From assembly GCF_964194155.1 (NCBI RefSeq), contig NC_135895.1, positions 59,086,001-59,150,000 on the forward strand: a DNA stretch of 64,000 nt, written 5' to 3'. Below, piece by piece: positions 1 to 64,000 of the stretch. The DNA comes from Cetorhinus maximus. Its lineage: Eukaryota. The notes beneath the pieces are model-generated. The model was given only the letters and a program-made list of their open reading frames with translations. It made no database searches and was not told the DNA's origin. Positions within the stretch are counted from its first letter, which is position 1. Each line of letters starts with the position of its first letter. Both the position numbers and the translations under genes were made by a program.

Positions 1-44
1 TGTGCTCGAGGTGACGTATTTTCTCACAAATAGATATTTTTGTT

Positions 45-580
45 TTCATATGGTCACCACATTTCAGGAAGGACATAATTGCACTGGAAAGAGTGCAGCG
101 GAGATTTACAAGAATTGTTGCCAGGACTTGAAAATTGCAGCTATGAGGAGAGATTGGATAGGCTAGGTTGTTTTCCTTAGAACAGAGACTAAGGGGTGAC
201 CTAATTGGGGTGTACAAAATTGACGGACCTAGATAGGGTGGACAGGAAAGACTTGTTTCCCCTAGCTGAGGGGTCAGTTACCAGGGGGCATAGATTTAAG
301 GTGGTTGGTGGAAGGATTAGAGGGGACATGAGGAAAACTTTTTCACTGAGGGTAGTGGGCACCTGGAATTTATTGCCTAATTTGGTTGTTGAAGCTGAAG
401 CGCTCAACTTATTTAAAAGATACCCGGATCTGCATCTGAAGTGCTGTAACCTGCAAAGCTATGGACCAGGTGCTGGAAAGTAGGATTACAATGAGCAACT
501 AGTTTCTTTTTTCTTTGGCTGGTGTAGACACAATGGGCTGAATGGCATCTTTCTGCACTGTTACTTTTCTATGGCTCTAT
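45..580 (+). mobile_element. CR1-type LINE 3' fragment (last intron of SERBP1)
   Basis: LERVQRRFTR-, LFPLAEGSVTRGHRFK- and RVVGTWN-like ORF2 C-terminus, followed by a tctatgg-like tail. Confidence 0.85.
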
Positions 581-639
581 CGTTCATTTTGGAAACTTGC
601 AAGAATCTCTGTTTTCTCTGCAGAAACATTGTTCACCTG

Positions 640-850
640 ACTTACTGGTTACTTGCAATTATTTAGTGCCTTTCGCGACTACCAGATGTCACCAAGTGCT
701 TTACAGCCAATTTGCGCGCGCGCGCACACAAATAGCAATGTGATAATCAGATATTCTGCTTTTGTGATATTGATTGAGGGACACATATTGGTCAGGACAC
801 TGGGGATAACTCCTGTTCTTCAAAATAGTTGCCATAGTTTTAACATTTAA
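640..850 (-). mobile_element. SINE remnant (Deu-domain/SacSINE1-like)
   Basis: Shares gtgctttacagccaat and agcaatgtgataat with the copies at 28075-28380 and 43335-43790. Confidence 0.55.
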
Positions 851-1396
851 AATACTAAAATTGCATCTTTAATCAATTATTTTCTTGTTTTAAAAAACAA
901 ATATTTGAGTCAAGCACACAACTTGTGCTCTCTGTAGGAAGAGCGGACAGTATAATTTTTCATCAAAAGATGTAAATCACCTTTGACTTTGCCTGCGAGT
1001 TCACCTTGAAAGTATTCAGGTCTAGGTTCTTGCAGAGCACTAAACTCAATGAACTCAATTGATTTAACATTTTTGTTACTATAATCTACCCTGAATATTA
1101 TTGTACAAGCGTGTTTTATTTCATCTGGTTATTGTAATCTAAACTAATCATTTATTGGTACTAAATTGTTGTGGAGATATTGATAAATTCTTGTTATTTC
1201 CCTCAAATTCTTAGCCGTATGATACTTGCAGTGAAATGACCTGTTCACATTTACTAAATAAAGCACTGGCTGACTCAAAAGCTTGTATTTTTCGCTTTGT
1301 TCCTTGAATAGTGTTTCTGAATTTGCATTTTATAGTGCTAGTTTCCTTTCTCATCTGTTATTGAATTTTTGATCAAATTTCTTTATCATTTTGCAG

Positions 1397-1453
1397 TCTA
1401 GCATCTCAGTTCCAAATGTTGATGATCCAGAAGCTTTCCCAGCTCTGGCCTAA
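1397..1453 (+). CDS. SERBP1: SERBP1 terminal coding exon (SSISVPNVDDPEAFPALA*)
   Basis: Polypyrimidine tract and ttgcag acceptor ending at 1396; the translation ends VDDPEAFPALA-TAA, the C-terminus I recognise from vertebrate SERBP1; tail-to-tail position next to IL12RB2 as in human. Confidence 0.95.
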   Translation, partial: SSISVPNVDDPEAFPALA

Positions 1454-3000
1454 GTGGATGTTGTCAGCCTGGCCTGAAGTCCTCGGTGGGGCCCCCTCTA
1501 TGAGGCTTGCATGCTTAAGGAACCCTTCTCAACTATATTAACAGAAAAAAGGAAAAAAAAAGACTCATCCATGCCATTCACACTTACGAACTGTCCACAA
1601 GGAATTGTTGAAATGGACTTCTCTTGCTACACAGAAGCAACAAATATTGGTAGCTGGTTTTATATCCACAAAAAAGTAAATGGTAGCAGAGGAAAAAAGC
1701 TGTTTTCATAATAAATTTTCAGAAATTATTCATTCTTCATGGATTGATACTTTTTTGTATTGCTGCTTGAAAATAATGCATTTCCAAGCTTGAAATAGAG
1801 GTGTGAAGAGTGTGTATCAATGAATTTCAGTAGGGTGGTTTATTTCAATGCGTATAGAATCATCTTGCCTTTATCAGGTGATCTTTCTTAATGCAATTTA
1901 GAATGCTGCTGATCTGTTACTCACCTGGTGCAGTAAGTTTCAAGGAAATGCACCCCTGTTTAAGAATGGAAAAGGTACTGTCTCAGATTTTTCTGGGAAG
2001 AAATTGTCCTTTTATGGTTTGACATTGCAAGAGCTAGGATTCCACTGCCTCCCCACCCCCATACCCTTCCCCAGTATTTTGGCTAATGGAGCAGATATCA
2101 CTGAAATGGACATTGTTTCATAGCAGTTTTTTAAAGTATTGTTATAAGTGTTATGTATAAGATAACATAGTGGTTGTGTTACTGGGCTAGTATTCCAGAG
2201 GCCTGGACTAATGATCCAAAGACATGAGTTCAAATCTCACCATGGCAGCTGGGGAATTTGAATTCAGTTAATTAAATAAATTTGGAATAAGAAGTGACCA
2301 CAAACTGCTGAATTGTTGTAAACCCCATCTGGTTCAGTAATGTCCTTTAGGGAAGGAAATCTGTCCTTACCTGGTCTGATCTACATGTGACCCCAGAGCA
2401 ATGTGGTTGGTTCTTAACTGCCCTCTGAAATGGCCTAGCAAGCCACTCAGTTGTATTCAAGAAGACTGCTCACCACCACCTTTTCAAGGGCAATTAGAAA
2501 TGAATAATAAATGTTGGGCTTTGCTAATGACACCCACATCCCCATGAATGAATAAAAAGGTAACTTCTCCCTCCTTCCCATCCCTTTCTAAGCCACTCTT
2601 CATATACAGGTTTCACTGGACCATGTGCTATCTGCATATGCGAGGATGTGGGAATCATGCTCCTGGACCTTTGACAAAAAGTGTTGTTTAGCCATCTGTT
2701 TGACCAATGTGTCCAGGCAGTGCTGTTTTGGCATCTTCTATAAATACCTCCCCTCTCTTCCTAAGGAGGTGCTGAGAGGAGACTGGCCATTCAGCACAGC
2801 AACCTACCTTATCTACTTTTTTAAGGCACTGGATTTATACTTTGTTTGCTGAGGCACCTTGATGGTGCGGTTTCTTACTATTTTTAGTATTTATGGTGAC
2901 CCTGAAAGACTGGAACCTAGGATTTCAAAATAAATGCTGTAATATGGAAGTCTAACTTGTCCATTGCTGAAGTTCCAATAAAAAGAGTACTTTCAAAATG
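1454..3000 (+). other. SERBP1: SERBP1 3'UTR (proximal part; 3' end uncertain)
   Basis: Follows the stop codon. AATAAA candidates at 1710, 2929 and 2977. Blocks in 1505-1820 resemble the mammalian SERBP1 3'UTR as I recall it. Confidence 0.6.
2165..2560 (+). mobile_element. tRNA-derived SINE inside the SERBP1 3' region
   Basis: A-box-like tagtggtt, B-box gagttcaaatc, tail catcccc-atgaatgaataaaaa; reverse-strand relatives at 12060-12410 and 16150-16600. Confidence 0.8.
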
Positions 3001-4699
3001 TTACAAAAACAAGTGAGGTACCATTTTGCATGTCAGTTAACTTAAAAGTGAAATGGTATTTCATTTTTTAAAAAACCACAAATTCCAACTTTAAATATGC
3101 ACACTTGTGTGTATTTTTGTTTGGGTTTTTTTAAGGTTGTTCCAGCAAGCTAAAATGGCATGTGTAGTTGTGACCAGATAACAAATTGTTAGTTTTGTTT
3201 TGAACCCAGAAAGGCCTTTAGACAAACAATATGGCTATTTTTCTATTGGTATACTGCAAAAAAAAAACCCTGATGTTTGCAAACTGGTAACCAGTGAAAG
3301 TTATGAGAATTATGTTTGCAATAGTTGAGTGGTATAATGGATCAGATCTTGGCATTTGAACCATTGGATGATGGGTTTGAGCATCTTGTCAATTTCAGTT
3401 GCTTTCTTGGAGGATAAAAGCCCAAAGCACAAAATTGTTCATAACTTAGTATTATAACAAGTTGGACATGTTAGCACTAGGAAGACCAACATGAGTAATA
3501 TAATTGAATCTGGCAGTATGTTCTGACATGAGGTTAAGGCATGTTAGTGCAAATTTGGGAAAGGCTCGTTTAACTGCTATACCTGACTTTGGATTGCTTG
3601 ATGTGGACACCAGATGTTCAAAAAGTGAAATATCTAGTGTCCCAAAAAATGCCATAAATTTCACTCAAAAACATTGCCTAATGCCAGCATCTATCTAGTC
3701 AGCTTCATTGTTCTATTAAAGACTTCAGCCAAGGGATACACAAGAAGATTTATTTCCATTCATGGGGGAAACCTAAATTTTTTAAAAGGCAGCCTTTCTG
3801 TTATGTCCTGTTAACCTTGATTCTTTTAGTAGTGATAGTAAACCTATAAGCATTAATAGTTATTAACAACATGCTGTTTACTTGTTGGAGCAGAACAGTG
3901 AGCAATCATTCATTACTTGAGGTGTGCAAATGCTAGTCTACTCAATTGCTCTATTCCAGATGTTCTAAAAGTGGGTTTTCCATACTTCTACCTCAAGGTA
4001 TGCATTTGGAATTGTTATTTACAGTTGGGATATGGAGTGGAGAAACTGCTTGTATGGATCTTATCCTGCCTTTGATGAATGAGGAATGTAGTTGAGTATT
4101 CCCATCCTAGGAAGTTCACCATGCTTCTGAGCTGACTGTTGCAAACAGCCTTGGAAGTCACTGAGATGCTTGTAAGTGTATTGATATCTACAGTTCACTA
4201 CTGTAGGACTTGAGCACTAGTTAGGTTGTGTTAACACAGTATCCTTTTTTTTGGAGGGTATAAACCTTTAGGTGAGTTAACTTGAGATCCTGTTTTGCCT
4301 ACTTTGATAGTTTGGATGCTAATTAAAGATCTTATAGGACTTAAAGAATAATTAACCTGCTTTTGGTAGTTGAAGGAGGAGTGGCCAACATTCCTCCCTC
4401 AACCACTACCACCAAAGATAGATTAACTAGTTATCTAATTGTGGCAGTTTATTATATATGTTATTGCAATATAATTCTGTGCACATTGAAATGTGAGAGA
4501 GTGCTATATATATAAAAGCCCTTTATGCTCTTTAGTTTGCCTGTTCATAAGAATCTATTCTTTGTCTTGGTTCTCACTGGCACCCAATCTCCAATTTCTC
4601 TTTCCTGTCCAAATACCTCAGTGTGTTCAACATGTATGCCCATCTTTGCCATAATGATTTGAATCATATTAATCATGTTTTAGTCTCTCCCATAGCAAT

Positions 4700-5620
4700 G
4701 ATGCAGCCTAACAAAAAGTCACAAATGATATTCAGTGATCATTATCCCTCCTTGGCCTCCCTCTGTTCTTAAAGTCAGGTCAAATGTGTTGCACCGCCAC
4801 CTCTTGCAATATCAAGCTAAGTGGGGCTATGGTTGGTTACAGTGTTACCTTTCTGAAGCCAGACCCTCTTTAGCAACAGCTTCCCTCCCCATCCCGGCCT
4901 TGTAATTTTAGGGATCTTTTCACTCTGCCCCTTCAAAGATCCATCCTTGATCCCTCTTACTAACATGCTGCTTTATGGCAGCAACATGTATGCTGATGAT
5001 GCTCCACTCTACCTTTTGGCACCTCCTATAAGCCCTCTATCAAATGACTTTCTCCTAATTCAGTTTTGGATGTGACTTTACTTCCAGCAGCTTAAACATT
5101 GGGAAGATTAATGCCATATACTTTAGCACCTGGCACAAACTCCTTATGACTACATCCTTCGAACTAGCCACTTTGTCTGTCTTGAACACAATGTTCTAAA
5201 CTTTGGAGTGATTCGATCAAGTTCTGTTTCCAGCTCAATTGTTTTCTGCAACACACAGTTCATTGCTGATGTGTGTATATTTTTTAAAAAACCTACTTCT
5301 GCCATTCTACTTCACCTATCTTGTGCAATCCTCACTTGTGGCTTTGTTGCTTTCTCTATTATATGACCAGCCTGATCCTCCATCTCTGTCCATATTCTAC
5401 TTAGCTTATCACCCTCTTCCTTGTTGATCGTACATTTGGCTGTTGGTCTGCAATGCCACAAATTTGATATTCCCGTCTTAGTGTCTAAGTTCCTCCGTAA
5501 CCTTGCCAATCCCTATTTATAACTTCGAGTGCTCCTTCTCTTTCCCCCTCCCCCACAAGCCACATTCTCTTTTTCCTGACTGGCCTCTACCTGCTCCAGT
5601 ATAACTAGCCTCAAGATGTC
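4700..5620 (+). mobile_element. Highly decayed L2-like LINE fragment
   Basis: atgtatgctgatgatgctccactctac encodes the RT motif MYADDAPLY; C/T-rich L2-like composition. Confidence 0.6.
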
Positions 5621-5939
5621 TCTATTTACAGCAAGTACTCCATGTGGAGGACATAAAGGAATGTGATCTATCCTAACAGGATAATACATTGTGTGTCAAA
5701 TGATCCCGATGTTACATAATTTACAAACAGCAATATTTTATGTTGCATATTGGTAATCCTAAGGGTATTCACTTCTGTGGACAAAATAAAACTCCGTTAC
5801 AACTAAAATACTGTTGACAAACTTGATGGCTATATACTAGAGGTGTTCTTTTTAATCAGTGTGGAACTCTTATTGTACATTCTATAGCGATTTTGGTTTT
5901 TTATGGCTACCTGCAAACTATAGAGTCAGCGTTTATGTT

Positions 5940-8900
5940 ATGAACATACGAATTAGGACCAGGAGTAGGCCACTTGGCCCCTCGAACCTCCCCCGCCATT
6001 CAATAAGATCATGGCTGATCTGAATGTAACCGTAACCCCACATTTCTGCTTACCCTGATAACCTTTCAACCCTTGTTAATCAAGAATCTGTCTAGCTCTG
6101 TTTTAAAATTATTCAAAGACACTGCTTCCACTGCCCTTTAATGAGGAGTTTCAAAGAGACTCAAACCTCAAAATTTCTCCCATAAGACAAAGCGGAAGTA
6201 GGCTATTCGGCCCATCGAGTCTGCTCTGCCATTCAATGAGATCATGGTTGATCTGATAATCCTCAACTCTGCTTTCCTGCCTTTTCCCCATAACCCTGGA
6301 TTTCCTTACTGATGAAAAGTTTGTCTATCTCAGCCTTGAATATACTTAACGACCCAGCCCCTACAGCCCTCTACGGTAAAGAATTCCACAGATTCGCTAC
6401 CCTCAGAAAAGGAATTCCTTCTCACCTTTGTCTTAAATGGGTGGCCCCTTACTCTGAGATCATGCCCTCTGGTCCTAGACTCTCACAAGGGGAAACGACC
6501 TCTCAGCATCTACCCTGTTAAGCCCCCTAAGAATCTTATGTTTCAATAAGATCAATAAAATAGATTCTTCTAAACTCCAATGAGTACAGGCTCAACTTCT
6601 CATAAGAAATCTCTCCATACCCGGGATCAACCTAGTGAACCTTCTCTGGACTGCCTCCAATGCTAGTATATCTTTGTTCACAGTACTCTAGGTGTGGTCT
6701 AACTAGTGCCTTGTATAGTTTTAGCAAGACTTCCCTATTTTTATACTCCATTCTCTTTGAAATAAAGGCCAACATTCCATTTGCCTTCCCTATTACCTGC
6801 TGATCTTGTATGCTAATTTTTCATGATTCATGCACGAGGACCGCCAAATCCCTCTCTGCTGCAGCTTTCTGCAGTCTTTTCTCTATTTAAATAATATTCA
6901 GTTCCTCTATTCTTCCTGCTAAAGTGCATAACCTCACATTTTCCCACATTATATCCTATCTACCAAGCTTTTGCCCGCTCACTTAACCTGTCTATTACCC
7001 TCTAGACTTTGTGGCATCCTCACCACTTGCCTTCCCACCTATTTTTGTCATCTACAAACTTGGCGTTAGTACATTCACTTCCCTCATCTAAGTCATTAAC
7101 ATATATTGTAAATAATTGGCCCCCACCACTGATACCTGTGGCACTCCAGTTACAGACTGCCATCCTGAAAATGCCCCCTTTATCCCAACTCTCTTGTCTT
7201 AACCAATCTTCTATCTATGCTAATATGGAATACCATGGGCTCTTATTTTATTAAGTAGTCTTAGGTGTGGTACCTTATCGAACGCCTTTTGGAAATCCAA
7301 ATATATTACAACTACTGGTTCCCCTTTAACCTGCTTGTTACCTCAAAGAATTCTAATAAATTTGTCAGGCATGATTTCGTCTCCATGAAGCCATGCTGAC
7401 TCTGCTTGATTACGTTATGCATTTCTAAATGCTCAGCTATTACACCCTTTATAATGGGCTCAACGTTTTCCCAATGACAAATGTTAAGCTAACTGGCCTA
7501 TAGTTGCCTGTTTTTTTTTCTTCTTTCTCTCTCTCTCTCCCCCCTGCCCCCAAAAACCTTTTTTTTTGAATTAGCGTGTTCTCCAATCCTCTGGGACTTT
7601 TCCAGAATCTAAGGATCCTTGGAAGATTACTACCAGTGCATCCACTATCTGTGTAGCTACTTCCTTTAATATCCTAGGATGCAACCCATCAGGTCCAGGT
7701 GTCTTATTGGCCTTTAGCCCCATTAGTTTCCTTAGTACTTTTTGTCCAGTGATAGTTATTGTATTTATTTCCTCCCCCCTTTGCCCCTTGATTTGATTAG
7801 TATTTTTGGAATGCTATTAGTGTCTTCTATTGTGAAGACTGATGCAAAGTATTTATTCAACTCTTCTGCCATTTCCTGGTTCCCCATTGTTATTTCCCAG
7901 CCTCATTCAATAAAGGGCCTATGTTCACTTTTGGCCTCTCTCTTGCTTTTTTATATATTTAAAGAAGCTCTTACTGTCTGTTTTTATATTACTTTCTAGT
8001 TTACCCTCAAAGTTTATTCTCATTATTTTTATTTTTTGGTCACCTTATGTTGGTTTTTAAAACTTTCCCAATCCTCTGGCTTACTACTAATCTTTGCCAC
8101 GTATGTTTTTTATTTCAATTTGATACTATCCTTAATTTCCTTGGTTAACCATTGTTGGGTTTATCCTCTTCCTAGAATCCTCTTTCCTCACTGGATATAT
8201 CTTTGGTGTGAGTCATGAACTATTTTCTTAAATATCTGCCATTGTTCATCAACTGTCTTTTCTTTCCCAGTCCATCCAGCCAACCCTGCCCTCATTCCTT
8301 TGTAATTACCCTTATTTAAGTTTAGCACAATTGTTTCCGACCTAGGTTTCTCGCACAAACTGAATGCTAAATTCTACCATGTTATGGTCACTATTTCCTA
8401 GGAGATCTTTTACTCTGAGTTAATTTATTAAACCTGCCTAATTACACATAACCAGATCCAAAATAGCCTCATCCCTGGTTGATCCACAACATATTGTTCT
8501 AGGAAACTGTCCCGAATACACTATGAATTCTTACCTGTGGCAAGATTAAAGTCATACATGATTAATGTATTGCCTTTTTTACATGCCCTCATTATCTCTT
8601 GATTTATTCTCTGTCCTACAGTATAGCTACTGTTAGGGGGCCTATAAACTACTTCCACCTTCCCCTTGTTATTTCTTACCTCCACCCATATGTATTCTAC
8701 ATCTTCTGATCCAAGATCATTTCTTGCTGTTGCACTTATTCCATCTTGTACTAACAAAGTTACCCCACCACCCTTCCTGCCTGTCCTTTCGAAAAGCCTC
8801 ATACCCCTGAATTATTTCATTCCCAGCTTTGATCTCCTTGTGACCATGTCTCCGTAATAGCTATTAACCTCTTTGTGCTGTTAATTCATTTATTTTGTTC

Positions 8901-10990
8901 CGAATACTATATGTATTTAAGAGCCATTAATTTTGCCTTTTAACCATTATTTCCCCCCTTTGACCCTATGTTTGATTTTTTTTCATGTTTATACACACTG
9001 TCCTCTCCTGTCTCATTCTGGTAATCATTGCCTTTCTCCTCATTTCAGTCTTAAATGAGCGATCCCTTATTTTTAAACAGTGACCCCATTGTTCTAGATT
9101 TCTCCAAGAGGAAATATCCTCTCCACATCCACCCTGTCAAGACTATTCGGGATCTTAAAGGTTTCAATTAAGTCGCCTCTTACTGTTCTATATTCCAGTG
9201 GATACAAGCCTAACCTCTCCACCCTTTCCCAGTAAGACAACCCACAAAATACCATTCCTGGTATTAGCCTAGCAGACCTTCTCTGAACTGCTAATGGAGT
9301 TACATCCTTCCTTAAATAAGGAGGCCAATACTGTACGCAGTACTCCAGATGTGGTCTCACCAATGCCCTATGCAACTGAAGCATAACCTCCCTACTTTTG
9401 TAATTAGTTCCCCTTCACAATAAATGATAACATTCTATTAGTTTCCCTAATTACCTCCTGTACCTGCATACTAACCTTTTGTGATTCATGCATTAGGACA
9501 CCCAGATCCCTCCTGAATCTCAGAGCCCTGCAATCTCTCACCATTTAGATGAGCTTTTTTATTGTTCCTACCAAAATGAATGATTTCACATTTGCCCACA
9601 TTATACTCCATTTGCCAGATCTTTGCCCACTCACTTGTCCATTTGTAGCCTCCTTATGTCCTCTTCACAATTTACTTCCCTACCTATCTTTGTCGTCAGG
9701 AAATTTAGCAACCATTCCTTCGGTCCCTTCATCCAAGTCATTTATATAAATTGTAAAAGGCTGAGGCCCCAGCACTGATCCCTGTGGGCACACCACTCGT
9801 CACATGCTGCCAACCAGAAGACCCATTTATGCCAGCTCTCTGCTTCCTGTACGGCTAGCCAATCTTATATCCATGCCAATATGTTACCCCCTACACCATA
9901 AGCTTTTATTTTCTGCAATAACCTTTGATGTGGCATTTTATCAAATTCCTTCTGGAAATCGTAAGTACAGTACATCCACCAGTTTCCCTTTATCCACAGC
10001 ACATGTGATTCCTTCAAAGAACTCCAACAAATTTGTTAAACATGATTTCCCTTTTGCAAAACCATGTTATCTCTGCCTGATTTCCATGAATTTTTCGAAG
10101 TTCCCTACTATAACATTAATAATAGCTTCTAACCTTTTCCCTATGACGATGTTAGGCTAACTGGCCTGTAGTTTCCTGCTTCCTGTCTCCCTCCCTTTTT
10201 GAATAAAGGAGTTATATTTGCTATTTTCCAATCTAATGGGAACCTTCCCTGAATCTAGGGAATTTTCAAAAATTAAAACCATCTCAACTATCTCACTAGC
10301 CACTTCTTTCAAGACGTTACGGTGAAGTCCATTTGGGTTTGGGGATTTGTCAGCCCGCAGCCCCAACAATTTGCTTAATACCACTTCCCTGGCGATAGTA
10401 ATTTTCCTGAGTTCCTCCTTCCCTTCCATTTCCCGATTTTACAGCCATTTCCAAGATGTTACTTGTGTCCTCTATAGTGAAGACTGAAGCAAAATACCTG
10501 TTTAATTCATCCACCATCTCCCTACTTTCCATTACCAATTCCCCAGATGCACTTTCCATAGGACCAACACTCACTTTGTTATCTCTTCATAAGAGTTTCT
10601 ACTGATATTTAAATATCAGTCTTTATATTACAGCTTTCTCTCATACTCTTAATTTTTCCCCCTTTATTAATCTTTTTGTCATTCTTTGCTGTTTTTTTAT
10701 ATTCTTTCCAATCTTCTGACCTGGCATCTGTCTTTGCATAATTATATGCCTTTTCTTTAAGTTTGACACTCTTTAACTTTTTTAGCTAACCACGAATGCT
10801 GTCCCCTTGGAATTTTCCTCTCATTGGGATGTATAGATTCTGTTAATTCTGAAATATCCCTTTAAATGTCTGCCACTGAACCTCTATTGACCTACCCCTT
10901 AACTTCGTTTGCCAGTTGACTTCAGCTAGCTCTGCTTTCATGCCTTCATAATTGCCATTATTTAAGTTTAAAATACTAGTTTTGGACACA
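5940..10990 (-). mobile_element. CR1 LINE (host copy; parts 5940-6180 and 9033-10990), interrupted by a second CR1
   Basis: ORF remnants LVRPHLEYCVQYW, LRADKSP.P.GLH.. and ELNRYFASVFT; 3' tail at about 5940. Confidence 0.88.
6181..9032 (-). mobile_element. Nested CR1 LINE with APE endonuclease and RT remnants
   Basis: ORF 8521-8802 (RKGGGVTLLV...IWVEV...YRPPN) is the APE domain. 3' tail at 6181. tttctcc flanks both sides (6174-6180, 9033-9039). Confidence 0.88.
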
Positions 10991-11079
10991 TTTGTATTCT
11001 TAAGACATATCAATTAGTTCATCCATTAATAATCTATGCTCAAGGGAGCACAATTTTTTCAACCTGCCCTCATTTTAGC

Positions 11080-11460
11080 CCCAGTATTCTGATGAATGTG
11101 TTACATTCCTTCCCTCACCCATACACCTACCAACATATTTTTCCTGAGGTGCAGTGCCCAGAACTGAACACACTACATCAGATGAACTTTAATCAGAGAT
11201 CAAGGTATAACTAACTATGACTTTATATTCCAGTAGCTTGGATATATTTGCCAACATTTTTTTAGTTTTCTTAATTATTGTTTGCATATCCATTCGTTTT
11301 TATTGGTTTCTGTACATGGACTCCTAAATCTCTGCTCCTCCAGTTTTCCTAGTTACTCACCATTTAGAAAATATCTGATTTATCTGTCTTGGGTCCGAAG
11401 TGGATGACTTTGCATTTCCCCACACTAAACTGCCCACTCGTTTTGCCTGTCAATGGCCCA
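11080..11460 (-). mobile_element. Decayed CR1 fragment
   Basis: FSVGKCKVIHFG-like motif in ORF 11364-11561. Confidence 0.7.
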
Positions 11461-12059
11461 TAGCAACTTTCCATATATTGAAAGTGGTTGAAGTATGAGG
11501 CTTGCAGTAATGTGAATGTGTTGAATTTTGTTAGTATATGCAATATATTTGTGATGAACATGATGACCTAAGTTTATATTTAAAAGAAGCTTCTTTGTTT
11601 TCAAAGTGAAGTTGAATCAAATGCTATTTAAAAACTTGGAAAATGTACATATTCTCCATTATTGCACAATGAAAACAGCCTTGCTGCTTTGGTCAGTCAT
11701 TTGTGAGAAATTAATATTGCTAAGGAAAGGAGAAAAACCAGTTTGTTTAGGATCAGTGGGATTTAATTTTACTTATTTAGTCTGTTGATGTAATAGATCT
11801 GAACTGGCCTGTAGTTACTTTGTTTTAAACAGCTTTGATCTGAACAATGTTTTCATACTTGTGTACAAATCAAGCATAAAAGGAATCCAATTTAAGGTTT
11901 ATTACTAAAGTATTGCTCCCTACATTGCATGACGTATCAAATGGCTTTCTGTCCTGCTGTTGCTCTGCTCATTCCCCTCGGAAGTGAGAAGAACAGACTA
12001 AATCTGCAATTCTTAGGAACAAATTGAGATTTGCACAGGTAAGTTTTTGTTTAAATTAT

Positions 12060-12410
12060 TCTTACCATGGCTTTATGCTGACAATCCAGTATTTATTTCC
12101 CATCCCTTGCTGCTCTTTAGAACAGACATGAAGAGTCAACCACGTAGTGTGGAACTGCAGTTGCGAGTAGGTAAGACCAGGTAAGGGTGACATGTTCCTA
12201 TTCCTAGAATCATATATTTAGCCTATTGTGCCTGATGAGTCCCTGAAGGACATTGAACAAGTTGGGTTTTTGCAACATTCTAAAAGCTTGATTGTTTTCT
12301 GGTACTAGCCCATACATTGTGAAATTTCTTGAATTCATTTTTATAATGGGGATTTAATTTTGTCACTGTTCATAGTCAATTGCTATAACCATTAGGCTAC
12401 TGTACCCTAA
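12060..12410 (-). mobile_element. tRNA-SINE copy (same family as 2165-2560), decayed
   Basis: Reverse-complement similarity (agtcaaccac, agaccaggtaaggg, ccctgaaggacatt). Confidence 0.65.
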
Positions 12411-14119
12411 ATCATTCAATATGACATTATAAATAGAAATACTGAAATGTTAAAAAGGTTACCTTTTTCCGAACGTTGGGAGTTGAACCTAAATTTTAAC
12501 GTGATGTATCAAATTTCTCAGCAGAGGGGAGAGAGAATTGAAGGGGTGATTCACATTTAATATCACTGGCTAAAGGTTATAGGAGGTTTTCATATAATTG
12601 GAGCAAGATGAACGGTGCAAAATACAAAGGCATCCAGAAATGTGACTTAGTATTTTTAAAAAGCAGAAATTCTCATTCTTTAGGAGTTACTGTGTTCAAT
12701 GGCGTAAGGGAGCTGAATTTAAAGATCAGCAGATAGAATTATATTTACATTGTGCTTTTAATATTTTATTCAATGGAGCGACCTGATCTCAATGTGTGAC
12801 ACTGACAATCAGTAAAAAACGTTCATGCTCATGAGAAATTAACTGGTCACGTAAAAGCCGACCTTTTTATTTGAAAATTGTAATTTACTTTCTGAATCTT
12901 GCAGTTTTGTTGTGTAATAAGTGATGTAATGCTTCATTAATGTGGAAATACTACATTAAATACCAGGCATTGTTGGTCACTTACAATCATTTAAAGGAGT
13001 CCATGATGAAAAGTTGTGGTAAACTATGCCCAATGGCGTGAGGAAAAGGGATAAAAATTGTGTGCTTGTAATTACATCTACTTGTGTCACTGACTTTTTC
13101 CAGTGAAATGAAAAGCTTGTCTTTTCCTTGGACAGTACTTTTTAAAGCACCCCAAATGTCCTTTTAGTTACAGATTAAATTAAGCTGCCTCAAATTGAGG
13201 GACATGGCAAGTAAACAAATGTGGAAGAGGTGGAAGGCTAAGGGGTATTTATTTCAGGAAGATTGAATAAAAATTGGAAACAAAGTGGCTCAGGAGAATG
13301 GGAATAATGTTGGATTGCTCTGACAAAGACTATTGTCATGAGCCAAGGGGTGTGCTTTGCTGTAAATGTATAATATGTTACTGTTTATGGTGAATTCTAT
13401 TTGGTTAACCAGTTGCTGCATTAGTGTGTTTTTAATCAAAAGTATTTTAGCCTCATTTTTGAGTGTTTGGTGCAGGTGAAGGGGCAGGAATCATTTAGAA
13501 GGGAAGGTTCTGTATTTAATTTGATATATTTCAGTCACATATCTTCCCTGTAATGTTTTGCAGTTGGATTTCATTTACAAAGTTACTTTATCTCCTGAAT
13601 ACTATGGCTTTAGTACCATCGTCTACAGCTGAATGCATAGAACTTTTACCCCTCCCCCCTTAAAAAAAAAAGGCTTGTTTAAAAAAAAATAGAATTTCCT
13701 CCATGTTTCACTACTCCCTTGAGGAAATTCAATAAAATAGTATCTGACAAAGCGCGCAACCTTTCTACCATTTTTAAATTACCAAAGGATATGATTAATA
13801 GTTCTTTATTGAAGGGATTTCACATACCTGATGTATTCTGGAACCATCAGTATACACGTACAATTCTCCACGCAACATAGAAAATAAGATAAGCTGGTGA
13901 TTTGTAACAAATGGTAAGGCCTAGATTAATTTTCATAAATAGCTATAGACAGCCCTGAAGTTGACCGCATTCTGTTTAGTCAAAAGCATTGCAAGTCATT
14001 TCTAGGTATCCATTATTATAAAAGCCATCTTTCAATGCCATCCCCTCCTTTTGGAAGAAATTCACACGTGAAAATACCTGTCAAGAGTGCCATATTGTTC
14101 TTGTGTATCTTGCATGAGT

Positions 14120-14365
14120 GGCAATGTGAGAAAAAAATTTTCACCCAGAAGGTGGTTGGTGTCTGGAACGAGCTTCCTGGGAGGGTGGTGGAAGCAGGTT
14201 CGATTGAGATATTCAAAAGGGAATTGGGTTGCTATCTGTAAAAGAATGCAGGATTACGGGGAGAAAGTAGGAGACTGGGACTAGGTAGAATGCCCTTTGA
14301 GAGCCACTGCAGACTTGATGGGCTGAATGGCCTCTTGTGCTGTAAAGATTCTGTGATTCTTTTCA
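14120..14365 (+). mobile_element. CR1 3' end
   Basis: FTQKVVGVWNELPGRVVEAGS..FKREL followed by a gattctgt tail. Confidence 0.85.
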
Positions 14366-16149
14366 TCTGATGATTCTGTTCATCTGATTGTCCTTCATTC
14401 CACTGTTTATTGTGGGAGTCATATGATTAGCAAGTAAGAATTAAATGTTGATGGCATATTAAAAAAAATGTTCTACATCCAGCATAATACATCTGTTTGT
14501 GCTGTGGAAATTATCTTGTTCCATTAGAGTTCATTGAAAAATCTCAGAATTTAAGTAAGTTAATTAAAAGTTGTAAAAGAGCCAAATGCATTTGTAGTGG
14601 ACTATTTCATGTTGATGCAATTCAGAAGGCTTGCATGAGAATATGTTCACACAAATGCACAGAGGTGATTTGCAGAAGAAAAGTAAACTTCCCAGTTGGA
14701 GGAATACCCAATTGAAATCATTTAACTGGGCATTTATTCTATATTTACAGTTTTCTCCCTCTTCACAATTAAAGGTGTACAGGTGGAAGCTGGCCAGAAA
14801 CATTGATACCTTGGACAAGTGGCCATTCATATTTAAACAGTGGCTTCAGGCAGACTTTTCCACCATTGAGTTTGATCGTGCTCTTGTGAAACATCCACAT
14901 GCTGCACCTTCCTGTGATCACTTCGAAGCAATAAGTGCAAGCCCTCTGAATCTTTGCCAAGATGTTCGTTCCCTGCTCTATCCCAATGGTTAAACTGCTT
15001 GCTGATATTTGCTATTTAGGTTTACAGAGATGAACTCTGATTTTTTTAACAGCCAGCCACCATGTATGCTTTCTGACAGGAATCACTTGTGATTCAGAAG
15101 CTCTCTAACAATACAGCAAACCTAAACTTTGCATTTTTCTACACCCCTACCCCACAAAGCTAAGAGAGGCCAATAATGGCTGTGCCTTCATGCTTCCAAC
15201 GTTTCTCAGTTCAAAAATCCATCTTTGTGGCCTCAATCTAATGGATCCATGGTATGCAACCAACTTAGACAATGGCCAGTTTTGTCTTGAAAGATTCAAG
15301 CAATATTGCCTCTTATCCCATAATACTCTAGCTTCTTCCTAATCTTTCCCATCCTACCCACATCAGACACAACTGTTCCTAACCACTTGACACTCCCTGG
15401 TGTTACACTTGCTGATCTCATCTGTTCTCTCCCATACTCTGGCATTGTTTTAAAACTGCTGTCATTAGCTTTGCCCTTAACTTAAAAAAAAAACCCAAAT
15501 TGTTCTTGCATTTCCAACTCTATTTCCTCCAAAGTTCTTGAATGCATTGCCAACCAATCCTAGGCTGCTCTCGTCACATTCTGACTCTTCAAACTAGTCT
15601 ATATTTCATCCCAAGCCTGGCCAAAGTCACCAATGGTATTCTGTTATTCCTTCACTGTTGAATGCATTGATCACTTGATCCTGCAGCAGAGTCCTTTTTG
15701 GCCCACCTCTGAGATTGCCTTTTGCCTGGTCCCATTCCTATCTTGCCTTTTCACATCTGTAAAGGTTTCTGGTATATCCACCAGTGTTCCACCTTTGAAC
15801 CATCATTCACATATATTGCTGTTCAACTCATCCCTAAAAATAGGACCAGCTAAAAATACCCAGCTTTATTTACCTTTACATCACCACAGCTGTTAACTTT
15901 GCATTGAGTTGCATGAGCCACAGTTTTTTCTAGCTCAAACTCTGCCTAACCGAAACCATCCTATTTGACCTCTAACAACATTGCCGCATAGCCAAGATTT
16001 TATCCTGCTTCCAGCTGCTAGCCCAGGTTGAAATAAAGGATATGCAACTTTTAGTGTCCTGTTTGGCAAAAGCATTTAACCCCAGATCCCATCCGCAGCT
16101 CCCACAACTTCTGACATGCTCAGCTGCACTTCGACCATTTCTGTGCTTT

Positions 16150-16600
16150 TATTTTTATTCATTCATGGAATGTGGGCATTGTTTGCAAGGTCAGCATTTA
16201 TTGCCTTTTGGGTGGCGGAGAGCCACCTTGAACCACTGCAGTGTGTGATGTAGGTTCTGTTTTTAAAAGTTTTTCATAGCTGTTTGATACAACTAAGTGG
16301 CTTGCTAGGCCATTTCAGATAGCAGTTAAGGGTCAACCACATTGCTATGGGTCTGAATTGACGTGTAGACCAGACTACATAAGGAGGGCAGATTTCTTTC
16401 TATAAAGGTCATTAGTGAACCAGATGGCTTTTAACAACAATCTGGTGGTTACAGGGTCATGTAGCTGACAGCTTTTTATTCCTTATTTAATTTAATTTTA
16501 AATATCCCAGCTGCCATGCTGGAATTAGAACTTGTGTCCGTGGATCAATAGCCCAGGCCTCTGGATTACTAGTCCATAACATAATTGCTATGCTACTGTT
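16150..16600 (-). mobile_element. tRNA-SINE copy
   Basis: Reverse complement of the 2165-2560 family (ttattcattcatgg tail; ccaggcctctggattactagtcc head). Confidence 0.8.
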
Positions 16601-16640
16601 CCTGGACTTGCTAGATCCACCCTACACACAATCTGAATTA

Positions 16641-17862
16641 ACCAGAAATAAAAATTTTGGAAATACTTGGATCAGGCAGCATCTATCAAGAGAACAACCT
16701 TTCATCTGAACTTGGAAAAGTTAGAAATGTAATAGGTTTTAAGCAAGTTAAAGAGAGTTGAAAAGGAACAAAAAGGAAGGTCTATGGTGGGGTGGAAGAT
16801 GGGAGAGAGAATGACCAAGTTGTAGTGTAAAGCCAAAGGGAGTGATAATGGGGCAAGTAGAGAAACAAAAGTCGTCTCAAGGAGATGTTAATGGTAGAAT
16901 GATGCACAGCTGCTGTCTGAAAGCAAATACATGAGAAAAATGAGTAAAACTGAAAATGGAGGCAGAGATTGCAGTCTGAAATTTAAGACCACAACTCAAA
17001 CGCCTGTTTGAAAAATGAGCTGCGGTCATTGAGCTTGGAATTCTGCAGGAGGCTGAGGACAGAGAGCTCATGAGATGAAATTGGAGAAATAACAGGTGCC
17101 CAGAAGCTTGGTCATGCTTGCGGACTGAACAAAGGTGATCCACAAAGCAGTCAGTCAATCTGCATTTGGTCTCCCCATTATAGAGCAGACCACATTGAGC
17201 AGTGAGTACACTATGCTAAATTAAAAGAAGTACATGCAAATCACTTGGAGTGTTAAGGGCCTTGGATGGTGAGAGGATATAAAAGCACAAGTGTGGCATC
17301 TCCTGTGCACGTATGGAAAGATGCTGTGGAAGGGGATGGGTATTGGGGCTGACAGGAGTGGGCTAGGATGTTGCAAACAGAAGTTCCCTCAGAATGCTGA
17401 AAGAGGAGGGAAGGGGCAGATGTGTTTGGTGGTGGCATCACACTGCAAATGGCAGAAATGGTGGAGGATGATCCATTGATTATGGAGAATGGTGGGCTGG
17501 AAGGGGAGGGCAAGGGAAACCCTATCATGATTCTGGGAGGGAGGGGTGACAGCATAGTGCTGGAAATGGGGCTTTACCCCTTTTAATCCAATTTTTCATT
17601 TTAATTTTATTTATTCATTTGTTCTATTTATTTTTATCCCTTATCCCCAACACCAAGCCCCCATCTCCAGGCCATCAGTCACTTGTTTTTATGTTGTGCT
17701 TTCAGGGTGCTAATCTTTGTTCTGCTATCTTACTTCTATGCCACTCTCAGCAGATTTAGCCTTTAACACTCCCTTTGTCTTGTGTCCGTGACATCTTTTT
17801 CAATCTCTCCTGAGCTCCCACCTATCCCTGACCTTCCATTTTGCTCCACCTTTCTTCCAACC
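16641..17862. mobile_element. Older Penelope-like element: minus-strand GIY-YIG region plus pLTR (16641-17570) and a plus-strand pLTR piece (17575-17862)
   Basis: CFVDHLCSVRKHD resembles RFAEHLRSVCKH of the 34-kb element; gtgacatcttttt and ccacctatc match pLTR sequence at 35040-35080. Confidence 0.75.
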
Positions 17863-18444
17863 ATATTGGGGTTGGGTCGGGGCTGGAATCCTTGGTTGAA
17901 TTCATTAGAACTGCGCTGCCTGTGTCCACTGCCTGCTCAGTTATATCCCTTGACCTTGTAGCCCCATCACTTTGCCCTGCTCTGTAGACTCCAATGTGGC
18001 ATTACTCTACATCAATCACCTACTCTCCAGCCTGTAGTGTCTGTCCTTCTATTTCATGCCACCTGTTCCATCTCCTCTAATAATAGTCAAACCTTCAACC
18101 ATCAAACTTTTGCCCTCTGAAACTTTTATCCTAAATCCTTCCAATTTACTGCAACTTTTGCCAACTTCAAAATTCTCTTCAAACTAAGGTTTGAATTACT
18201 TGGTACTGGGGATGGTCCACTTAAGTTCACCATTCTTTTACTTCCCAGATTTGAGTTTGAAATCAGCCCAGATGGATGGAATGAAATCCTTCCCTTATTG
18301 ACAAGAGGGTGTCAACCTTGACTCTGGTAGCATTGTTATTAGTCAAGGTCATAGGTTCAAGTTCCATCCCAGAGACTTGATAACAAGTTCGATATTGAGG
18401 AAATATCATGCTGCTGAAGGTGCTGTCTTTCAGATGAGACATGA

Positions 18445-19122
18445 GGGTGAGCTCATCAGAGTCAACATGGTTTTACAAGAGGGAAATAGTGATTGAAAAA
18501 TGTTTTTTTTGCTGTAATATATGTAGCTAGTTGGGTAGAAATGGAGCCAGTAGATGTGATGTGCTTGGATTTCCAAAGGCATTCAGTAAGGTGCCATGCA
18601 GAAGGTCAATATGTAAAATAAGGGCCTGTGGAGTTGGAGCTGGATGGAGTATTGCTTAACACACCGGAAGCAGAGAATAGGGAAAAATGGGCATTTTCAA
18701 GTTGGGAGGCTGTAAATACTGGAGTACCGCAAGGATAAGTGCTGGGGCCTCGGCTATTAACATTCAATATAACGACTTGGATATATTACTCTGTCTTTTC
18801 ATCTAAGTTTGCTGACAATGCAGTGCTAGGTGGGAATGTAAGCTGTGAGGAACACATAGGGATGCTGCAACTGATTTAAGTGGATTCAGTGAGTGGGCAA
18901 CAAGGTGGCAAATGCTACATAATGTGGGAATGTGTGAGGTTATTCACTTTAGTAAGAACAGAAGAGCAAATATCTTTTTAAAAATATATAGCACTTCTAA
19001 ATGTAAATGTTCAGAGATTTGGATGTATTTGTACAAGGAATACAAAGTTAAATGCAGGCAAAGCAAGCAATTAGGAAGATGAATGGCATGTTGGACTTCA
19101 TTGCAAGGGGATTGGAATACAA
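18445..19122 (+). mobile_element. CR1 RT fragment
   Basis: QHGF, LDFQK.F.KVP, GVPQG.VLGP and SKFAD motifs, frameshifted. Confidence 0.85.
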
Positions 19123-22100
19123 GAATTATAGAATGGTTACGACGTGGAAGAAGGCCATTTGGTTCATCATTTGTGTTAGCCCTCAGCAAGAGCAACTCAA
19201 CTAGTGCCACTACCTGCATTTTCCTTGTAGCTCTGCAAATTTTTTCTCTTCAGATTATCCAATTCCCTTTTGAAAGCCACAATTGAATCTGCCTCCAACA
19301 CACTCCCAAGCTGTGCATTCCAGATCCTAACCACTGGCTGCATTTTTTTTAAAAAGGGCTTTTCCTCATGTCACCTTGCTCCTTTTGACAACACCTTAAA
19401 TCTGTGTCCTTTGGTTTTTGATCCTTCCATGAATGGGAACATTTCTACCCAAACTACTCCGTCCAGACCCCTCATTTTGAACACCTATCAAATCTCCTCT
19501 CAACCTTCGCTAAGGAGAACAGCCCCAGCTTCTCCAAGCTATTCATGTAGCTGAAGTCCCAAATCCCAGAACCATTCTCATAAATCTTTTCTGCACCCTG
19601 TCTGCATTCGTGTCCTTCCCAAAGTGTGATGCCCAGAATTGAGTACAGTACTGCAGTTGGCACCAAAGCAGCAATATATAAGGGTTCCTCATAACTACTT
19701 CCTTGTTTTTGTACTACAAGCCTTTATTTATAAAACTCAGAACCCCGTATGTCTTTTTAACCTCAATAATTTGTAGCCATATAACCCCCAGGTCTCTGTT
19801 CCTGCGCTCGCTTTAGAATTGTGATCTTTATTTTATTCTCATTCTTCTTCCCAGAATGTATCACTTCAAAAGTCTCTGTATTAACTTCATCTACCACATG
19901 TCTGTCCGTTCCACCAGATTGTTCGCTTGAAGTCGATCATAATCTTCCTCACAGTTCACAAGACATCCAGGTTTTGTAATATCCACAGGTTTTGAAATTG
20001 TGCTCTGTACACCTGAGTGTAAGTTATTACTATATATCAAGAAAAGTAGTGACCCTAATAATGACCCATGGCAACTCGACAACAGATCATCTTTCAGCCT
20101 GATAAACAATTATTTATCACTACCCCATTTAGACCATAAGACATAGGAGCAGAAATTAGGCCATTCGGCCCATCGAGTCTGCTCCGCCATTCAATCATGG
20201 CTGATAAGTTTCTCAACCCCATTCTCCCGCCTTCTCCCCGTAACCTTTGATCCCCTTACCAATCAAGAACCTATCTATCTCGGTCTTAAATACACTCAAT
20301 GACCTGGCCTCCACAGCCTTGTGTGACAATGAATTCCATAGATTCACCACTCTCCGGCTAAAGAGGTTTCTCCTCATCTCTGTTCTAAAAGGTTTTCCCT
20401 TTACTCTGAGGCTGTGCCCTCGGGTTCTAGTCTCTCTAATGGAAACATCTTCCCCACGTCCACTCTATCTAGGCCTTTCAGTATTCTATGAGTTTCAATC
20501 AGATCCCCCCTCATTCTTCTAAACTCCATCGAGTATAGACCCAAGAGTCCTCAAACGTTCCTCATATGTTAAGCCTTTCATTCCTGGGATCATTCTCGTG
20601 AACCTCCTCTGGACCCTCTCCAGGGCCAGCACATCCTTCCTGAGATACAGAGCCCAAAATTGCTCACAATATTCTAAATGTGGTCTGACCAGAACCTTAT
20701 AAAGCCTCAGCAGCACATCCCTGCTCTTATATTCTAGTCCCCTCGAAATAAATGCCAACATTGCATTTGCCTTCCTAACTACTGACTCAACCTGCAAGTT
20801 AACCTTAAGAGAATCCTGGAGTAGGACTCCCAAGTCCCTTTGCACTCCAGATTTCTGAATTCTCTCCCCATTTAGAAAATAGTCTATGCCTCTTCTTCCT
20901 ACCAAAGTGCATGACCTCACACTTCCCCACATTGTATTCCATCTGCCACTTCTTTGCCCACTCTCCTAACCTATCCAAATCCTTCTGCAGCCTCCTCGCC
21001 TCCTCAATACTACCTGTCCCTCCACCTATCTTTGTATCATCTGCAAACTTAGCCAGGATGCCCTCAGTTCCTTCATCTAGATCATTAATGTATAAAGTGA
21101 AAAGTTGCGGTCCCAACACTGACCGCTGCGGAACTCCACTAGTCACCGGCCGCCATCCTGAGAAGGACCCCCTTATCCCCACTCTCTGCCTCCTGCCAGA
21201 CAGCCTATCTTCTATCCATGCTAGTACCTTGCCTCTAACACCATGGGCTCTTACTGAGCAGCCTCCTGTGCGGCACCTTGTCAAAGGCCTTCTGGAAGTC
21301 CAAGTAGATAACATCCATTGGCTCTCCTTTGTCTAACCTGCTCGTTACCTACTTAAAGAATTCTAACAGATTTGTCAGGCATGACCTCCCCTTGATGAAA
21401 CCATGCTGACTTTGCCTGATTTTACCATGCACTTCCAAGTATTCTGAAATCTCATCCTTAATAATGGACTCTAAAATCTTACCAACGACCAAGGCCAAGC
21501 TAATCGACCTGTAATTTCCCGTCTTTTGCCTCACTCCCTTCTTAAACAGGGGGGTTACGTTAGCGATTTTCCAGTCCTCTGGGACCCTCCCTGACTCGAG
21601 TGATTCCTGAAAGCTCACCACTAACGCCTCGACTATCTCTTCAGCTATCTCCTTCAGAACTCTGGGGTGTAATCCATCTGGTCCAGGTGATTTATCCACC
21701 TTCAGACCTTTCAGTTTTCCTAGCACCTTCTCCTTGGTAATGGCCACCATACTCACCTCTGCCTCCCCGACTCTCTTGAACTTTGGGGATGTCACTCGTG
21801 TCTGCCACTGTGAAGACTGATGCAAAGTACCTATTCAGTTCCTCTGCCATTTCTTTGTTCCCTACTACTACTTCTCCAGCGTCATTTTCCAGCGGCCCAA
21901 TGTCCACTTTTGCCTCTCTTAGCCTTTATGTATCTAAAAAAAAAACTTATTTGCTGTCACTCCAGCAACTTCATATCCATACTGTCACTTTATTCCAAGG
22001 GCTTTATCTTAGATGACAAGTCTGTTATGTGGCACTTTATCAAATGCCTTTTAGAAGTCCATGTACACCATAGCAGTCCTTATTGTTAACTTATCAAAAA

Positions 22101-22650
22101 AAACTTGTTATTCAAATATTATTTATTTTGTAAAAAAAAAATCTATGCTGGCTTTTCTTACCCAAAATTTGTCTAAGTGACTGTTAATTTTGTCCCAGAT
22201 TATCATTTCTAAAAGCTTTCCCACCACTTGACTCAGTTAATTTGACTCACCAGTAGTTACTGGGCTTATCCTTCCACCCTTTTTTAGGACAAGGATGAAA
22301 CATTCCTAATTCTCCAGTCCTTTGGCATCACCCTGGTTCTGATGACTTAACAGCTTTAAGTATAGCCAGCCTGTCTAATAACTCCACTATCGATTTGTAG
22401 CTCACCCAGTGTCTCAAATACCTCATACTTCACTATGACTTTGGTAGTATCTTCCTAGATAAAAGCTGATGCAAAGTATTCATTGAGTACCTCTGTCACA
22501 ATGCGTGTATCCCCTTTTTGGTCCCTAATTGGCCTCACTCCTTTTTACTACCCTTTTTATATTTATATCGCTATATGAACCTTTTTTAGCTGCCAGTCTC
22601 TTTTCATACTCTATCCTCTTTTTTAATTTCTCTCTGAACTTTCTATGTTC
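19123..22650 (-). mobile_element. Older CR1 (19123-20130 and 21945-22650) hosting a younger CR1
   Basis: LEKLGLFSL and GSLLGSLLFLIY.N motifs; the sequence resumes after 21945. Confidence 0.75.
20131..21935 (-). mobile_element. Young 5'-truncated CR1 LINE; RT nearly intact with a few frameshifts
   Basis: Overlapping ORFs 21692-21907, 21349-21825, 20805-21314 and 20519-20932 give KSPGPDGLHPRVLKE, QHGFIKGRSCLTNL, SGVPQ.SVLGP, KFADDTK and LVRPHLEYC; 3' tail read on + as agaccataagacatagg. Confidence 0.95.
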
Positions 22651-22694
22651 AGCCTCCTGGTTTTTGCCTATCAACTATCAACCTTACAATCTTG

Positions 22695-23230
22695 CTACAA
22701 TTGTACGGGCTTTGGTGGGACCACACCTGGAGTACTGCATGCAGTTTTGGTTTCCATAATTAAGGAACGATATATTTGCTTTGGTGGTACTAGATTTGTT
22801 CCTGGGATATGAGAGTCATCCTTTGATGAAAGGCTGAGTAAATTGGGCCTATACGTTTGGAAGAATGGGAAGTGATCTCATTGAAACATGTGTGGTTCTG
22901 TATAGGCTTGCAATGGGAGATTATTTTCCCTGGCTAGGGAACAAAAGATTGGAACATAGTCACAGGATAAGGGGTGGCCATTTAAAACTTAAATGAGAAG
23001 TTTCTTCATTCAGAAGGTCGTGAATCTTTGGAATTGTCTACCCCAGAAAGTTGTGGATGCTCCATCCTTGAATATATTTAAGGCCAAGTTAGACAGATTT
23101 CTGGTGTCTCAAGAAATTAAGCGATATGGGGAGAGAGGGAAAGTGCAATTGATGCAGAAGATCAGCCATGATATTGAAAGGTAGAGCAGGCTCAAGAGAC
23201 CTCATGGTCTACTGCTCCTATTTATGTTCA
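22695..23230 (+). mobile_element. CR1 3' fragment
   Basis: ALVGPHLEYCMQFW and FFIQKVVNLWN motifs. Confidence 0.85.
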
Positions 23231-23329
23231 TTATGGCATTTGAAGGTAAGGGTAGGGATTTTTGAGTTTGATACAGAGAACTTGTGGGAATGGAAGTGTG
23301 GGTTTTGAACATGTAGGGAAAAGAATATA

Positions 23330-25010
23330 GCATATTATAGGAACAGGAGTAGTCCATTCAGCCCATCGAGCCTGCTCTGCCATTCAATTAGATCATGGCT
23401 GATCATCTACCTCAAGACCACCTTCCCATGCTAACTCTATATCACTTGATGTCATTAGTCCCCAGAAATATATAGATTTCTGTTTTGAACATGCTCAATG
23501 ATTGAGATTCCACAGCCCTCCGGGGTAGAGAATTCCAAAGATTCACTACCCACCGAGTGAAGCAATTACTCCTCATCTCAGTCTTAAATGGCCTACCCCC
23601 TATCCTGAGATTATGTCCTCTTGTTTTAGACTCACCAGCCAGGGGAAACATCTACATCCACCCTGGTGTATTCTAAAAATTTTGTAAGTCTCAATGAGGT
23701 CACCCCTTGTTCTTTGAAACTCTAGGGAATACAGACCCAGTCTCCCCAAACTCTCATAAGACAATCCCCCCGTCCCAGGAATTAATCTGGTGAACCTCCG
23801 TTGCACTACCTCAATGGCAAGTATATCCCTCCTTAGATAAGTGGACCAAAATTGTACAGAATAATCCAGGTGAGTTCTCACCAAGGCTCTATATAACTGC
23901 AGCAAGATATCTTCACTCCTGTACACCAATCCCCTTGTGACGAAGGCCAACACACCATTTGCCTCCCTAATTGCTTGCTGCACCTGCATGCTAACTTTTA
24001 ATGACTCATGAACAATGATATCCAGGTCCCTTTGCATGCACACACACACTTCCTAATCTCTTACCATTTAAAATATAACCTGCCTTTCTGTTTTTCCTAC
24101 CAAAGTGAATAACTTCACACTTTTTCACATATTTCATCTGCCATGTTCTAGTCCATTCACTTAGCCTGCCCAGCTTCTCTTGAAGCCGCCTTGCATCATC
24201 CTCACAATGTGCGTTCCCACCCAGTTTGGTGTATCAACAAATTTGAAAATATTACAATTGGCCCCCCATATCCAAATCATTTATATAGATTGTGAACAGC
24301 TGTCGACCAAGCACTGATCCTTGCGGTACCCCACTAGTAACAGCCTGCCATCCTGAGAATGATCCATTTATTCATACTCTGCTTTCTGTCTGTTAACCAA
24401 TTCTCAATCCATGCTAGTGAATACCAATACCTTGTGCTCTAATTTTATTTGCTAACTTCCTCATGTGGGACCTTATCAAAAGCCTTCTGAAAATCCAAAT
24501 ATATCTTTTCCACTGGTTCTCCTTTATCAATGCTACAAGTAACATCCTCAAAAACTCCCAGCAAGTTTGTCAAACATGATTTTCCTTTCGTAAATCCACA
24601 TTGACCCTGCCCAATTTTACCATTCTTTTCTAAATGTCCAAGTATCACTTGATAAGATGATTCTAGCAATTCCCTACTACTTACGTCAAACGAACAGTTC
24701 TGTAGTTCGCCTTTCTCCCTCTTAAATAGTGGGGTTGCATTTACTACTTTCCGATCACAGGCACCTTTCCCGAACCTATAGAATTTTGAAAGATAACCAC
24801 CAATGCATCCACTATCTCTCTAGCTCATCTGGTCCAGGGGATTTATCAACCTTTAATCCAGTTAACTTTGAGCACTGCATCTTTACTAATTTCTTTTAGT
24901 TCCTCAGTTTCACAAATCCCTTGGTTGCCTAGTATTTATGGGAGATTTTCTGTATCTTCCGTAAAGACAGATGTAAAGTGATTTTAGTTTCTCCACCATT
25001 TCCCTGTTCT
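23330..25010 (-). mobile_element. CR1 LINE fragment
   Basis: ORFs with [36 protein letters not shown] and TRGHNLRI. Confidence 0.9.
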
Positions 25011-25947
25011 CCTGTTTTGCATGAAATCCAGTTTATGGAGGCTGGAAGCAGGGAAGCTTGGATAGGACAGCATTAGTAATTACACCTTGAGACAATGGTC
25101 ATGGACTAGAATTACAATAGTGCTAGCAGTGAAACTGAAGGAAAGCAGCCTGAATGACTGAACAAATTAAACTTGAAATAAACCAAATTTAAACCAAGGT
25201 GAAGTTGGTGGACTAAGAGAGGCAAGTATCAGCTAATGGGACAAGAAAAGGCTGGTTTTTACCTTAAGGAAATGTTCATGCACCAATTGCAAAGAAAGAA
25301 AATGCAGTAACTTCATGAAACTCAAAGGGAGATTAAGGTCACGGTCCTGTTTTTTTTGTGTGGCTAATGGTAGAATGGCTGACATCAAATAGCAATTTGT
25401 AGTGATTTGCAATGTTACTGCTCCATTAAACTGTTGGCTGGAGGAAAGTGGTGTACTAATTTTGTGTAAATCTCCATTGACTGACATTATGAATTGTATT
25501 TAAGATGTTCCAGTGCCATCACTAATGGGGAGAAATGTCCACAAATACTACCTCATGGCACTAGAGCAAACCTTCATGATTTCACTGAAAAAAAATCTAC
25601 AGCAAACATTTGCTTTCAGGCTGCCTGCAGCCAGTAGTTCTGCAGTTCCAAAAAAAAAATGCTCAGTATAAATGATATACAGCTATCTCACCTTATAGAA
25701 CAAATTTATATACTCATAATCTTAGTTACATTATAGTTGGTCCCAAATGCTTACACTTGCAGTACAAAACCTGTATAATCCAGTGAAAGACATGTGCAAC
25801 CTTCCTAACATGTTGCATGATGTTATGAAGACGGAAAAGAGCAAGAAGTGCTCATTATTTGAAAAAAAAACTTCCTGGCAGTCAATGGTCAGTAATGCAA
25901 GCTCTCAAAATACTACATACAGATAGATTAAGAATATTAACAAAATC

Positions 25948-26481
25948 TTATTCCACAAGCGAACTGCAGTCAATTTTCACTACATCTAATGTCAGTTTCC
26001 CTCCATAGGCGATTTCCATTCTAGCCAAGGAAGGAAGAGGCATGAATGAAAAGGAGTCTGCAAAACATTCACTATTAGTCTCTTTAGTGTTGTCAGTAAC
26101 ATGTAGAAAGTTGGAGGGGATGTAACCAGTATTTTGGTTTATTATGGAGTTGTTTGAATCTGGGAGGTCCTGGTTAATTTCCACAGAAGGTAGCTTTTCA
26201 ATGTATAAACAAGGGAGTTGGCATTTGTAATCCACGATGTTCTCTTCACTGTTCCCAGGTGAAAGATCTCCTTGGCTTAGTTCCTTGTTCTGGTGCAATT
26301 GACTAGCTGTGGACTGAATTAGCAATAGGGATTGCAGGCTACACTGTTCTTGGTCAACAATCTCCATATTGATACAGAATTCCTGCTCGGGTGACATCTC
26401 CTCTACTTGTAGAGTCTCAGGGACTTCATAAGGTGAAATTAATCCAGTTTGGAAGTCAGTGTATGTTAGGTCCGTCTTGTT
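25948..26481 (-). CDS. IL12RB2: IL12RB2 exon 15, cytoplasmic tail (NKTDLTY...GYIPSN...LTLDVVKIDCSSLVE*)
   Basis: ttcttactgcag acceptor, 534 nt open to TAA; Box2-like LQVEE; tyrosine motifs YKCQ and GYIPSN. Confidence 0.92.
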   Translation of the reverse strand, partial: NKTDLTYTDFQTGLISPYEVPETLQVEEMSPEQEFCINMEIVDQEQCSLQSLLLIQSTASQLHQNKELSQGDLSPGNSEENIVDYKCQLPCLYIEKLPSVEINQDLPDSNNSIINQNTGYIPSNFLHVTDNTKETNSECFADSFSFMPLPSLARMEIAYGGKLTLDVVKIDCSSLVE

Positions 26482-29400
26482 CTGCAGTAAGAAAAGTGAG
26501 CAGATTCAGGAACACTGCACTTTTGAAATTTGATCAACAGATGCAACCAACCATAGTACATTTTATATTTTTTTAGTGGTTCTTTAAGATAGCTTTTCCC
26601 TTTCCCGCTCCTCACCTGACTTCATGTTTTGGTGTCTTAAAAATCTTTTTCTGCTGACAGGCTAGATGTTTACAGCCAAGAAAGTGTGCGTCTCCCAGGC
26701 AACTGCTAATTTCCTTGCAATTGATTGTCTTGAAACAATAGTGACTACAAAAGTCTGATTTTCAGGCTATGATGTATCGCTGATTTATATTTCATACATT
26801 TCCAAAATAAAAGGCCTCTATTATAGTATGGGTGGCAACCCTAAGGCTGCATACCAACCCAGTGATGGATAGTAATGTTTGGACAGATGATTAAAACAAG
26901 TTAGGAAAAAATTCATTAGAAGAGAAAAACTTCTGGATTTCTGCAATTAACTGTACATGTCCATATACCAGAAATTGCTGTCATTACTATTGCAAAATCA
27001 GGGCCACTCTGTCAATCAATAAGTAGGAGTTGCTTTTTGCTTTGTTTAACTATTTATAGTGCTGTATTGACCCCCAGAGTGACAGTTTTAAAATCAATAG
27101 ACAAACTGCTAGAGTGGAAATTATTCTCCATCTCATCAATCCTCTTCCATACTCAGGTCAGCAATTGTATCTGCAGAGCCTTTTAAAACAGGTAATTCTG
27201 CTTAAGTGCCAGCCTGGCTCAGTTAATGGCACACTTCACCTTGAGTCAGAACATTGAGCACATAATTTAGGCTGATACTTCAGTACTTAAAGGATGCAAC
27301 CTTAGGATGAGGTGTTAAACTGAGAAGCTGTCTGCTCTCTCAGGTGGATGTAAAAAGCTCCGTTATTTGCATTATTGCATTATTTGAGGAGCTTTAAGAA
27401 ACACAACTGAAACAAATAATCTGGTCATTTATTTCATTGATGTTTGTGGGAGCTCGGTCTGGAAATTGGCTGCGATGTTTCCCTACATTACAACAAAGAT
27501 ACCATGGGAATGATAGGCACAAAATCAAAGAAGGGTAAAAAATCTGCAGGGCTATAGGAATAGGAATGGTGTAATAGGTCTTTCAAAGAGCTCACATAGA
27601 CATAATGGCCTCCTGTGTTGTATTATTCTTTAATTTTATATTAGGGGATGCAACTTAAAACTTGGTCAGAGAGGTAGGTTTAAGCAATGTCTGGAGAGGT
27701 TTGAGGAGGGAATTCCAGAGCTTGGTCCCCTAGACAGCTGAAGGCAGGACTGTGAATGGTAGGGGAAATTGAGGGGACCGCACAAGAGGCCAAAGCTGGA
27801 GGAATGCAGTTCATCTCTTCCTTTACTATTGCCCCATCTGTTTTATTAAAGCTTTTCTCTGTGATTTCTGTTCCATTTTTCCTCCTGCTTTGGTCAGTTT
27901 CCTTCCATTCTGGCAAATACTCTCCTCCATCTTACTGAATGTGAGGTCCACTATTAAAACAGCTACAAATGGACAAAGACTCCTTATTGACCCGTAGCAG
28001 GTTTGGAGTGGATATCACTTGCAAAGTGCTCCATCTAGTGATTTGACCAAGAACTGCTAAAATCTGTCCCTAGTAGAAGAAAGAAAGAAAGAATTGGATT
28101 TTTATATTGTCTTTCATGACCCCAATGTGCTTTTTGCAGCCAATGAAGTGCTTTGAAGTGTAATATGTTGTAAGATAGGAAATGAAATGGCCAATCTGAG
28201 CATAGCAAGCTCCCACGAGCAGCAATATGGTGATAACCAAATGATCTGTTTTTGTGTTGTGATAAATGTTGGCCATAGCACAGGGCACAATTCCCCAATC
28301 ATCTTTGAAATAGTGCTGTGCACTCTTTCACATCCACCTGAGAAGACAGACAGGGCTTCAATTTAACACCTTATACAAAAGGAAAAGCATAGTGGAAATG
28401 AAAGAGGAGAATTCACCAAATAATGTATAATTACTGTCACAATGCCAACCAATGCTTGCAGAATGTATTTTCTAGCATAGAATGGAAGGTTCTTATAACA
28501 AACATGTTACCTTAATTGCAGTATATTCCTTTGCCCAAGTGCAGTTAGCCGGATCAGGAATGTTTCTCACATACAGTTGAGATGTGAGTTTCAATAGAAT
28601 GGACCATATCCTGCAGCAATACGAAATGCAAGTGAGATCAGTTCCTTTTTTTTCAATTCTTACAATTCCAGCTTGAGGAATGTCCACATACATTAATCAT
28701 CCACATTCTGTAATACTTCTTTCAGTTTGAGGGCTATTTATACCAGTGATGAGTTGATTTATAATAGTCTAAAAGCTGTATGTAGCTGTCACCCAGATAC
28801 TGTAGGTCAATGTGGACTCCAATCTGTATTGATTCTTGGTCCATGCTTCCCACCAGGCCACTTGCCAAACTGGAATTGGAAAATTGGGTGGATTGGCTGA
28901 ATGTCAGCCTGTTAGAACATTTAAAAGGGAAAGGGCATAAGTATCTGGAATGAAAATGAGTTCTACTCCAGAAATGTTCATGTTAAATCAGGCTGACTAT
29001 TTCCCCTGCTCTTTTCACCTTTAATAATGCACTGCTTTGAGCTGTCAGGCACATTGAACGGATGAGGAGCCGTGATGGGTTTCATTTATTTCAGTGGGGT
29101 AGCTAGGAATGCGAATTTGGAAAGATGCCAACTTATGTTGATGGGTAATGAGCAACAGTCTGATGTCACAAGTATGTCATTTATAATATATTGGACAAAT
29201 AACTAAAGTCACTGCTCTATTCCAACTACTGCTCCCTGCCACTTACTCCAATGGATGCAATATTGAAATATTTGAAAGACAGAAACATTGGACAAATTTA
29301 TAATTTTATCCCATGTCATCGTCTGATTTTTCTTCCTTATTTTAAAACTTCATTCTAATTTTAATGTTGTGCTTGCATCTAAGTGCTAACTTGGGGAATG

Positions 29401-32400
29401 AACATCATGCTGCCCTGCTGCTGTTGCATTGTGCCTGAGTGTGGGCCTGTATGCTAATGCAGAAAGGGTTGTGATCCTCCAAGGGCTGCACTTCTACTTC
29501 ATACAAAAAGTAATGAATTAGAAATACTTGAACATCCTATTCATTTATAGCACAGAAGAAGACGAATAGCTTCTATGCTGGCTCTCGTAGAACAATCTAG
29601 TCAGTCACATTCCTGTCCACCCCCATTGTCCTGCAAGTTTAAATGTACAGTGCATAAACCAGCCCTAGCCTCTTAGTTTAAGAAAAGAGTTTGACCAATC
29701 CGAATTTCTTTCTCTCCTCCCATCAATTGGGGATCCTGGTGAATGCCATTCACAACATACCACTGAATGTAATTTATTCTCCACTAGCCAGTAACACTCA
29801 GCAAAGGTAAAATTGAAGAAAAAATTCTTGATTGATTCAAAAGACTGTAAAGCACTGATTGTAATAGTGTTTGAAATAAGTATTATGTGGAAAAGGTTTA
29901 AATAAAGACTGGTGTAAGTTTTTCTTCTTTAATCTGTGGTAGGTCCTTTCCTGGTCACAGAAATTCAAAGCTATTAACACAACAGAAACAGTAGCGAAGT
30001 TTACATTTGAAAAGAAACGACTTGTGAATTCACATAATCACAATGAGTAGACCACAATTTTAGATGTTTTACCTGTTTCTCACTGACTGCCATAAACAAA
30101 ATCCGGAAAGTATGATTGCAAACAAGAATGTTACTGCAATGACCACCACTATGATGGACTTGCTGTCAGAGTGTGGAAGAATACCTGAAGGAAAAGAACA
30201 TTTCAGTTTCAATTCACTGATCAGAATAACAACTTCAGATTGACCAACCTCATGCAGTCTGTAATTCCAAAATATTGACCAACTTCCCCTTACAACATTG
30301 AGAACTGTTAATTCTTGTCCATCCAATTTTCTCTGTTCCTTCTAAACCACTAAAGACATCTGACCAATGCTGGGATATGGTCACATTCTGAGATCTCGTC
30401 CAAGTGTTATCCTTCACATGAACATTTAGACATTTTGAAATCTGGCCCCGAGTGAAATAATTTACATGCCTTTAAAATGCCACCAGTGTACGTCGTTATG
30501 GAGGTAGGTGGAGCTTAGGAAGGTTCTCTGGTTTCCATTTATCTGGGTGTTTGCTGTGAGAGTCTGCTGAGATGGTTAGGACCTCGTGGTTTGCAGCTCA
30601 ATGAGCATAGATAGCCAAAGCAAATGAGTGTTTAGGCCTGCACTGTAAGCAGAGTAAAAAAGCAACTTCTTCATCTTTGACTGTGTGGAATGCTGGCAAG
30701 ATTTAATCTGTTTGAACTTTAGTGAGGGAATAGAAACTTGAAGATTGCTTAGTTTGAAACTAGTGGAAGAATCTACAGTGGTCCCCAGAATCTTGTGGCA
30801 AAGAAAGCAACCAGCAGATTAGCTTGCGAAGTATTGGAAAAGTATCCAGAACAAGGGACTGAGACATCCAGTCAAGAGATGGTAAATGAAAGTTTTGTTG
30901 TTGAGAATAGCTAGAGCTGAGGAGAGTTCTCCAGAAAACTGGCATACTTATGGGTGGTCCCTTCAGAAGTAAATAACTTTAGGATTGATGTGTCTTAAAA
31001 GCGAATTCCTGGGGAAGGTAAGAAGTAAACCTGAGTGCATAACATAGGTAGTTGTAAACCATTTTGTTAATAGTGTTTCTTTTTGTCTTTCATACACAAT
31101 AATGTTTGTTTTAGACGTGAAACCTTGTGATGAAGTTCTACTGGTTAAAGCGAGGTGTTCAAATTTCCCTTTAATTGTTAATGGTCCCTAACTGGATTGT
31201 AACACTTGAAACATTCAGAGTTCTGTTACACTTTCTTTCTTACTTTGGCTGAAGTAAAATCTGTGTCGTTCTCCATTCTTCCCTTCACCAGCTCTAGTGA
31301 CTGCTTTCATCCACACAATATATCCTGTTCCAGGTTTCAGATCTGGAATTGAGTAATTACTGCTGGTTGGGTCAATAGGCCCTACAAAACAGCAAAAACA
31401 TACAGGTTATTGACCCTTAATGAATCTATTCCAGATTGTTCTTTTGTTGGCGTCTGTAGTACTTTCTTTCATCTCCCCCATTTCTCCCCTTCTATCTGGT
31501 TGGTGGTGAACCAACAGTGAACCAGATCAGTTGAACTGGAATTCTGGGCCAATTATTTCTCTTCTCCTAACTGGGGTCACTGAGGTAAACTATAGCATCT
31601 TGACTGCCACCTTGGGTAACTCTGCACAGATCATTAATTGAATCTGGGGCTTCCTGATCTGTATGACTATTCACAAGACCACATAGTGGATGTCCAACTG
31701 AGTCATGAAGGGAGGGGAGGAGCCCATTTCCAGGTTTCTTGCATTTTAATAGTGAATCCAGTGAGTGCATTTTGCTTTTGTCTATGTTTAAAATCTATTT
31801 TCACTTTTCTTCACTTGGGTCTCCATGAGGCATGCAGTGTAATCAGTTGAGGGTAGGCTCTTACCTAATCTCTGACTATTGCAAACATCACATTCAAAGT
31901 CAAGATATGAGGATAAAAAAGTTGAACTGCATTTTATTCAATGATCACGTGGTTTGGTACAGTACAAAGGGAGCCATCTGTGCATGTGCTGTATCTGCAT
32001 GTCACTACTCATACGTTAAATCAAATCCATTTTCATCCTGACTCCTGATTATCAATGTACTCTTAGTTGCCAGTGTGAAACATGAACTTAATTAGTTGGA
32101 GGCAGCCAGTTTGTAGATACTGTGTGTCAAACCTTCCTTCCTGTGACATCATGGATAGGTTTAGTGGCATGTGGGTCTATTCATGATATCACATGCAGGG
32201 GAATTTCACACTCACTGGGGTACTTTTTCTTTTTTAAAGAGTACAGATTTTTCTGAGTGGAAAATAGTGGGGAGAGAGTTCAAAACCTTTCAATATGCCC
32301 TGTCAGTTAAGGTTCCCTGCAATCCAGCACATAGCTCATTAAACTCACTGTCTCCCTTAAATTGTTTTAGCAGGTTTTTCTAGAATGTAAACATGTATGA

Positions 32401-35400
32401 GTGAGAGAGAAATACTGATGAGTATAGTTATTAAACTGCATTTCTGTTTTGTCATGCAACTTAGATTGTGTGACTTTTCAATAAAATGCATTTCTTCTTT
32501 TAAAAAGTAGTAACCCAAGACCACATATTTGATCAGACTATTGGAATAATCATTTAGAAATAAAAGGAATAATTACTCATTTCAAATAATTAGTCATTTC
32601 AAAATGTCACTATGTATCAAAAGTAGCTGTTAAAGGATTGAGTGATGCAGTCCGTTAAAAATCATTTTGTCTTTGGAACTTGTTTTGGACCTTTGGAACC
32701 CAGCTCTCAATAGTGTGATGGAAGTCTCATTGTTGTCTGGTTGTAAGCACGTTATGTGAAATGATTTGCCAAGAGCCTAAATCTAATTAATTGCACAAAA
32801 CCCTACTTAAGGGATTTTCAAATTCCCAATTGTGGCAGGAGGCAGAAGTAGAGCTGTCACTCTGAGTCATGATTGGGACATTCTTATCTTTTAACTCATG
32901 CACTGGGCACAATTTGTAGGAGAAATATTGCATTACCACTATTCCAAAAATTCACCCCCCACCCCTGTAAAATATGAAAACTTAACTAGATTTCAGTAAT
33001 TTTCAAGATAAAACAATGAACTACTTTCCTCCTGTTTTTTTAATCTTATTTTTATTTTCAGAAGCTATAGCATCTAAGGCATATTTATGTGTGTATGTTT
33101 TTGAATTTTCCATTATGTTTCAGATGTCACAATTTATATTACACACAATTGGTCCATCTTAAAAATGCACAAAGGGAGGCGGGGATCTATTCGCTGACTG
33201 AGATGACATGACCTTTGTGCAAGTAGCAGAATCAAGTAGTTATCAAGGTAAAGAACTTTAAACAGTAATTGTATTAGTACCTAATTGACTTCCAGGCCTA
33301 CTTATTTAGATCATGTCCTCGTAGGAATGACTGAGCAGTGGCCATAACCCGAGACCAGGTTAGCAGCTCAATGTCACAATTTTGGGGTCCAATGCCACAG
33401 GAGGTCAGTTTGTTAGCCAAGATTGTTCTATCATTAAAGTAGAAATTGGATAAATATTCAAAGCAGAAGAAAATTCAGAACTTCATGGAGAGAACGCAGC
33501 AATGAGATTTAGTTAAAAGCAAAAAACTGCGGATGCTCGAAATCCAAAACAAAAACAAAAATACCTGTAAAAACTCAGCAGGTCCGGCAGCATCTGCAGA
33601 GAGGAACACAGTTAACGTTTCGAGTCCAAATGACCCTTCAACAGAACTAAGTAAAAATAGAAGAGAGGTGAAATATAAGCTTGTTTAAGGAGGTTGGGGT
33701 TGTTGGTGGGGGGGGGGGGGGGGGGGGTGGGACACGTAGACCTGGATAGAGGGCCACTGATAGGTGGAGATAACCAAAAGATGTCACAGGCAAAAGGACA
33801 AAGAGGTGTTGAAGGTGGTGATATTATCTAAGGAATGTGCTAATTAAGGGTAGAAAGCAGGACAAGCAAGGTACAGATAGCCCCAGTGAGGGTGGGGTGT
33901 GGTGAAGGAATCGAAAAAGGCTAAAAGGTAGAGATAAAACAATGGATGGAAATACATTTAAAAATAATGGAAATAGGTGGGAAAAGAAAAATATATATAA
34001 ATTATTGGGAAAAAAAGGTGGGGATCGGAAAGGGGATGGGGATGGAGGAGAGAGTTCATGATCTAAAATTGTTGAACTCAATATTCAGTCCGGAAGGCTG
34101 TGAAGTGCCTAGTCGGAAGATGAGGTGCTGTTCCTCCAGTTTGTGTTGCATCCGCCCTCACACCTTCCTCTCCCTCCCAGAAACATGATAGGGTCCCCCT
34201 TGTCCTCACTTATCACCCCACCAGCCTCCGCTTTCAAATGATCATCCTCCACCATTTCTGCCAACTCCAGCATGATGCCAACACCAAACACATCTTCCTT
34301 CACCCCCCCCCGGCGGCATTCCGCAGGGATCGTTCCCTCCGGGACACCCTGTTCCACTCTTCCATCACCCCCTATACCTGAACCCCCTCCACGGCACCTT
34401 CCCATGCAACCGCAGAAGGTGCAACACCTACCCCTTTACTTTCCCTCTCCTCACCGTCTAAGGGCCCAAACACTCCTTTCAAGTGAAGCAGCATTTCACT
34501 TGCACTTCCCTCAATTTAGACTACTGCATTCGTTGCTCCCAATGTGGTTTCCTCTACATTGGAGAGACCAAACGCAGGCTGGGTGACCGCTTTGCAGAAC
34601 ACCTTCGGTCTGTCTGCAAGCATTACCCAGGCCTCCCTGTCGCTTGCCATTTCAACACTCCACCCTGCTCTCATGCCCACATGTCTATCCTTGGCCTGCT
34701 GCATTGTTCCAGTGAAGCTCAACGCAAACTGGAGGAACAGCACCTCATCTTCCAACTAGGCACTTTACAGCCTTCTGGACTGGATATTGAGTTCAACAAT
34801 TTTAGATCCATCCCCACCCCCTTTTTTTCCCAATTTATATAGATTTTTCTTTTCCCATCTATTTCCATGATTTTTAAATGTATTTCCATCCATTGTTTTA
34901 TCTCTACCTTTTAGCCTTTTTCGATTCCTTCACCCCACCCCACCCCCACTGGGGCTATCTGTACCTTGCTTGTCCTGCTTTCTACCCTTAATTAGCACAT
35001 TCCTTAGATAATATCACCACCTTCAACACCTCTTTGTCCTTTTGTCTGTGACATCTTTTGGTTATCTCCACCTATCATTGGCCCTCTATCCAGCTTTACC
35101 TGTCCCACCGCGCGCCCCCCCCCCCCCCCCCCCCCCCACTTAAACCAGCTTATATTTCACCTCTCTTTATTTTTACTTAGTTCTGTTGAAGGGTCATTTA
35201 GACTCGAAACGTTAACTGTGTTCCTCTCCGCAGATGCTGCCAGACCTGCTGAGTTTTTACAGGTATTTTTGTTTTTGTTGTGAATGAGATTTAGTTTTGG
35301 ATTGCTCTAGCAAAAAACCAACACTGACACAATGGGCTGATTGGCTGCCATTTGGGTTGCGAGCTTCAATGTTTCTAGTCATTACTAAGACCTTGAATTC

Positions 35401-38400
35401 CATTCACAAACAGAATTTCTCTGCAACTATGGGGCAGGAAAGTGGAGTTAATATAAAGTTCACCCTTGATTTCATCAAATGCTGGAGAAGACTCAAGGGG
35501 CCATATGGCCTCCTCCTCCTATTTCTTATGTTCTTAACCACTATTTCGCTGATGCACATACTATAAATTGAAGGGAGCAACTCTGAATTCTCCTCCTGCA
35601 AGTAGATGATGTAGCTTTCGATGCAGCCCTCTTTCTGGTCTTGTGGAACATTCTTCCAGAATATTACAGCAGCATTGTGCTTGAAGACTATAGGCCCTGA
35701 CAGTGGTGCTGCTGAATAAAAAATTGTTAAAAGCCTTGATTAAAATGACATCTCATTACCATAAACACATGTCAATTATTTAGCCAAGGTTTAAATTTTG
35801 CCACTACTTTAATTACCTTCTTGGGCCGAGTAGCTCTGAGTTGACAGTGGTCTTCCTGTCCCACTTTCATAAATGGCATAGACGGAGATCTGAAAACAAG
35901 TCTTGGGCTTTATATTTTCTGTAATACAGTAGATAATAGTTATACCCAAAAGTATTCTGTTCTGCTTAATGTACAGGATGGGGGGAAACAAGAGAAATGT
36001 GTGACTGCTTATTGCAAAAATCCTGGGAAAACCTTTTAGAATCTCGCATACTCGTGGGTGGCTTGTTATAGGAACAGGAGTAAGCCATTCAGGCCCGCAG
36101 ACATGTTCTGCCATTCAATTAGACCACATGGCTGGTCTGTATCTGAACTCCATGACCCAGCTTGGTTCCATAATGCTTAATACCCTTACATAACAAAAAC
36201 AATCCATCAATCTTAGTTTTGAAATTTTGAACAATTGGTGTAAACTGAACAGATTTTTTTGTGTGTGTATAGTGCTTCACCCCTGAATAGCCAGGCTCTA
36301 ATTTTTAGATTATGCCCCCTTGTTCTGAACTCCTGCACCAGAGGAAATAATTTCTTGCTATCTGCCCTGTCAAATCATTTAATCATCTTAAACACTTCAA
36401 TTATCTTCCCTCATTGCTCATGATCCTTTTTACTGTTGTAACCTTCATGAAGATGGATGTAATATTTTTGGGAATATGGTAAAGAAGGCTGAGAGTGTGT
36501 GTGTAATTAAACTGGGGGAAGGTTAGTATAGACATCTTTTCTGTGGGGACTGAGAGATGAAAGGTAAAGGAGCTAGATGCATGCATTTGTAATGAGAGGC
36601 TATGGTGAAGTTGAATGTAAGAGTAAATAGGTTGGGTTTGAAATTTTCATTGTAAGATAAATAAGAACTTGACTCTTCAGCTGTTAAGGTTCAAGGGGAG
36701 TTTAGAAGTGACAAGGGACTTTTGCAACTTTCAAAAGTTTCATATGTAAACAAGGGTCTATTGAATTTTATTTTACCCAAAAGTGGAGGCAATAGGAAAA
36801 CATGAGAAATTTTTATGTTTTGGAAAAATTGAGTTCAAAGAGATGCTTAGAACAATGGAGTCTAAGATCAAAGGGGAAATGGACATTTAAGGAAAGATGT
36901 TTAGTTGTGTTAGTTGTGTGGGGGAGATGCCCTGAGACCAGCTCTGTGCTGAGAAACGTTGTGAATTTGAAGCAGCCATTCAGTTTCAAGCCAGAGAAGT
37001 CTTTGTTTTCGGAGAGCAGTCTGTTCCTGGACTTCGGTTTTTTTCAACAGGAAGAGAGTGAGAAGTCATGTGGCATACTTTATTAAAGTAGCAGCAGGTT
37101 TTCCCTTAGGTAATATTACTGAATTTTATGGTTGAAATCTATGGGAGCTGTTGCCAAGTAGTTTACTTGTGTATTTTGACTAAGGGATTTTTGGGTATTG
37201 TTTTGTAAGACTGTTTAAGTGTGTAATTTCAATCTTGTGTGTGTAATTTTTTTTCTTCTTGTTAATAAATCTTTTAATTTTAAAATCCTAAAAGTGTTAC
37301 TCGGATTTTGTGTTTCTGGGATCAGTAATTTTCCCCATATTTTCAAAATTCAAAAAAGAGTTATGATTAGTAAGGCAAGTTTCCCTCTGGGATTTGGCTT
37401 GCCCAGTGAATAACATCGGTTATGGTAATAACACCTTTCGTGTTTCTTTTTATTTTATCAATGCTATTATTGTCATTGTTCTTCTGAACCCAACCACCAC
37501 CACCCCACCCCCCGCCCCCCTCTTGTTCTTCCCAAGCTCCAAATATGCTACCTCTTCCCTACATTTTCACTATGTTCAAGTCAAAAATGATTTGCTTGCA
37601 CTGTAACTCATTTTTTTCTTTGTTCGGTATAGGCATTGAAAGGTCACTTTGAAAGGAATAGACCCAGTCCATGTGCAATTGCTATTCAAGCTAGTAGGCT
37701 AAGGAGGATCATGTGACATAGATATGAGTTACATAAGCATACAGCTAAGATGCAAGAAAGTACTTATTGTGGGATCGTCGACCTCTAGAATAAATTGCTA
37801 GCTCATGCAGAGTGTGCTGATTTGCTGCAAACATTGAAAAGAAAGCTAAATGAATTCCTGAGAGTGACATATTTTCACATATAAGTCATTTGGAGATCGT
37901 GTTTCCCAGCCAACATAGTCTCTGGAACAGGAAGTTGTAAAGAAATTTTCTTGGGTTTCTCTTAAATTAGCCTGTGATTTTTTAAAAAAAACTCCCAGGG
38001 GATTGCTTGGTTCCCCATTCAGTACCTTCCCCCAGCCCACCCCATCCATATTACTGTACTCTGACATGTGATTCCAACTTGAATACCAATCGGTGCATTT
38101 TCAGTATACACTTGACCATTATACACTTGGTTTGTTTTGTGATGTATATTTATTGCCCACACAGAAACAGGAGGACTGAATTATCCGGCCCTCTGCCCAG
38201 CAGAAACAAGTACTGCCATGAAAATGATGTTCAATCTGCCCATTGCCATGTCCACAGTGATGAAGACAATGCTCCCCACCGGCCTACAGCTGTGCAGCCC
38301 AAGTTAGGCAATAGTCCATTTAAGATGCTAATCTGCATCCTATGACATACTTTGGAGCAGTCATCTATTCTCGCATCACTATTCAATTCTTGCCTTCTGT

Positions 38401-41400
38401 TTTTCAGACATTCCACCTCCCAAGTGTTGCTAGCCTTTCCTGTTTTTGTTTGATTTCCAGCACCTTCAATATTTTGCTTTTTGAATGAGTTGGGCCTACT
38501 AACTTGGATTATGCGCTTTTTCAAAGCTGTGACAAAAGAAAGATTAACGGTAACCTTCTAGTCAGTCAGAACTGTCAAAGTAGGGTTCAAAAGCGTAAAG
38601 ATTACCTAAACAGATTTTTCAATCCTCGGTAGAACAAAGCAACAATAGGTAAGGGTCTTTCTTTGCTGGAATAGCCAAAGTACATAATCTTGTTGCCTGA
38701 CACTAATTGGGAAATAACCCTGTTGAACAAGAGATCAGACAGCTGACTTTGAAGTGTTGCCACATAATACACAGGAGTATAGATCTACCCCATAATATAG
38801 AGAACCTTAAAATCTGAAAATGAACAGAACTCTGGTATCTCGCACTATCATATGAAATTCTGTCATTAAAATACATGATGACCCTTTAGGGTGTTTGACT
38901 GGGACAGAGGTGAAGAAATTTTTTGTTTATTAAACAATAATGACCCACTTTACCTGTTAATGTTGCTGAATGTTTCTGAGGAGGAACTTTAATCCAGTTG
39001 ATATTCAGATTAACTTTGCCATTTACTTCTGTCCATTCCACTACATATCCTTTCACTGAGGCTGACTGGATGTGATTTTCTGGCTCCATCCACTCAATTG
39101 AGAACTGGTTGTTTCCAGCATACATAGCTGAGATGTTTCTTGGTGGAGGAAGATCTGTCAATCAAAAAGTCAATAGATTATAAAAAGTGAGTACAGTCCT
39201 TTAGAGATGTCCAGGTCCTTTGGGCACGTAGCATTTATTCAGTGTGTAGTTGTATCATGCAGATCAACAAAATACTCAGTCAATATCTGGTCTGTGGCAT
39301 GTTATTTCTGCCAGTGCATGGATAATGTCATTGTAAATAGTCTTGACATCTCAGAGTTAGGGAGGGGATATCAGACATGTTGACCAGTTCAAGGAGTGAC
39401 AGCATCTAAGCTATGAGTTAAACTTTGATGCTTGTGACTAATTGGGAATTTTGCATCCAGCTCCCAACTACAAAAGTTTCTCACTGCAGTTTTAAACTTA
39501 AGACCTAAATTGGATGAACCACATCGGCACAACATTTTGCTGTGTTAGTTTAATCTTCTAATTTTGGACAATGCACAGTGATATACTCCCTCCTCAGTGT
39601 TCCACAGTCTTCAGAATATACTCATTGTTTAGGAGGATACCAGTGAAGGAAAAAGTTTTGCAGCTGTCAATAATGATGCTTTCTAATACAACAGGTGCTA
39701 AGTTGGATGTAGGAGTAGCAATGACCAGAGTTATATTGTTTCACCATGTTTCATCTCAAGAGTTAGGAAGGGGATATCAGGCAGGGCTCCTATTGCTGAT
39801 TGCTATCCAATGATCCCTGCTTCAAGTATGCAGCAATGGATATAGTTTGAGAACCGGTTCATCTATGATGTGTCTCACAGTGGAATATCATTGTCTAGTC
39901 TCAAACACCCAAAATAATTACTTGGGGAAGGTGCTGGCCAGCATCCATAGAAACATGTCCCAGCAGGAGCCATAACTTTCAGGAGAGATGGAGAGAAAAT
40001 TACTGAAGAAAAATATCCAAATATATCTGGGAAACATTCAAACAGTGAGTTCTGCTAAGGGAGGTGCAATATAATAATGCTTCATATAGCTGCTCGGAGC
40101 TTTTTTCTTCCTCTCCCATATGTCTAGAGCGTCCTGGGGTACAATTTCATGGAAGCTGATCATGTCTGGTTTTTTTCAACCATATAGATCAGTAAGACCT
40201 CAGGATCAATCCTGGTCTGCATGAAATTACCTGATCTCAGTTGCAGCAGAAATTCGGGTAACAATCAACCTTGGTGATGAACTGAACACAATTTAATTAC
40301 AGCGTTACTTTGTGGTCTTTGTGATTTAGCTCCACCTTAGCAAAATAAGAAATTGTGCATTATATGATGAAACGCTATAATATCTCTATTCTCTCTTTAT
40401 AAACAGCACATCATCTAATTTATCATGAGCAATGCCATGCTACATGTGCAAATGTTTTTAGAAAATTTCAGACCAGGTTTTGTAGGAGAGGTTCCAGTTG
40501 CTGTTCATAAGGCCTCTTCCCTCTAATGAAATCTGGTCTTCTATTGTAAAAGAATTCAAACATGTTGTCCCAAATTAGCCACTTGTGTCATGTATGGCTC
40601 CTGTCTTTTTGCAATTGTTAACTTACTTTCATGAAGGTATGTTCTTTGGAATTTCTCAAGGGAAAAGGAACATATAAGCGGAGCACTTATTGTTCAAAAT
40701 AACTCTCCTTTATGATGCTGTTACAGTTTTGAGGTTTTATGTTTGATAACCCTGTATTTTCTCAGCTTCCTGCCACTGAGATGCCATTAGTTTGGCAGAA
40801 ATATAGTAGAAACCTTGTTCACACAGTGTAAAAAGTTTGAGGAAACTCAAGGCTATAATCTCTGGTTATATGTCTGCAGTCTTTTGTAAGCAGACCTCAG
40901 ATCCCTACAAAGCATCTTTATTTCGCCAAATATTGAGATAATATTGAGTGCATGGCCAAGGAATTGTAACAGAATCCTTGTTCTGTATACCTGCTACTAG
41001 GATACACGTGAATTCTTCTGTCTTTATGTAAGGTGAACTGCATAGAATGATAAACAAAAACAGAATTACCTGGAAAAACTCAGCAGGTCTGCCAGACCTG
41101 CTGAGTTTTTCCAGGTAATTCTGTTTTTGTTTTGGTGCCAGACCTGCTGAGTTTTTCCAGGTAATTCTGTTTTTGTTTTGGATTTCCAGCATCCGCAGTA
41201 GCTTTTAGCTTTTTGTTTTTATGCATAGAATGATATGTTGATAGGGTGCGATGAAGTATGGTGAGAGGAGGCTCATGTACAGAATAAACACCAGCACAAG
41301 CCTGTGGGGCCAAGTGACCTATTCCCGTGTTGTAAAATTCCATGTAATTCGAAGAGGCAAATTCAACCAGTGTCTCTACCCTGGATATTATTTGGTGCCT

Positions 41401-44400
41401 TCTGCTGGAATTATGAATGTTACGTGAGTAAAGAATGATGCTCAATTAAACGTCACAATTAAACACCCAGCCAGTATATATGAAGAACAGCCATTTGAAT
41501 AGGGGAAAGCTGGCACTTGTAGAACCTTCGACCAGCACAAACTCGGGTTTTCAGGAGAAGGTTAGCTGGTTGGAAGTGGGGGGAAGAATAGGAGGCAGCT
41601 GAACAAAAAAAATTATATTTTAATGTTTCTCTTCAGTTTTTCTTCTCCTGATAGTTGCCCCTCATTCTCTCAAAACTGATAATGTTGCAAGAAGGTCTGA
41701 TGTAAAAACAGAAGCCTTTCTTTTACCTGTGAGGTGTGATATGTGGAGTTGAGTAGGTGGAGAGTTCCCCTTGGAGTTGTAAGCAGATACAGTGACGGTA
41801 CAGCCTGTCCTGGGGATTCCTATGGTGTACCTAGTCTGCTGTGCCCAGATGGTTGCATTTTCCTTTGTGCTTTTCCAAAGTGTTACATTGTAACCCAGGA
41901 TTCTTCCTCTGCTTTCAAGCACCTTGAGGGCCTATGATATTAAAAGCTGGTTAGTTAATTTTCTCCTCTTTAGGATTCAAGTTTAAAAAGATAGCAAACA
42001 CTTTGTTAATAAATACTGCTTTCGTCCCTCACCAGTAATCTCCAGTTTAAGGAAATAAAACAATCACATATTGAAACTAAGTCATGCTTTCAATGTTTTT
42101 TCGCCTTAGATGTGATGGGTGCATTTTTTTGCTGAGTTGCTAGGTAATTGAACACTGCTTCATTGCGCTAAGAGTTGTTTTGTTTCTTCCACATTGGGAT
42201 TTATTTTATCCTGAAAGAAGAACAATTATTGAGACTCTAAGGACAGTCTCAGTATCATTATTTAAAACGACAGGAGGTTAGGTTTATTTAGATGCAAACA
42301 GGCTGAATTCAAGCTGTGAACACTGGAGCAAATTAAATGTATAAAAATTGCAAAACTCAAGTAGTAGATACTCTTTCCATAGAGTAGTGGCTATAAGAAA
42401 TAGACATCTAACTAAATCAGTCAAGAGTGAATTGACTTGGATGAGTATCTATTAAGTACAGAGTTGAAGGTTATAGGACAAGTATTAATATAGGTACTCC
42501 CCAGAATCTAGGTAAGTCATTGTGCAATGCCGCTGGTTAGAGTTGTAAGTGAGTATACAGTCACAGAAAAATTATGGGATTGATTTTGAATTCGATGCTC
42601 TGGTGTAAAACTGTCATTGCAACCTGTCACCTGTTTTAGAAAGCACACAAGTTTAATTACCATTGAACCCATTTTGCCCTCGGGCAGCATGTTGAAAATC
42701 TATCTCAATAAATTTTAAGTTTACTTTTTTTAGGGGTGGGGGGGTTAGGGGGGTGATGATGGTTGGGTGTCAGCATTCTCTTCCTGGAGTTTATAGTTGG
42801 CCAATTAAATTACAGGACTGAGTGCATCATGATGAGAGCACAACTGGAAAAAAAATACACATGATGTGCGAGAAGACCTGGCTTAAACTAAAAGAGTTTT
42901 CTCTTACTTCAGTTATTCTTCAGTTCCTAAACGTACCCACTACTTTATATATAAAACTGTTCTCATTTGCAGCTGCCTGTGAAACCTTGAATCTTGGGTG
43001 ATGTGAGCAAAAACTGCACATTCATGAGTTTGGTGTTAGAGAACAGCCACAAATTGAATGATCCTCTGGTTAGGACTGAAGTTGAAGCTACAGAACCCTT
43101 ATTGAAATTCAACCCGTGAACTTTAAAAGAGCCTTGAGTGTGAATCTAATCTTTAGCAACACCTTAATTCAGATGATAAGAATCATGCTTAATTAGCTTA
43201 TCTGATAGCTCTTGAACAAAGGGCTTTTTTGCTATGAACACTTTTTTTCAAAATTTATACCCAGTATATATCAGAGGAATGCTAAGAGTGCAGTATATGT
43301 ATATAATACATATATTGCATATCTGGCACAATGAAAAAGACTTGCATCTATTTCATGCTTTTCATGATCTTAGGATACCTCGAAGTGATTTACAGCTAAT
43401 GAAAGACTTTTGAAGTGTAACCACTGTTGTAATGTAGAAAATGGGATAGCCAATTCAGCACACAAAGTTCTCACCAACAGCAATGTGATTTTTTTGTTAT
43501 ATTCGTTCATGGGATGTGGGTGTCACTGGCCAGGCCAGCATTTATTACCCACCCCTAATAACAGGATAATCTGTTTTTTATAATGTTGATTGAGGGAATA
43601 AATACTGGCCAGCACACTGGGAGTAATTCCAACTTTCTTTAAAAGAATGCCATGAGATCTTTAAGCCCTCCTGAAAGAGTAGACAGGGGCCCTCGTTTTA
43701 AGATGGCACCTTTGGTAGTACAGCACTCCTCAGTACTGCACGATCTCCTGACTCAGAGTGGGAGTGCTAACAGTTGAACCATGGTTTGATACTATGCATT
43801 TATATAACCAATACAACCAATGTTCAGTCCTGATAAAAGGTCATGAAACGCTGGGCTAGATTTTCATTCTCAAGGTGGGTAGAGCCTGCCCGGCCGGGGA
43901 GAAAGTGACTGCAAAGACCGAATTTTCATTGTGAGGAGTTGGCTACAGGGTGCAGTCAGGCCAGCCAACCTGGGAAAAGGTTTGGCAATTGGGGATGACC
44001 TAGCCAGCAACACCCACATAAAGTAAAGTACATGGGACATCTGGTTTGGTAGTCAATGGTTTATTTACTCATGTTTGCCTGGTAAGTATAACTAGACATT
44101 GATTTAGTGATTGAAATCTCTTACCTTCCATAAGAGAGTGATTCGCAGGTTGTTAGGATCTGACAGGTCCATTGTATACCAGACATCCAGTTGGCCTATG
44201 GGAACTATGCAATAACAAAAAAGAAACTTACTGAAATAAAGTAATAACCTGAAGTAAAAGGTTAATGTATATTCATTGTAAATAGCCATCTTTTTGTGGG
44301 TTTCACTGTAGGTTTCAATGCAGTAACCCTTCACTATCAGTTTGGTGGTGATAAAGCAGAAGGATTAACCAACATTATGCACATATGCGTACAATGTCAT

Positions 44401-47400
44401 CAACATATCCAATATGGAGGCCTGGGTTAGATAGTTCTAAAGTTACCTATTTTCTAATTCCTTAAGTGGAAGTGACTACCCATCCTCAGAATATTAACAA
44501 AATCTGGTGCAATAAGCAAGGGTTGTGTTGCACATTTGCTGTGATTACTCAATCTATGACATTCTGCAAGTTAATACACTATTCATAGAATGCATTCTGG
44601 CGAGTGTGGATTTCGATTTTTTAAACATCAGCATGTGTGCTGAAGTTGAGTATACACCAGAATTGACAGGAACTGAATTACACCCACTGAGCTCCATATC
44701 TGCTGATCACTGTGTAACTGTATTACTGTAACACAAAGTTAATAGATTTAATAATGAAAGCACCTTTGGTCAAATCATTCATTAGTGCATCATGAAGAAA
44801 CTAACGAGGTCAGCATTCTGCTTTATAACTGATCAGGAGCTGTCTGAGTGGGGAGGCAGGGTGTGAAAAGTACAGTACGAGTTAGCAAACAGGCACCCAG
44901 CTAGTGCTGGTCCCTGAAAACCACCCTCTAGGATTTTGTTCACTCATCTAGACTTAGTTCTGCAAACACTCTGGTACCTCATCCATGAAACACTGTCCCT
45001 TATGAGCCAGTACAGTAAACATTGGCAGAATATTTGATTATTGGGAGCACAGCCCTTGTCTCATCTGACTTCCTATATTGCATATTCCAAGAAGAGTCAA
45101 AGGATAATGGTTAGGACCAGGGACTCTGATACTGTAGCCATGGCCTACCACTAAATCAGTTAATTCAATCCAAACTAAGGAATAAAACTGAGGCCAGCTT
45201 ACTCTGTATGGCTCATTACCACAGTCATAATTAAGAAATGGCAATTTGCATCTCCACAACTAAAATAGAATTATGTTCACGCAGTAAAGGAATTATTTTC
45301 ACAGAGTTGACGCAAAACAAATCCAAACAGTACAGCAACGGAGGGGAACTCTACCTGCCTCTGGTGTCTGGCTTACAAAGGAAGGGCTCCAGTCACTCCA
45401 TAATCCTCCGGTATAATGAAACTTTGAGCGAACCTGGAACTTGTATTCTGTGAAATGCTCCAAATCAGTCACCTTGCAACTTGTTGAATTGACTAAGAAT
45501 TTCTGAAACCAAAGCAGAAGGGAGTAAAATACTCTAGCAAATCTTAAGGAACCTGGCTGATGTTGAGCCTCACACAGACTTGCTCTTTTTGGCTTAAAAG
45601 TATAACCTATTTTGATACAATCCTTGCAAGGTTTGGTCATTGTTTTCAGCTCGTGGAATGAATGGGAGCAATGTGATTGATGGCACATGATAGATTCTGT
45701 AGACAATGGCATATTACTGCTGGACACAAGACTACTCAAGCAGCAGTCAGATGCACCAACCATGAGAAGGTCTCTTGTATTGGTATGATCTGAATTTACT
45801 TTTCTGCACACAGATGTTTATGCTCTGCATCCTCAGGCAGTTGATCAGGCAAATAGGTACAGCACACTGCCCCTCAACTCCTGGTTATATCCTTTTATTG
45901 TAGGAGGATTGGTGGGTAAGTGCCATTTATTATTGGTGCAGTGTGGCTTTCCTCCATTGTTGCCATGGAAACCCCATTGTGCCCTGTTTGAAGGGAGTTG
46001 GGGAAATGGCAATCCACAAATTGTAGAAAGGCAAATAACAAAAGTATTTGGCAGGAGCACAAAAAAGTCCAAACTTGTTGTAGAAACAAGAAACAAATCC
46101 TCAAAATGCCTAAACGCTGAATGTCCATTTTTTACGGGCATGATAGCCATTGAAGTGGGGACAGAGGAAAAAGCAATGTTACCACCTCATCTGAATGAGC
46201 CAGAAAAGCCATTGGAGAATAGAGGCACACTGAAGTGGCAGGAATCCAGTGTAGTTACTCTAAATCACATGTTTGCCCAAATACTTATGAAAAATCAAAC
46301 ACTACTTGGTCTCTTGGCTTTTCTAAGTTATCATATGGAAATACTGCAAGTGGAAGAACCAATTTAAAATTAATAAATGTTACCTTTCCCCATTTGCCGT
46401 TCATACTTTGACATTGGATTTCAAACAACTGTGTGTTCTGAAGATCTTGCCAATACACTGTACTAATCATTGGTGAACTGCTGCTGAATTCTACCTTACT
46501 GATATTGGGAGCCTTGGGTTTCACTGAAAAAAAAAATAGATTAAAGTTATAGTCACTCTATTGGCATCAATATATTGATTTATTAATAAGACCCAGGCAC
46601 TGATTAAATGTAGAAGTAAAAATTATGTGCACTGCTTCTTACTGACAGCATCATGTAAAGATCTAACATGTATGCTGTGGGATGCTTGAATACAAATGCT
46701 TAGTGTGTTCATCAGGAATGGTGTACCTGCTATAGTAAACACTGGCAATAGCTCATTGAAAATCAATGTGTTAATACCCATCTTCATATGAGTAAGTCTC
46801 GGTTACATTAATTTGTCAAAGGGTGCAAGATTCATACCTCACTCCAGACAGGCTCTGGAATTCTGGATTGCCACTCAGTGGATACCCATGTCCTATGGGT
46901 GCTCCTTTCCTCATTGTGTAGATTGTGGAAGCCCACAAAACCTTTCCTCTCCAAGGAAAGAGCAAGGAATCTCCCCTCAATATCCTTTGCTCCAAGGAGA
47001 ACAAGCCCAGCCTTTCCAACCTAATCTTGTAACTAAAGTACTCCCACCCCCCATACCTAGAACCATTCTGGTAAATCTGCTCTGCACCCTCTCAAGGACC
47101 TTCATTCTTACGATTTTGTAGTCTCCTTGGCTCTCATCCTTTGGTTAGTTTATTGTTCCACCATACTGCAGTATTAACTAAGGCAACTCATCTCTGAGCC
47201 ATTGGCACTGTCCAGCTCAGACTATGGGGGCCATTTTTGTCTCACTGCTCCTCCATTTTCCAATGTGAATGGGTGGTAACAGGTGCAATGAGAAAAGGAG
47301 TTTCCACCTAAGGCCACCTGTGGAAGTTTTCAAGTGGCCTTCAGTTTAGGTGGTCAGCACTCCTGAACCATACATACATCCAAATTAGGGTCCTGTAATG

Positions 47401-50400
47401 TATTTACCACTCTGACACAAGCTCAATCCAATGGAACTGAATGTAGAGCACAAGCGTCATCAATCCTCAAAAAGGGTCTGCAGGAGGATGCCCAGAAAAC
47501 ATAAGGGCTTTTTGTTTTTACAAACTGTTTTCTGAGAGCTTAGGAGGAGCATGCATGCTCCCACCAATGTCACTCTCTTCCCAGCCCCTCTCTTCCCCTG
47601 CCTTTATTGTTTCCCAAGCAGCTTGGCCCTATGGGAAGAGCCGCCAGATTTTGCATCATTCCCAACCCCCCATCAGCGAGCTGCCTGTCAGTAATTATTT
47701 AAATCAGTCATCTGTTAATTTTAATTAAAGGAAGTTCAATCACCAAACGTCGCCCATTGATCATACCAAACGGCTGGTAGATTTACCCCATCCATTGTCT
47801 GTACAATACATGAAGATCGCCCCAATCTACCTATTGGACAGTTCTAATAGCCCATGGAATCTGTGCAGGGGCAGTCGAAGGAGAGAGAGTTCTAGTTTTT
47901 AAAAATTATTTATTCAATAACAGGATGTGGGAATTGCTAGCTAGGCCAGCGTTTACTGCCCATCTCAAGAGCAATTAGGGAAGGCAATAAATGCTGGCCT
48001 AGCCAGCAAAGCCCACATCCCATGAATAAATTAAAAAAACTTGAATCCTGTCTCCTTCTGCTGCCCCTGTAGATGGCAATCCCAATTCTCTCTTCCCACA
48101 CTCTCCCAATGTACTGAATTGTATAGTACTGCCTTTGGATGACCACATACCTGTCAGAAATCCCTCATCCTCTCTGGTGTTCCAAAAGTGCCCAATTGCT
48201 GCTCATACACAGAAATCCTCTGCTCAAAATCTACATTTTCTGAGACTCAGTTCACATGTGCTGGAAACACTGGAGGAGCCATGATGGCCCACTCTATACA
48301 AATCACTAAATTCCCCTGAATTACCATCTTTCAGTTAAAAAATATATACTTAGTGTTAGGCTGAATTCCCACTAGCACCAATAATCAAACTCCTCTTACT
48401 CATTTCACACAAAATTCATTTTAGGGCAAAAATGTCCTGCTCTAACTCAGTCTATGGCTGAGCTCTTACAGAGGCTAAGGCTCTATACTCTTCTGGCCCC
48501 TCACGTTCTGTACTGGCATTTTGGACCTCGCCACCTACAGTACCCTGCAGTTTCGGTTATATAGTTTAGCATTCTATTTGCCATTGTCATTGATGCTCTT
48601 TATTGATTGTGCATGTTAAACACCAGGTCTAGTAATGAATCTCTTTCACCTTTCCCCTGAATTACTTTACATATTTCAAGAAATAATTTATGACACTCCT
48701 TTATTCACCCTAAGTTGCAAGTGGCCAATTTTATAGTCCGGCATCTTCCCTGATGATTAAAGCTGGTCGAGAAAGGCAAGATGTGTGTAAACTGTACTGT
48801 TGGCATGTAGTAGTGTTCACATTCAGCCCCTTTGCAAACACACAATATTCAGTTCCCAGGGTCAGTTGTTTGTATATCTACTCTAGGTCAGCCAAAAGGG
48901 AAAACCTATGGAGGTAGCAGCTTCAGGCCAGTATTGTGCAGCTGATTTCAAAACAATATTGGCAGAGTGCTGGGATTTTAGAAACCTGGTTACCCAGCCT
49001 CTTGTCCTAGACAGAGCTATGGCAAAGTGTACATTGGAAACATTTTCAAGAATCCGCCACGCACCGATTTCATCCAAGGTAAAGTTTATAACAGCTGAAG
49101 CTTGATTCCCCAGTTGGTTTGAAGCAGTTACCCAAGCTGAATAAACAGAATACGGGTTGAAAATGTGCCCAGATTCACAAGCAAAGCCCAGCTTTTGGTG
49201 TTCCAGAGTATTCCTGGGCCTTGTGCATTTTCCAGTTGATGGCTCTGCAGAGGTAGCTGACGCAATGAAACTGTGTGACTCATTTCGGAACCTGAAAAAT
49301 TTATTACATAGTCATGAATTTTAAAACACATTTGTACGTTTGAAATGAATGGTGCAACACTTCATTTTCTGCACTTAAAGAACAGCAATAGCAAAACCAA
49401 AGCATTAGTTCAAATTCAAAATTTCCCTGAAACTCTGCAAAACACAGTCCGTCATTAAAGCATTTAACACCCACAGGATTTGAGATCCGCTGAGCTGTTA
49501 TATTTATTGCTGGATGGCCGAGGTGAGTTTTTGCCAGAATTCTGAAGTTCTGTGCAATGTTGTCATACCCATGATCCTCTATCTATATATTCACTCTTGT
49601 TCTCAGCTGAGCCATCAGTCCAGTGATGTCTAGACAATTATATTTTCACGTAGGACAGTTTAACATAAGAATGTAGTTGGAGACGGTCTGATAAGGGCAT
49701 TTGTCTCGTAGATTTGGCACTGATGGCTAATGGGTGCATAAACAAATGGGTTCCTAATGGTATCAAGAGGTTATCAATTTAAAACTGTCATGAAGAGAGG
49801 GGTTTAGAAGAGTTTGTTTATACAGATTGTTGTTGGAATTAAGAATGCTTTGCCAAATGGTGTGATTAAGGCAGAGACCATTGCATGATTTAAGGGAAAA
49901 ATTGGATAAATATTTGAAACAGGAACATACAGGATTGTGGAGAAAAGATGGGGCAGAGGTATTTTGAATTGCTGTAGCAAAGTAGCTTCCTTTGGTGCTG
50001 TAAATATCTAGGCTTTTATAGGGCGCAATAGTTGCTGCACGTTGGGGGAAAAGAGGTCGTTGGTGGAGGAAGGAAAAGAGTTGAATGATGTTCATGGAAA
50101 TCCATGAATCATAGGGCAAGATATTGAGGTTGGCAAGCGGGGAGTGGGGCCCGCTTGCCGGCACGGGATGAAGTTAGGTGGAACTCCCGACGTCATCCTG
50201 CGTCATTTCCATTTTCAGGTCGGCGGGGGCTCAGCCAAATCAACTGTGCGCCCACCGACCTGTCAATGGCCCATTGAGGCCATTTAAAAAGTAATTAGAC
50301 TAGTTAATGGACCTACCCATCCAACCTTAAGGTTGGCGGGCTTCAGAAAAAGCATGAAACCTCATCCACAGGTGGGATGAGGTTTCATGTAGGTTTTTAA

Positions 50401-53400
50401 AAATTTAATAAAAGTTTACTTATAAGTGATAGACATGTCCCAACTCATGTGACAGTGTCACATGAGGGGACATGTCAGGGAAATTTCATTTGTCTGCATG
50501 TGCCATTTTTAAATTTGGCGCCGTTCTCCCTGAGGCAGCACTTAGCCTCAGGGAGATGAGTGCACTCTTTTGTGAGCGTGCGTGAAAGAGCGCACTCCTG
50601 GCTCAGGGAATTCTCCTCCGCCTGCACAGGGAGCGCATTGCGCTTCCTGGCAGACGTCATGCTGGGTGGGCGTTAACTGGCCCACCCACATAAAATGGGG
50701 CTCCTGAACTCTCCCACCCCGTTGGGGGAGGAGGATACCAGGATTTGGAGATCAGGAAGTACTCACACAGAATTTTCCCCTCACAAAATCAAATGGATAT
50801 TGCAACTTTCACAATGGGGCAGTTTGTACATTGTCTTTGGAAGGAGCAAGCTTCAAGGCAGAATGACCTTTTCTTATACCATGCTTCCTTATGTTTTGAT
50901 GCGTCTCTATCATTTATTTAGTTCATGTTTAAAGGCAACATCAGTGTTGAATCTGGAGAATCAGCTTACCATAAGACATAATTTGTACTTATATGTGTGA
51001 CTTGTCCTATATACCAGCTACACGTTACATCACCACCTCTTCCATTTTGAACACACTTCAAGTTTTGGGGCTGATCTGGAGGATCTGAAACAGCAGAATT
51101 AGGAATTTTTGATGTAGACTTATTTCCTAGAATTGTTAAACGTGTTTATTGTAACATCAAGAGTACATAACACAATGAATTTGTGAATGGCAGGGGTTAG
51201 CATGAAACTCATTTGTGCCAGTAATGTTGCATGCATATTAATAAAGTTAACAATCATAAATAAAGGCAGAAATGCTGTAAATATACATTGTCAATTAGCA
51301 TCTGTAGATAAAAAAGACAATTTAAAGTTTCCCTGCAAGATCCTTTCTTTGAACTCAAAGCTGTCAAGCCCCTTGGTTAGGTGTTGCCTTCTGTACTATT
51401 AATTGAGGTAAGGATGTTGGTGAGAGAACTAGAAGAACTCCCAAGTTTTCTTCAAAGTAGTGTTGTGGGTCCTTAACAACTATCTGAAGCACCAGTGCAG
51501 GCAAATGGCATCTTGGTTTAACATCCAATCAAAAGGCAACACTGCCAACAATGTAGCAATATCTCAGTATCTGGCAGTCTAAACTGATTGGCCTAGACTG
51601 GCAGTTCAAACTCTGATGTGGGGTTCAAATTATAAGCTTCTCACCCAGACTGAGAGTGCTATCCAGTGACCCAAGTTTCTATACCGAGGTCGATTTCGAT
51701 CTGCTGCCGAGAAAAGCAGGTGGTGTGTGGGGCCACTGCATTGCTTGAAGGAGCGAATGGGGAACCTGTCCCACATGTGCTGCCTGCCACTCCTTTGCAT
51801 GAGTGAGACAGGCTGCCAGTGTGACACGGGCTTCCCAATGGCCGGTCATTGATTGGGGGGCAGGAAATTGGGTGCTGTTTAAGGTTTACAGGCTTGCAGT
51901 AGTTTAAACAGTTTAAAGAGGTGCACCTTTATGTGGCCAATGCGTAGAGGGTGCAGAAAGATATGAGAGTTGCAGCAGAGTCCCGAGGGTCTCAGAAACA
52001 GCTATGAAGAGAAGCAGTGCCAATTTCCTCTTGGATAGCTGGCAGGTGCCAAGGCAAGTTGGTGATGGGGCACATGGGCATACAGATAGCATTACCTTCA
52101 GGACCTAGCTGCATTGCAGAAAGAAATTTAATGAAATTACCATGAGTGCCAAGAATCCCTTTCACATTGCTCATTATTTTTGCACAGCCCTGCAGAATCC
52201 CGCCTTTGCCTTAGGATCAATAATTCTTCCATTTGCCCCCTCCCATAACTCTCCATAAGAACAGGGAAAACGTCATTGCACTCACACCCTCAAAATCTGT
52301 TACAGCCTTCACAACCCAAGCCTCCCCTTGACTACACTTGCTGCCAGTTCCTGTCATCATGTACACTAATAAGTTGCTTAATAATGGTGAGAGTTGAAGC
52401 CTTGCCTGGGGCATGTATTTACCCACATCCACTTTTTTTTGCAGGAGAGACTGATGTATTTATTTAATGCAAATGGAGAGTTAAAGAAAACAAAATCACC
52501 CTTACTGATTTCAAAAGCGGTTACAATTATGCAAATACTTCTTTGGCTTTGCATCAGGGAGGCCAGGGAGAGAGTTGGATTTTTCAGCCGCTCATGATGT
52601 TGTAGCATGGTAAAGTGATTATCTGTTTTGCCATTCACACCATCATCTTTCAGGCAGTACAGCTGCCATATTTATATCAATCAACAAAAAAACTGAAAAG
52701 CTTACACAATTTAGTTATTAGTCATAACACTAAGCTCAATTCAATCAATAAAATTAAAAATACCACTTACTGCCAGCTTTAATATCAATTCCACAAATCA
52801 AATATTCAGTGTTGCAATGCAGTTTACAGGCAAAACTGGACCTGGGGTTTTCAAACTTTGGAATGTGTGCAATAACTGCATTTGTGGAGATCTGTACAGT
52901 ATTTAGCCGTTTGGTATTGTCTTTGATAATACGTAGCTGTTGAGCCGTACATTCATTGTAGAATGATCCCTTTAATATACACGATACATTAATGCTCGAT
53001 CCAAGTCTTATTATAGACAAAGGGCTGACTTGCATTTCTCCATTAGCGCAGGATTCTGGAAACAAGATGGCAATATTTTGAAAATCATGTAAAAAGCTAG
53101 AAAAGCTAATGACAATATTAACAGAATGCATTTGTATGATATTTCTCTGTTTTCTGATGATAACCTTATTATTTGATAACATTGCTAATTGTAATTTCTA
53201 TTTTTATGTCCTTAAAATGTCGATCTTAGAATTATTAGAACAGTGACTGCACTTCAAAAGGACTTCAATGATTGTGAAGTACTTTGGGATGTCCTCAGGT
53301 TGTGAATAATGCACTACAAATCTCAACTTTTTTCTTCTTTCTGTCATATGTGGAAGGGGCCTCTCTACTCGTTTAAAAAGATTGTTTAACAGATAAGACA

Positions 53401-54075
53401 CCAATGAGGATTTAAATCCAATGAGCAGGGCGGTCTAATAACTCAAGCAAATAATTACTAATGATTTACAGTCATTGCCATGGGTTGACGATCAATTGTA
53501 TCCCAGAGTTTCTCACTGAGTATTGTTTTATAGCGTTGCTAGAGAAGGAATTAAAATTAGTGATCCCTGGATGGCTTAGTGCCGAATGTACCATGATGTG
53601 ACTGGCTTTCAGGTTACTCATATATACGTACTGAGCTAGTTGATCATAGGAGAAGCCATGTTGGGGCACTTAAATCAGCTAAGAACCCTTTCTGAAAGCT
53701 AGCCACTGATATCTGCTGTACCCATGGGGAACAGGATTTGGCACTGCAGTGATGGTCCCCAAGATTGACCAGCCATTAAATACTCAGTGTGTAGGCCAAT
53801 ACATGCAGATTACAGGTTGGATATGGTTCCAGGGAGATGTCAGTGCCCGTGGAACCCATATACAGCATGAGTTAGCACTTAAAGAGGGGGATTGGAAAAA
53901 ATAATAACGTAACTTCAATTCAACTAGCAATACGCTAGGAGCTCAAAGAAGATTTACATAAAAGTAATTAATATGCACAATTATAATTGTTTAATCGGAA
54001 ATTACCGGCTCCCTTGTTGTTGCACAACAAGATGGCGATTAGCTTGATTAACAAACATATTCCAATAAACTCCAT
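25948..54075 (-). CDS. IL12RB2: Interleukin-12 receptor beta-2-like gene, 15 coding exons, about 868 aa
   Basis: Exons join in frame across GT-AG introns (2607 nt including stop). gp130-family architecture Ig-CHR(WSDWS)-3xFNIII-TM-Box1. IL12RB2-type motifs APLSGP, IPDPAN, GYIPSN and C-terminal LTLDVVKIDCSSL. Adjacent to SERBP1. Confidence 0.92.
27205..27810. mobile_element. Deu-domain-like SINE (+, about 27205-27495), then a CR1 tail and an L2-like piece
   Basis: tggctcagtt head, ctcaggtggatgtaaaa, aaattggctgc..tttccctacattacaaca; tggcctcctgtgttgta CR1 tail. Confidence 0.65.
28075..28380 (-). mobile_element. Deu-domain-like SINE
   Basis: Reverse complement of the 27205 family (catccacctgag, agcagcaat, gcagccaatgaagtg). 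Confidence 0.7.
28511..28610 (-). CDS. IL12RB2: IL12RB2 exon 14, Box1 (RIWSILLKLTSQLYVRNIPDPANCTWAKEYTAIK)
   Basis: ttgctgcag acceptor, gtaaca donor, 100 nt, phase 2-0; IPDP JAK-binding Box1. Confidence 0.93.
30073..30184 (-). CDS. IL12RB2: IL12RB2 exon 13, transmembrane (…IIVVVIAVTFLFAIILSGFCLW…RNR)
   Basis: ttccttcag acceptor, gtaaaa donor, 112 nt, phase 1-2; about 22 hydrophobic residues followed by basic residues. Confidence 0.92.
30405..31204 (+). mobile_element. Putative solo LTR between IL12RB2 exons 12 and 13
   Basis: TG...CA ends (tgttatcc ... ggattgtaaca) forming short inverted termini; layout resembles 36414-37431; no clean TSD seen. Confidence 0.45.
31244..31381 (-). CDS. IL12RB2: IL12RB2 exon 12 (RPIDPTSSNYSIPDLKPGTGYIVWMKAVTRAGEG...)
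   Basis: ttttgtag acceptor, gtaaga donor, 138 nt, phase 1-1; LxPxxxYxxWMxAxTxAGE motif. Not in the supplied ORF track. Confidence 0.92.
33610..33648 (-). ncRNA. Second, inverted copy of the minimal hammerhead-like motif (sense to IL12RB2 pre-mRNA)
   Basis: Reverse complement reads agttctgttgaagggtcatttggactcgaaacgttaact, differing from the + copy only in the stem II loop. Confidence 0.6.
35179..35217 (+). ncRNA. Minimal hammerhead-ribozyme-like motif in the PLE pLTR
   Basis: agtt-CTGTTGA-a-gggtc-attta-gactc-GAAA-c-gtt-aact: stem I agtt/aact, stem II gggtc/gactc, palindromic aacgtt stem III. The core departs from CUGANGA at one position. Confidence 0.6.
35562..35711 (-). CDS. IL12RB2: IL12RB2 exon 11 (A[A]PLSGP...WKNVPQDQKEGCIESYIIY...)
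   Basis: Tandem CAGCAG acceptor (exon start 35711 or 35708), gtatgt donor, 150 or 147 nt; the upstream intron is only about 105 nt. Confidence 0.9.
35817..35918 (-). CDS. IL12RB2: IL12RB2 exon 10 (ENIKPKTCFQISVYAIY...YSAQE)
   Basis: attacag acceptor, gtaatt donor, 102 nt, phase 1-1. Confidence 0.9.
36065..36400 (-). mobile_element. CR1 3' end
   Basis: ataggaacaggagtaagccattcagg tail pattern shared with 5940 and 23330. Confidence 0.75.
36414..37431 (+). mobile_element. Putative solo LTR
   Basis: About 1 kb without coding features; tg start and taataaca end; AATAAA at about 37264; TSD not evident. Confidence 0.5.
38954..39154 (-). CDS. IL12RB2: IL12RB2 exon 9 (DLPPPRNISA...YVVEW...NWIKVPP...)
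   Basis: ttgacag acceptor, gtaaag donor, 201 nt, phase 1-1. Confidence 0.93.
41053..41221. mobile_element. 169-bp Penelope pLTR-end micro-insertion with a 40-bp-arm palindrome, 46-bp tandem duplication and 14-bp TSD
   Basis: Sequence matches the pLTR end at 33520-33590 and 35238-35280; TSD tgcatagaatgata at 41039-41052 and 41222-41235. Confidence 0.88.
41727..41931 (-). CDS. IL12RB2: IL12RB2 exon 8 (ALKVLESRGRILGYNVTL...VSAYNSKGNSPPT...)
   Basis: atcatag acceptor, gtaaaa donor, 205 nt, phase 0-1; FNIII GxILxYxV and VSAxNSKG motifs. Confidence 0.93.
43335..43790 (-). mobile_element. Deu-domain-like SINE with an inserted tail of the other SINE family (about 43500-43560)
   Basis: cagcactcctcagtactgca, tgactcagagtgggagtgcta, tttacagctaatgaa. 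Confidence 0.7.
44125..44204 (-). CDS. IL12RB2: IL12RB2 exon 7 (VPIGQLDVWY...ITLLWK)
   Basis: ttgcatag acceptor, gtaaga donor, 80 nt, phase 1-0; LDVWY and LxWK motifs. Confidence 0.93.
45355..45502 (-). CDS. IL12RB2: IL12RB2 exon 6, D3 second half with WSXWS (...LEHFTEYKFQVRSK...GLWSDWS...TPEA)
   Basis: ggtttcag acceptor, gtagag donor, 148 nt, phase 0-1; class I cytokine receptor WSDWS signature. Confidence 0.95.
46384..46523 (-). CDS. IL12RB2: IL12RB2 exon 5, D3 first half (VKPKAPNISKV...GKWGK)
   Basis: Poly-T-cag acceptor, gtaaca donor, 140 nt, phase 1-0. Confidence 0.9.
47227..47790. mobile_element. Decayed MITE-like element
   Basis: GC-richer island bounded by ggggccatttt and agatttacccc, similar in style to the other GGGC-AATTT-ended elements. 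Confidence 0.4.
49065..49291 (-). CDS. IL12RB2: IL12RB2 exon 4, D2 second half (WFRNESH...AWVTASNQLG...FTLDEI)
   Basis: tttttcag acceptor, gtgcgt donor, 227 nt, phase 2-1; WVTAxNxLG motif. Confidence 0.9.
49780..49985 (+). mobile_element. CR1 3' fragment
   Basis: tttaagggaaaattggataaatatttgaa pattern. Confidence 0.65.
50113..50780. mobile_element. GC-rich non-autonomous element (MITE-like) containing a chain of hairpins
   Basis: Imperfect inverted ends gggcaagatatt / agaattttcccc; at least five internal stem-loops; no credible ORF. Confidence 0.65.
50970..51084 (-). CDS. IL12RB2: IL12RB2 exon 3, D2 first half (NPPDQPQNLKCVQNGRGGDVTCSW...)
   Basis: tgtttcag acceptor, gtaagc donor, 115 nt, phase 1-2; conserved cytokine-receptor Cys pair with CxW. 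Confidence 0.93.
52771..53055 (-). CDS. IL12RB2: IL12RB2 exon 2, Ig-like D1 (ESCANGEMQVSP...LICGIDIKAG)
   Basis: ttgtttccag acceptor, gtaagt donor, 285 nt, phase 1-1; LGSSINVSC and ICG motifs. Confidence 0.93.
54006..54075 (-). CDS. IL12RB2: IL12RB2 coding exon 1, signal peptide (MEFIGICLLIKLIAILLCNNKGA); whole exon 54006-54128
   Basis: Acceptor ctctttacag before 54128, ATG at 54075, hydrophobic leader, phase-1 gtaat donor that joins exon 2 (G+AA=E). Confidence 0.85.
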
Positions 54076-54879
54076 CAAATAATACAAGGGAAGGTCGGGA
54101 TCCAGAAACCCCGAACTGTAGGCTGTTCCTGTAAAGAGATTATTCAACAGTCTTAGTTCCAGATTTCAGGTCTGATCCACCTTTACTCGTTACACACATT
54201 CCTATCTTATGTTATTTCCTTTTGTTCCACTATCAGCCAATGTAAAATGAGTTTGAGTTAGTCTCAATCTAGTTCCTTGTGCCCAGAGTATAATTTTTGA
54301 TCCTCAGTTGCCTCAGAGAAGCTGTGAGGATGGAAGCAGAAATAGCAGGCTGGGCAAAGGAACATTGTTGACACTGAGTAGAATGACCTTAATTACTCAG
54401 TGTTTAACCTCTAAAGAGAGGTTGATCACCTAAAACAGGTACAAAGCTGTCAGGGTATCTATTATAATTACCCAATGACTACAGCAAGAGGCCAGGCCAA
54501 TTTTCAAAGTTGGGCCTCATTTCCATGCCATTGGTGAGCTGCTTGTGCATTTTAGGCAGATTGCAATTGGAGAGCAACAAAAATCCAGTGGCTTCACTGT
54601 AAAACCCAATGGTACTGAAAATTGCAAACAGAATCCTCTAACTGGCATGGAACCCCAATTTGCATTGGCACCTATGGAAGGGCTGGCTTTCCATTTGAGG
54701 CCTGCTTGAAAACCGTATTGAGTGGCTACTGGGTATGCAGTTTTATTTCCAATTTTCAACTCCTTGTTTCCCATTTATGCTGGAAAGAGGAAGTAGTTGA
54801 AAAATCGCTCCTGAGGTACAAACTCTCAAACATTTAAGTTACATTAAATATTGCACCCATATTACCTATCATGTCGTTC

Positions 54880-56000
54880 AAAAAGCATGGAAAAACTGCC
54901 TGCGTGCTCTCAAATGTCTGCCAGACTCTGTGCAATCTAGAGTGATCATTCCTCACACAGTATGGGAAACTGCTTCACCAACTCTGCAGCTGCAACAGCT
55001 CATCCAGTATTAGGAATTTGCTCAATTCAACAGCTTCAACAACTCATGGGTACCAATACCCCTCTGGATCCTTCCCTTCTCTTCTCTTTCTCCTGAACCA
55101 ATCACTTCTTCAAATCTTACCCCTTGCTGTGTATTCATGATACCCTCTGATCTTGCCTCTCTGACTCTGAATGACCTGTCCTTAACAAAGGCCTCGGCTT
55201 CATCCCCTTAAGCCTCTATCTCAATCTCCAACAATGCTGAGCTCTTCTTCTATTGCCTTTGTCTCCATACCTAATTCTTTAGCCAGGAGTTTTCCCCCCA
55301 CACAGTGGATCTTCTCACCCATATCCAGTAATTCTCCCTTTACATGGACCCTTCCCTCTGGCCTCTTATCCTCTTTAGATTTTTCATTGGGAACTGCCAA
55401 TATGACATTAGCCATCTCAATTTCTCTGTTCCCCTCATTTACTCAAATCTTTCTCCCTCCGAACTTGCAGCACTCTATTTTCAGGCCAACCCCTAACAAT
55501 ATTATCAAACATGCTGACAAGGGTGGTGCTGGTAATGTTTGTTGTACCGATCTCTACCTAGCAGCAACTGAATGCCAACTCTCTGATATTTCTTTCTCAC
55601 TCCCCCTCACAATGATTCCACCACCAAACATCCTATATCCAGGATTGTCACCGTCTTCACCTGTTCTGGAGATCTTAGCTCCAAGGCCTCCAACCTAATG
55701 TCCCCAAACCTGTATAACCCATTTCTACCTCCTTCCCACAGTCCACAAACAAAACTGCCCCAATAGACTCGTCACTTCAGCCTGCTTCTGCCCCACCGAA
55801 CAGATTTCTTCCTTTCTCGACTATTTTTCTCCCCTTGTCCAATCTCCTGCTATCTATACCCATGAATCTTCCAATGCACTCTGTCAATCTAATAAGTTTC
55901 CAGGCCCTAACCATCTCCTTTTGCCATGAATGTCTAATCCCTCTGCACCTCCATCCCCCACAAAGATGGTCTGTGGGCTCTCTGTTTCTTCCTTGAATGG
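54880..56000 (+). mobile_element. Decayed Penelope-like RT fragment
   Basis: IIKHADKGGA...Y...QLSD, FYLLP.VHK, RL.TSACFCPTE and SL.TSIPH.DGL.AL motifs typical of PLE RT. Confidence 0.85.
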
Positions 56001-57730
56001 AGCAAATTGTTGACCTAGATAGGAGATTGGTTACATGGTAGAAGACAGTAATTAGGAATAATGGGCATGTACATGATTCGGAAGGAAGTGATTAGTGATG
56101 TCCTATAAGGATCTGTGCTTGGGCCTCAAGTATTTACCATATTTAATGACTTGGGTAACCCAATTGGGAGCCATCCAATTTTACAAGTGATATAAAGATT
56201 GGTGGTAAAGCAAGTAGTGCAGATAGGAGCAAAAAATTACAAAGAAACATTGATTGACTTTGTGATTGGGTAAAACTGTGCAGATGGATTTCAATGCAGT
56301 TAAGTGTGAGGTCATTCATTTAGGGCCAATAAAGGATAAATCATATATTTTTTTAAATGATGAAAATTGAGGACCATTGGAGGTACAAAGAGATTTAGGG
56401 GTCCATGTACATGCATCACTCAAATGTAGTGCTTACATAGGAAAAAAATCCAGAAGGTTAATGGAATGTTAGTCTAAGGGGAGGAAGTTTTGCTACATCT
56501 ATTCAAAGCTCCAGTTAGACCACCTATGGAGTACTGTGTTCAGGCACCACACCTTAGAAAGGGTAAATTGACTCTGGAAGGAGTGCAGATTCACAAGAAT
56601 GCAACCAGAGCTCCATGGGCATGAGGAGAGATTACATAAACAGGAATATAGAAATTTGGGGGTGTTTTGATTCAAGATTTTAGAATTTCTAAAGCAAGGG
56701 GACATAAGCTTAAAAATGAGAGCCAAGCCATTCAGGAGACTTCAAGAGCTGAATTTCAACTTCCCCCACCAGCAGGTTAGTAGGCAGGGGGTGAGCGTAA
56801 AATTCTTGGACGGCCTTCCCATTGGGTTCCCGCCTGCTGTGACCCCTCTGCAATTATATGCTTGGACAGGCGAGGCCTAGGCTGGCCTGCTCTTGCCCCA
56901 TTTGAGGCCCTTAAGTGGCCAATTATTGACCACTTAAGGGCTGTTTCCCACCAAGCCTCAATTTTCAGGCTGGCAGGAAGAGCTCTGGAGCAGGGGAGAA
57001 GCCTGAAAATAAACTCAGTTCAGGCCTCAGGCAGGAAGGAGTTGGGGCACCTTCATCAGCAACCTCCTTTTAACATCGGGTACCCCCCACAGCCTCACAC
57101 CCACCCCCCCACCTTTCCCCAGAAGGTCTGGTCCCTGCAGGCCCTTCCTCCCCCCGGCCTCTCCACTGACACCCCGACTCTGTCCATTCCCCCCAGACCT
57201 CACCTACCCTCCTCATCCTGTAACCCCAAAGCTTACATAGTCCTGGAATCCCAGGGCTCAGGCTCCAGGGACTGCTAGTATTCTCAATCCTATCCACTGC
57301 AGCTTCTGGCGCTGCAGGGGCAAGAGAGCTGCCGATCAATCAGATTGGCTGGCAGCTCTGAGGCAGAACTTCCTCCCGAGTGAGGAGTGGAAGTCCCGCC
57401 TCCAGCCAATTAAGACCTGTTGGAGCATGAGAAGGCTGCGGGGCAGGCAGTATTGATGGAGATGTGTTCTCTACTGATTCTCTGAATGGCAGGAATTGAA
57501 ACCCTGCCGTCCTAGAAATCCTGGCCCAAAAGTATTTCATTGGCTGTAAAGTGCAAAGGGTGGTAGAAGTGTAGAGCCCTTTCCAACAAACAAAACAGTA
57601 GATGCTTGTTGATCATTTTAAATCTGAGAATGATAGATTTTTGTTAGACAAGGGTACATAGAGAATTAGGGTATAGATCAGGCTAGAATGACAGAACATT
57701 CTCAAATGGCTGAATGGCCTCCTCTGCTAT
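56000..57730 (+). mobile_element. CR1 fragment (56000-56745, 57555-57730) split by a MITE-like insertion
   Basis: GSVLGP, KCEVIH.G and PHL.EYCVQ remnants; tggctgaatggcct tail. Confidence 0.8.
56746..57527. mobile_element. MITE-like TIR element
   Basis: Ends gagctgaatttc and gaaatcctggccc; internal palindrome cccttaagtgg..ccacttaaggg; interrupts a CR1. Confidence 0.65.
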
Positions 57731-57769
57731 GTAGCTCATACCCATACTGAGCATTGCAATTACTATGAG

Positions 57770-58270
57770 TCAGAAGTTTTTCCCCACTAGAGAGACTTGA
57801 GACAATATTCTAAACAGCTCTGCATTACAAAATGACCACAGTTCCAAAGTATTTCATTGGCTGTAAAGCGCTTTGAGGCATCCAATGATCATGAAAGGTG
57901 CCATAAGCACTATCAATAGAGAACATTCTATGATTGTGAAAGGTGCTATATAAATGCAAGCCTTTCTTTTTTTAAGCAGACATCAGTACAATACTGAGGG
58001 AATGCTGCATTTTTGGAGATGCTGTGTTGGATAATATGTTAATCCAAGGCCCTGTTTTCCCCCTAGGTGATGTAAAAGGTCCTATCACACTATTTGAAGA
58101 AGAACAGGGCAATGATCTTGGCCAATATTTATCACTCAATCAAAACCACTAAACACAGATTACAGGATCTTTTATCTCATTGAAGTTTGTGGGACACTGC
58201 AGTGTGCAAATTGGCTGCTTTATTTCCCTACATTAGAACTGAGGCTATATTTTTAAACCTGTCAAGCAAT
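57770..58270 (+). mobile_element. Deu-domain-like SINE with a nested SINE tail
   Basis: cagtacaatactgagggaatgctgca, aaattggctgc..tttccctacatt, ggtgctatataaatgcaag. Confidence 0.7.
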
Positions 58271-59159
58271 TTGGGATTATTTCTTTAATCTCTCTCTATA
58301 GGCTACTGTCCAAACACAACCAAGATATTGGAATACTCACATTGGTGCACAGTGACACTACAGTCATGCTTTTCAGAATGGGGTCTCTGCAGTAACAAAC
58401 AAACAATGTGATATTAATATTTGAGGTTCCAAAGATAAACCAACATCATTAAAACAGATTACCTCATAATTTACTTCATTGCTGTTTGAATAGCATTGCT
58501 GTGTGTAAATTGCCTGATGAATTTCCTGCATTACAATAATGACTACATTGTGATTTCTCTGTGGTGAAATAATCAGCTCCAGCAATGAAGAATGACGAAC
58601 AGAATGAGATTCCAAAGTTAGCCTATTTCTGAAGAACCTTCACCAGCTTCTGACATTTTTTGAACAAGCACAAAAGATCATGGAAACTCAATATGCTCTG
58701 AACATAATTTGCACTCAAAAAATTCCTCAATCTTTTGCGTTGGTTATGCTAATTTCTGATGAATTGCATTAAAAAAAATCAATGCAACCAAGAGGAAAGT
58801 CCAGGCCGCAAAGTTTATCCAATGTTAACACACCTAAAAATAGTGTAAAATGGAATCCATTGTGAATCCAAACGGATATTCTTATTGTCACTCAAGATGC
58901 TAAATCATTTGAAGGAGTTATTCTGTCAATGAACCTTGTAGCCTTCAGGATTTGAGTTTTCTGAAGTGAATTTAATTAAACTTGTTCCTTACTATCAAAT
59001 ACAATATGCTAGGAGTTCAGTTTCAAATACTGAGGCTGCTGGACATATATAAGTTAACGTTGTGTTGGAACAATAATCGAATATTATAAATGTATGTATG
59101 GAATTCCATGGAGGCTTCCCTCTTGTGGAGTTGAGGGACAGCATAAACAATGTTTATTC

Positions 59160-59445
59160 CATTTCTCCGGGGTTTCCACTGACCTTCTGCTGAAGTTACT
59201 TCAGGAGATTGGGAAAGCCCCATGAAAATTCTCCCCAGAAATGACCATCTGGCATTGATTACAAAACAATGGTTATCAAGAAGTTTATCAGTTAAACAGG
59301 CCCAGGAATATAAATAGAAATTTTGTCAAGAGTCTGGTGTTGTGCCTTGTTTATGGTCATACAGTTGTCTCCTGAGTTGCAAAGGCAGGTTTACATCTGA
59401 TGGGCCCAATATTACTCCAGGAATAAGGACTATTTCCTTGAAATC
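59160..59445. promoter_or_regulatory. Candidate IL12RB2 promoter/enhancer motif cluster
   Basis: kB-like GGGGTTTCCA 59169-59178 and GGGAAAGCCC 59211-59220; TTC-N4-GAA 59185-59194; GATA TTATCA 59273 and 59285; GAS TTCCTTGAA 59434-59442; non-repeat sequence upstream of the first coding exon. Confidence 0.4.
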
Positions 59446-59557
59446 TTCCCATTATAATTCCAACATCCATCATCGAGGAAACTTGTTCCATGATCAAGTC
59501 ATTGTTTAGAATTCAAGCTTTGCAACAACATTATAATTGCTCCTTTGTTGAGTCTAA

Positions 59558-60921
59558 GGCCTGAATTTTTACGGGGAGAAGAGGGTCTCTGGCTTAGCCA
59601 AATATTGAGCCAGAGTCCCAATTCTGCAAGTCACTCCCCCGAACTGGCACCCACCATTTTTGGTTTGGGGGGGAGGGGTGGTAGTTTGCACGTCAGTGGT
59701 TCATTGACACAGCTGCAGCTGTAAAAGTGTAGCTGCCTTCAGTCAGATGTGATTTTCATCACCAATGTTACTGAAATATGACTCATGGGCTTTACACTTT
59801 TTAGGAGAAGGTCTAAGCTTAGCACAGTACTTTGGAGAGCTGCAGTACCCTTTTTGAGAGGTAACATGCTTAGATCCAATGACCCCTTTGGGAGAGATCA
59901 AGTGCCCTTTGGGATTGTTAAAAATAGACATGAATGTGTGCAAAAAGTGGATAACCTCATGGAACTGTCAAGCTGCCAAGACATCTAAATCCCTTTGGAA
60001 CTGTCAAGCTGTCAAGGCATTTAAATCTAAAAAAAGCCTGCAGTTTAAAATAAAATCAGTGTTTGCTATTTCACACTGTTGACAGATAAGCCAGAGGGTT
60101 ATCATTATAAGATTTGTGCTGCATGACTGATTTCACAACCTATCTTTATCACAATGGGGTGTTAGTTCACAGTTTGATTGACAACTCCAAGTGGTTATAA
60201 AGTCTTCAATGTGGGGCTATGAACACAAATGCTTGTTTTTATAAAGGATTAAGTACCTGAATGAAATGTTTGCTTTTATAAGGAATTACGTAGTTGAAGG
60301 AATTTAAATGTAGTGAATGGGTTTTTATCAATGAGGGTGATTTTTTTAAATAGTGAAATCCTCAATAGGTACTTAGAACCACAAAACTTAATTTTATTCA
60401 ATCTCAGCTTGGCTCCTGTGGTGTGCCCATGGTGGACACTATGGCATGAAGGGTGTAAGGGCAAAGGGTGGTGAGTGAGGGCAGGGGTTGTCATGAGTTG
60501 GCATTAAGATGGCATGGGGCTATAAAGGGCAATGGGGATGGGTAGAGGGGCATAGATTGGCATGGGGTATGAGAGGCCATGTGGGGTAGGTGGGGGGATG
60601 AGTTGGCATGGATGGGTATGGGAAGTGTGTGGGGAGTGAGGGACTTTGAGGGGTGAGGGCTAGAGGGCTGATTTCTGTTTTGTTCTTTTTTTTACGAGTC
60701 CCGGAGCCCTGAGGCCGGCCTTTCACTCAGCCGCCGCTGCTCCTGACCACCACTGTGGCTGCCTCCGCACTGATTCTGGGTCCAGCTGACCCAACTCCCA
60801 TTAGCACCAACCCCTGCCCCCCCACCCCTGGAATGAAAATGGGGCACTTTCTCCCTAGTCAGGTTAGTGGAGTCGGAAATTTTCCCATCCCTGTGCTCCC
60901 AACTCGAGTGAAAATTCAGCC
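59558..60921. mobile_element. MITE-like TIR element, about 1.36 kb
   Basis: TIR-like ends ggcctgaatttttac / gtgaaaattcagccc (13 of 15 complementary); internal G-rich catgggg repeats. Confidence 0.6.
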
Positions 60922-61734
60922 CCAAGTTTATGTGGTGGCATGCCCATTGCAGTTAGACTATGTAGAAATTCTGGAGGGTTTAGACTGTTACTATCTTCTT
61001 TCTCTACAGAATCAACACAGGTGTATTCTTTCAATTCATCTGACACTTTTTCTCAAACATTTTCATTCAAATCTAGTGAGTCTTCATTCTTAGCACAAAG
61101 TATCAAATAACTGTTGCTGCATTTTGCCACATATAACCAATTCCACCATCTCATCCACCCCCATCCCAACCCTCTCTCCCAGGCCATCCCCATCACATGC
61201 CATTCCATCCTTCTCATGCTACCCTTCCCATGCCATGCTACACCCATCACATTCCTTCCATCCCTCCTATGCCATCCATATCTTGCCTTTGCCAACCCCG
61301 ACCCCCCATCTATCCCACCCCACCTCTCATGGAAACAATCCCTCCAGCCAAGATTGTTTTTTTTAAGATTTAAAATCCTTATCCTGGTCTAAAAATACCT
61401 ACATGGTCCTGTCCCATTCCATCTGTGCAATCTTGCTGAACCCAACAGCTTTCTCAAATGCCACACTTCTTTATTCATCTCCTTTCCCCTTTGCCCCTTG
61501 ATGCTAGAGTGTTCAGTGGCACCATCCCTATGTACTTTTCAAAAAAAATAATATACATAGTGCTAGAAATAAGTTTTTCTTAGATCAAAATTAAATTTTA
61601 AATACACTGTTACTGATATGCTTATGTACCCCACTGAAAAAGTTGTTATAGTAGACGCTGGAATAATCTTATGCATCAACTTGTTCTTAAACCAGATGCC
61701 AGGTCTTTCATCCTTATTATTTTCTCTAGTGGGT

Positions 61735-61960
61735 GTCACTAGCGGTTAGCTCAGTTGGCTAGATGGCTAGAGTGTGGTGCAGAATAACGGCAGTGGAGTG
61801 GGTACAATCTCCATATCACGGCTGTGGTAGCTCATGGAGACCTGCCTCCTTACTTTGCCCCAAGCCTGATCCAGAATGGTGCCCCTCAAGCTATATAACC
61901 AAAATGTCTCTCTCTCTAATGGAGAGAGATGTCTATGGTTCTTCGTGGATGTTTGAAGTA
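61735..61960 (+). mobile_element. tRNA-derived SINE-like element
   Basis: A-box TAGCTCAGTTGG at about 61747 and a degenerate B-box gggtacaatc; no tRNA cloverleaf. Confidence 0.55.
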
Positions 61961-62309
61961 GCAGAAACATTCACCTGAGGATGATTCCATCCCAACCAGT
62001 TGGATGTTAGGAACACAATCCATGAGAAGAATTGTGGGGCATCTGCCCTACCATGACCATCCCACCCTCCACTCACCACCACAACCACCATTTCCTCTCT
62101 TAAAGCTACACCTAAAGTGAGAACCAGATCATTTTCCTAAAGCTATTCCCCACCAGGTGTGAATCTCTGACACCCAGCGCACTTCAGACCTGCTGTGACC
62201 ATCTCAGATTAGGGGTTGCTGGAACTTTTAAATTTGTGCTTGGCTTCAATGGGTATTTAAGTATTACAGTTTGGAAGTGCAATTACACTGAGTTTACATA
62301 CCATAAACT

Positions 62310-64000
62310 TCACAGAATCATTGAATTGTTACAGCACAGGTAGAGGCCATCCAGCTCATCATGTCTGGGCCAGCTCCCTGCAAGAGCAACTCAGCTAGTC
62401 ACCCCAATCCCCAACCTTTCCCTTGTAGCCCTGCAAATCTTTTCTCCAGGTAATTATCAAATTGCCTCAAAGTCACAATTGAATCTGCCTTCATCACAAT
62501 CTCAGGCAGTGCTATTCAGATCCTAACCATTCGCTAGGTGAAAAGCTTTTTCTTCAGCTCCTCTCTGGTCCTTTTGTTAATCATATTAAATCTGTGCCCG
62601 CTGGTTCTCGACCCTTATGTCAATGGAAACAACTTTTCTCTATCTATTCTGTCTAGCCCCCTCATGATTTTGCATATCTCTCTCAAATCTCCTTTCAACC
62701 TTATCTTCTATAAGAACAGCAGTCCTAGCTTCACCAAGCTATCCATGTAACAGAAGTCTCTGATCCCTGGAACCATTCTCATATATTTTTTCTGCACCTA
62801 AAGTTTTCACATCCTTCTTAAAGTTTGGCGCACAGAGTTGGGCACAATACTTCAGTTGAGGCCGAAGCAGTGTGATGCAAAGATTCACCATCATTTCCTT
62901 GCTTTTGTACTCTAAGCCTCTATTTCTAAAGTCCAGGATCCCGAATGCCTTGTTAGCCACTTCCTCAACCTGCACTGACACCTTCAACAATTTGTGCACA
63001 TATACACCCAGGGCACTCTGCTCCTGTTGCCATCATCGGCTGACCCTTGATTTGAGGATGATATCTACTCAGGGTCACAAGTCTCTGCCTTGGGTCTTCA
63101 TGTGAGTGAACAGGCCAATTCTTGACCCAGAGATCTTTGGGCACATGGGACAGCATGTCCCACAAGGCAGTGCAATCAGGCGTGAAGAATTTGCTTCCTT
63201 TACTTCTTTGCCACTGCTCTACTTCTGCCTTTTGTGACTCAAAGCATAGCTTGATGGATAGGCTGTTGCCATTTTGAACAATTGGTAGGAAGCTCCTCCC
63301 AGTCATTAATGTCAATACTGCCACACTTCAAGGAGAATTTTTTGAAGTGTTTTCTTTTGCTTCTCCTGGAACATCGGCCATTTGAGAGCTGAGAAAACAG
63401 GATCTGGCATGGGAGAAGCTTTTCGGCCATCCAGACACCGTATCCAGTCCATTGAAGTTGGTTTTGCAGGGGTTTTGCCTGAATGATTGTGGAGCTGACT
63501 TCAAGAATGAGCTGTGACCTATAAACACTTTAAAACAATACCCTTTATTTTAGATTGCTTTTCCTACCAAAATGTTTCACTTCACACTTCTCTGCATCAG
63601 GTTTCCTCTGCCAATTGTCTGCCCATTCCACCAGTCTGTCCATGCCCTCTTGAAATCTATCACTACCCTCCTCACAGTTCACAATACTTCCAAGTTTTGT
63701 GCCATCTTCAAATTTGAAATTTTGCCCTATACACACAAGTCTAGACCATTAATTTAGATCAAAAAAAATAGTGGTCTGAAGATCGACCCCTGGGGAACTC
63801 CACTACATACCGTCATCTAGTCCACAAAACAATAGTTCACCAACACTCTCTGTTTCCTGTCACGCAGCCAATTTTTTATCCATGCTGCCACTGTCCCTGT
63901 TATTCCATGTTCTTCAATTTTGTTGATAAGCCTATTACGTGGCACTTTATCAAATGCCTTTTGAAATCCCATGTACAAAACATAACGACATCATCCTTAC
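62310..64000 (-). mobile_element. CR1 LINE fragment (62310-63025, 63530-64000; runs off the window)
   Basis: KFEDGTKLG, KCEVKHFGR, GLEYKSKE and LRPQLKYCAQ motifs. Confidence 0.88.
63026..63525 (-). mobile_element. RTE-clade LINE 3' end nested in CR1
   Basis: LP.QILFSQL..G...R..KRK.FK..LKC..IDINDWEEL..N.SKW matches the RTE ORF C-terminus; gatgatg tail. Confidence 0.75.

Follow-up and report, generated by a model that had tools for sequence, protein, structure and literature searches.

Lineage-wide replacement of the core A6 in the hammerhead motif of an amplifying Penelope-like element of the basking shark

A lineage of Penelope-like elements (PLEs) in the basking shark genome has lost the core A6 of the minimal hammerhead motif carried in its pLTRs. 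About 50,000 genomic copies have U or C at this position, and amplification went on after the loss, up to near-identical intact elements. From the pattern of sequence change, we lean towards the view that the U6/C6 motif is a slow, dimer-dependent and probably protein-assisted hammerhead that would still be under selection.

Two motifs of this lineage lie in the window (the whole stretch of 64,000 nucleotides analysed here), with the common layout AGUU-CUGUUGA-A-GGGUC-loop-GACUC-GAAA-C-GUU-AACU and a difference of a single loop base. The copy with loop AUUUA (35179-35217, plus strand) is antisense to the host gene and has its predicted cut after 35213, and the copy with loop AUUUG (33610-33648, minus strand) is sense to the host pre-mRNA, with a predicted cut after 33614. 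A sequence-only reading had located one motif in each of two pLTR arms and named these scissile positions; the sequence and a regular-expression scan of the window, which gave these two hammerhead-like matches and a third without stems, agree with it. An Rfam search of 30000-39000 (E ≤ 10) returned eight matches, none of them a hammerhead. One 14-bp direct repeat, the target-site duplication seen in the sequence at 33501-33514 and 35283-35296, brackets the whole unit, and the two motifs are therefore the arms of a single inverted, 5′-truncated Penelope-like insertion (33515-35282). The inverted, 5′-truncated arm (33515-34148, minus strand), an inverted repeat of about 600 bp, contains the end of the endonuclease frame, the 3′ UTR/pLTR, the hammerhead and a tail with a longer extension. 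The direct arm (34149-35282, plus strand) contains a broken 3′ part of the ORF, the 3′ UTR/pLTR, the hammerhead and a short tail. In its translation, a GIY-YIG endonuclease frame with CCHH residues (34462-34842, plus strand; Pfam PF01541, E 0.0014, below the curated cut-off) has its Cys linker just upstream of a stop. With this frame preceding the motif and the motif placed in the pLTR, the proposed identity as a minimal hammerhead of PLE pLTRs is borne out. A second, more diverged Penelope-like tail fragment lies in the same intron at 38436-38481 and is 74% complementary to 33515-33560.

Since they lie on opposite strands, the two motifs are unable to dimerise in cis, and the "paired" hammerheads of the sequence-only reading do not make a functional pair. 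That reading had also taken the two copies as separate proof that the variant was parental. They are not independent evidence, because one target duplication flanks both and the arms, which diverge by 4.4% (453 columns), are sisters (96/89) in an early U6 subfamily of the tree described below. The conclusion itself stands on other ground: genome counts and the tree agree that the A6-to-U change was present in the parent element and does not reflect decay of single copies.

In the 3.99 Gb searched, the exact U6 (U6U7) motif in the window's context has 16,540 copies, with none for the reversed control; the same context holds 1,259 A6 copies and 218 with U6 and another base at position 7. In a wider stem context, where the tally covers U, C and A at position 6 and leaves out G6, we counted 28,316 U6, 21,369 C6 and 12,237 A6 copies. 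When the search left the core free except for a pyrimidine at position 6, it returned 64,145 matches in the genome, against 34 for the control. A sample of 88 copies picked by the tail alone, blind to the core, gave the same picture: the motif could be scored in 77 of them, of which 44 have U, 22 C, 9 A and 2 G at position 6. The other 15 core positions are canonical in 69 to 77 of these 77 copies, the departures being mostly CpG transitions, and the cleavage triplet is GUU in 47 and GUC in 30, position 17 being C or U only. Search descriptors that require CUGANGA miss about 80% of the motifs (49,685 of 61,922 in the counted context), and hammerhead counts in such genomes are therefore underestimates.

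The order of events was read from a tree of the flanking sequence, from which the hammerhead and CpG columns were excluded; its root was placed on long-branched A6A7 copies. It includes 91 of the 213 copies found in the loci, the rest having fewer than 330 aligned bases or less than 75% identity. A clade of 69 copies (52 U6, 15 C6 and 2 A6; support 100/99) is nested among A6 copies, and one U6 copy falls outside it. On this tree the order of core change is A6 to U6 to C6, and since C6 needs several changes, it may have had more than one origin or been exchanged between subfamilies.

The youngest elements carry the variant. Intact 917-aa ORFs with RT and GIY-YIG domains were found in three of 36 hand-picked long loci; they are 0.4-0.7% apart and all C6. 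In two of these loci (L311 and L312) C6 is present in both pLTRs, and the motifs flank the intact ORF on either side. The RVT_1 and GIY-YIG matches (E 2e-6 and 4.5e-4) are both just under the curated cut-offs, and the translation shows a CX4CxxC linker and a CCHH motif. The near-full-length U6 elements that we saw are broken, with frames of 676-808 aa. Divergence between arms has a median of 4.3% in U6 copies (n=12) and is 3.2-4.1% in the A6U7 sister subfamily (n=4), and 0 and 2.1% in two C6 pairs. The change is thus not confined to old diverged copies, an outcome that had been set beforehand, together with absence of cleavage, as speaking against the idea: the youngest intact, near-identical elements have a pyrimidine (C6) at this position.

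Two derivatives were seen apart from these elements. A young C6 element (L320:1266-5480, minus strand) has a 1405-aa open frame that starts and ends like the 917-aa ORF and is probably an in-frame internal duplication. At L316:4117-9450 and L317 (G000:C1, about 116.80 Mb), a retrozyme-like head-to-tail array of the window's U6 subfamily is made of ORF-deleted units of about 530 bp, each with a hammerhead. Nine units were detected on the plus strand, and two more are implied by the spacing, in addition to inverted units. The units differ by 1-8%, indicating that part of the array was duplicated later.

Did the motif simply drift once A6 was gone? We compared the majority letters of the earliest U6 and the youngest C6 subfamily. 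Between them, 53 of 236 sites changed in the 3′ UTR, 10 of 32 in the adjacent pLTR and 7 of 68 in the tail. In the motif 7 of 39 sites changed: four in the stems, two in the loop and position 6 itself; the 15 core positions other than 6 show no change. The probability of this last result is 0.02 under random placement, and 0.02 or 0.2 under a binomial with the UTR rate or the tail rate (10%), respectively; position 6 was excluded after the fact and the statistic is modest. An alignment of 18 variants, picked by hand, shows pairing at each of its 162 stem cells, with U-A, U-G and C-G as successive states of one pair; because the aligned rows are related, the shuffle value of 1/500 is not a probability. 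Along the tree and the variant listings, about 15 successive changes (the steps being counted by eye) include none in the core, with P about 7e-4 if they were randomly placed. Positions 7, 17 (C or U) and loop II are tolerant, while G8, G12 and the ACGU palindrome are fixed, including CpGs that decay in individual copies. This pattern of change is consistent with what a hammerhead tolerates, position 6 excepted. A dead relic, whose core would have stayed intact by luck over a short time of neutral drift, seems to us quite improbable. It could appeal to the small number of endpoint changes, and to the tail as the neutral rate, under which zero changes at 15 sites are unremarkable. However, 22-31% of sites changed in the UTR and pLTR next to the motif, every stem change retained pairing, one of them by a compensatory path, and the successive changes all spared the core.

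What the loss of A6 should do to cleavage can be judged from other hammerheads. A natural A6C hammerhead cuts slowly but detectably, at less than 0.1 per min (PMC3088659), and is rescued by Mn2+ (PMC3088659, PMC7151607). An engineered A6C cuts at about 4e-6 per min in 0.3 mM Mg2+, with several orders of magnitude lost (PMC7151607), and CUGA-turn mutants were weakly active when all mutations were scanned (PMC9901934). Even canonical minimal hammerheads are poor cutters (PMC4209133). Our literature search found no cleavage rate for A6U. In our folding predictions, the strands of a U6 core pair with each other in an additional helix of 4 bp (P 0.87-0.97). Because A6C is slow, CUGA-turn mutants have low activity and U6 is predicted to add this core helix, the U6/C6 hammerhead would be a slow cutter at best.

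Two ideas about why A6 was replaced were set aside. A self-inhibiting helix specific to U6 does not account for the spread, as the A6U7/GUC variant also has a competing helix and the C6 variants lose the U6-type helix. The second held that A6U7G8 spells an upstream AUG, which U6 removes; it was discarded in view of an AUG that became fixed in loop II of later subfamilies and of another that is retained in the tail.

The 5′ ends of the copies inform on the RNA that was copied. In the tail-selected sample (88 copies), the first four motif bases alone account for 15 starts, the 32 positions that follow for 10, and the cut site for one. Because 15 of 88 begin at the motif against one at the cut site, we infer that the element RNA starts there and that most of the RNA copied was uncut. 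Two foreign bases stand just before the cut site in 233 of 45,440 tails, and one base later in 45 (about 620 against about 180 when corrected for base odds). As a footprint of cleavage this raw excess was dropped, being mostly made of inverted-arm junctions and of indels or point changes. Indeed, the 90 starts examined out of the 233 comprise 53 inverted-arm junctions, many of them using microhomology in stem I, 22 small indels or point changes, one further piece of the same element and 14 unrelated flanks (12 after two were removed by eye). For 5′ ends with unique flanks there was no clear excess at the cut site, about 83 against 48 at the next base (scaled and corrected).

One of the 90 examined starts, at L394:427-505 (minus strand), is joined to a piece of 28S rRNA of about 80 nt in sense orientation, identified from the genome's own rDNA arrays. 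The junction coincides exactly with the predicted cut site, and the two sides have no bases in common; the tail type of this copy goes with U6 in seven of nine scored copies. This fusion is a weak hint of cleavage, and could be due to RNA ligation of the cleaved end or to a template jump of the RT. Rfam gave no gathering-level match for the fusion piece (141 nt) or for 20 loci whose upstream flanks are unique.

These observations bear on a non-cutting motif whose fold or sequence would be kept for protein binding, for translation or as a downstream promoter at the RNA 5′ end, a reading that we find possible but on balance doubtful. It would suit a position 6 that drifted twice, copies that derive overwhelmingly from uncut RNA, and 5′ ends that cluster at the motif start, overlapping the likely start site. 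Moreover, insertion in vitro does not require cleavage (PMC11167929), Naiad PLEs do well although they lack canonical hammerheads (PMC8557442), and the hammerhead fold itself has been proposed as a translation aid (PMC13725137). Against it, the changes follow the tolerance map of a ribozyme, with G8, G12 and ACGU fixed and 7, 17 and loop II free, and the 28S fusion falls exactly at the scissile bond.

Other features of the element's 5′ region were noted. At 35160-35182 of the window, the first bases of the motif follow a pyrimidine tract and AG and look like a splice acceptor, as at helix I of Drosophila Penelope. They also resemble an initiator. The 5′ ends pile up at this site, and the inverted pairs L001/L002, L057/L058 and L059/L060 turn at the exact base. 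The 5′ UTR may also hold an intron of some 86 nt (L220:1480-1570, minus strand; window 35261-35270), with a donor-like CAG/GTA in the tail and, immediately ahead of the ORF ATG, an acceptor-like AAG; it would enclose the tail ends, which are likely RT start sites. No splicing of this intron was seen over L220:1380-1720 in four of the 23 listed public runs (contigs, whose RNA status was guessed), and no RNA ends were visible in them.

The slow, dimer-dependent hammerhead that we favour would work as follows. A master lineage swapped the core A6 for U and later for C, with its remaining core bases and the two stems retained. The element RNA would begin with the hammerhead, and reverse transcription would begin in the tail downstream and read through the uncut motif, the inverted arms forming during integration. 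As the RT would have to read through an uncut motif, slow cleavage would be tolerated or favoured. Its low cost, or its benefit, would explain the expansion that followed the loss of A6. Residual dimer cleavage, probably assisted by a protein, would explain the retention of the catalytic bases and of the palindrome; removal of the first 35 nt or trimming of tandem transcripts are examples of what occasional cleavage could do. There is a precedent in the anole PLE hammerhead, which cuts only with its protein, the uncut RNA being the main insertion template (PMC11167929). A more specific proposal, which we regard as unlikely, is that A6 has become dispensable because the element's protein or a cofactor such as Mn2+ completes the active site. 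Cutting in germ cells would then take place only inside the ribonucleoprotein and would sort the uncut template from the cut form, and the loss of A6 would have been favoured because it spares templates.

The host gene on the minus strand is IL12RB2-like, this being the best PDB match for two of its exons (E 1e-9 and 3e-9). Fibronectin type III (fn3) matches in Pfam were obtained for three of 150 minus-strand frames, among them the frames that hold the fn3 exons upstream (38889-39161, E 5e-6) and downstream (31218-31406, E 1.5e-5) of the insertion, both on the minus strand and given as stop-to-stop limits, not splice sites. More IL12RB2-like exons, one of them with WSDWS, lie on the minus strand at 41665-41931, 45302-45520 and 50969-51145. 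Fragments of LINE-type endonuclease and reverse transcriptase, with weak Pfam matches, occur at 8524-10035, 20808-21834 and 24448-24819 on the same strand.

The immune-receptor intron had been singled out as a special setting, but it is what the copy number leads one to expect. With 64,145 pyrimidine-6 motifs in the genome there is about one per 62 kb, so that one within an intron of a 64-kb window is no surprise, and the position in an immune gene is likely incidental. The suggestion that the host-sense copy is masked by its earlier-transcribed complement fits the predicted duplex of the arms, −244.5 kcal/mol over 150 nt. On this folding, the window copies are passengers, on opposite strands and masked by a long duplex in the host pre-mRNA. 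It is scarcely credible that the pair cleaves the pre-mRNA of the IL12RB2-like gene and so regulates it. One copy is indeed sense to this pre-mRNA with an intact motif. However, besides the motif density and the complementary arm being transcribed first, no same-strand partner motif lies within the window, and the divergence of the arms matches that of their subfamily. The locus itself is ordinary and of no special importance.

The interest lies in the lineage. Why PLEs retain a hammerhead is a standing question (PMC8557442, PMC11167929), and A6, U6 and C6 are found here in one genome, in a dated order and with intact young elements, as a natural experiment. Comparing cleavage rate and transposition across the three would tell whether catalysis, the fold or neither is selected. 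A PLE lineage moving without cleavage, which the sequence-only reading had held out as interesting, has already been shown in vitro for the anole PLE (PMC11167929). The association of minimal hammerheads with PLE pLTRs (PMC4209133) and a natural A6C elsewhere are likewise known. Our full-text literature searches returned no report of A6U in PLE or shark hammerheads, nor of a lineage-wide path from A6 to U to C in an active PLE.

Compared with the minimal hammerheads of metazoan PLEs (PMC4209133), the motifs share the pLTR location, in the window as in L311 and L312, and the same architecture: a helix I of 4 bp (4-5 bp in the class), a helix II closed by G10.1-C11.1, the extra base between A9 and G10.1, no helix III, and the palindromic A15.1-C15.2-G16.2-U16.1. 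Oppositely oriented copies also occur nearby, as here, and GUU is a cleavage triplet of the NUH type. The core of that class is C3 U4 G5 A6 N7 G8 A9 / G12 A13 A14, whereas both window copies have U at position 6 and are otherwise canonical; with a base other than A at this position, the motif is therefore a variant and not a plain member. The core variant described for the class in the text examined, which makes no mention of sharks, two supplement files included, is U3-A8 (Cervera and de la Pena 2014, PMC4209133).

As in the PAc hammerhead of the anole Poseidon (Frangieh et al. 2024, PMC11167929), the motif lies upstream of the internal RT starts that make the tail, and the main template there is uncut RNA, as inferred here. 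In PAc the ORF starts inside stem II, whereas here the ATG is about 180 nt downstream of the start of the motif, and unlike Poseidon the basking-shark element has a Cys linker of the Neptune type. With the Neptune-type EN+ PLEs (Craig et al. 2021, PMC8557442) it shares the RT, the CX4CxxC linker (defined as CX2-5CxxC) and the C-terminal GIY-YIG with CCHH, as well as the partial tandem with an inverted 5′-truncated arm and a tail at one end; this likeness rests on ORF architecture, and Nematis has the same linker (PMC8557442). Non-LTR retrozymes are head-to-tail, non-coding hammerhead repeats, whereas the two copies in the window are inverted relative to each other and accompanied by remnants of an ORF. 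Finally, the A6C hammerhead of phage Bcep176 (PMC3088659, PMC7151607) also has a natural pyrimidine at position 6, and being slow in Mg2+ and active in Mn2+ is a feature of the phage ribozyme. It is rare and known from one phage, whereas the basking-shark lineage carries both U6 and C6, in about 50,000 copies, on a eukaryotic minimal scaffold of the dimer type.

What the first reader, a model, noticed from the sequence alone, without database searches (positions are those of the whole stretch)
41039..41235. 169-bp 'micro-Penelope': near-perfect 81-bp palindrome, tandem duplication and 14-bp TSD
Seen: arms 41052-41091 and 41093-41132 are exact 40-bp reverse complements around a 1-nt spacer. 41090-41135 is repeated exactly at 41136-41181. 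The unit consists only of the extreme pLTR end, just downstream of the hammerhead, and is flanked by tgcatagaatgata. Zero mismatches imply a young event. It is a miniature of the 33.5-kb structure and looks like a snapshot of PLE integration with repeated re-priming or template jumps. It also creates, in one step, a pre-miRNA-sized hairpin or cruciform in an intron, a possible route to new small-RNA loci.
Basis: partly seen in the sequence, partly recalled or inferred. Interest (0 to 1): 0.7.

Follow-up and report, generated by a model that had tools for sequence, protein, structure and literature searches.

The report
Three-piece Penelope retrotransposon stub
This 169-base insert in a receptor gene's intron is a real, recent stub of a very common Penelope-like jumping gene, in a layout already described; its mirror half and extra repeat likely record both cut DNA ends copying one RNA and then being stitched together with one false start.

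Summary
The anatomy is exact: 40-bp arms, a 46-bp duplication and a 14-bp TSD. A related species lacks the insert and has one TSD copy, so it is a recent single insertion. It is not a separate mini-element. It is a 5'-truncated, inverted copy of a Neptune-type Penelope-like element; its subfamily tail occurs 11,172 times in this genome. Twenty-two loci share the fold centre, a natural CTG-C-CAG, among 389 similar small inversions. In 88 sampled copies, inverted arms end at a short site, never carry the tail, and stop near where the tail arm stops. This favours both cut ends copying one RNA; the scan reached that reading before on other DNA. What this locus adds is the third piece. Fifteen other inserts with extra tandem pieces were found; in 10 of 16 the extra copy restarts where its neighbour starts, which points to a false start during joining. 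One relative has grown into a 20-copy minisatellite. The small-RNA idea is untested, and no listed read or contig bridged the duplication junction.

The parts
41039..41052 (+). Left copy of the 14-bp target-site duplication
   Evidence: Exact repeat; present once at the empty site in organism B
41053..41091 (-). Inverted short copy of the pLTR end (element positions +4 to about +43, where +1 is the base equivalent to 41136); outer end in the short-site zone, no tail
   Evidence: 37 of 46 measured inverted arms end at +38 to +53
41089..41095 (.). Inversion junction at the element's own 3-bp inverted micro-repeat (CTG-C-CAG); 41089-41091 can be read as part of either arm
   Evidence: Sequence; same centre at 22 loci
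41089..41135 (+). Middle direct copy (-1 to +46), the extra piece; runs 3 nt of element sequence beyond the inverted arm
41136..41221 (+). Outer direct copy (+1 to +86) with the ~40-nt tail (41182-41221) of the young subfamily
41222..41235 (+). Right copy of the 14-bp target-site duplication
33501..35296 (.). Context: separate, larger insertion of a related subfamily (inverted tail arm 33515-34148; direct arm with GIY-YIG end 34150-35282; 14-bp TSD at 33501 and 35283)
41727..41931 (-). Context: upstream host exon region (fn3 domain); donor after 41727; the upper bound is the stop-to-stop frame, not a mapped acceptor
38889..39154 (-). Context: downstream host exon region (fn3 domain); acceptor before 39154; the lower bound is the stop-to-stop frame

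Best explanation
This is one recent insertion of a Neptune-type Penelope-like retrotransposon, likely made when both ends of a 14-nt staggered cut copied the same RNA from two start sites and the two short copies were likely joined with one false start that left the 46-bp repeat. Shown: insertion with a TSD into an empty site, family identity, a short end on one side and the tail on the other, and a junction at a natural micro-repeat. Inferred steps: (1) the right DNA end primes at the tail site (+86) and the left end at the short site (+43); (2) both copies stop near position 0, at a break or pause in one shared RNA; (3) their 3' ends pair through CTG/CAG; (4) fill-in runs 46 nt, lets go (helped by the new strand folding on itself), re-pairs at the start of the template through a 2-nt match with a terminal mismatch, and finishes. 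Step 4 could be done by a polymerase-theta-type repair enzyme or by the element's own RT. The product is most likely an inert intronic hairpin.
For: Empty site: the joint skips 183 nt with 14 letters fitting both sides in 2 of 2 organism-B runs from two studies. TSD median 14; 34 of 45 are 13-15 bp (45 TSDs in 49 inverted loci of 88). Of 88 tail-bearing copies, 55 are inverted, 26 direct only and 7 censored; 0 of 46 measured inverted arms carry the tail and 37 of 46 end at +38 to +53. Arm stop points lie within 30 nt in 36 of 55 (permutation mean 10.0, maximum 19 in 20,000) and in 11 of 24 when both arms reach 150 nt or more (expected 1.5). When unequal, the short-site arm goes further in 15 and the tail arm in 4 (p=0.019), which a simple fold-back of the tail copy cannot give. 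Arms share subfamily variants: 25 of 35 identical over 50 nt, mean 0.31 differences against about 2.4 between loci (L072 and L119 dropped as mis-anchored). Two RT start sites and extension of both target strands are shown in vitro for an anole PLE (PMC11167929). In 16 hand-picked multi-piece inserts, same-orientation copies start within 7 nt in 10 (null 3.8, p=0.00035), while middle-copy ends vary (+2 to +68, read).
Against: No experiment on this family; the in-vitro data are from a different clade (Poseidon). Three inserts (L177, L183, L211) carry the same private tandem junction on both arms, and L166's middle copy ends with 2 nt complementary to its own TSD (1 in 16 by chance). Both point to DNA-templated copying between arms, which could also explain arm identity and equal stop points without a shared RNA. 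The tail arm reaches further in 4 of 55. The 16-locus set is hand-picked, includes the window, uses BLAST end points, and comes from patterns that restrict the range. The window's tandem junction has no perfect microhomology. The duplication is not bridged by any listed read or contig.
Confidence: 0.55

Rival explanations
1. Same two-ended priming, but the extra copy comes from the RT itself: after running off the RNA at +1, it restarts at its short start site (+46) on the same RNA, using the cDNA end as primer.
For: The window's middle copy ends at +46, inside the short-site zone, and the junction is blunt, as fits homology-free initiation (PMC11167929). L227 has three direct copies, two ending near +42 and all starting near -24, with no inverted arm.
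Against: Only 5 of the 16 curated middle copies end at +38 to +53; most end at +16 to +33 (read).
Confidence: 0.25
2. Fold-back (self-priming): one cDNA snaps back and copies itself to make the mirror arm, and repeated snap-backs make the extra copy. Arkhipova and colleagues proposed self-priming for PLE junction palindromes.
For: PMC3846280 discussion passage; near-equal stop points; mirrored private junctions in L177, L183, L211; flank-complementary 2 nt in L166.
Against: In 15 of 55 loci the short arm holds sequence absent from the tail arm, by up to kilobases. In the window, the middle copy ends with 3 element bases that the inverted arm lacks.
Confidence: 0.12
3. An ordinary two-piece palindromic insertion gained the 46-bp repeat later, by replication slippage next to the hairpin.
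For: The window's outer copy lies wholly within the span of the middle copy, so this is possible. L186 shows later expansion of the equivalent unit to 20 copies.
Against: No clean microhomology at the junction. In L172, L175, L180 and L198 the outer copy starts upstream of the inner one, which slippage from the inner copy cannot produce.
Confidence: 0.06
4. The duplication, or the whole structure, is an assembly artefact.
For: No listed piece bridges the internal junction.
Against: Empty site and TSD in the relative; both outer junctions in short-read contigs; the same three-piece layout at independent loci such as L166.
Confidence: 0.02

Closest known systems
Endonuclease-bearing Penelope-like insertions with partial tandem, adjacent inverted 5'-truncated copy, one-sided 30-40-bp tail and TSD (Pen2a_Av in PMC3846280; Fig. 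2 legend and text of PMC8557442; passages read)
   Same: Inverted copy plus direct tandem copies, tail at one end, TSD, palindrome at the inversion junction.
   Different: No ORF and no hammerhead; pieces are only 39-86 nt; TSD is 14 bp against 8-10 bp in the Adineta examples; the tandem is a junction-anchored repeat, not two pLTRs around an ORF.
PAc (Poseidon from Anolis) in-vitro system, PMC11167929 (parts 1-2 of 4 read)
   Same: Two internal RT start sites that define the tail; both target strands cut and extended.
   Different: This family has the Neptune/Nematis CX4CxxC linker. The parts read do not explain inverted or multi-piece products.
Polymerase-theta templated insertions (PMC4912351, abstract and outline only; PMC11724301, search listing only)
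   Same: Abortive templated synthesis in cis or trans at joined 3' ends, giving short direct or inverted repeats at a junction.
   Different: Shown at double-strand breaks, not at PLE junctions; the enzyme here is unknown.
L1 twin priming (recalled, no call)
   Same: Both target strands prime on one RNA and join by microhomology, giving an inversion within one TSD.
   Different: L1's two cDNAs cover consecutive, non-overlapping RNA segments; here they cover the same segment, which gives a palindrome.
Non-LTR retrozymes (bioRxiv 10.64898/2026.07.22.740005, part 1 of 5 read)
   Same: Short, non-coding, PLE-derived tandem units.
   Different: Defined by a hammerhead in each unit; this insert starts about 24 nt downstream of the predicted cut and has none.

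Membership tests
Endonuclease-bearing PLE (parent family) | RT plus C-terminal GIY-YIG endonuclease in one ORF between pLTRs | tested here: met
   L148 is pLTR-ORF-pLTR with a 3,323-nt unit and frameshifts; RVT_1 E=3e-7; GIY-YIG E=0.0014 (below the Pfam cut-off) on the window's 33.5-kb copy; GIY-YIG with two internal cysteines seen in translations. The insert itself holds no coding sequence.
Endonuclease-bearing PLE (parent family) | 30-40-bp tail at one end only | tested here: met
   Tail 41182-41221 on the right only; 0 of 46 measured inverted arms carry it.
Endonuclease-bearing PLE (parent family) | Inverted 5'-truncated copy and partial tandem within one TSD | tested here: met
Endonuclease-bearing PLE (parent family) | Hammerhead ribozyme in the pLTR | tested here: inconclusive
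   A hammerhead-like fold with a non-standard core lies at about -62 to -20 in a young copy; no Rfam hammerhead match; cleavage untested. Absent from the insert.
Neptune/Nematis clades | CX2-5CxxC motif in the RT-EN linker (PMC8557442) | tested here: met
   CX4CxxC just before the GIY-YIG in 6 of 6 young copies whose printed frame covers it, and in L148.
Neptune/Nematis clades | RT phylogeny placing it in Neptune rather than Nematis | not tested
   No reference sequences fetched; 'Neptune-type' rests on the linker motif.
Penelope/Poseidon clade | Linker Zn-finger absent | tested here: not met
   Motif present.
Self-propagating non-autonomous mini-element (MITE-like) | Many copies of one fixed unit with shared ends and junction | tested here: not met
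   0 of the other 21 same-centre loci carry the 46-bp duplication; arm lengths, tail variants and centre letter (13 C, 9 G) differ; the window's exact tandem junction is 1 of 8 different ones.
Non-LTR retrozyme | Hammerhead in each of two or more tandem units | tested here: not met
   Units span -1 to +86, downstream of the hammerhead-like fold.
Pre-miRNA or small-RNA locus | Processed small RNA with defined ends | not testable with these tools
   No small-RNA data; the hairpin fold alone is not evidence.

The most novel reading that the evidence does not exclude
Multi-piece stubs like this one are frozen intermediates of the unsolved Penelope integration cycle: a dimeric RT copies one RNA from both cut ends, and repeated restarts anchored at the cDNA junction build the tandem and inverted layouts, sometimes seeding hairpin-anchored minisatellites. 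About 11,000 species-specific copies would make this directly testable.
Probability: 0.4. Interest if true: 0.6.

Novelty: new member of a known kind. Interest (0 to 1): 0.32.

Why it matters
How Penelope-like elements make their tandem and inverted insertions is described as still undefined (PMC8557442). This locus is ordinary on its own, but it belongs to a rare class of multi-piece stubs whose junctions separate the candidate mechanisms. The subfamily is young and large, so a genome-wide junction tally would be decisive. Biological effect on the host gene is unlikely and untested.

Tried and rejected
(1) A fixed, cap-like 'GG' 5' stop before +1: suggested but an ascertainment effect. Of 123 genome hits, 30 were read and most were a single substitution in native context; 0 of 88 unbiased tails showed it. 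(2) A dedicated mini-element family: rejected. (3) Hammerhead cut as the stop signal: 0 of 30 short tail arms stop at -24, and the window's pieces stop near 0; only L227 (clear) and L231 (possible) restart there. (4) L176, L226, L203, L167, L168, L169 and L173 were dropped from the multi-piece set as probable second insertions into older copies; 18 of the 59 loci were skipped as repeats of the same place. (5) One search's arm identities included the centre and were not used. (6) Rfam: no family at the gathering score in the window; miRNA matches on L145 are below the gathering score and reflect a perfect hairpin. (7) No RNA holder listed. (8) Raw-read run X21, a second individual of the window's species, did not cover the unique flanks, so polymorphism is open. 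(9) Literature searches found no paper joining PLEs with twin priming or describing these stubs: (open-access library only; hits seen as listings). Supplements were not read; PMC11167929 Fig. S2 may bear on genomic ends.

Full report
Observation. All stated coordinates hold: 40-bp arms around one C, an exact 46-bp duplication, an exact 14-bp TSD and a 169-bp insert. Numbering below sets +1 at the base equivalent to 41136. The insert has three pieces: an inverted copy (+4 to about +43), a direct copy (-1 to +46) and a direct copy with tail (+1 to +86).

It is a real, recent insertion. Contigs from two runs of a related organism (two studies) join 41038 to 41222, with 14 letters fitting either side; the flanks differ at 41-42 of about 1,300 positions. 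In the window's own species both outer junctions lie in contigs with 0 mismatches (one sample, possibly the assembly's source). At 99% likeness, a third run of the relative has no depth over the young tail at 41207-41232, which suggests the subfamily spread after the split; contigs show presence better than absence, so this is a hint. The internal tandem junction was not bridged by any listed piece.

Family. The window is G000:C18:59086001-59150000 in a 4.0-Gb genome. A 20-nt tail motif occurs 11,172 times. L148 is a frameshifted full-length copy, pLTR-ORF-pLTR, with a 3,323-nt unit. It has an RT domain and a GIY-YIG preceded by CX4CxxC, the linker motif of Neptune and Nematis that Penelope/Poseidon lack (PMC8557442). 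The 33.5-kb insertion has its own 14-bp TSD and is a related subfamily, 85-88% identical over the shared ends. The insert begins about 24 nt downstream of the predicted hammerhead cut (prediction by eye and RNAfold, no Rfam support).

The palindrome is common. The exact centre occurs at 22 loci, and all 22 were read. Eighteen of the other 21 are two-piece palindromes with a one-sided tail, from several tail variants, with either centre letter and different arm lengths; none has the duplication. Allowing up to 30 nt between arms gives 389 loci with varied junctions, many at short natural inverted matches (50 loci seen). So the centre recurs because the element contains CTG-C-CAG, not because a mini-element spreads.

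Rules of the family. I took 88 distinct tail-bearing copies from 85 loci, drawn from the first 100 listed hits on C1. Of these, 55 are inverted, 26 direct only and 7 censored. TSDs have median 14 (45 found). Inverted arms end at +38 to +53 in 37 of 46 and never include the tail. The two arms stop within 30 nt of each other in 36 of 55 (permutation mean 10.0, maximum 19), also when long (11 of 24 against 1.5). When unequal, the short-site arm usually goes further (15 against 4). Arms share subfamily variants (25 of 35 identical over 50 nt). With the in-vitro finding of two RT start sites and extension of both target strands (PMC11167929), this favours both ends priming on one RNA. End points are BLAST-based, and natural palindromes near the hammerhead inflate equalities among short arms. 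I reached this reading, which shows 282 earlier scan notes holding the same search words; those are AI notes and not independent support.

The third piece. Tandem junctions are rare: 8 loci for the window's type, and 29 plus 86 hits for periods 16-46 and 47-77, many being arrays or second insertions. I parsed 41 of the 59 fetched loci and the 8, and kept 16 probable single events for a test, including the window and L088 from the unbiased sample. Same-orientation copies start within 7 nt in 10 of 16 (null 3.8, p=0.00035), while middle-copy ends vary and only 5 of 16 fall in the short-site zone. L166 has the window's exact layout in another subfamily with a 15-bp TSD. This pattern suits abortive fill-in from the junction followed by re-pairing at the same start, as described for polymerase theta (PMC4912351, abstract only). 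In the window, the new strand's last three bases would match two of three template bases in register. RT restart at the short site remains a serious rival for this locus. Three further inserts (L177, L183, L211) have the same private junction on both arms, which shows that copying between arms, or a tandem template, occurs at least sometimes and weakens the shared-RNA argument. L186 carries 20 tandem copies of the equivalent 46-48-bp unit beside an inverted arm.

Host context and small RNA. Pfam scans of 268 of 360 stop-to-stop frames found an Ig-like and three fn3 frames, all on the minus strand; the exon after the insert matches IL-12 receptor beta-2 weakly (E=0.0011, behind titin and PTPRD hits). 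The gene is likely a gp130-type cytokine receptor. The insert sits about 500 nt from the donor of a 2.57-kb intron. It folds strongly on either strand, but hundreds of such hairpins exist in this genome and no RNA data were available.

Verdict. The layout is known (PMC3846280; PMC8557442). The locus is a new, miniature member of that kind. Its value is as one of a small class of multi-piece stubs that help test the integration mechanism. Interest 0.32.

Noticed in passing
L186 (G000:C9, about 11926250-11927250): An older-subfamily inverted arm is followed by 20 tandem copies of the 46-48-bp unit equivalent to the window's duplicated piece: a minisatellite apparently seeded by this kind of stub. 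No TSD found.
   Followed up: partly
L177, L183, L211: TSD-bounded 4-5-piece palindromes with the same private tandem junction on both arms; in L177 and L183 the tail arm has three units and the short arm two, with one base differing at the junction.
   Followed up: partly
L227 (G000:C7, about 68494340-68494620): Three direct copies plus a 10-nt fragment all start at or next to the predicted hammerhead cut (-24), inside one TSD; a possible trace of ribozyme cleavage in vivo. Not seen in 30 short unbiased tail arms.
   Followed up: partly
G000:C10:38300213-38300515, C11:109323182-109323338, C33:17680630-17680786: Tandem arrays of a 73-nt unit that contains the hammerhead-like fold, joined at a recurring short match; retrozyme-like.
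   Followed up: no
L191: The 14-bp TSD occurs three times, once inside the insert between two direct copies.
   Followed up: no
L007, L072, L134: Young insertions sitting inside other copies of the same family.
   Followed up: no
window 41038-41070, minus strand: On the host gene's strand the insert adds a donor-like CAG/GT site near 41070 and a pyrimidine-rich stretch before an acceptor-like site at 41038.
   Followed up: no
window 31218-53197, minus strand: Exons of a likely gp130-type cytokine receptor gene (Ig-like plus fn3 domains) span the region; the 33.5-kb insertion also lies between its fn3 exons.
   Followed up: partly
Young subfamily, genome-wide: About 11,000 copies of a tail variant not seen in one run of a relative only about 3% diverged: a likely large recent burst.
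   Followed up: partly
window 17107-17546, minus strand: An older fragment of the same family, 71% identical to the 33.5-kb copy.
   Followed up: no
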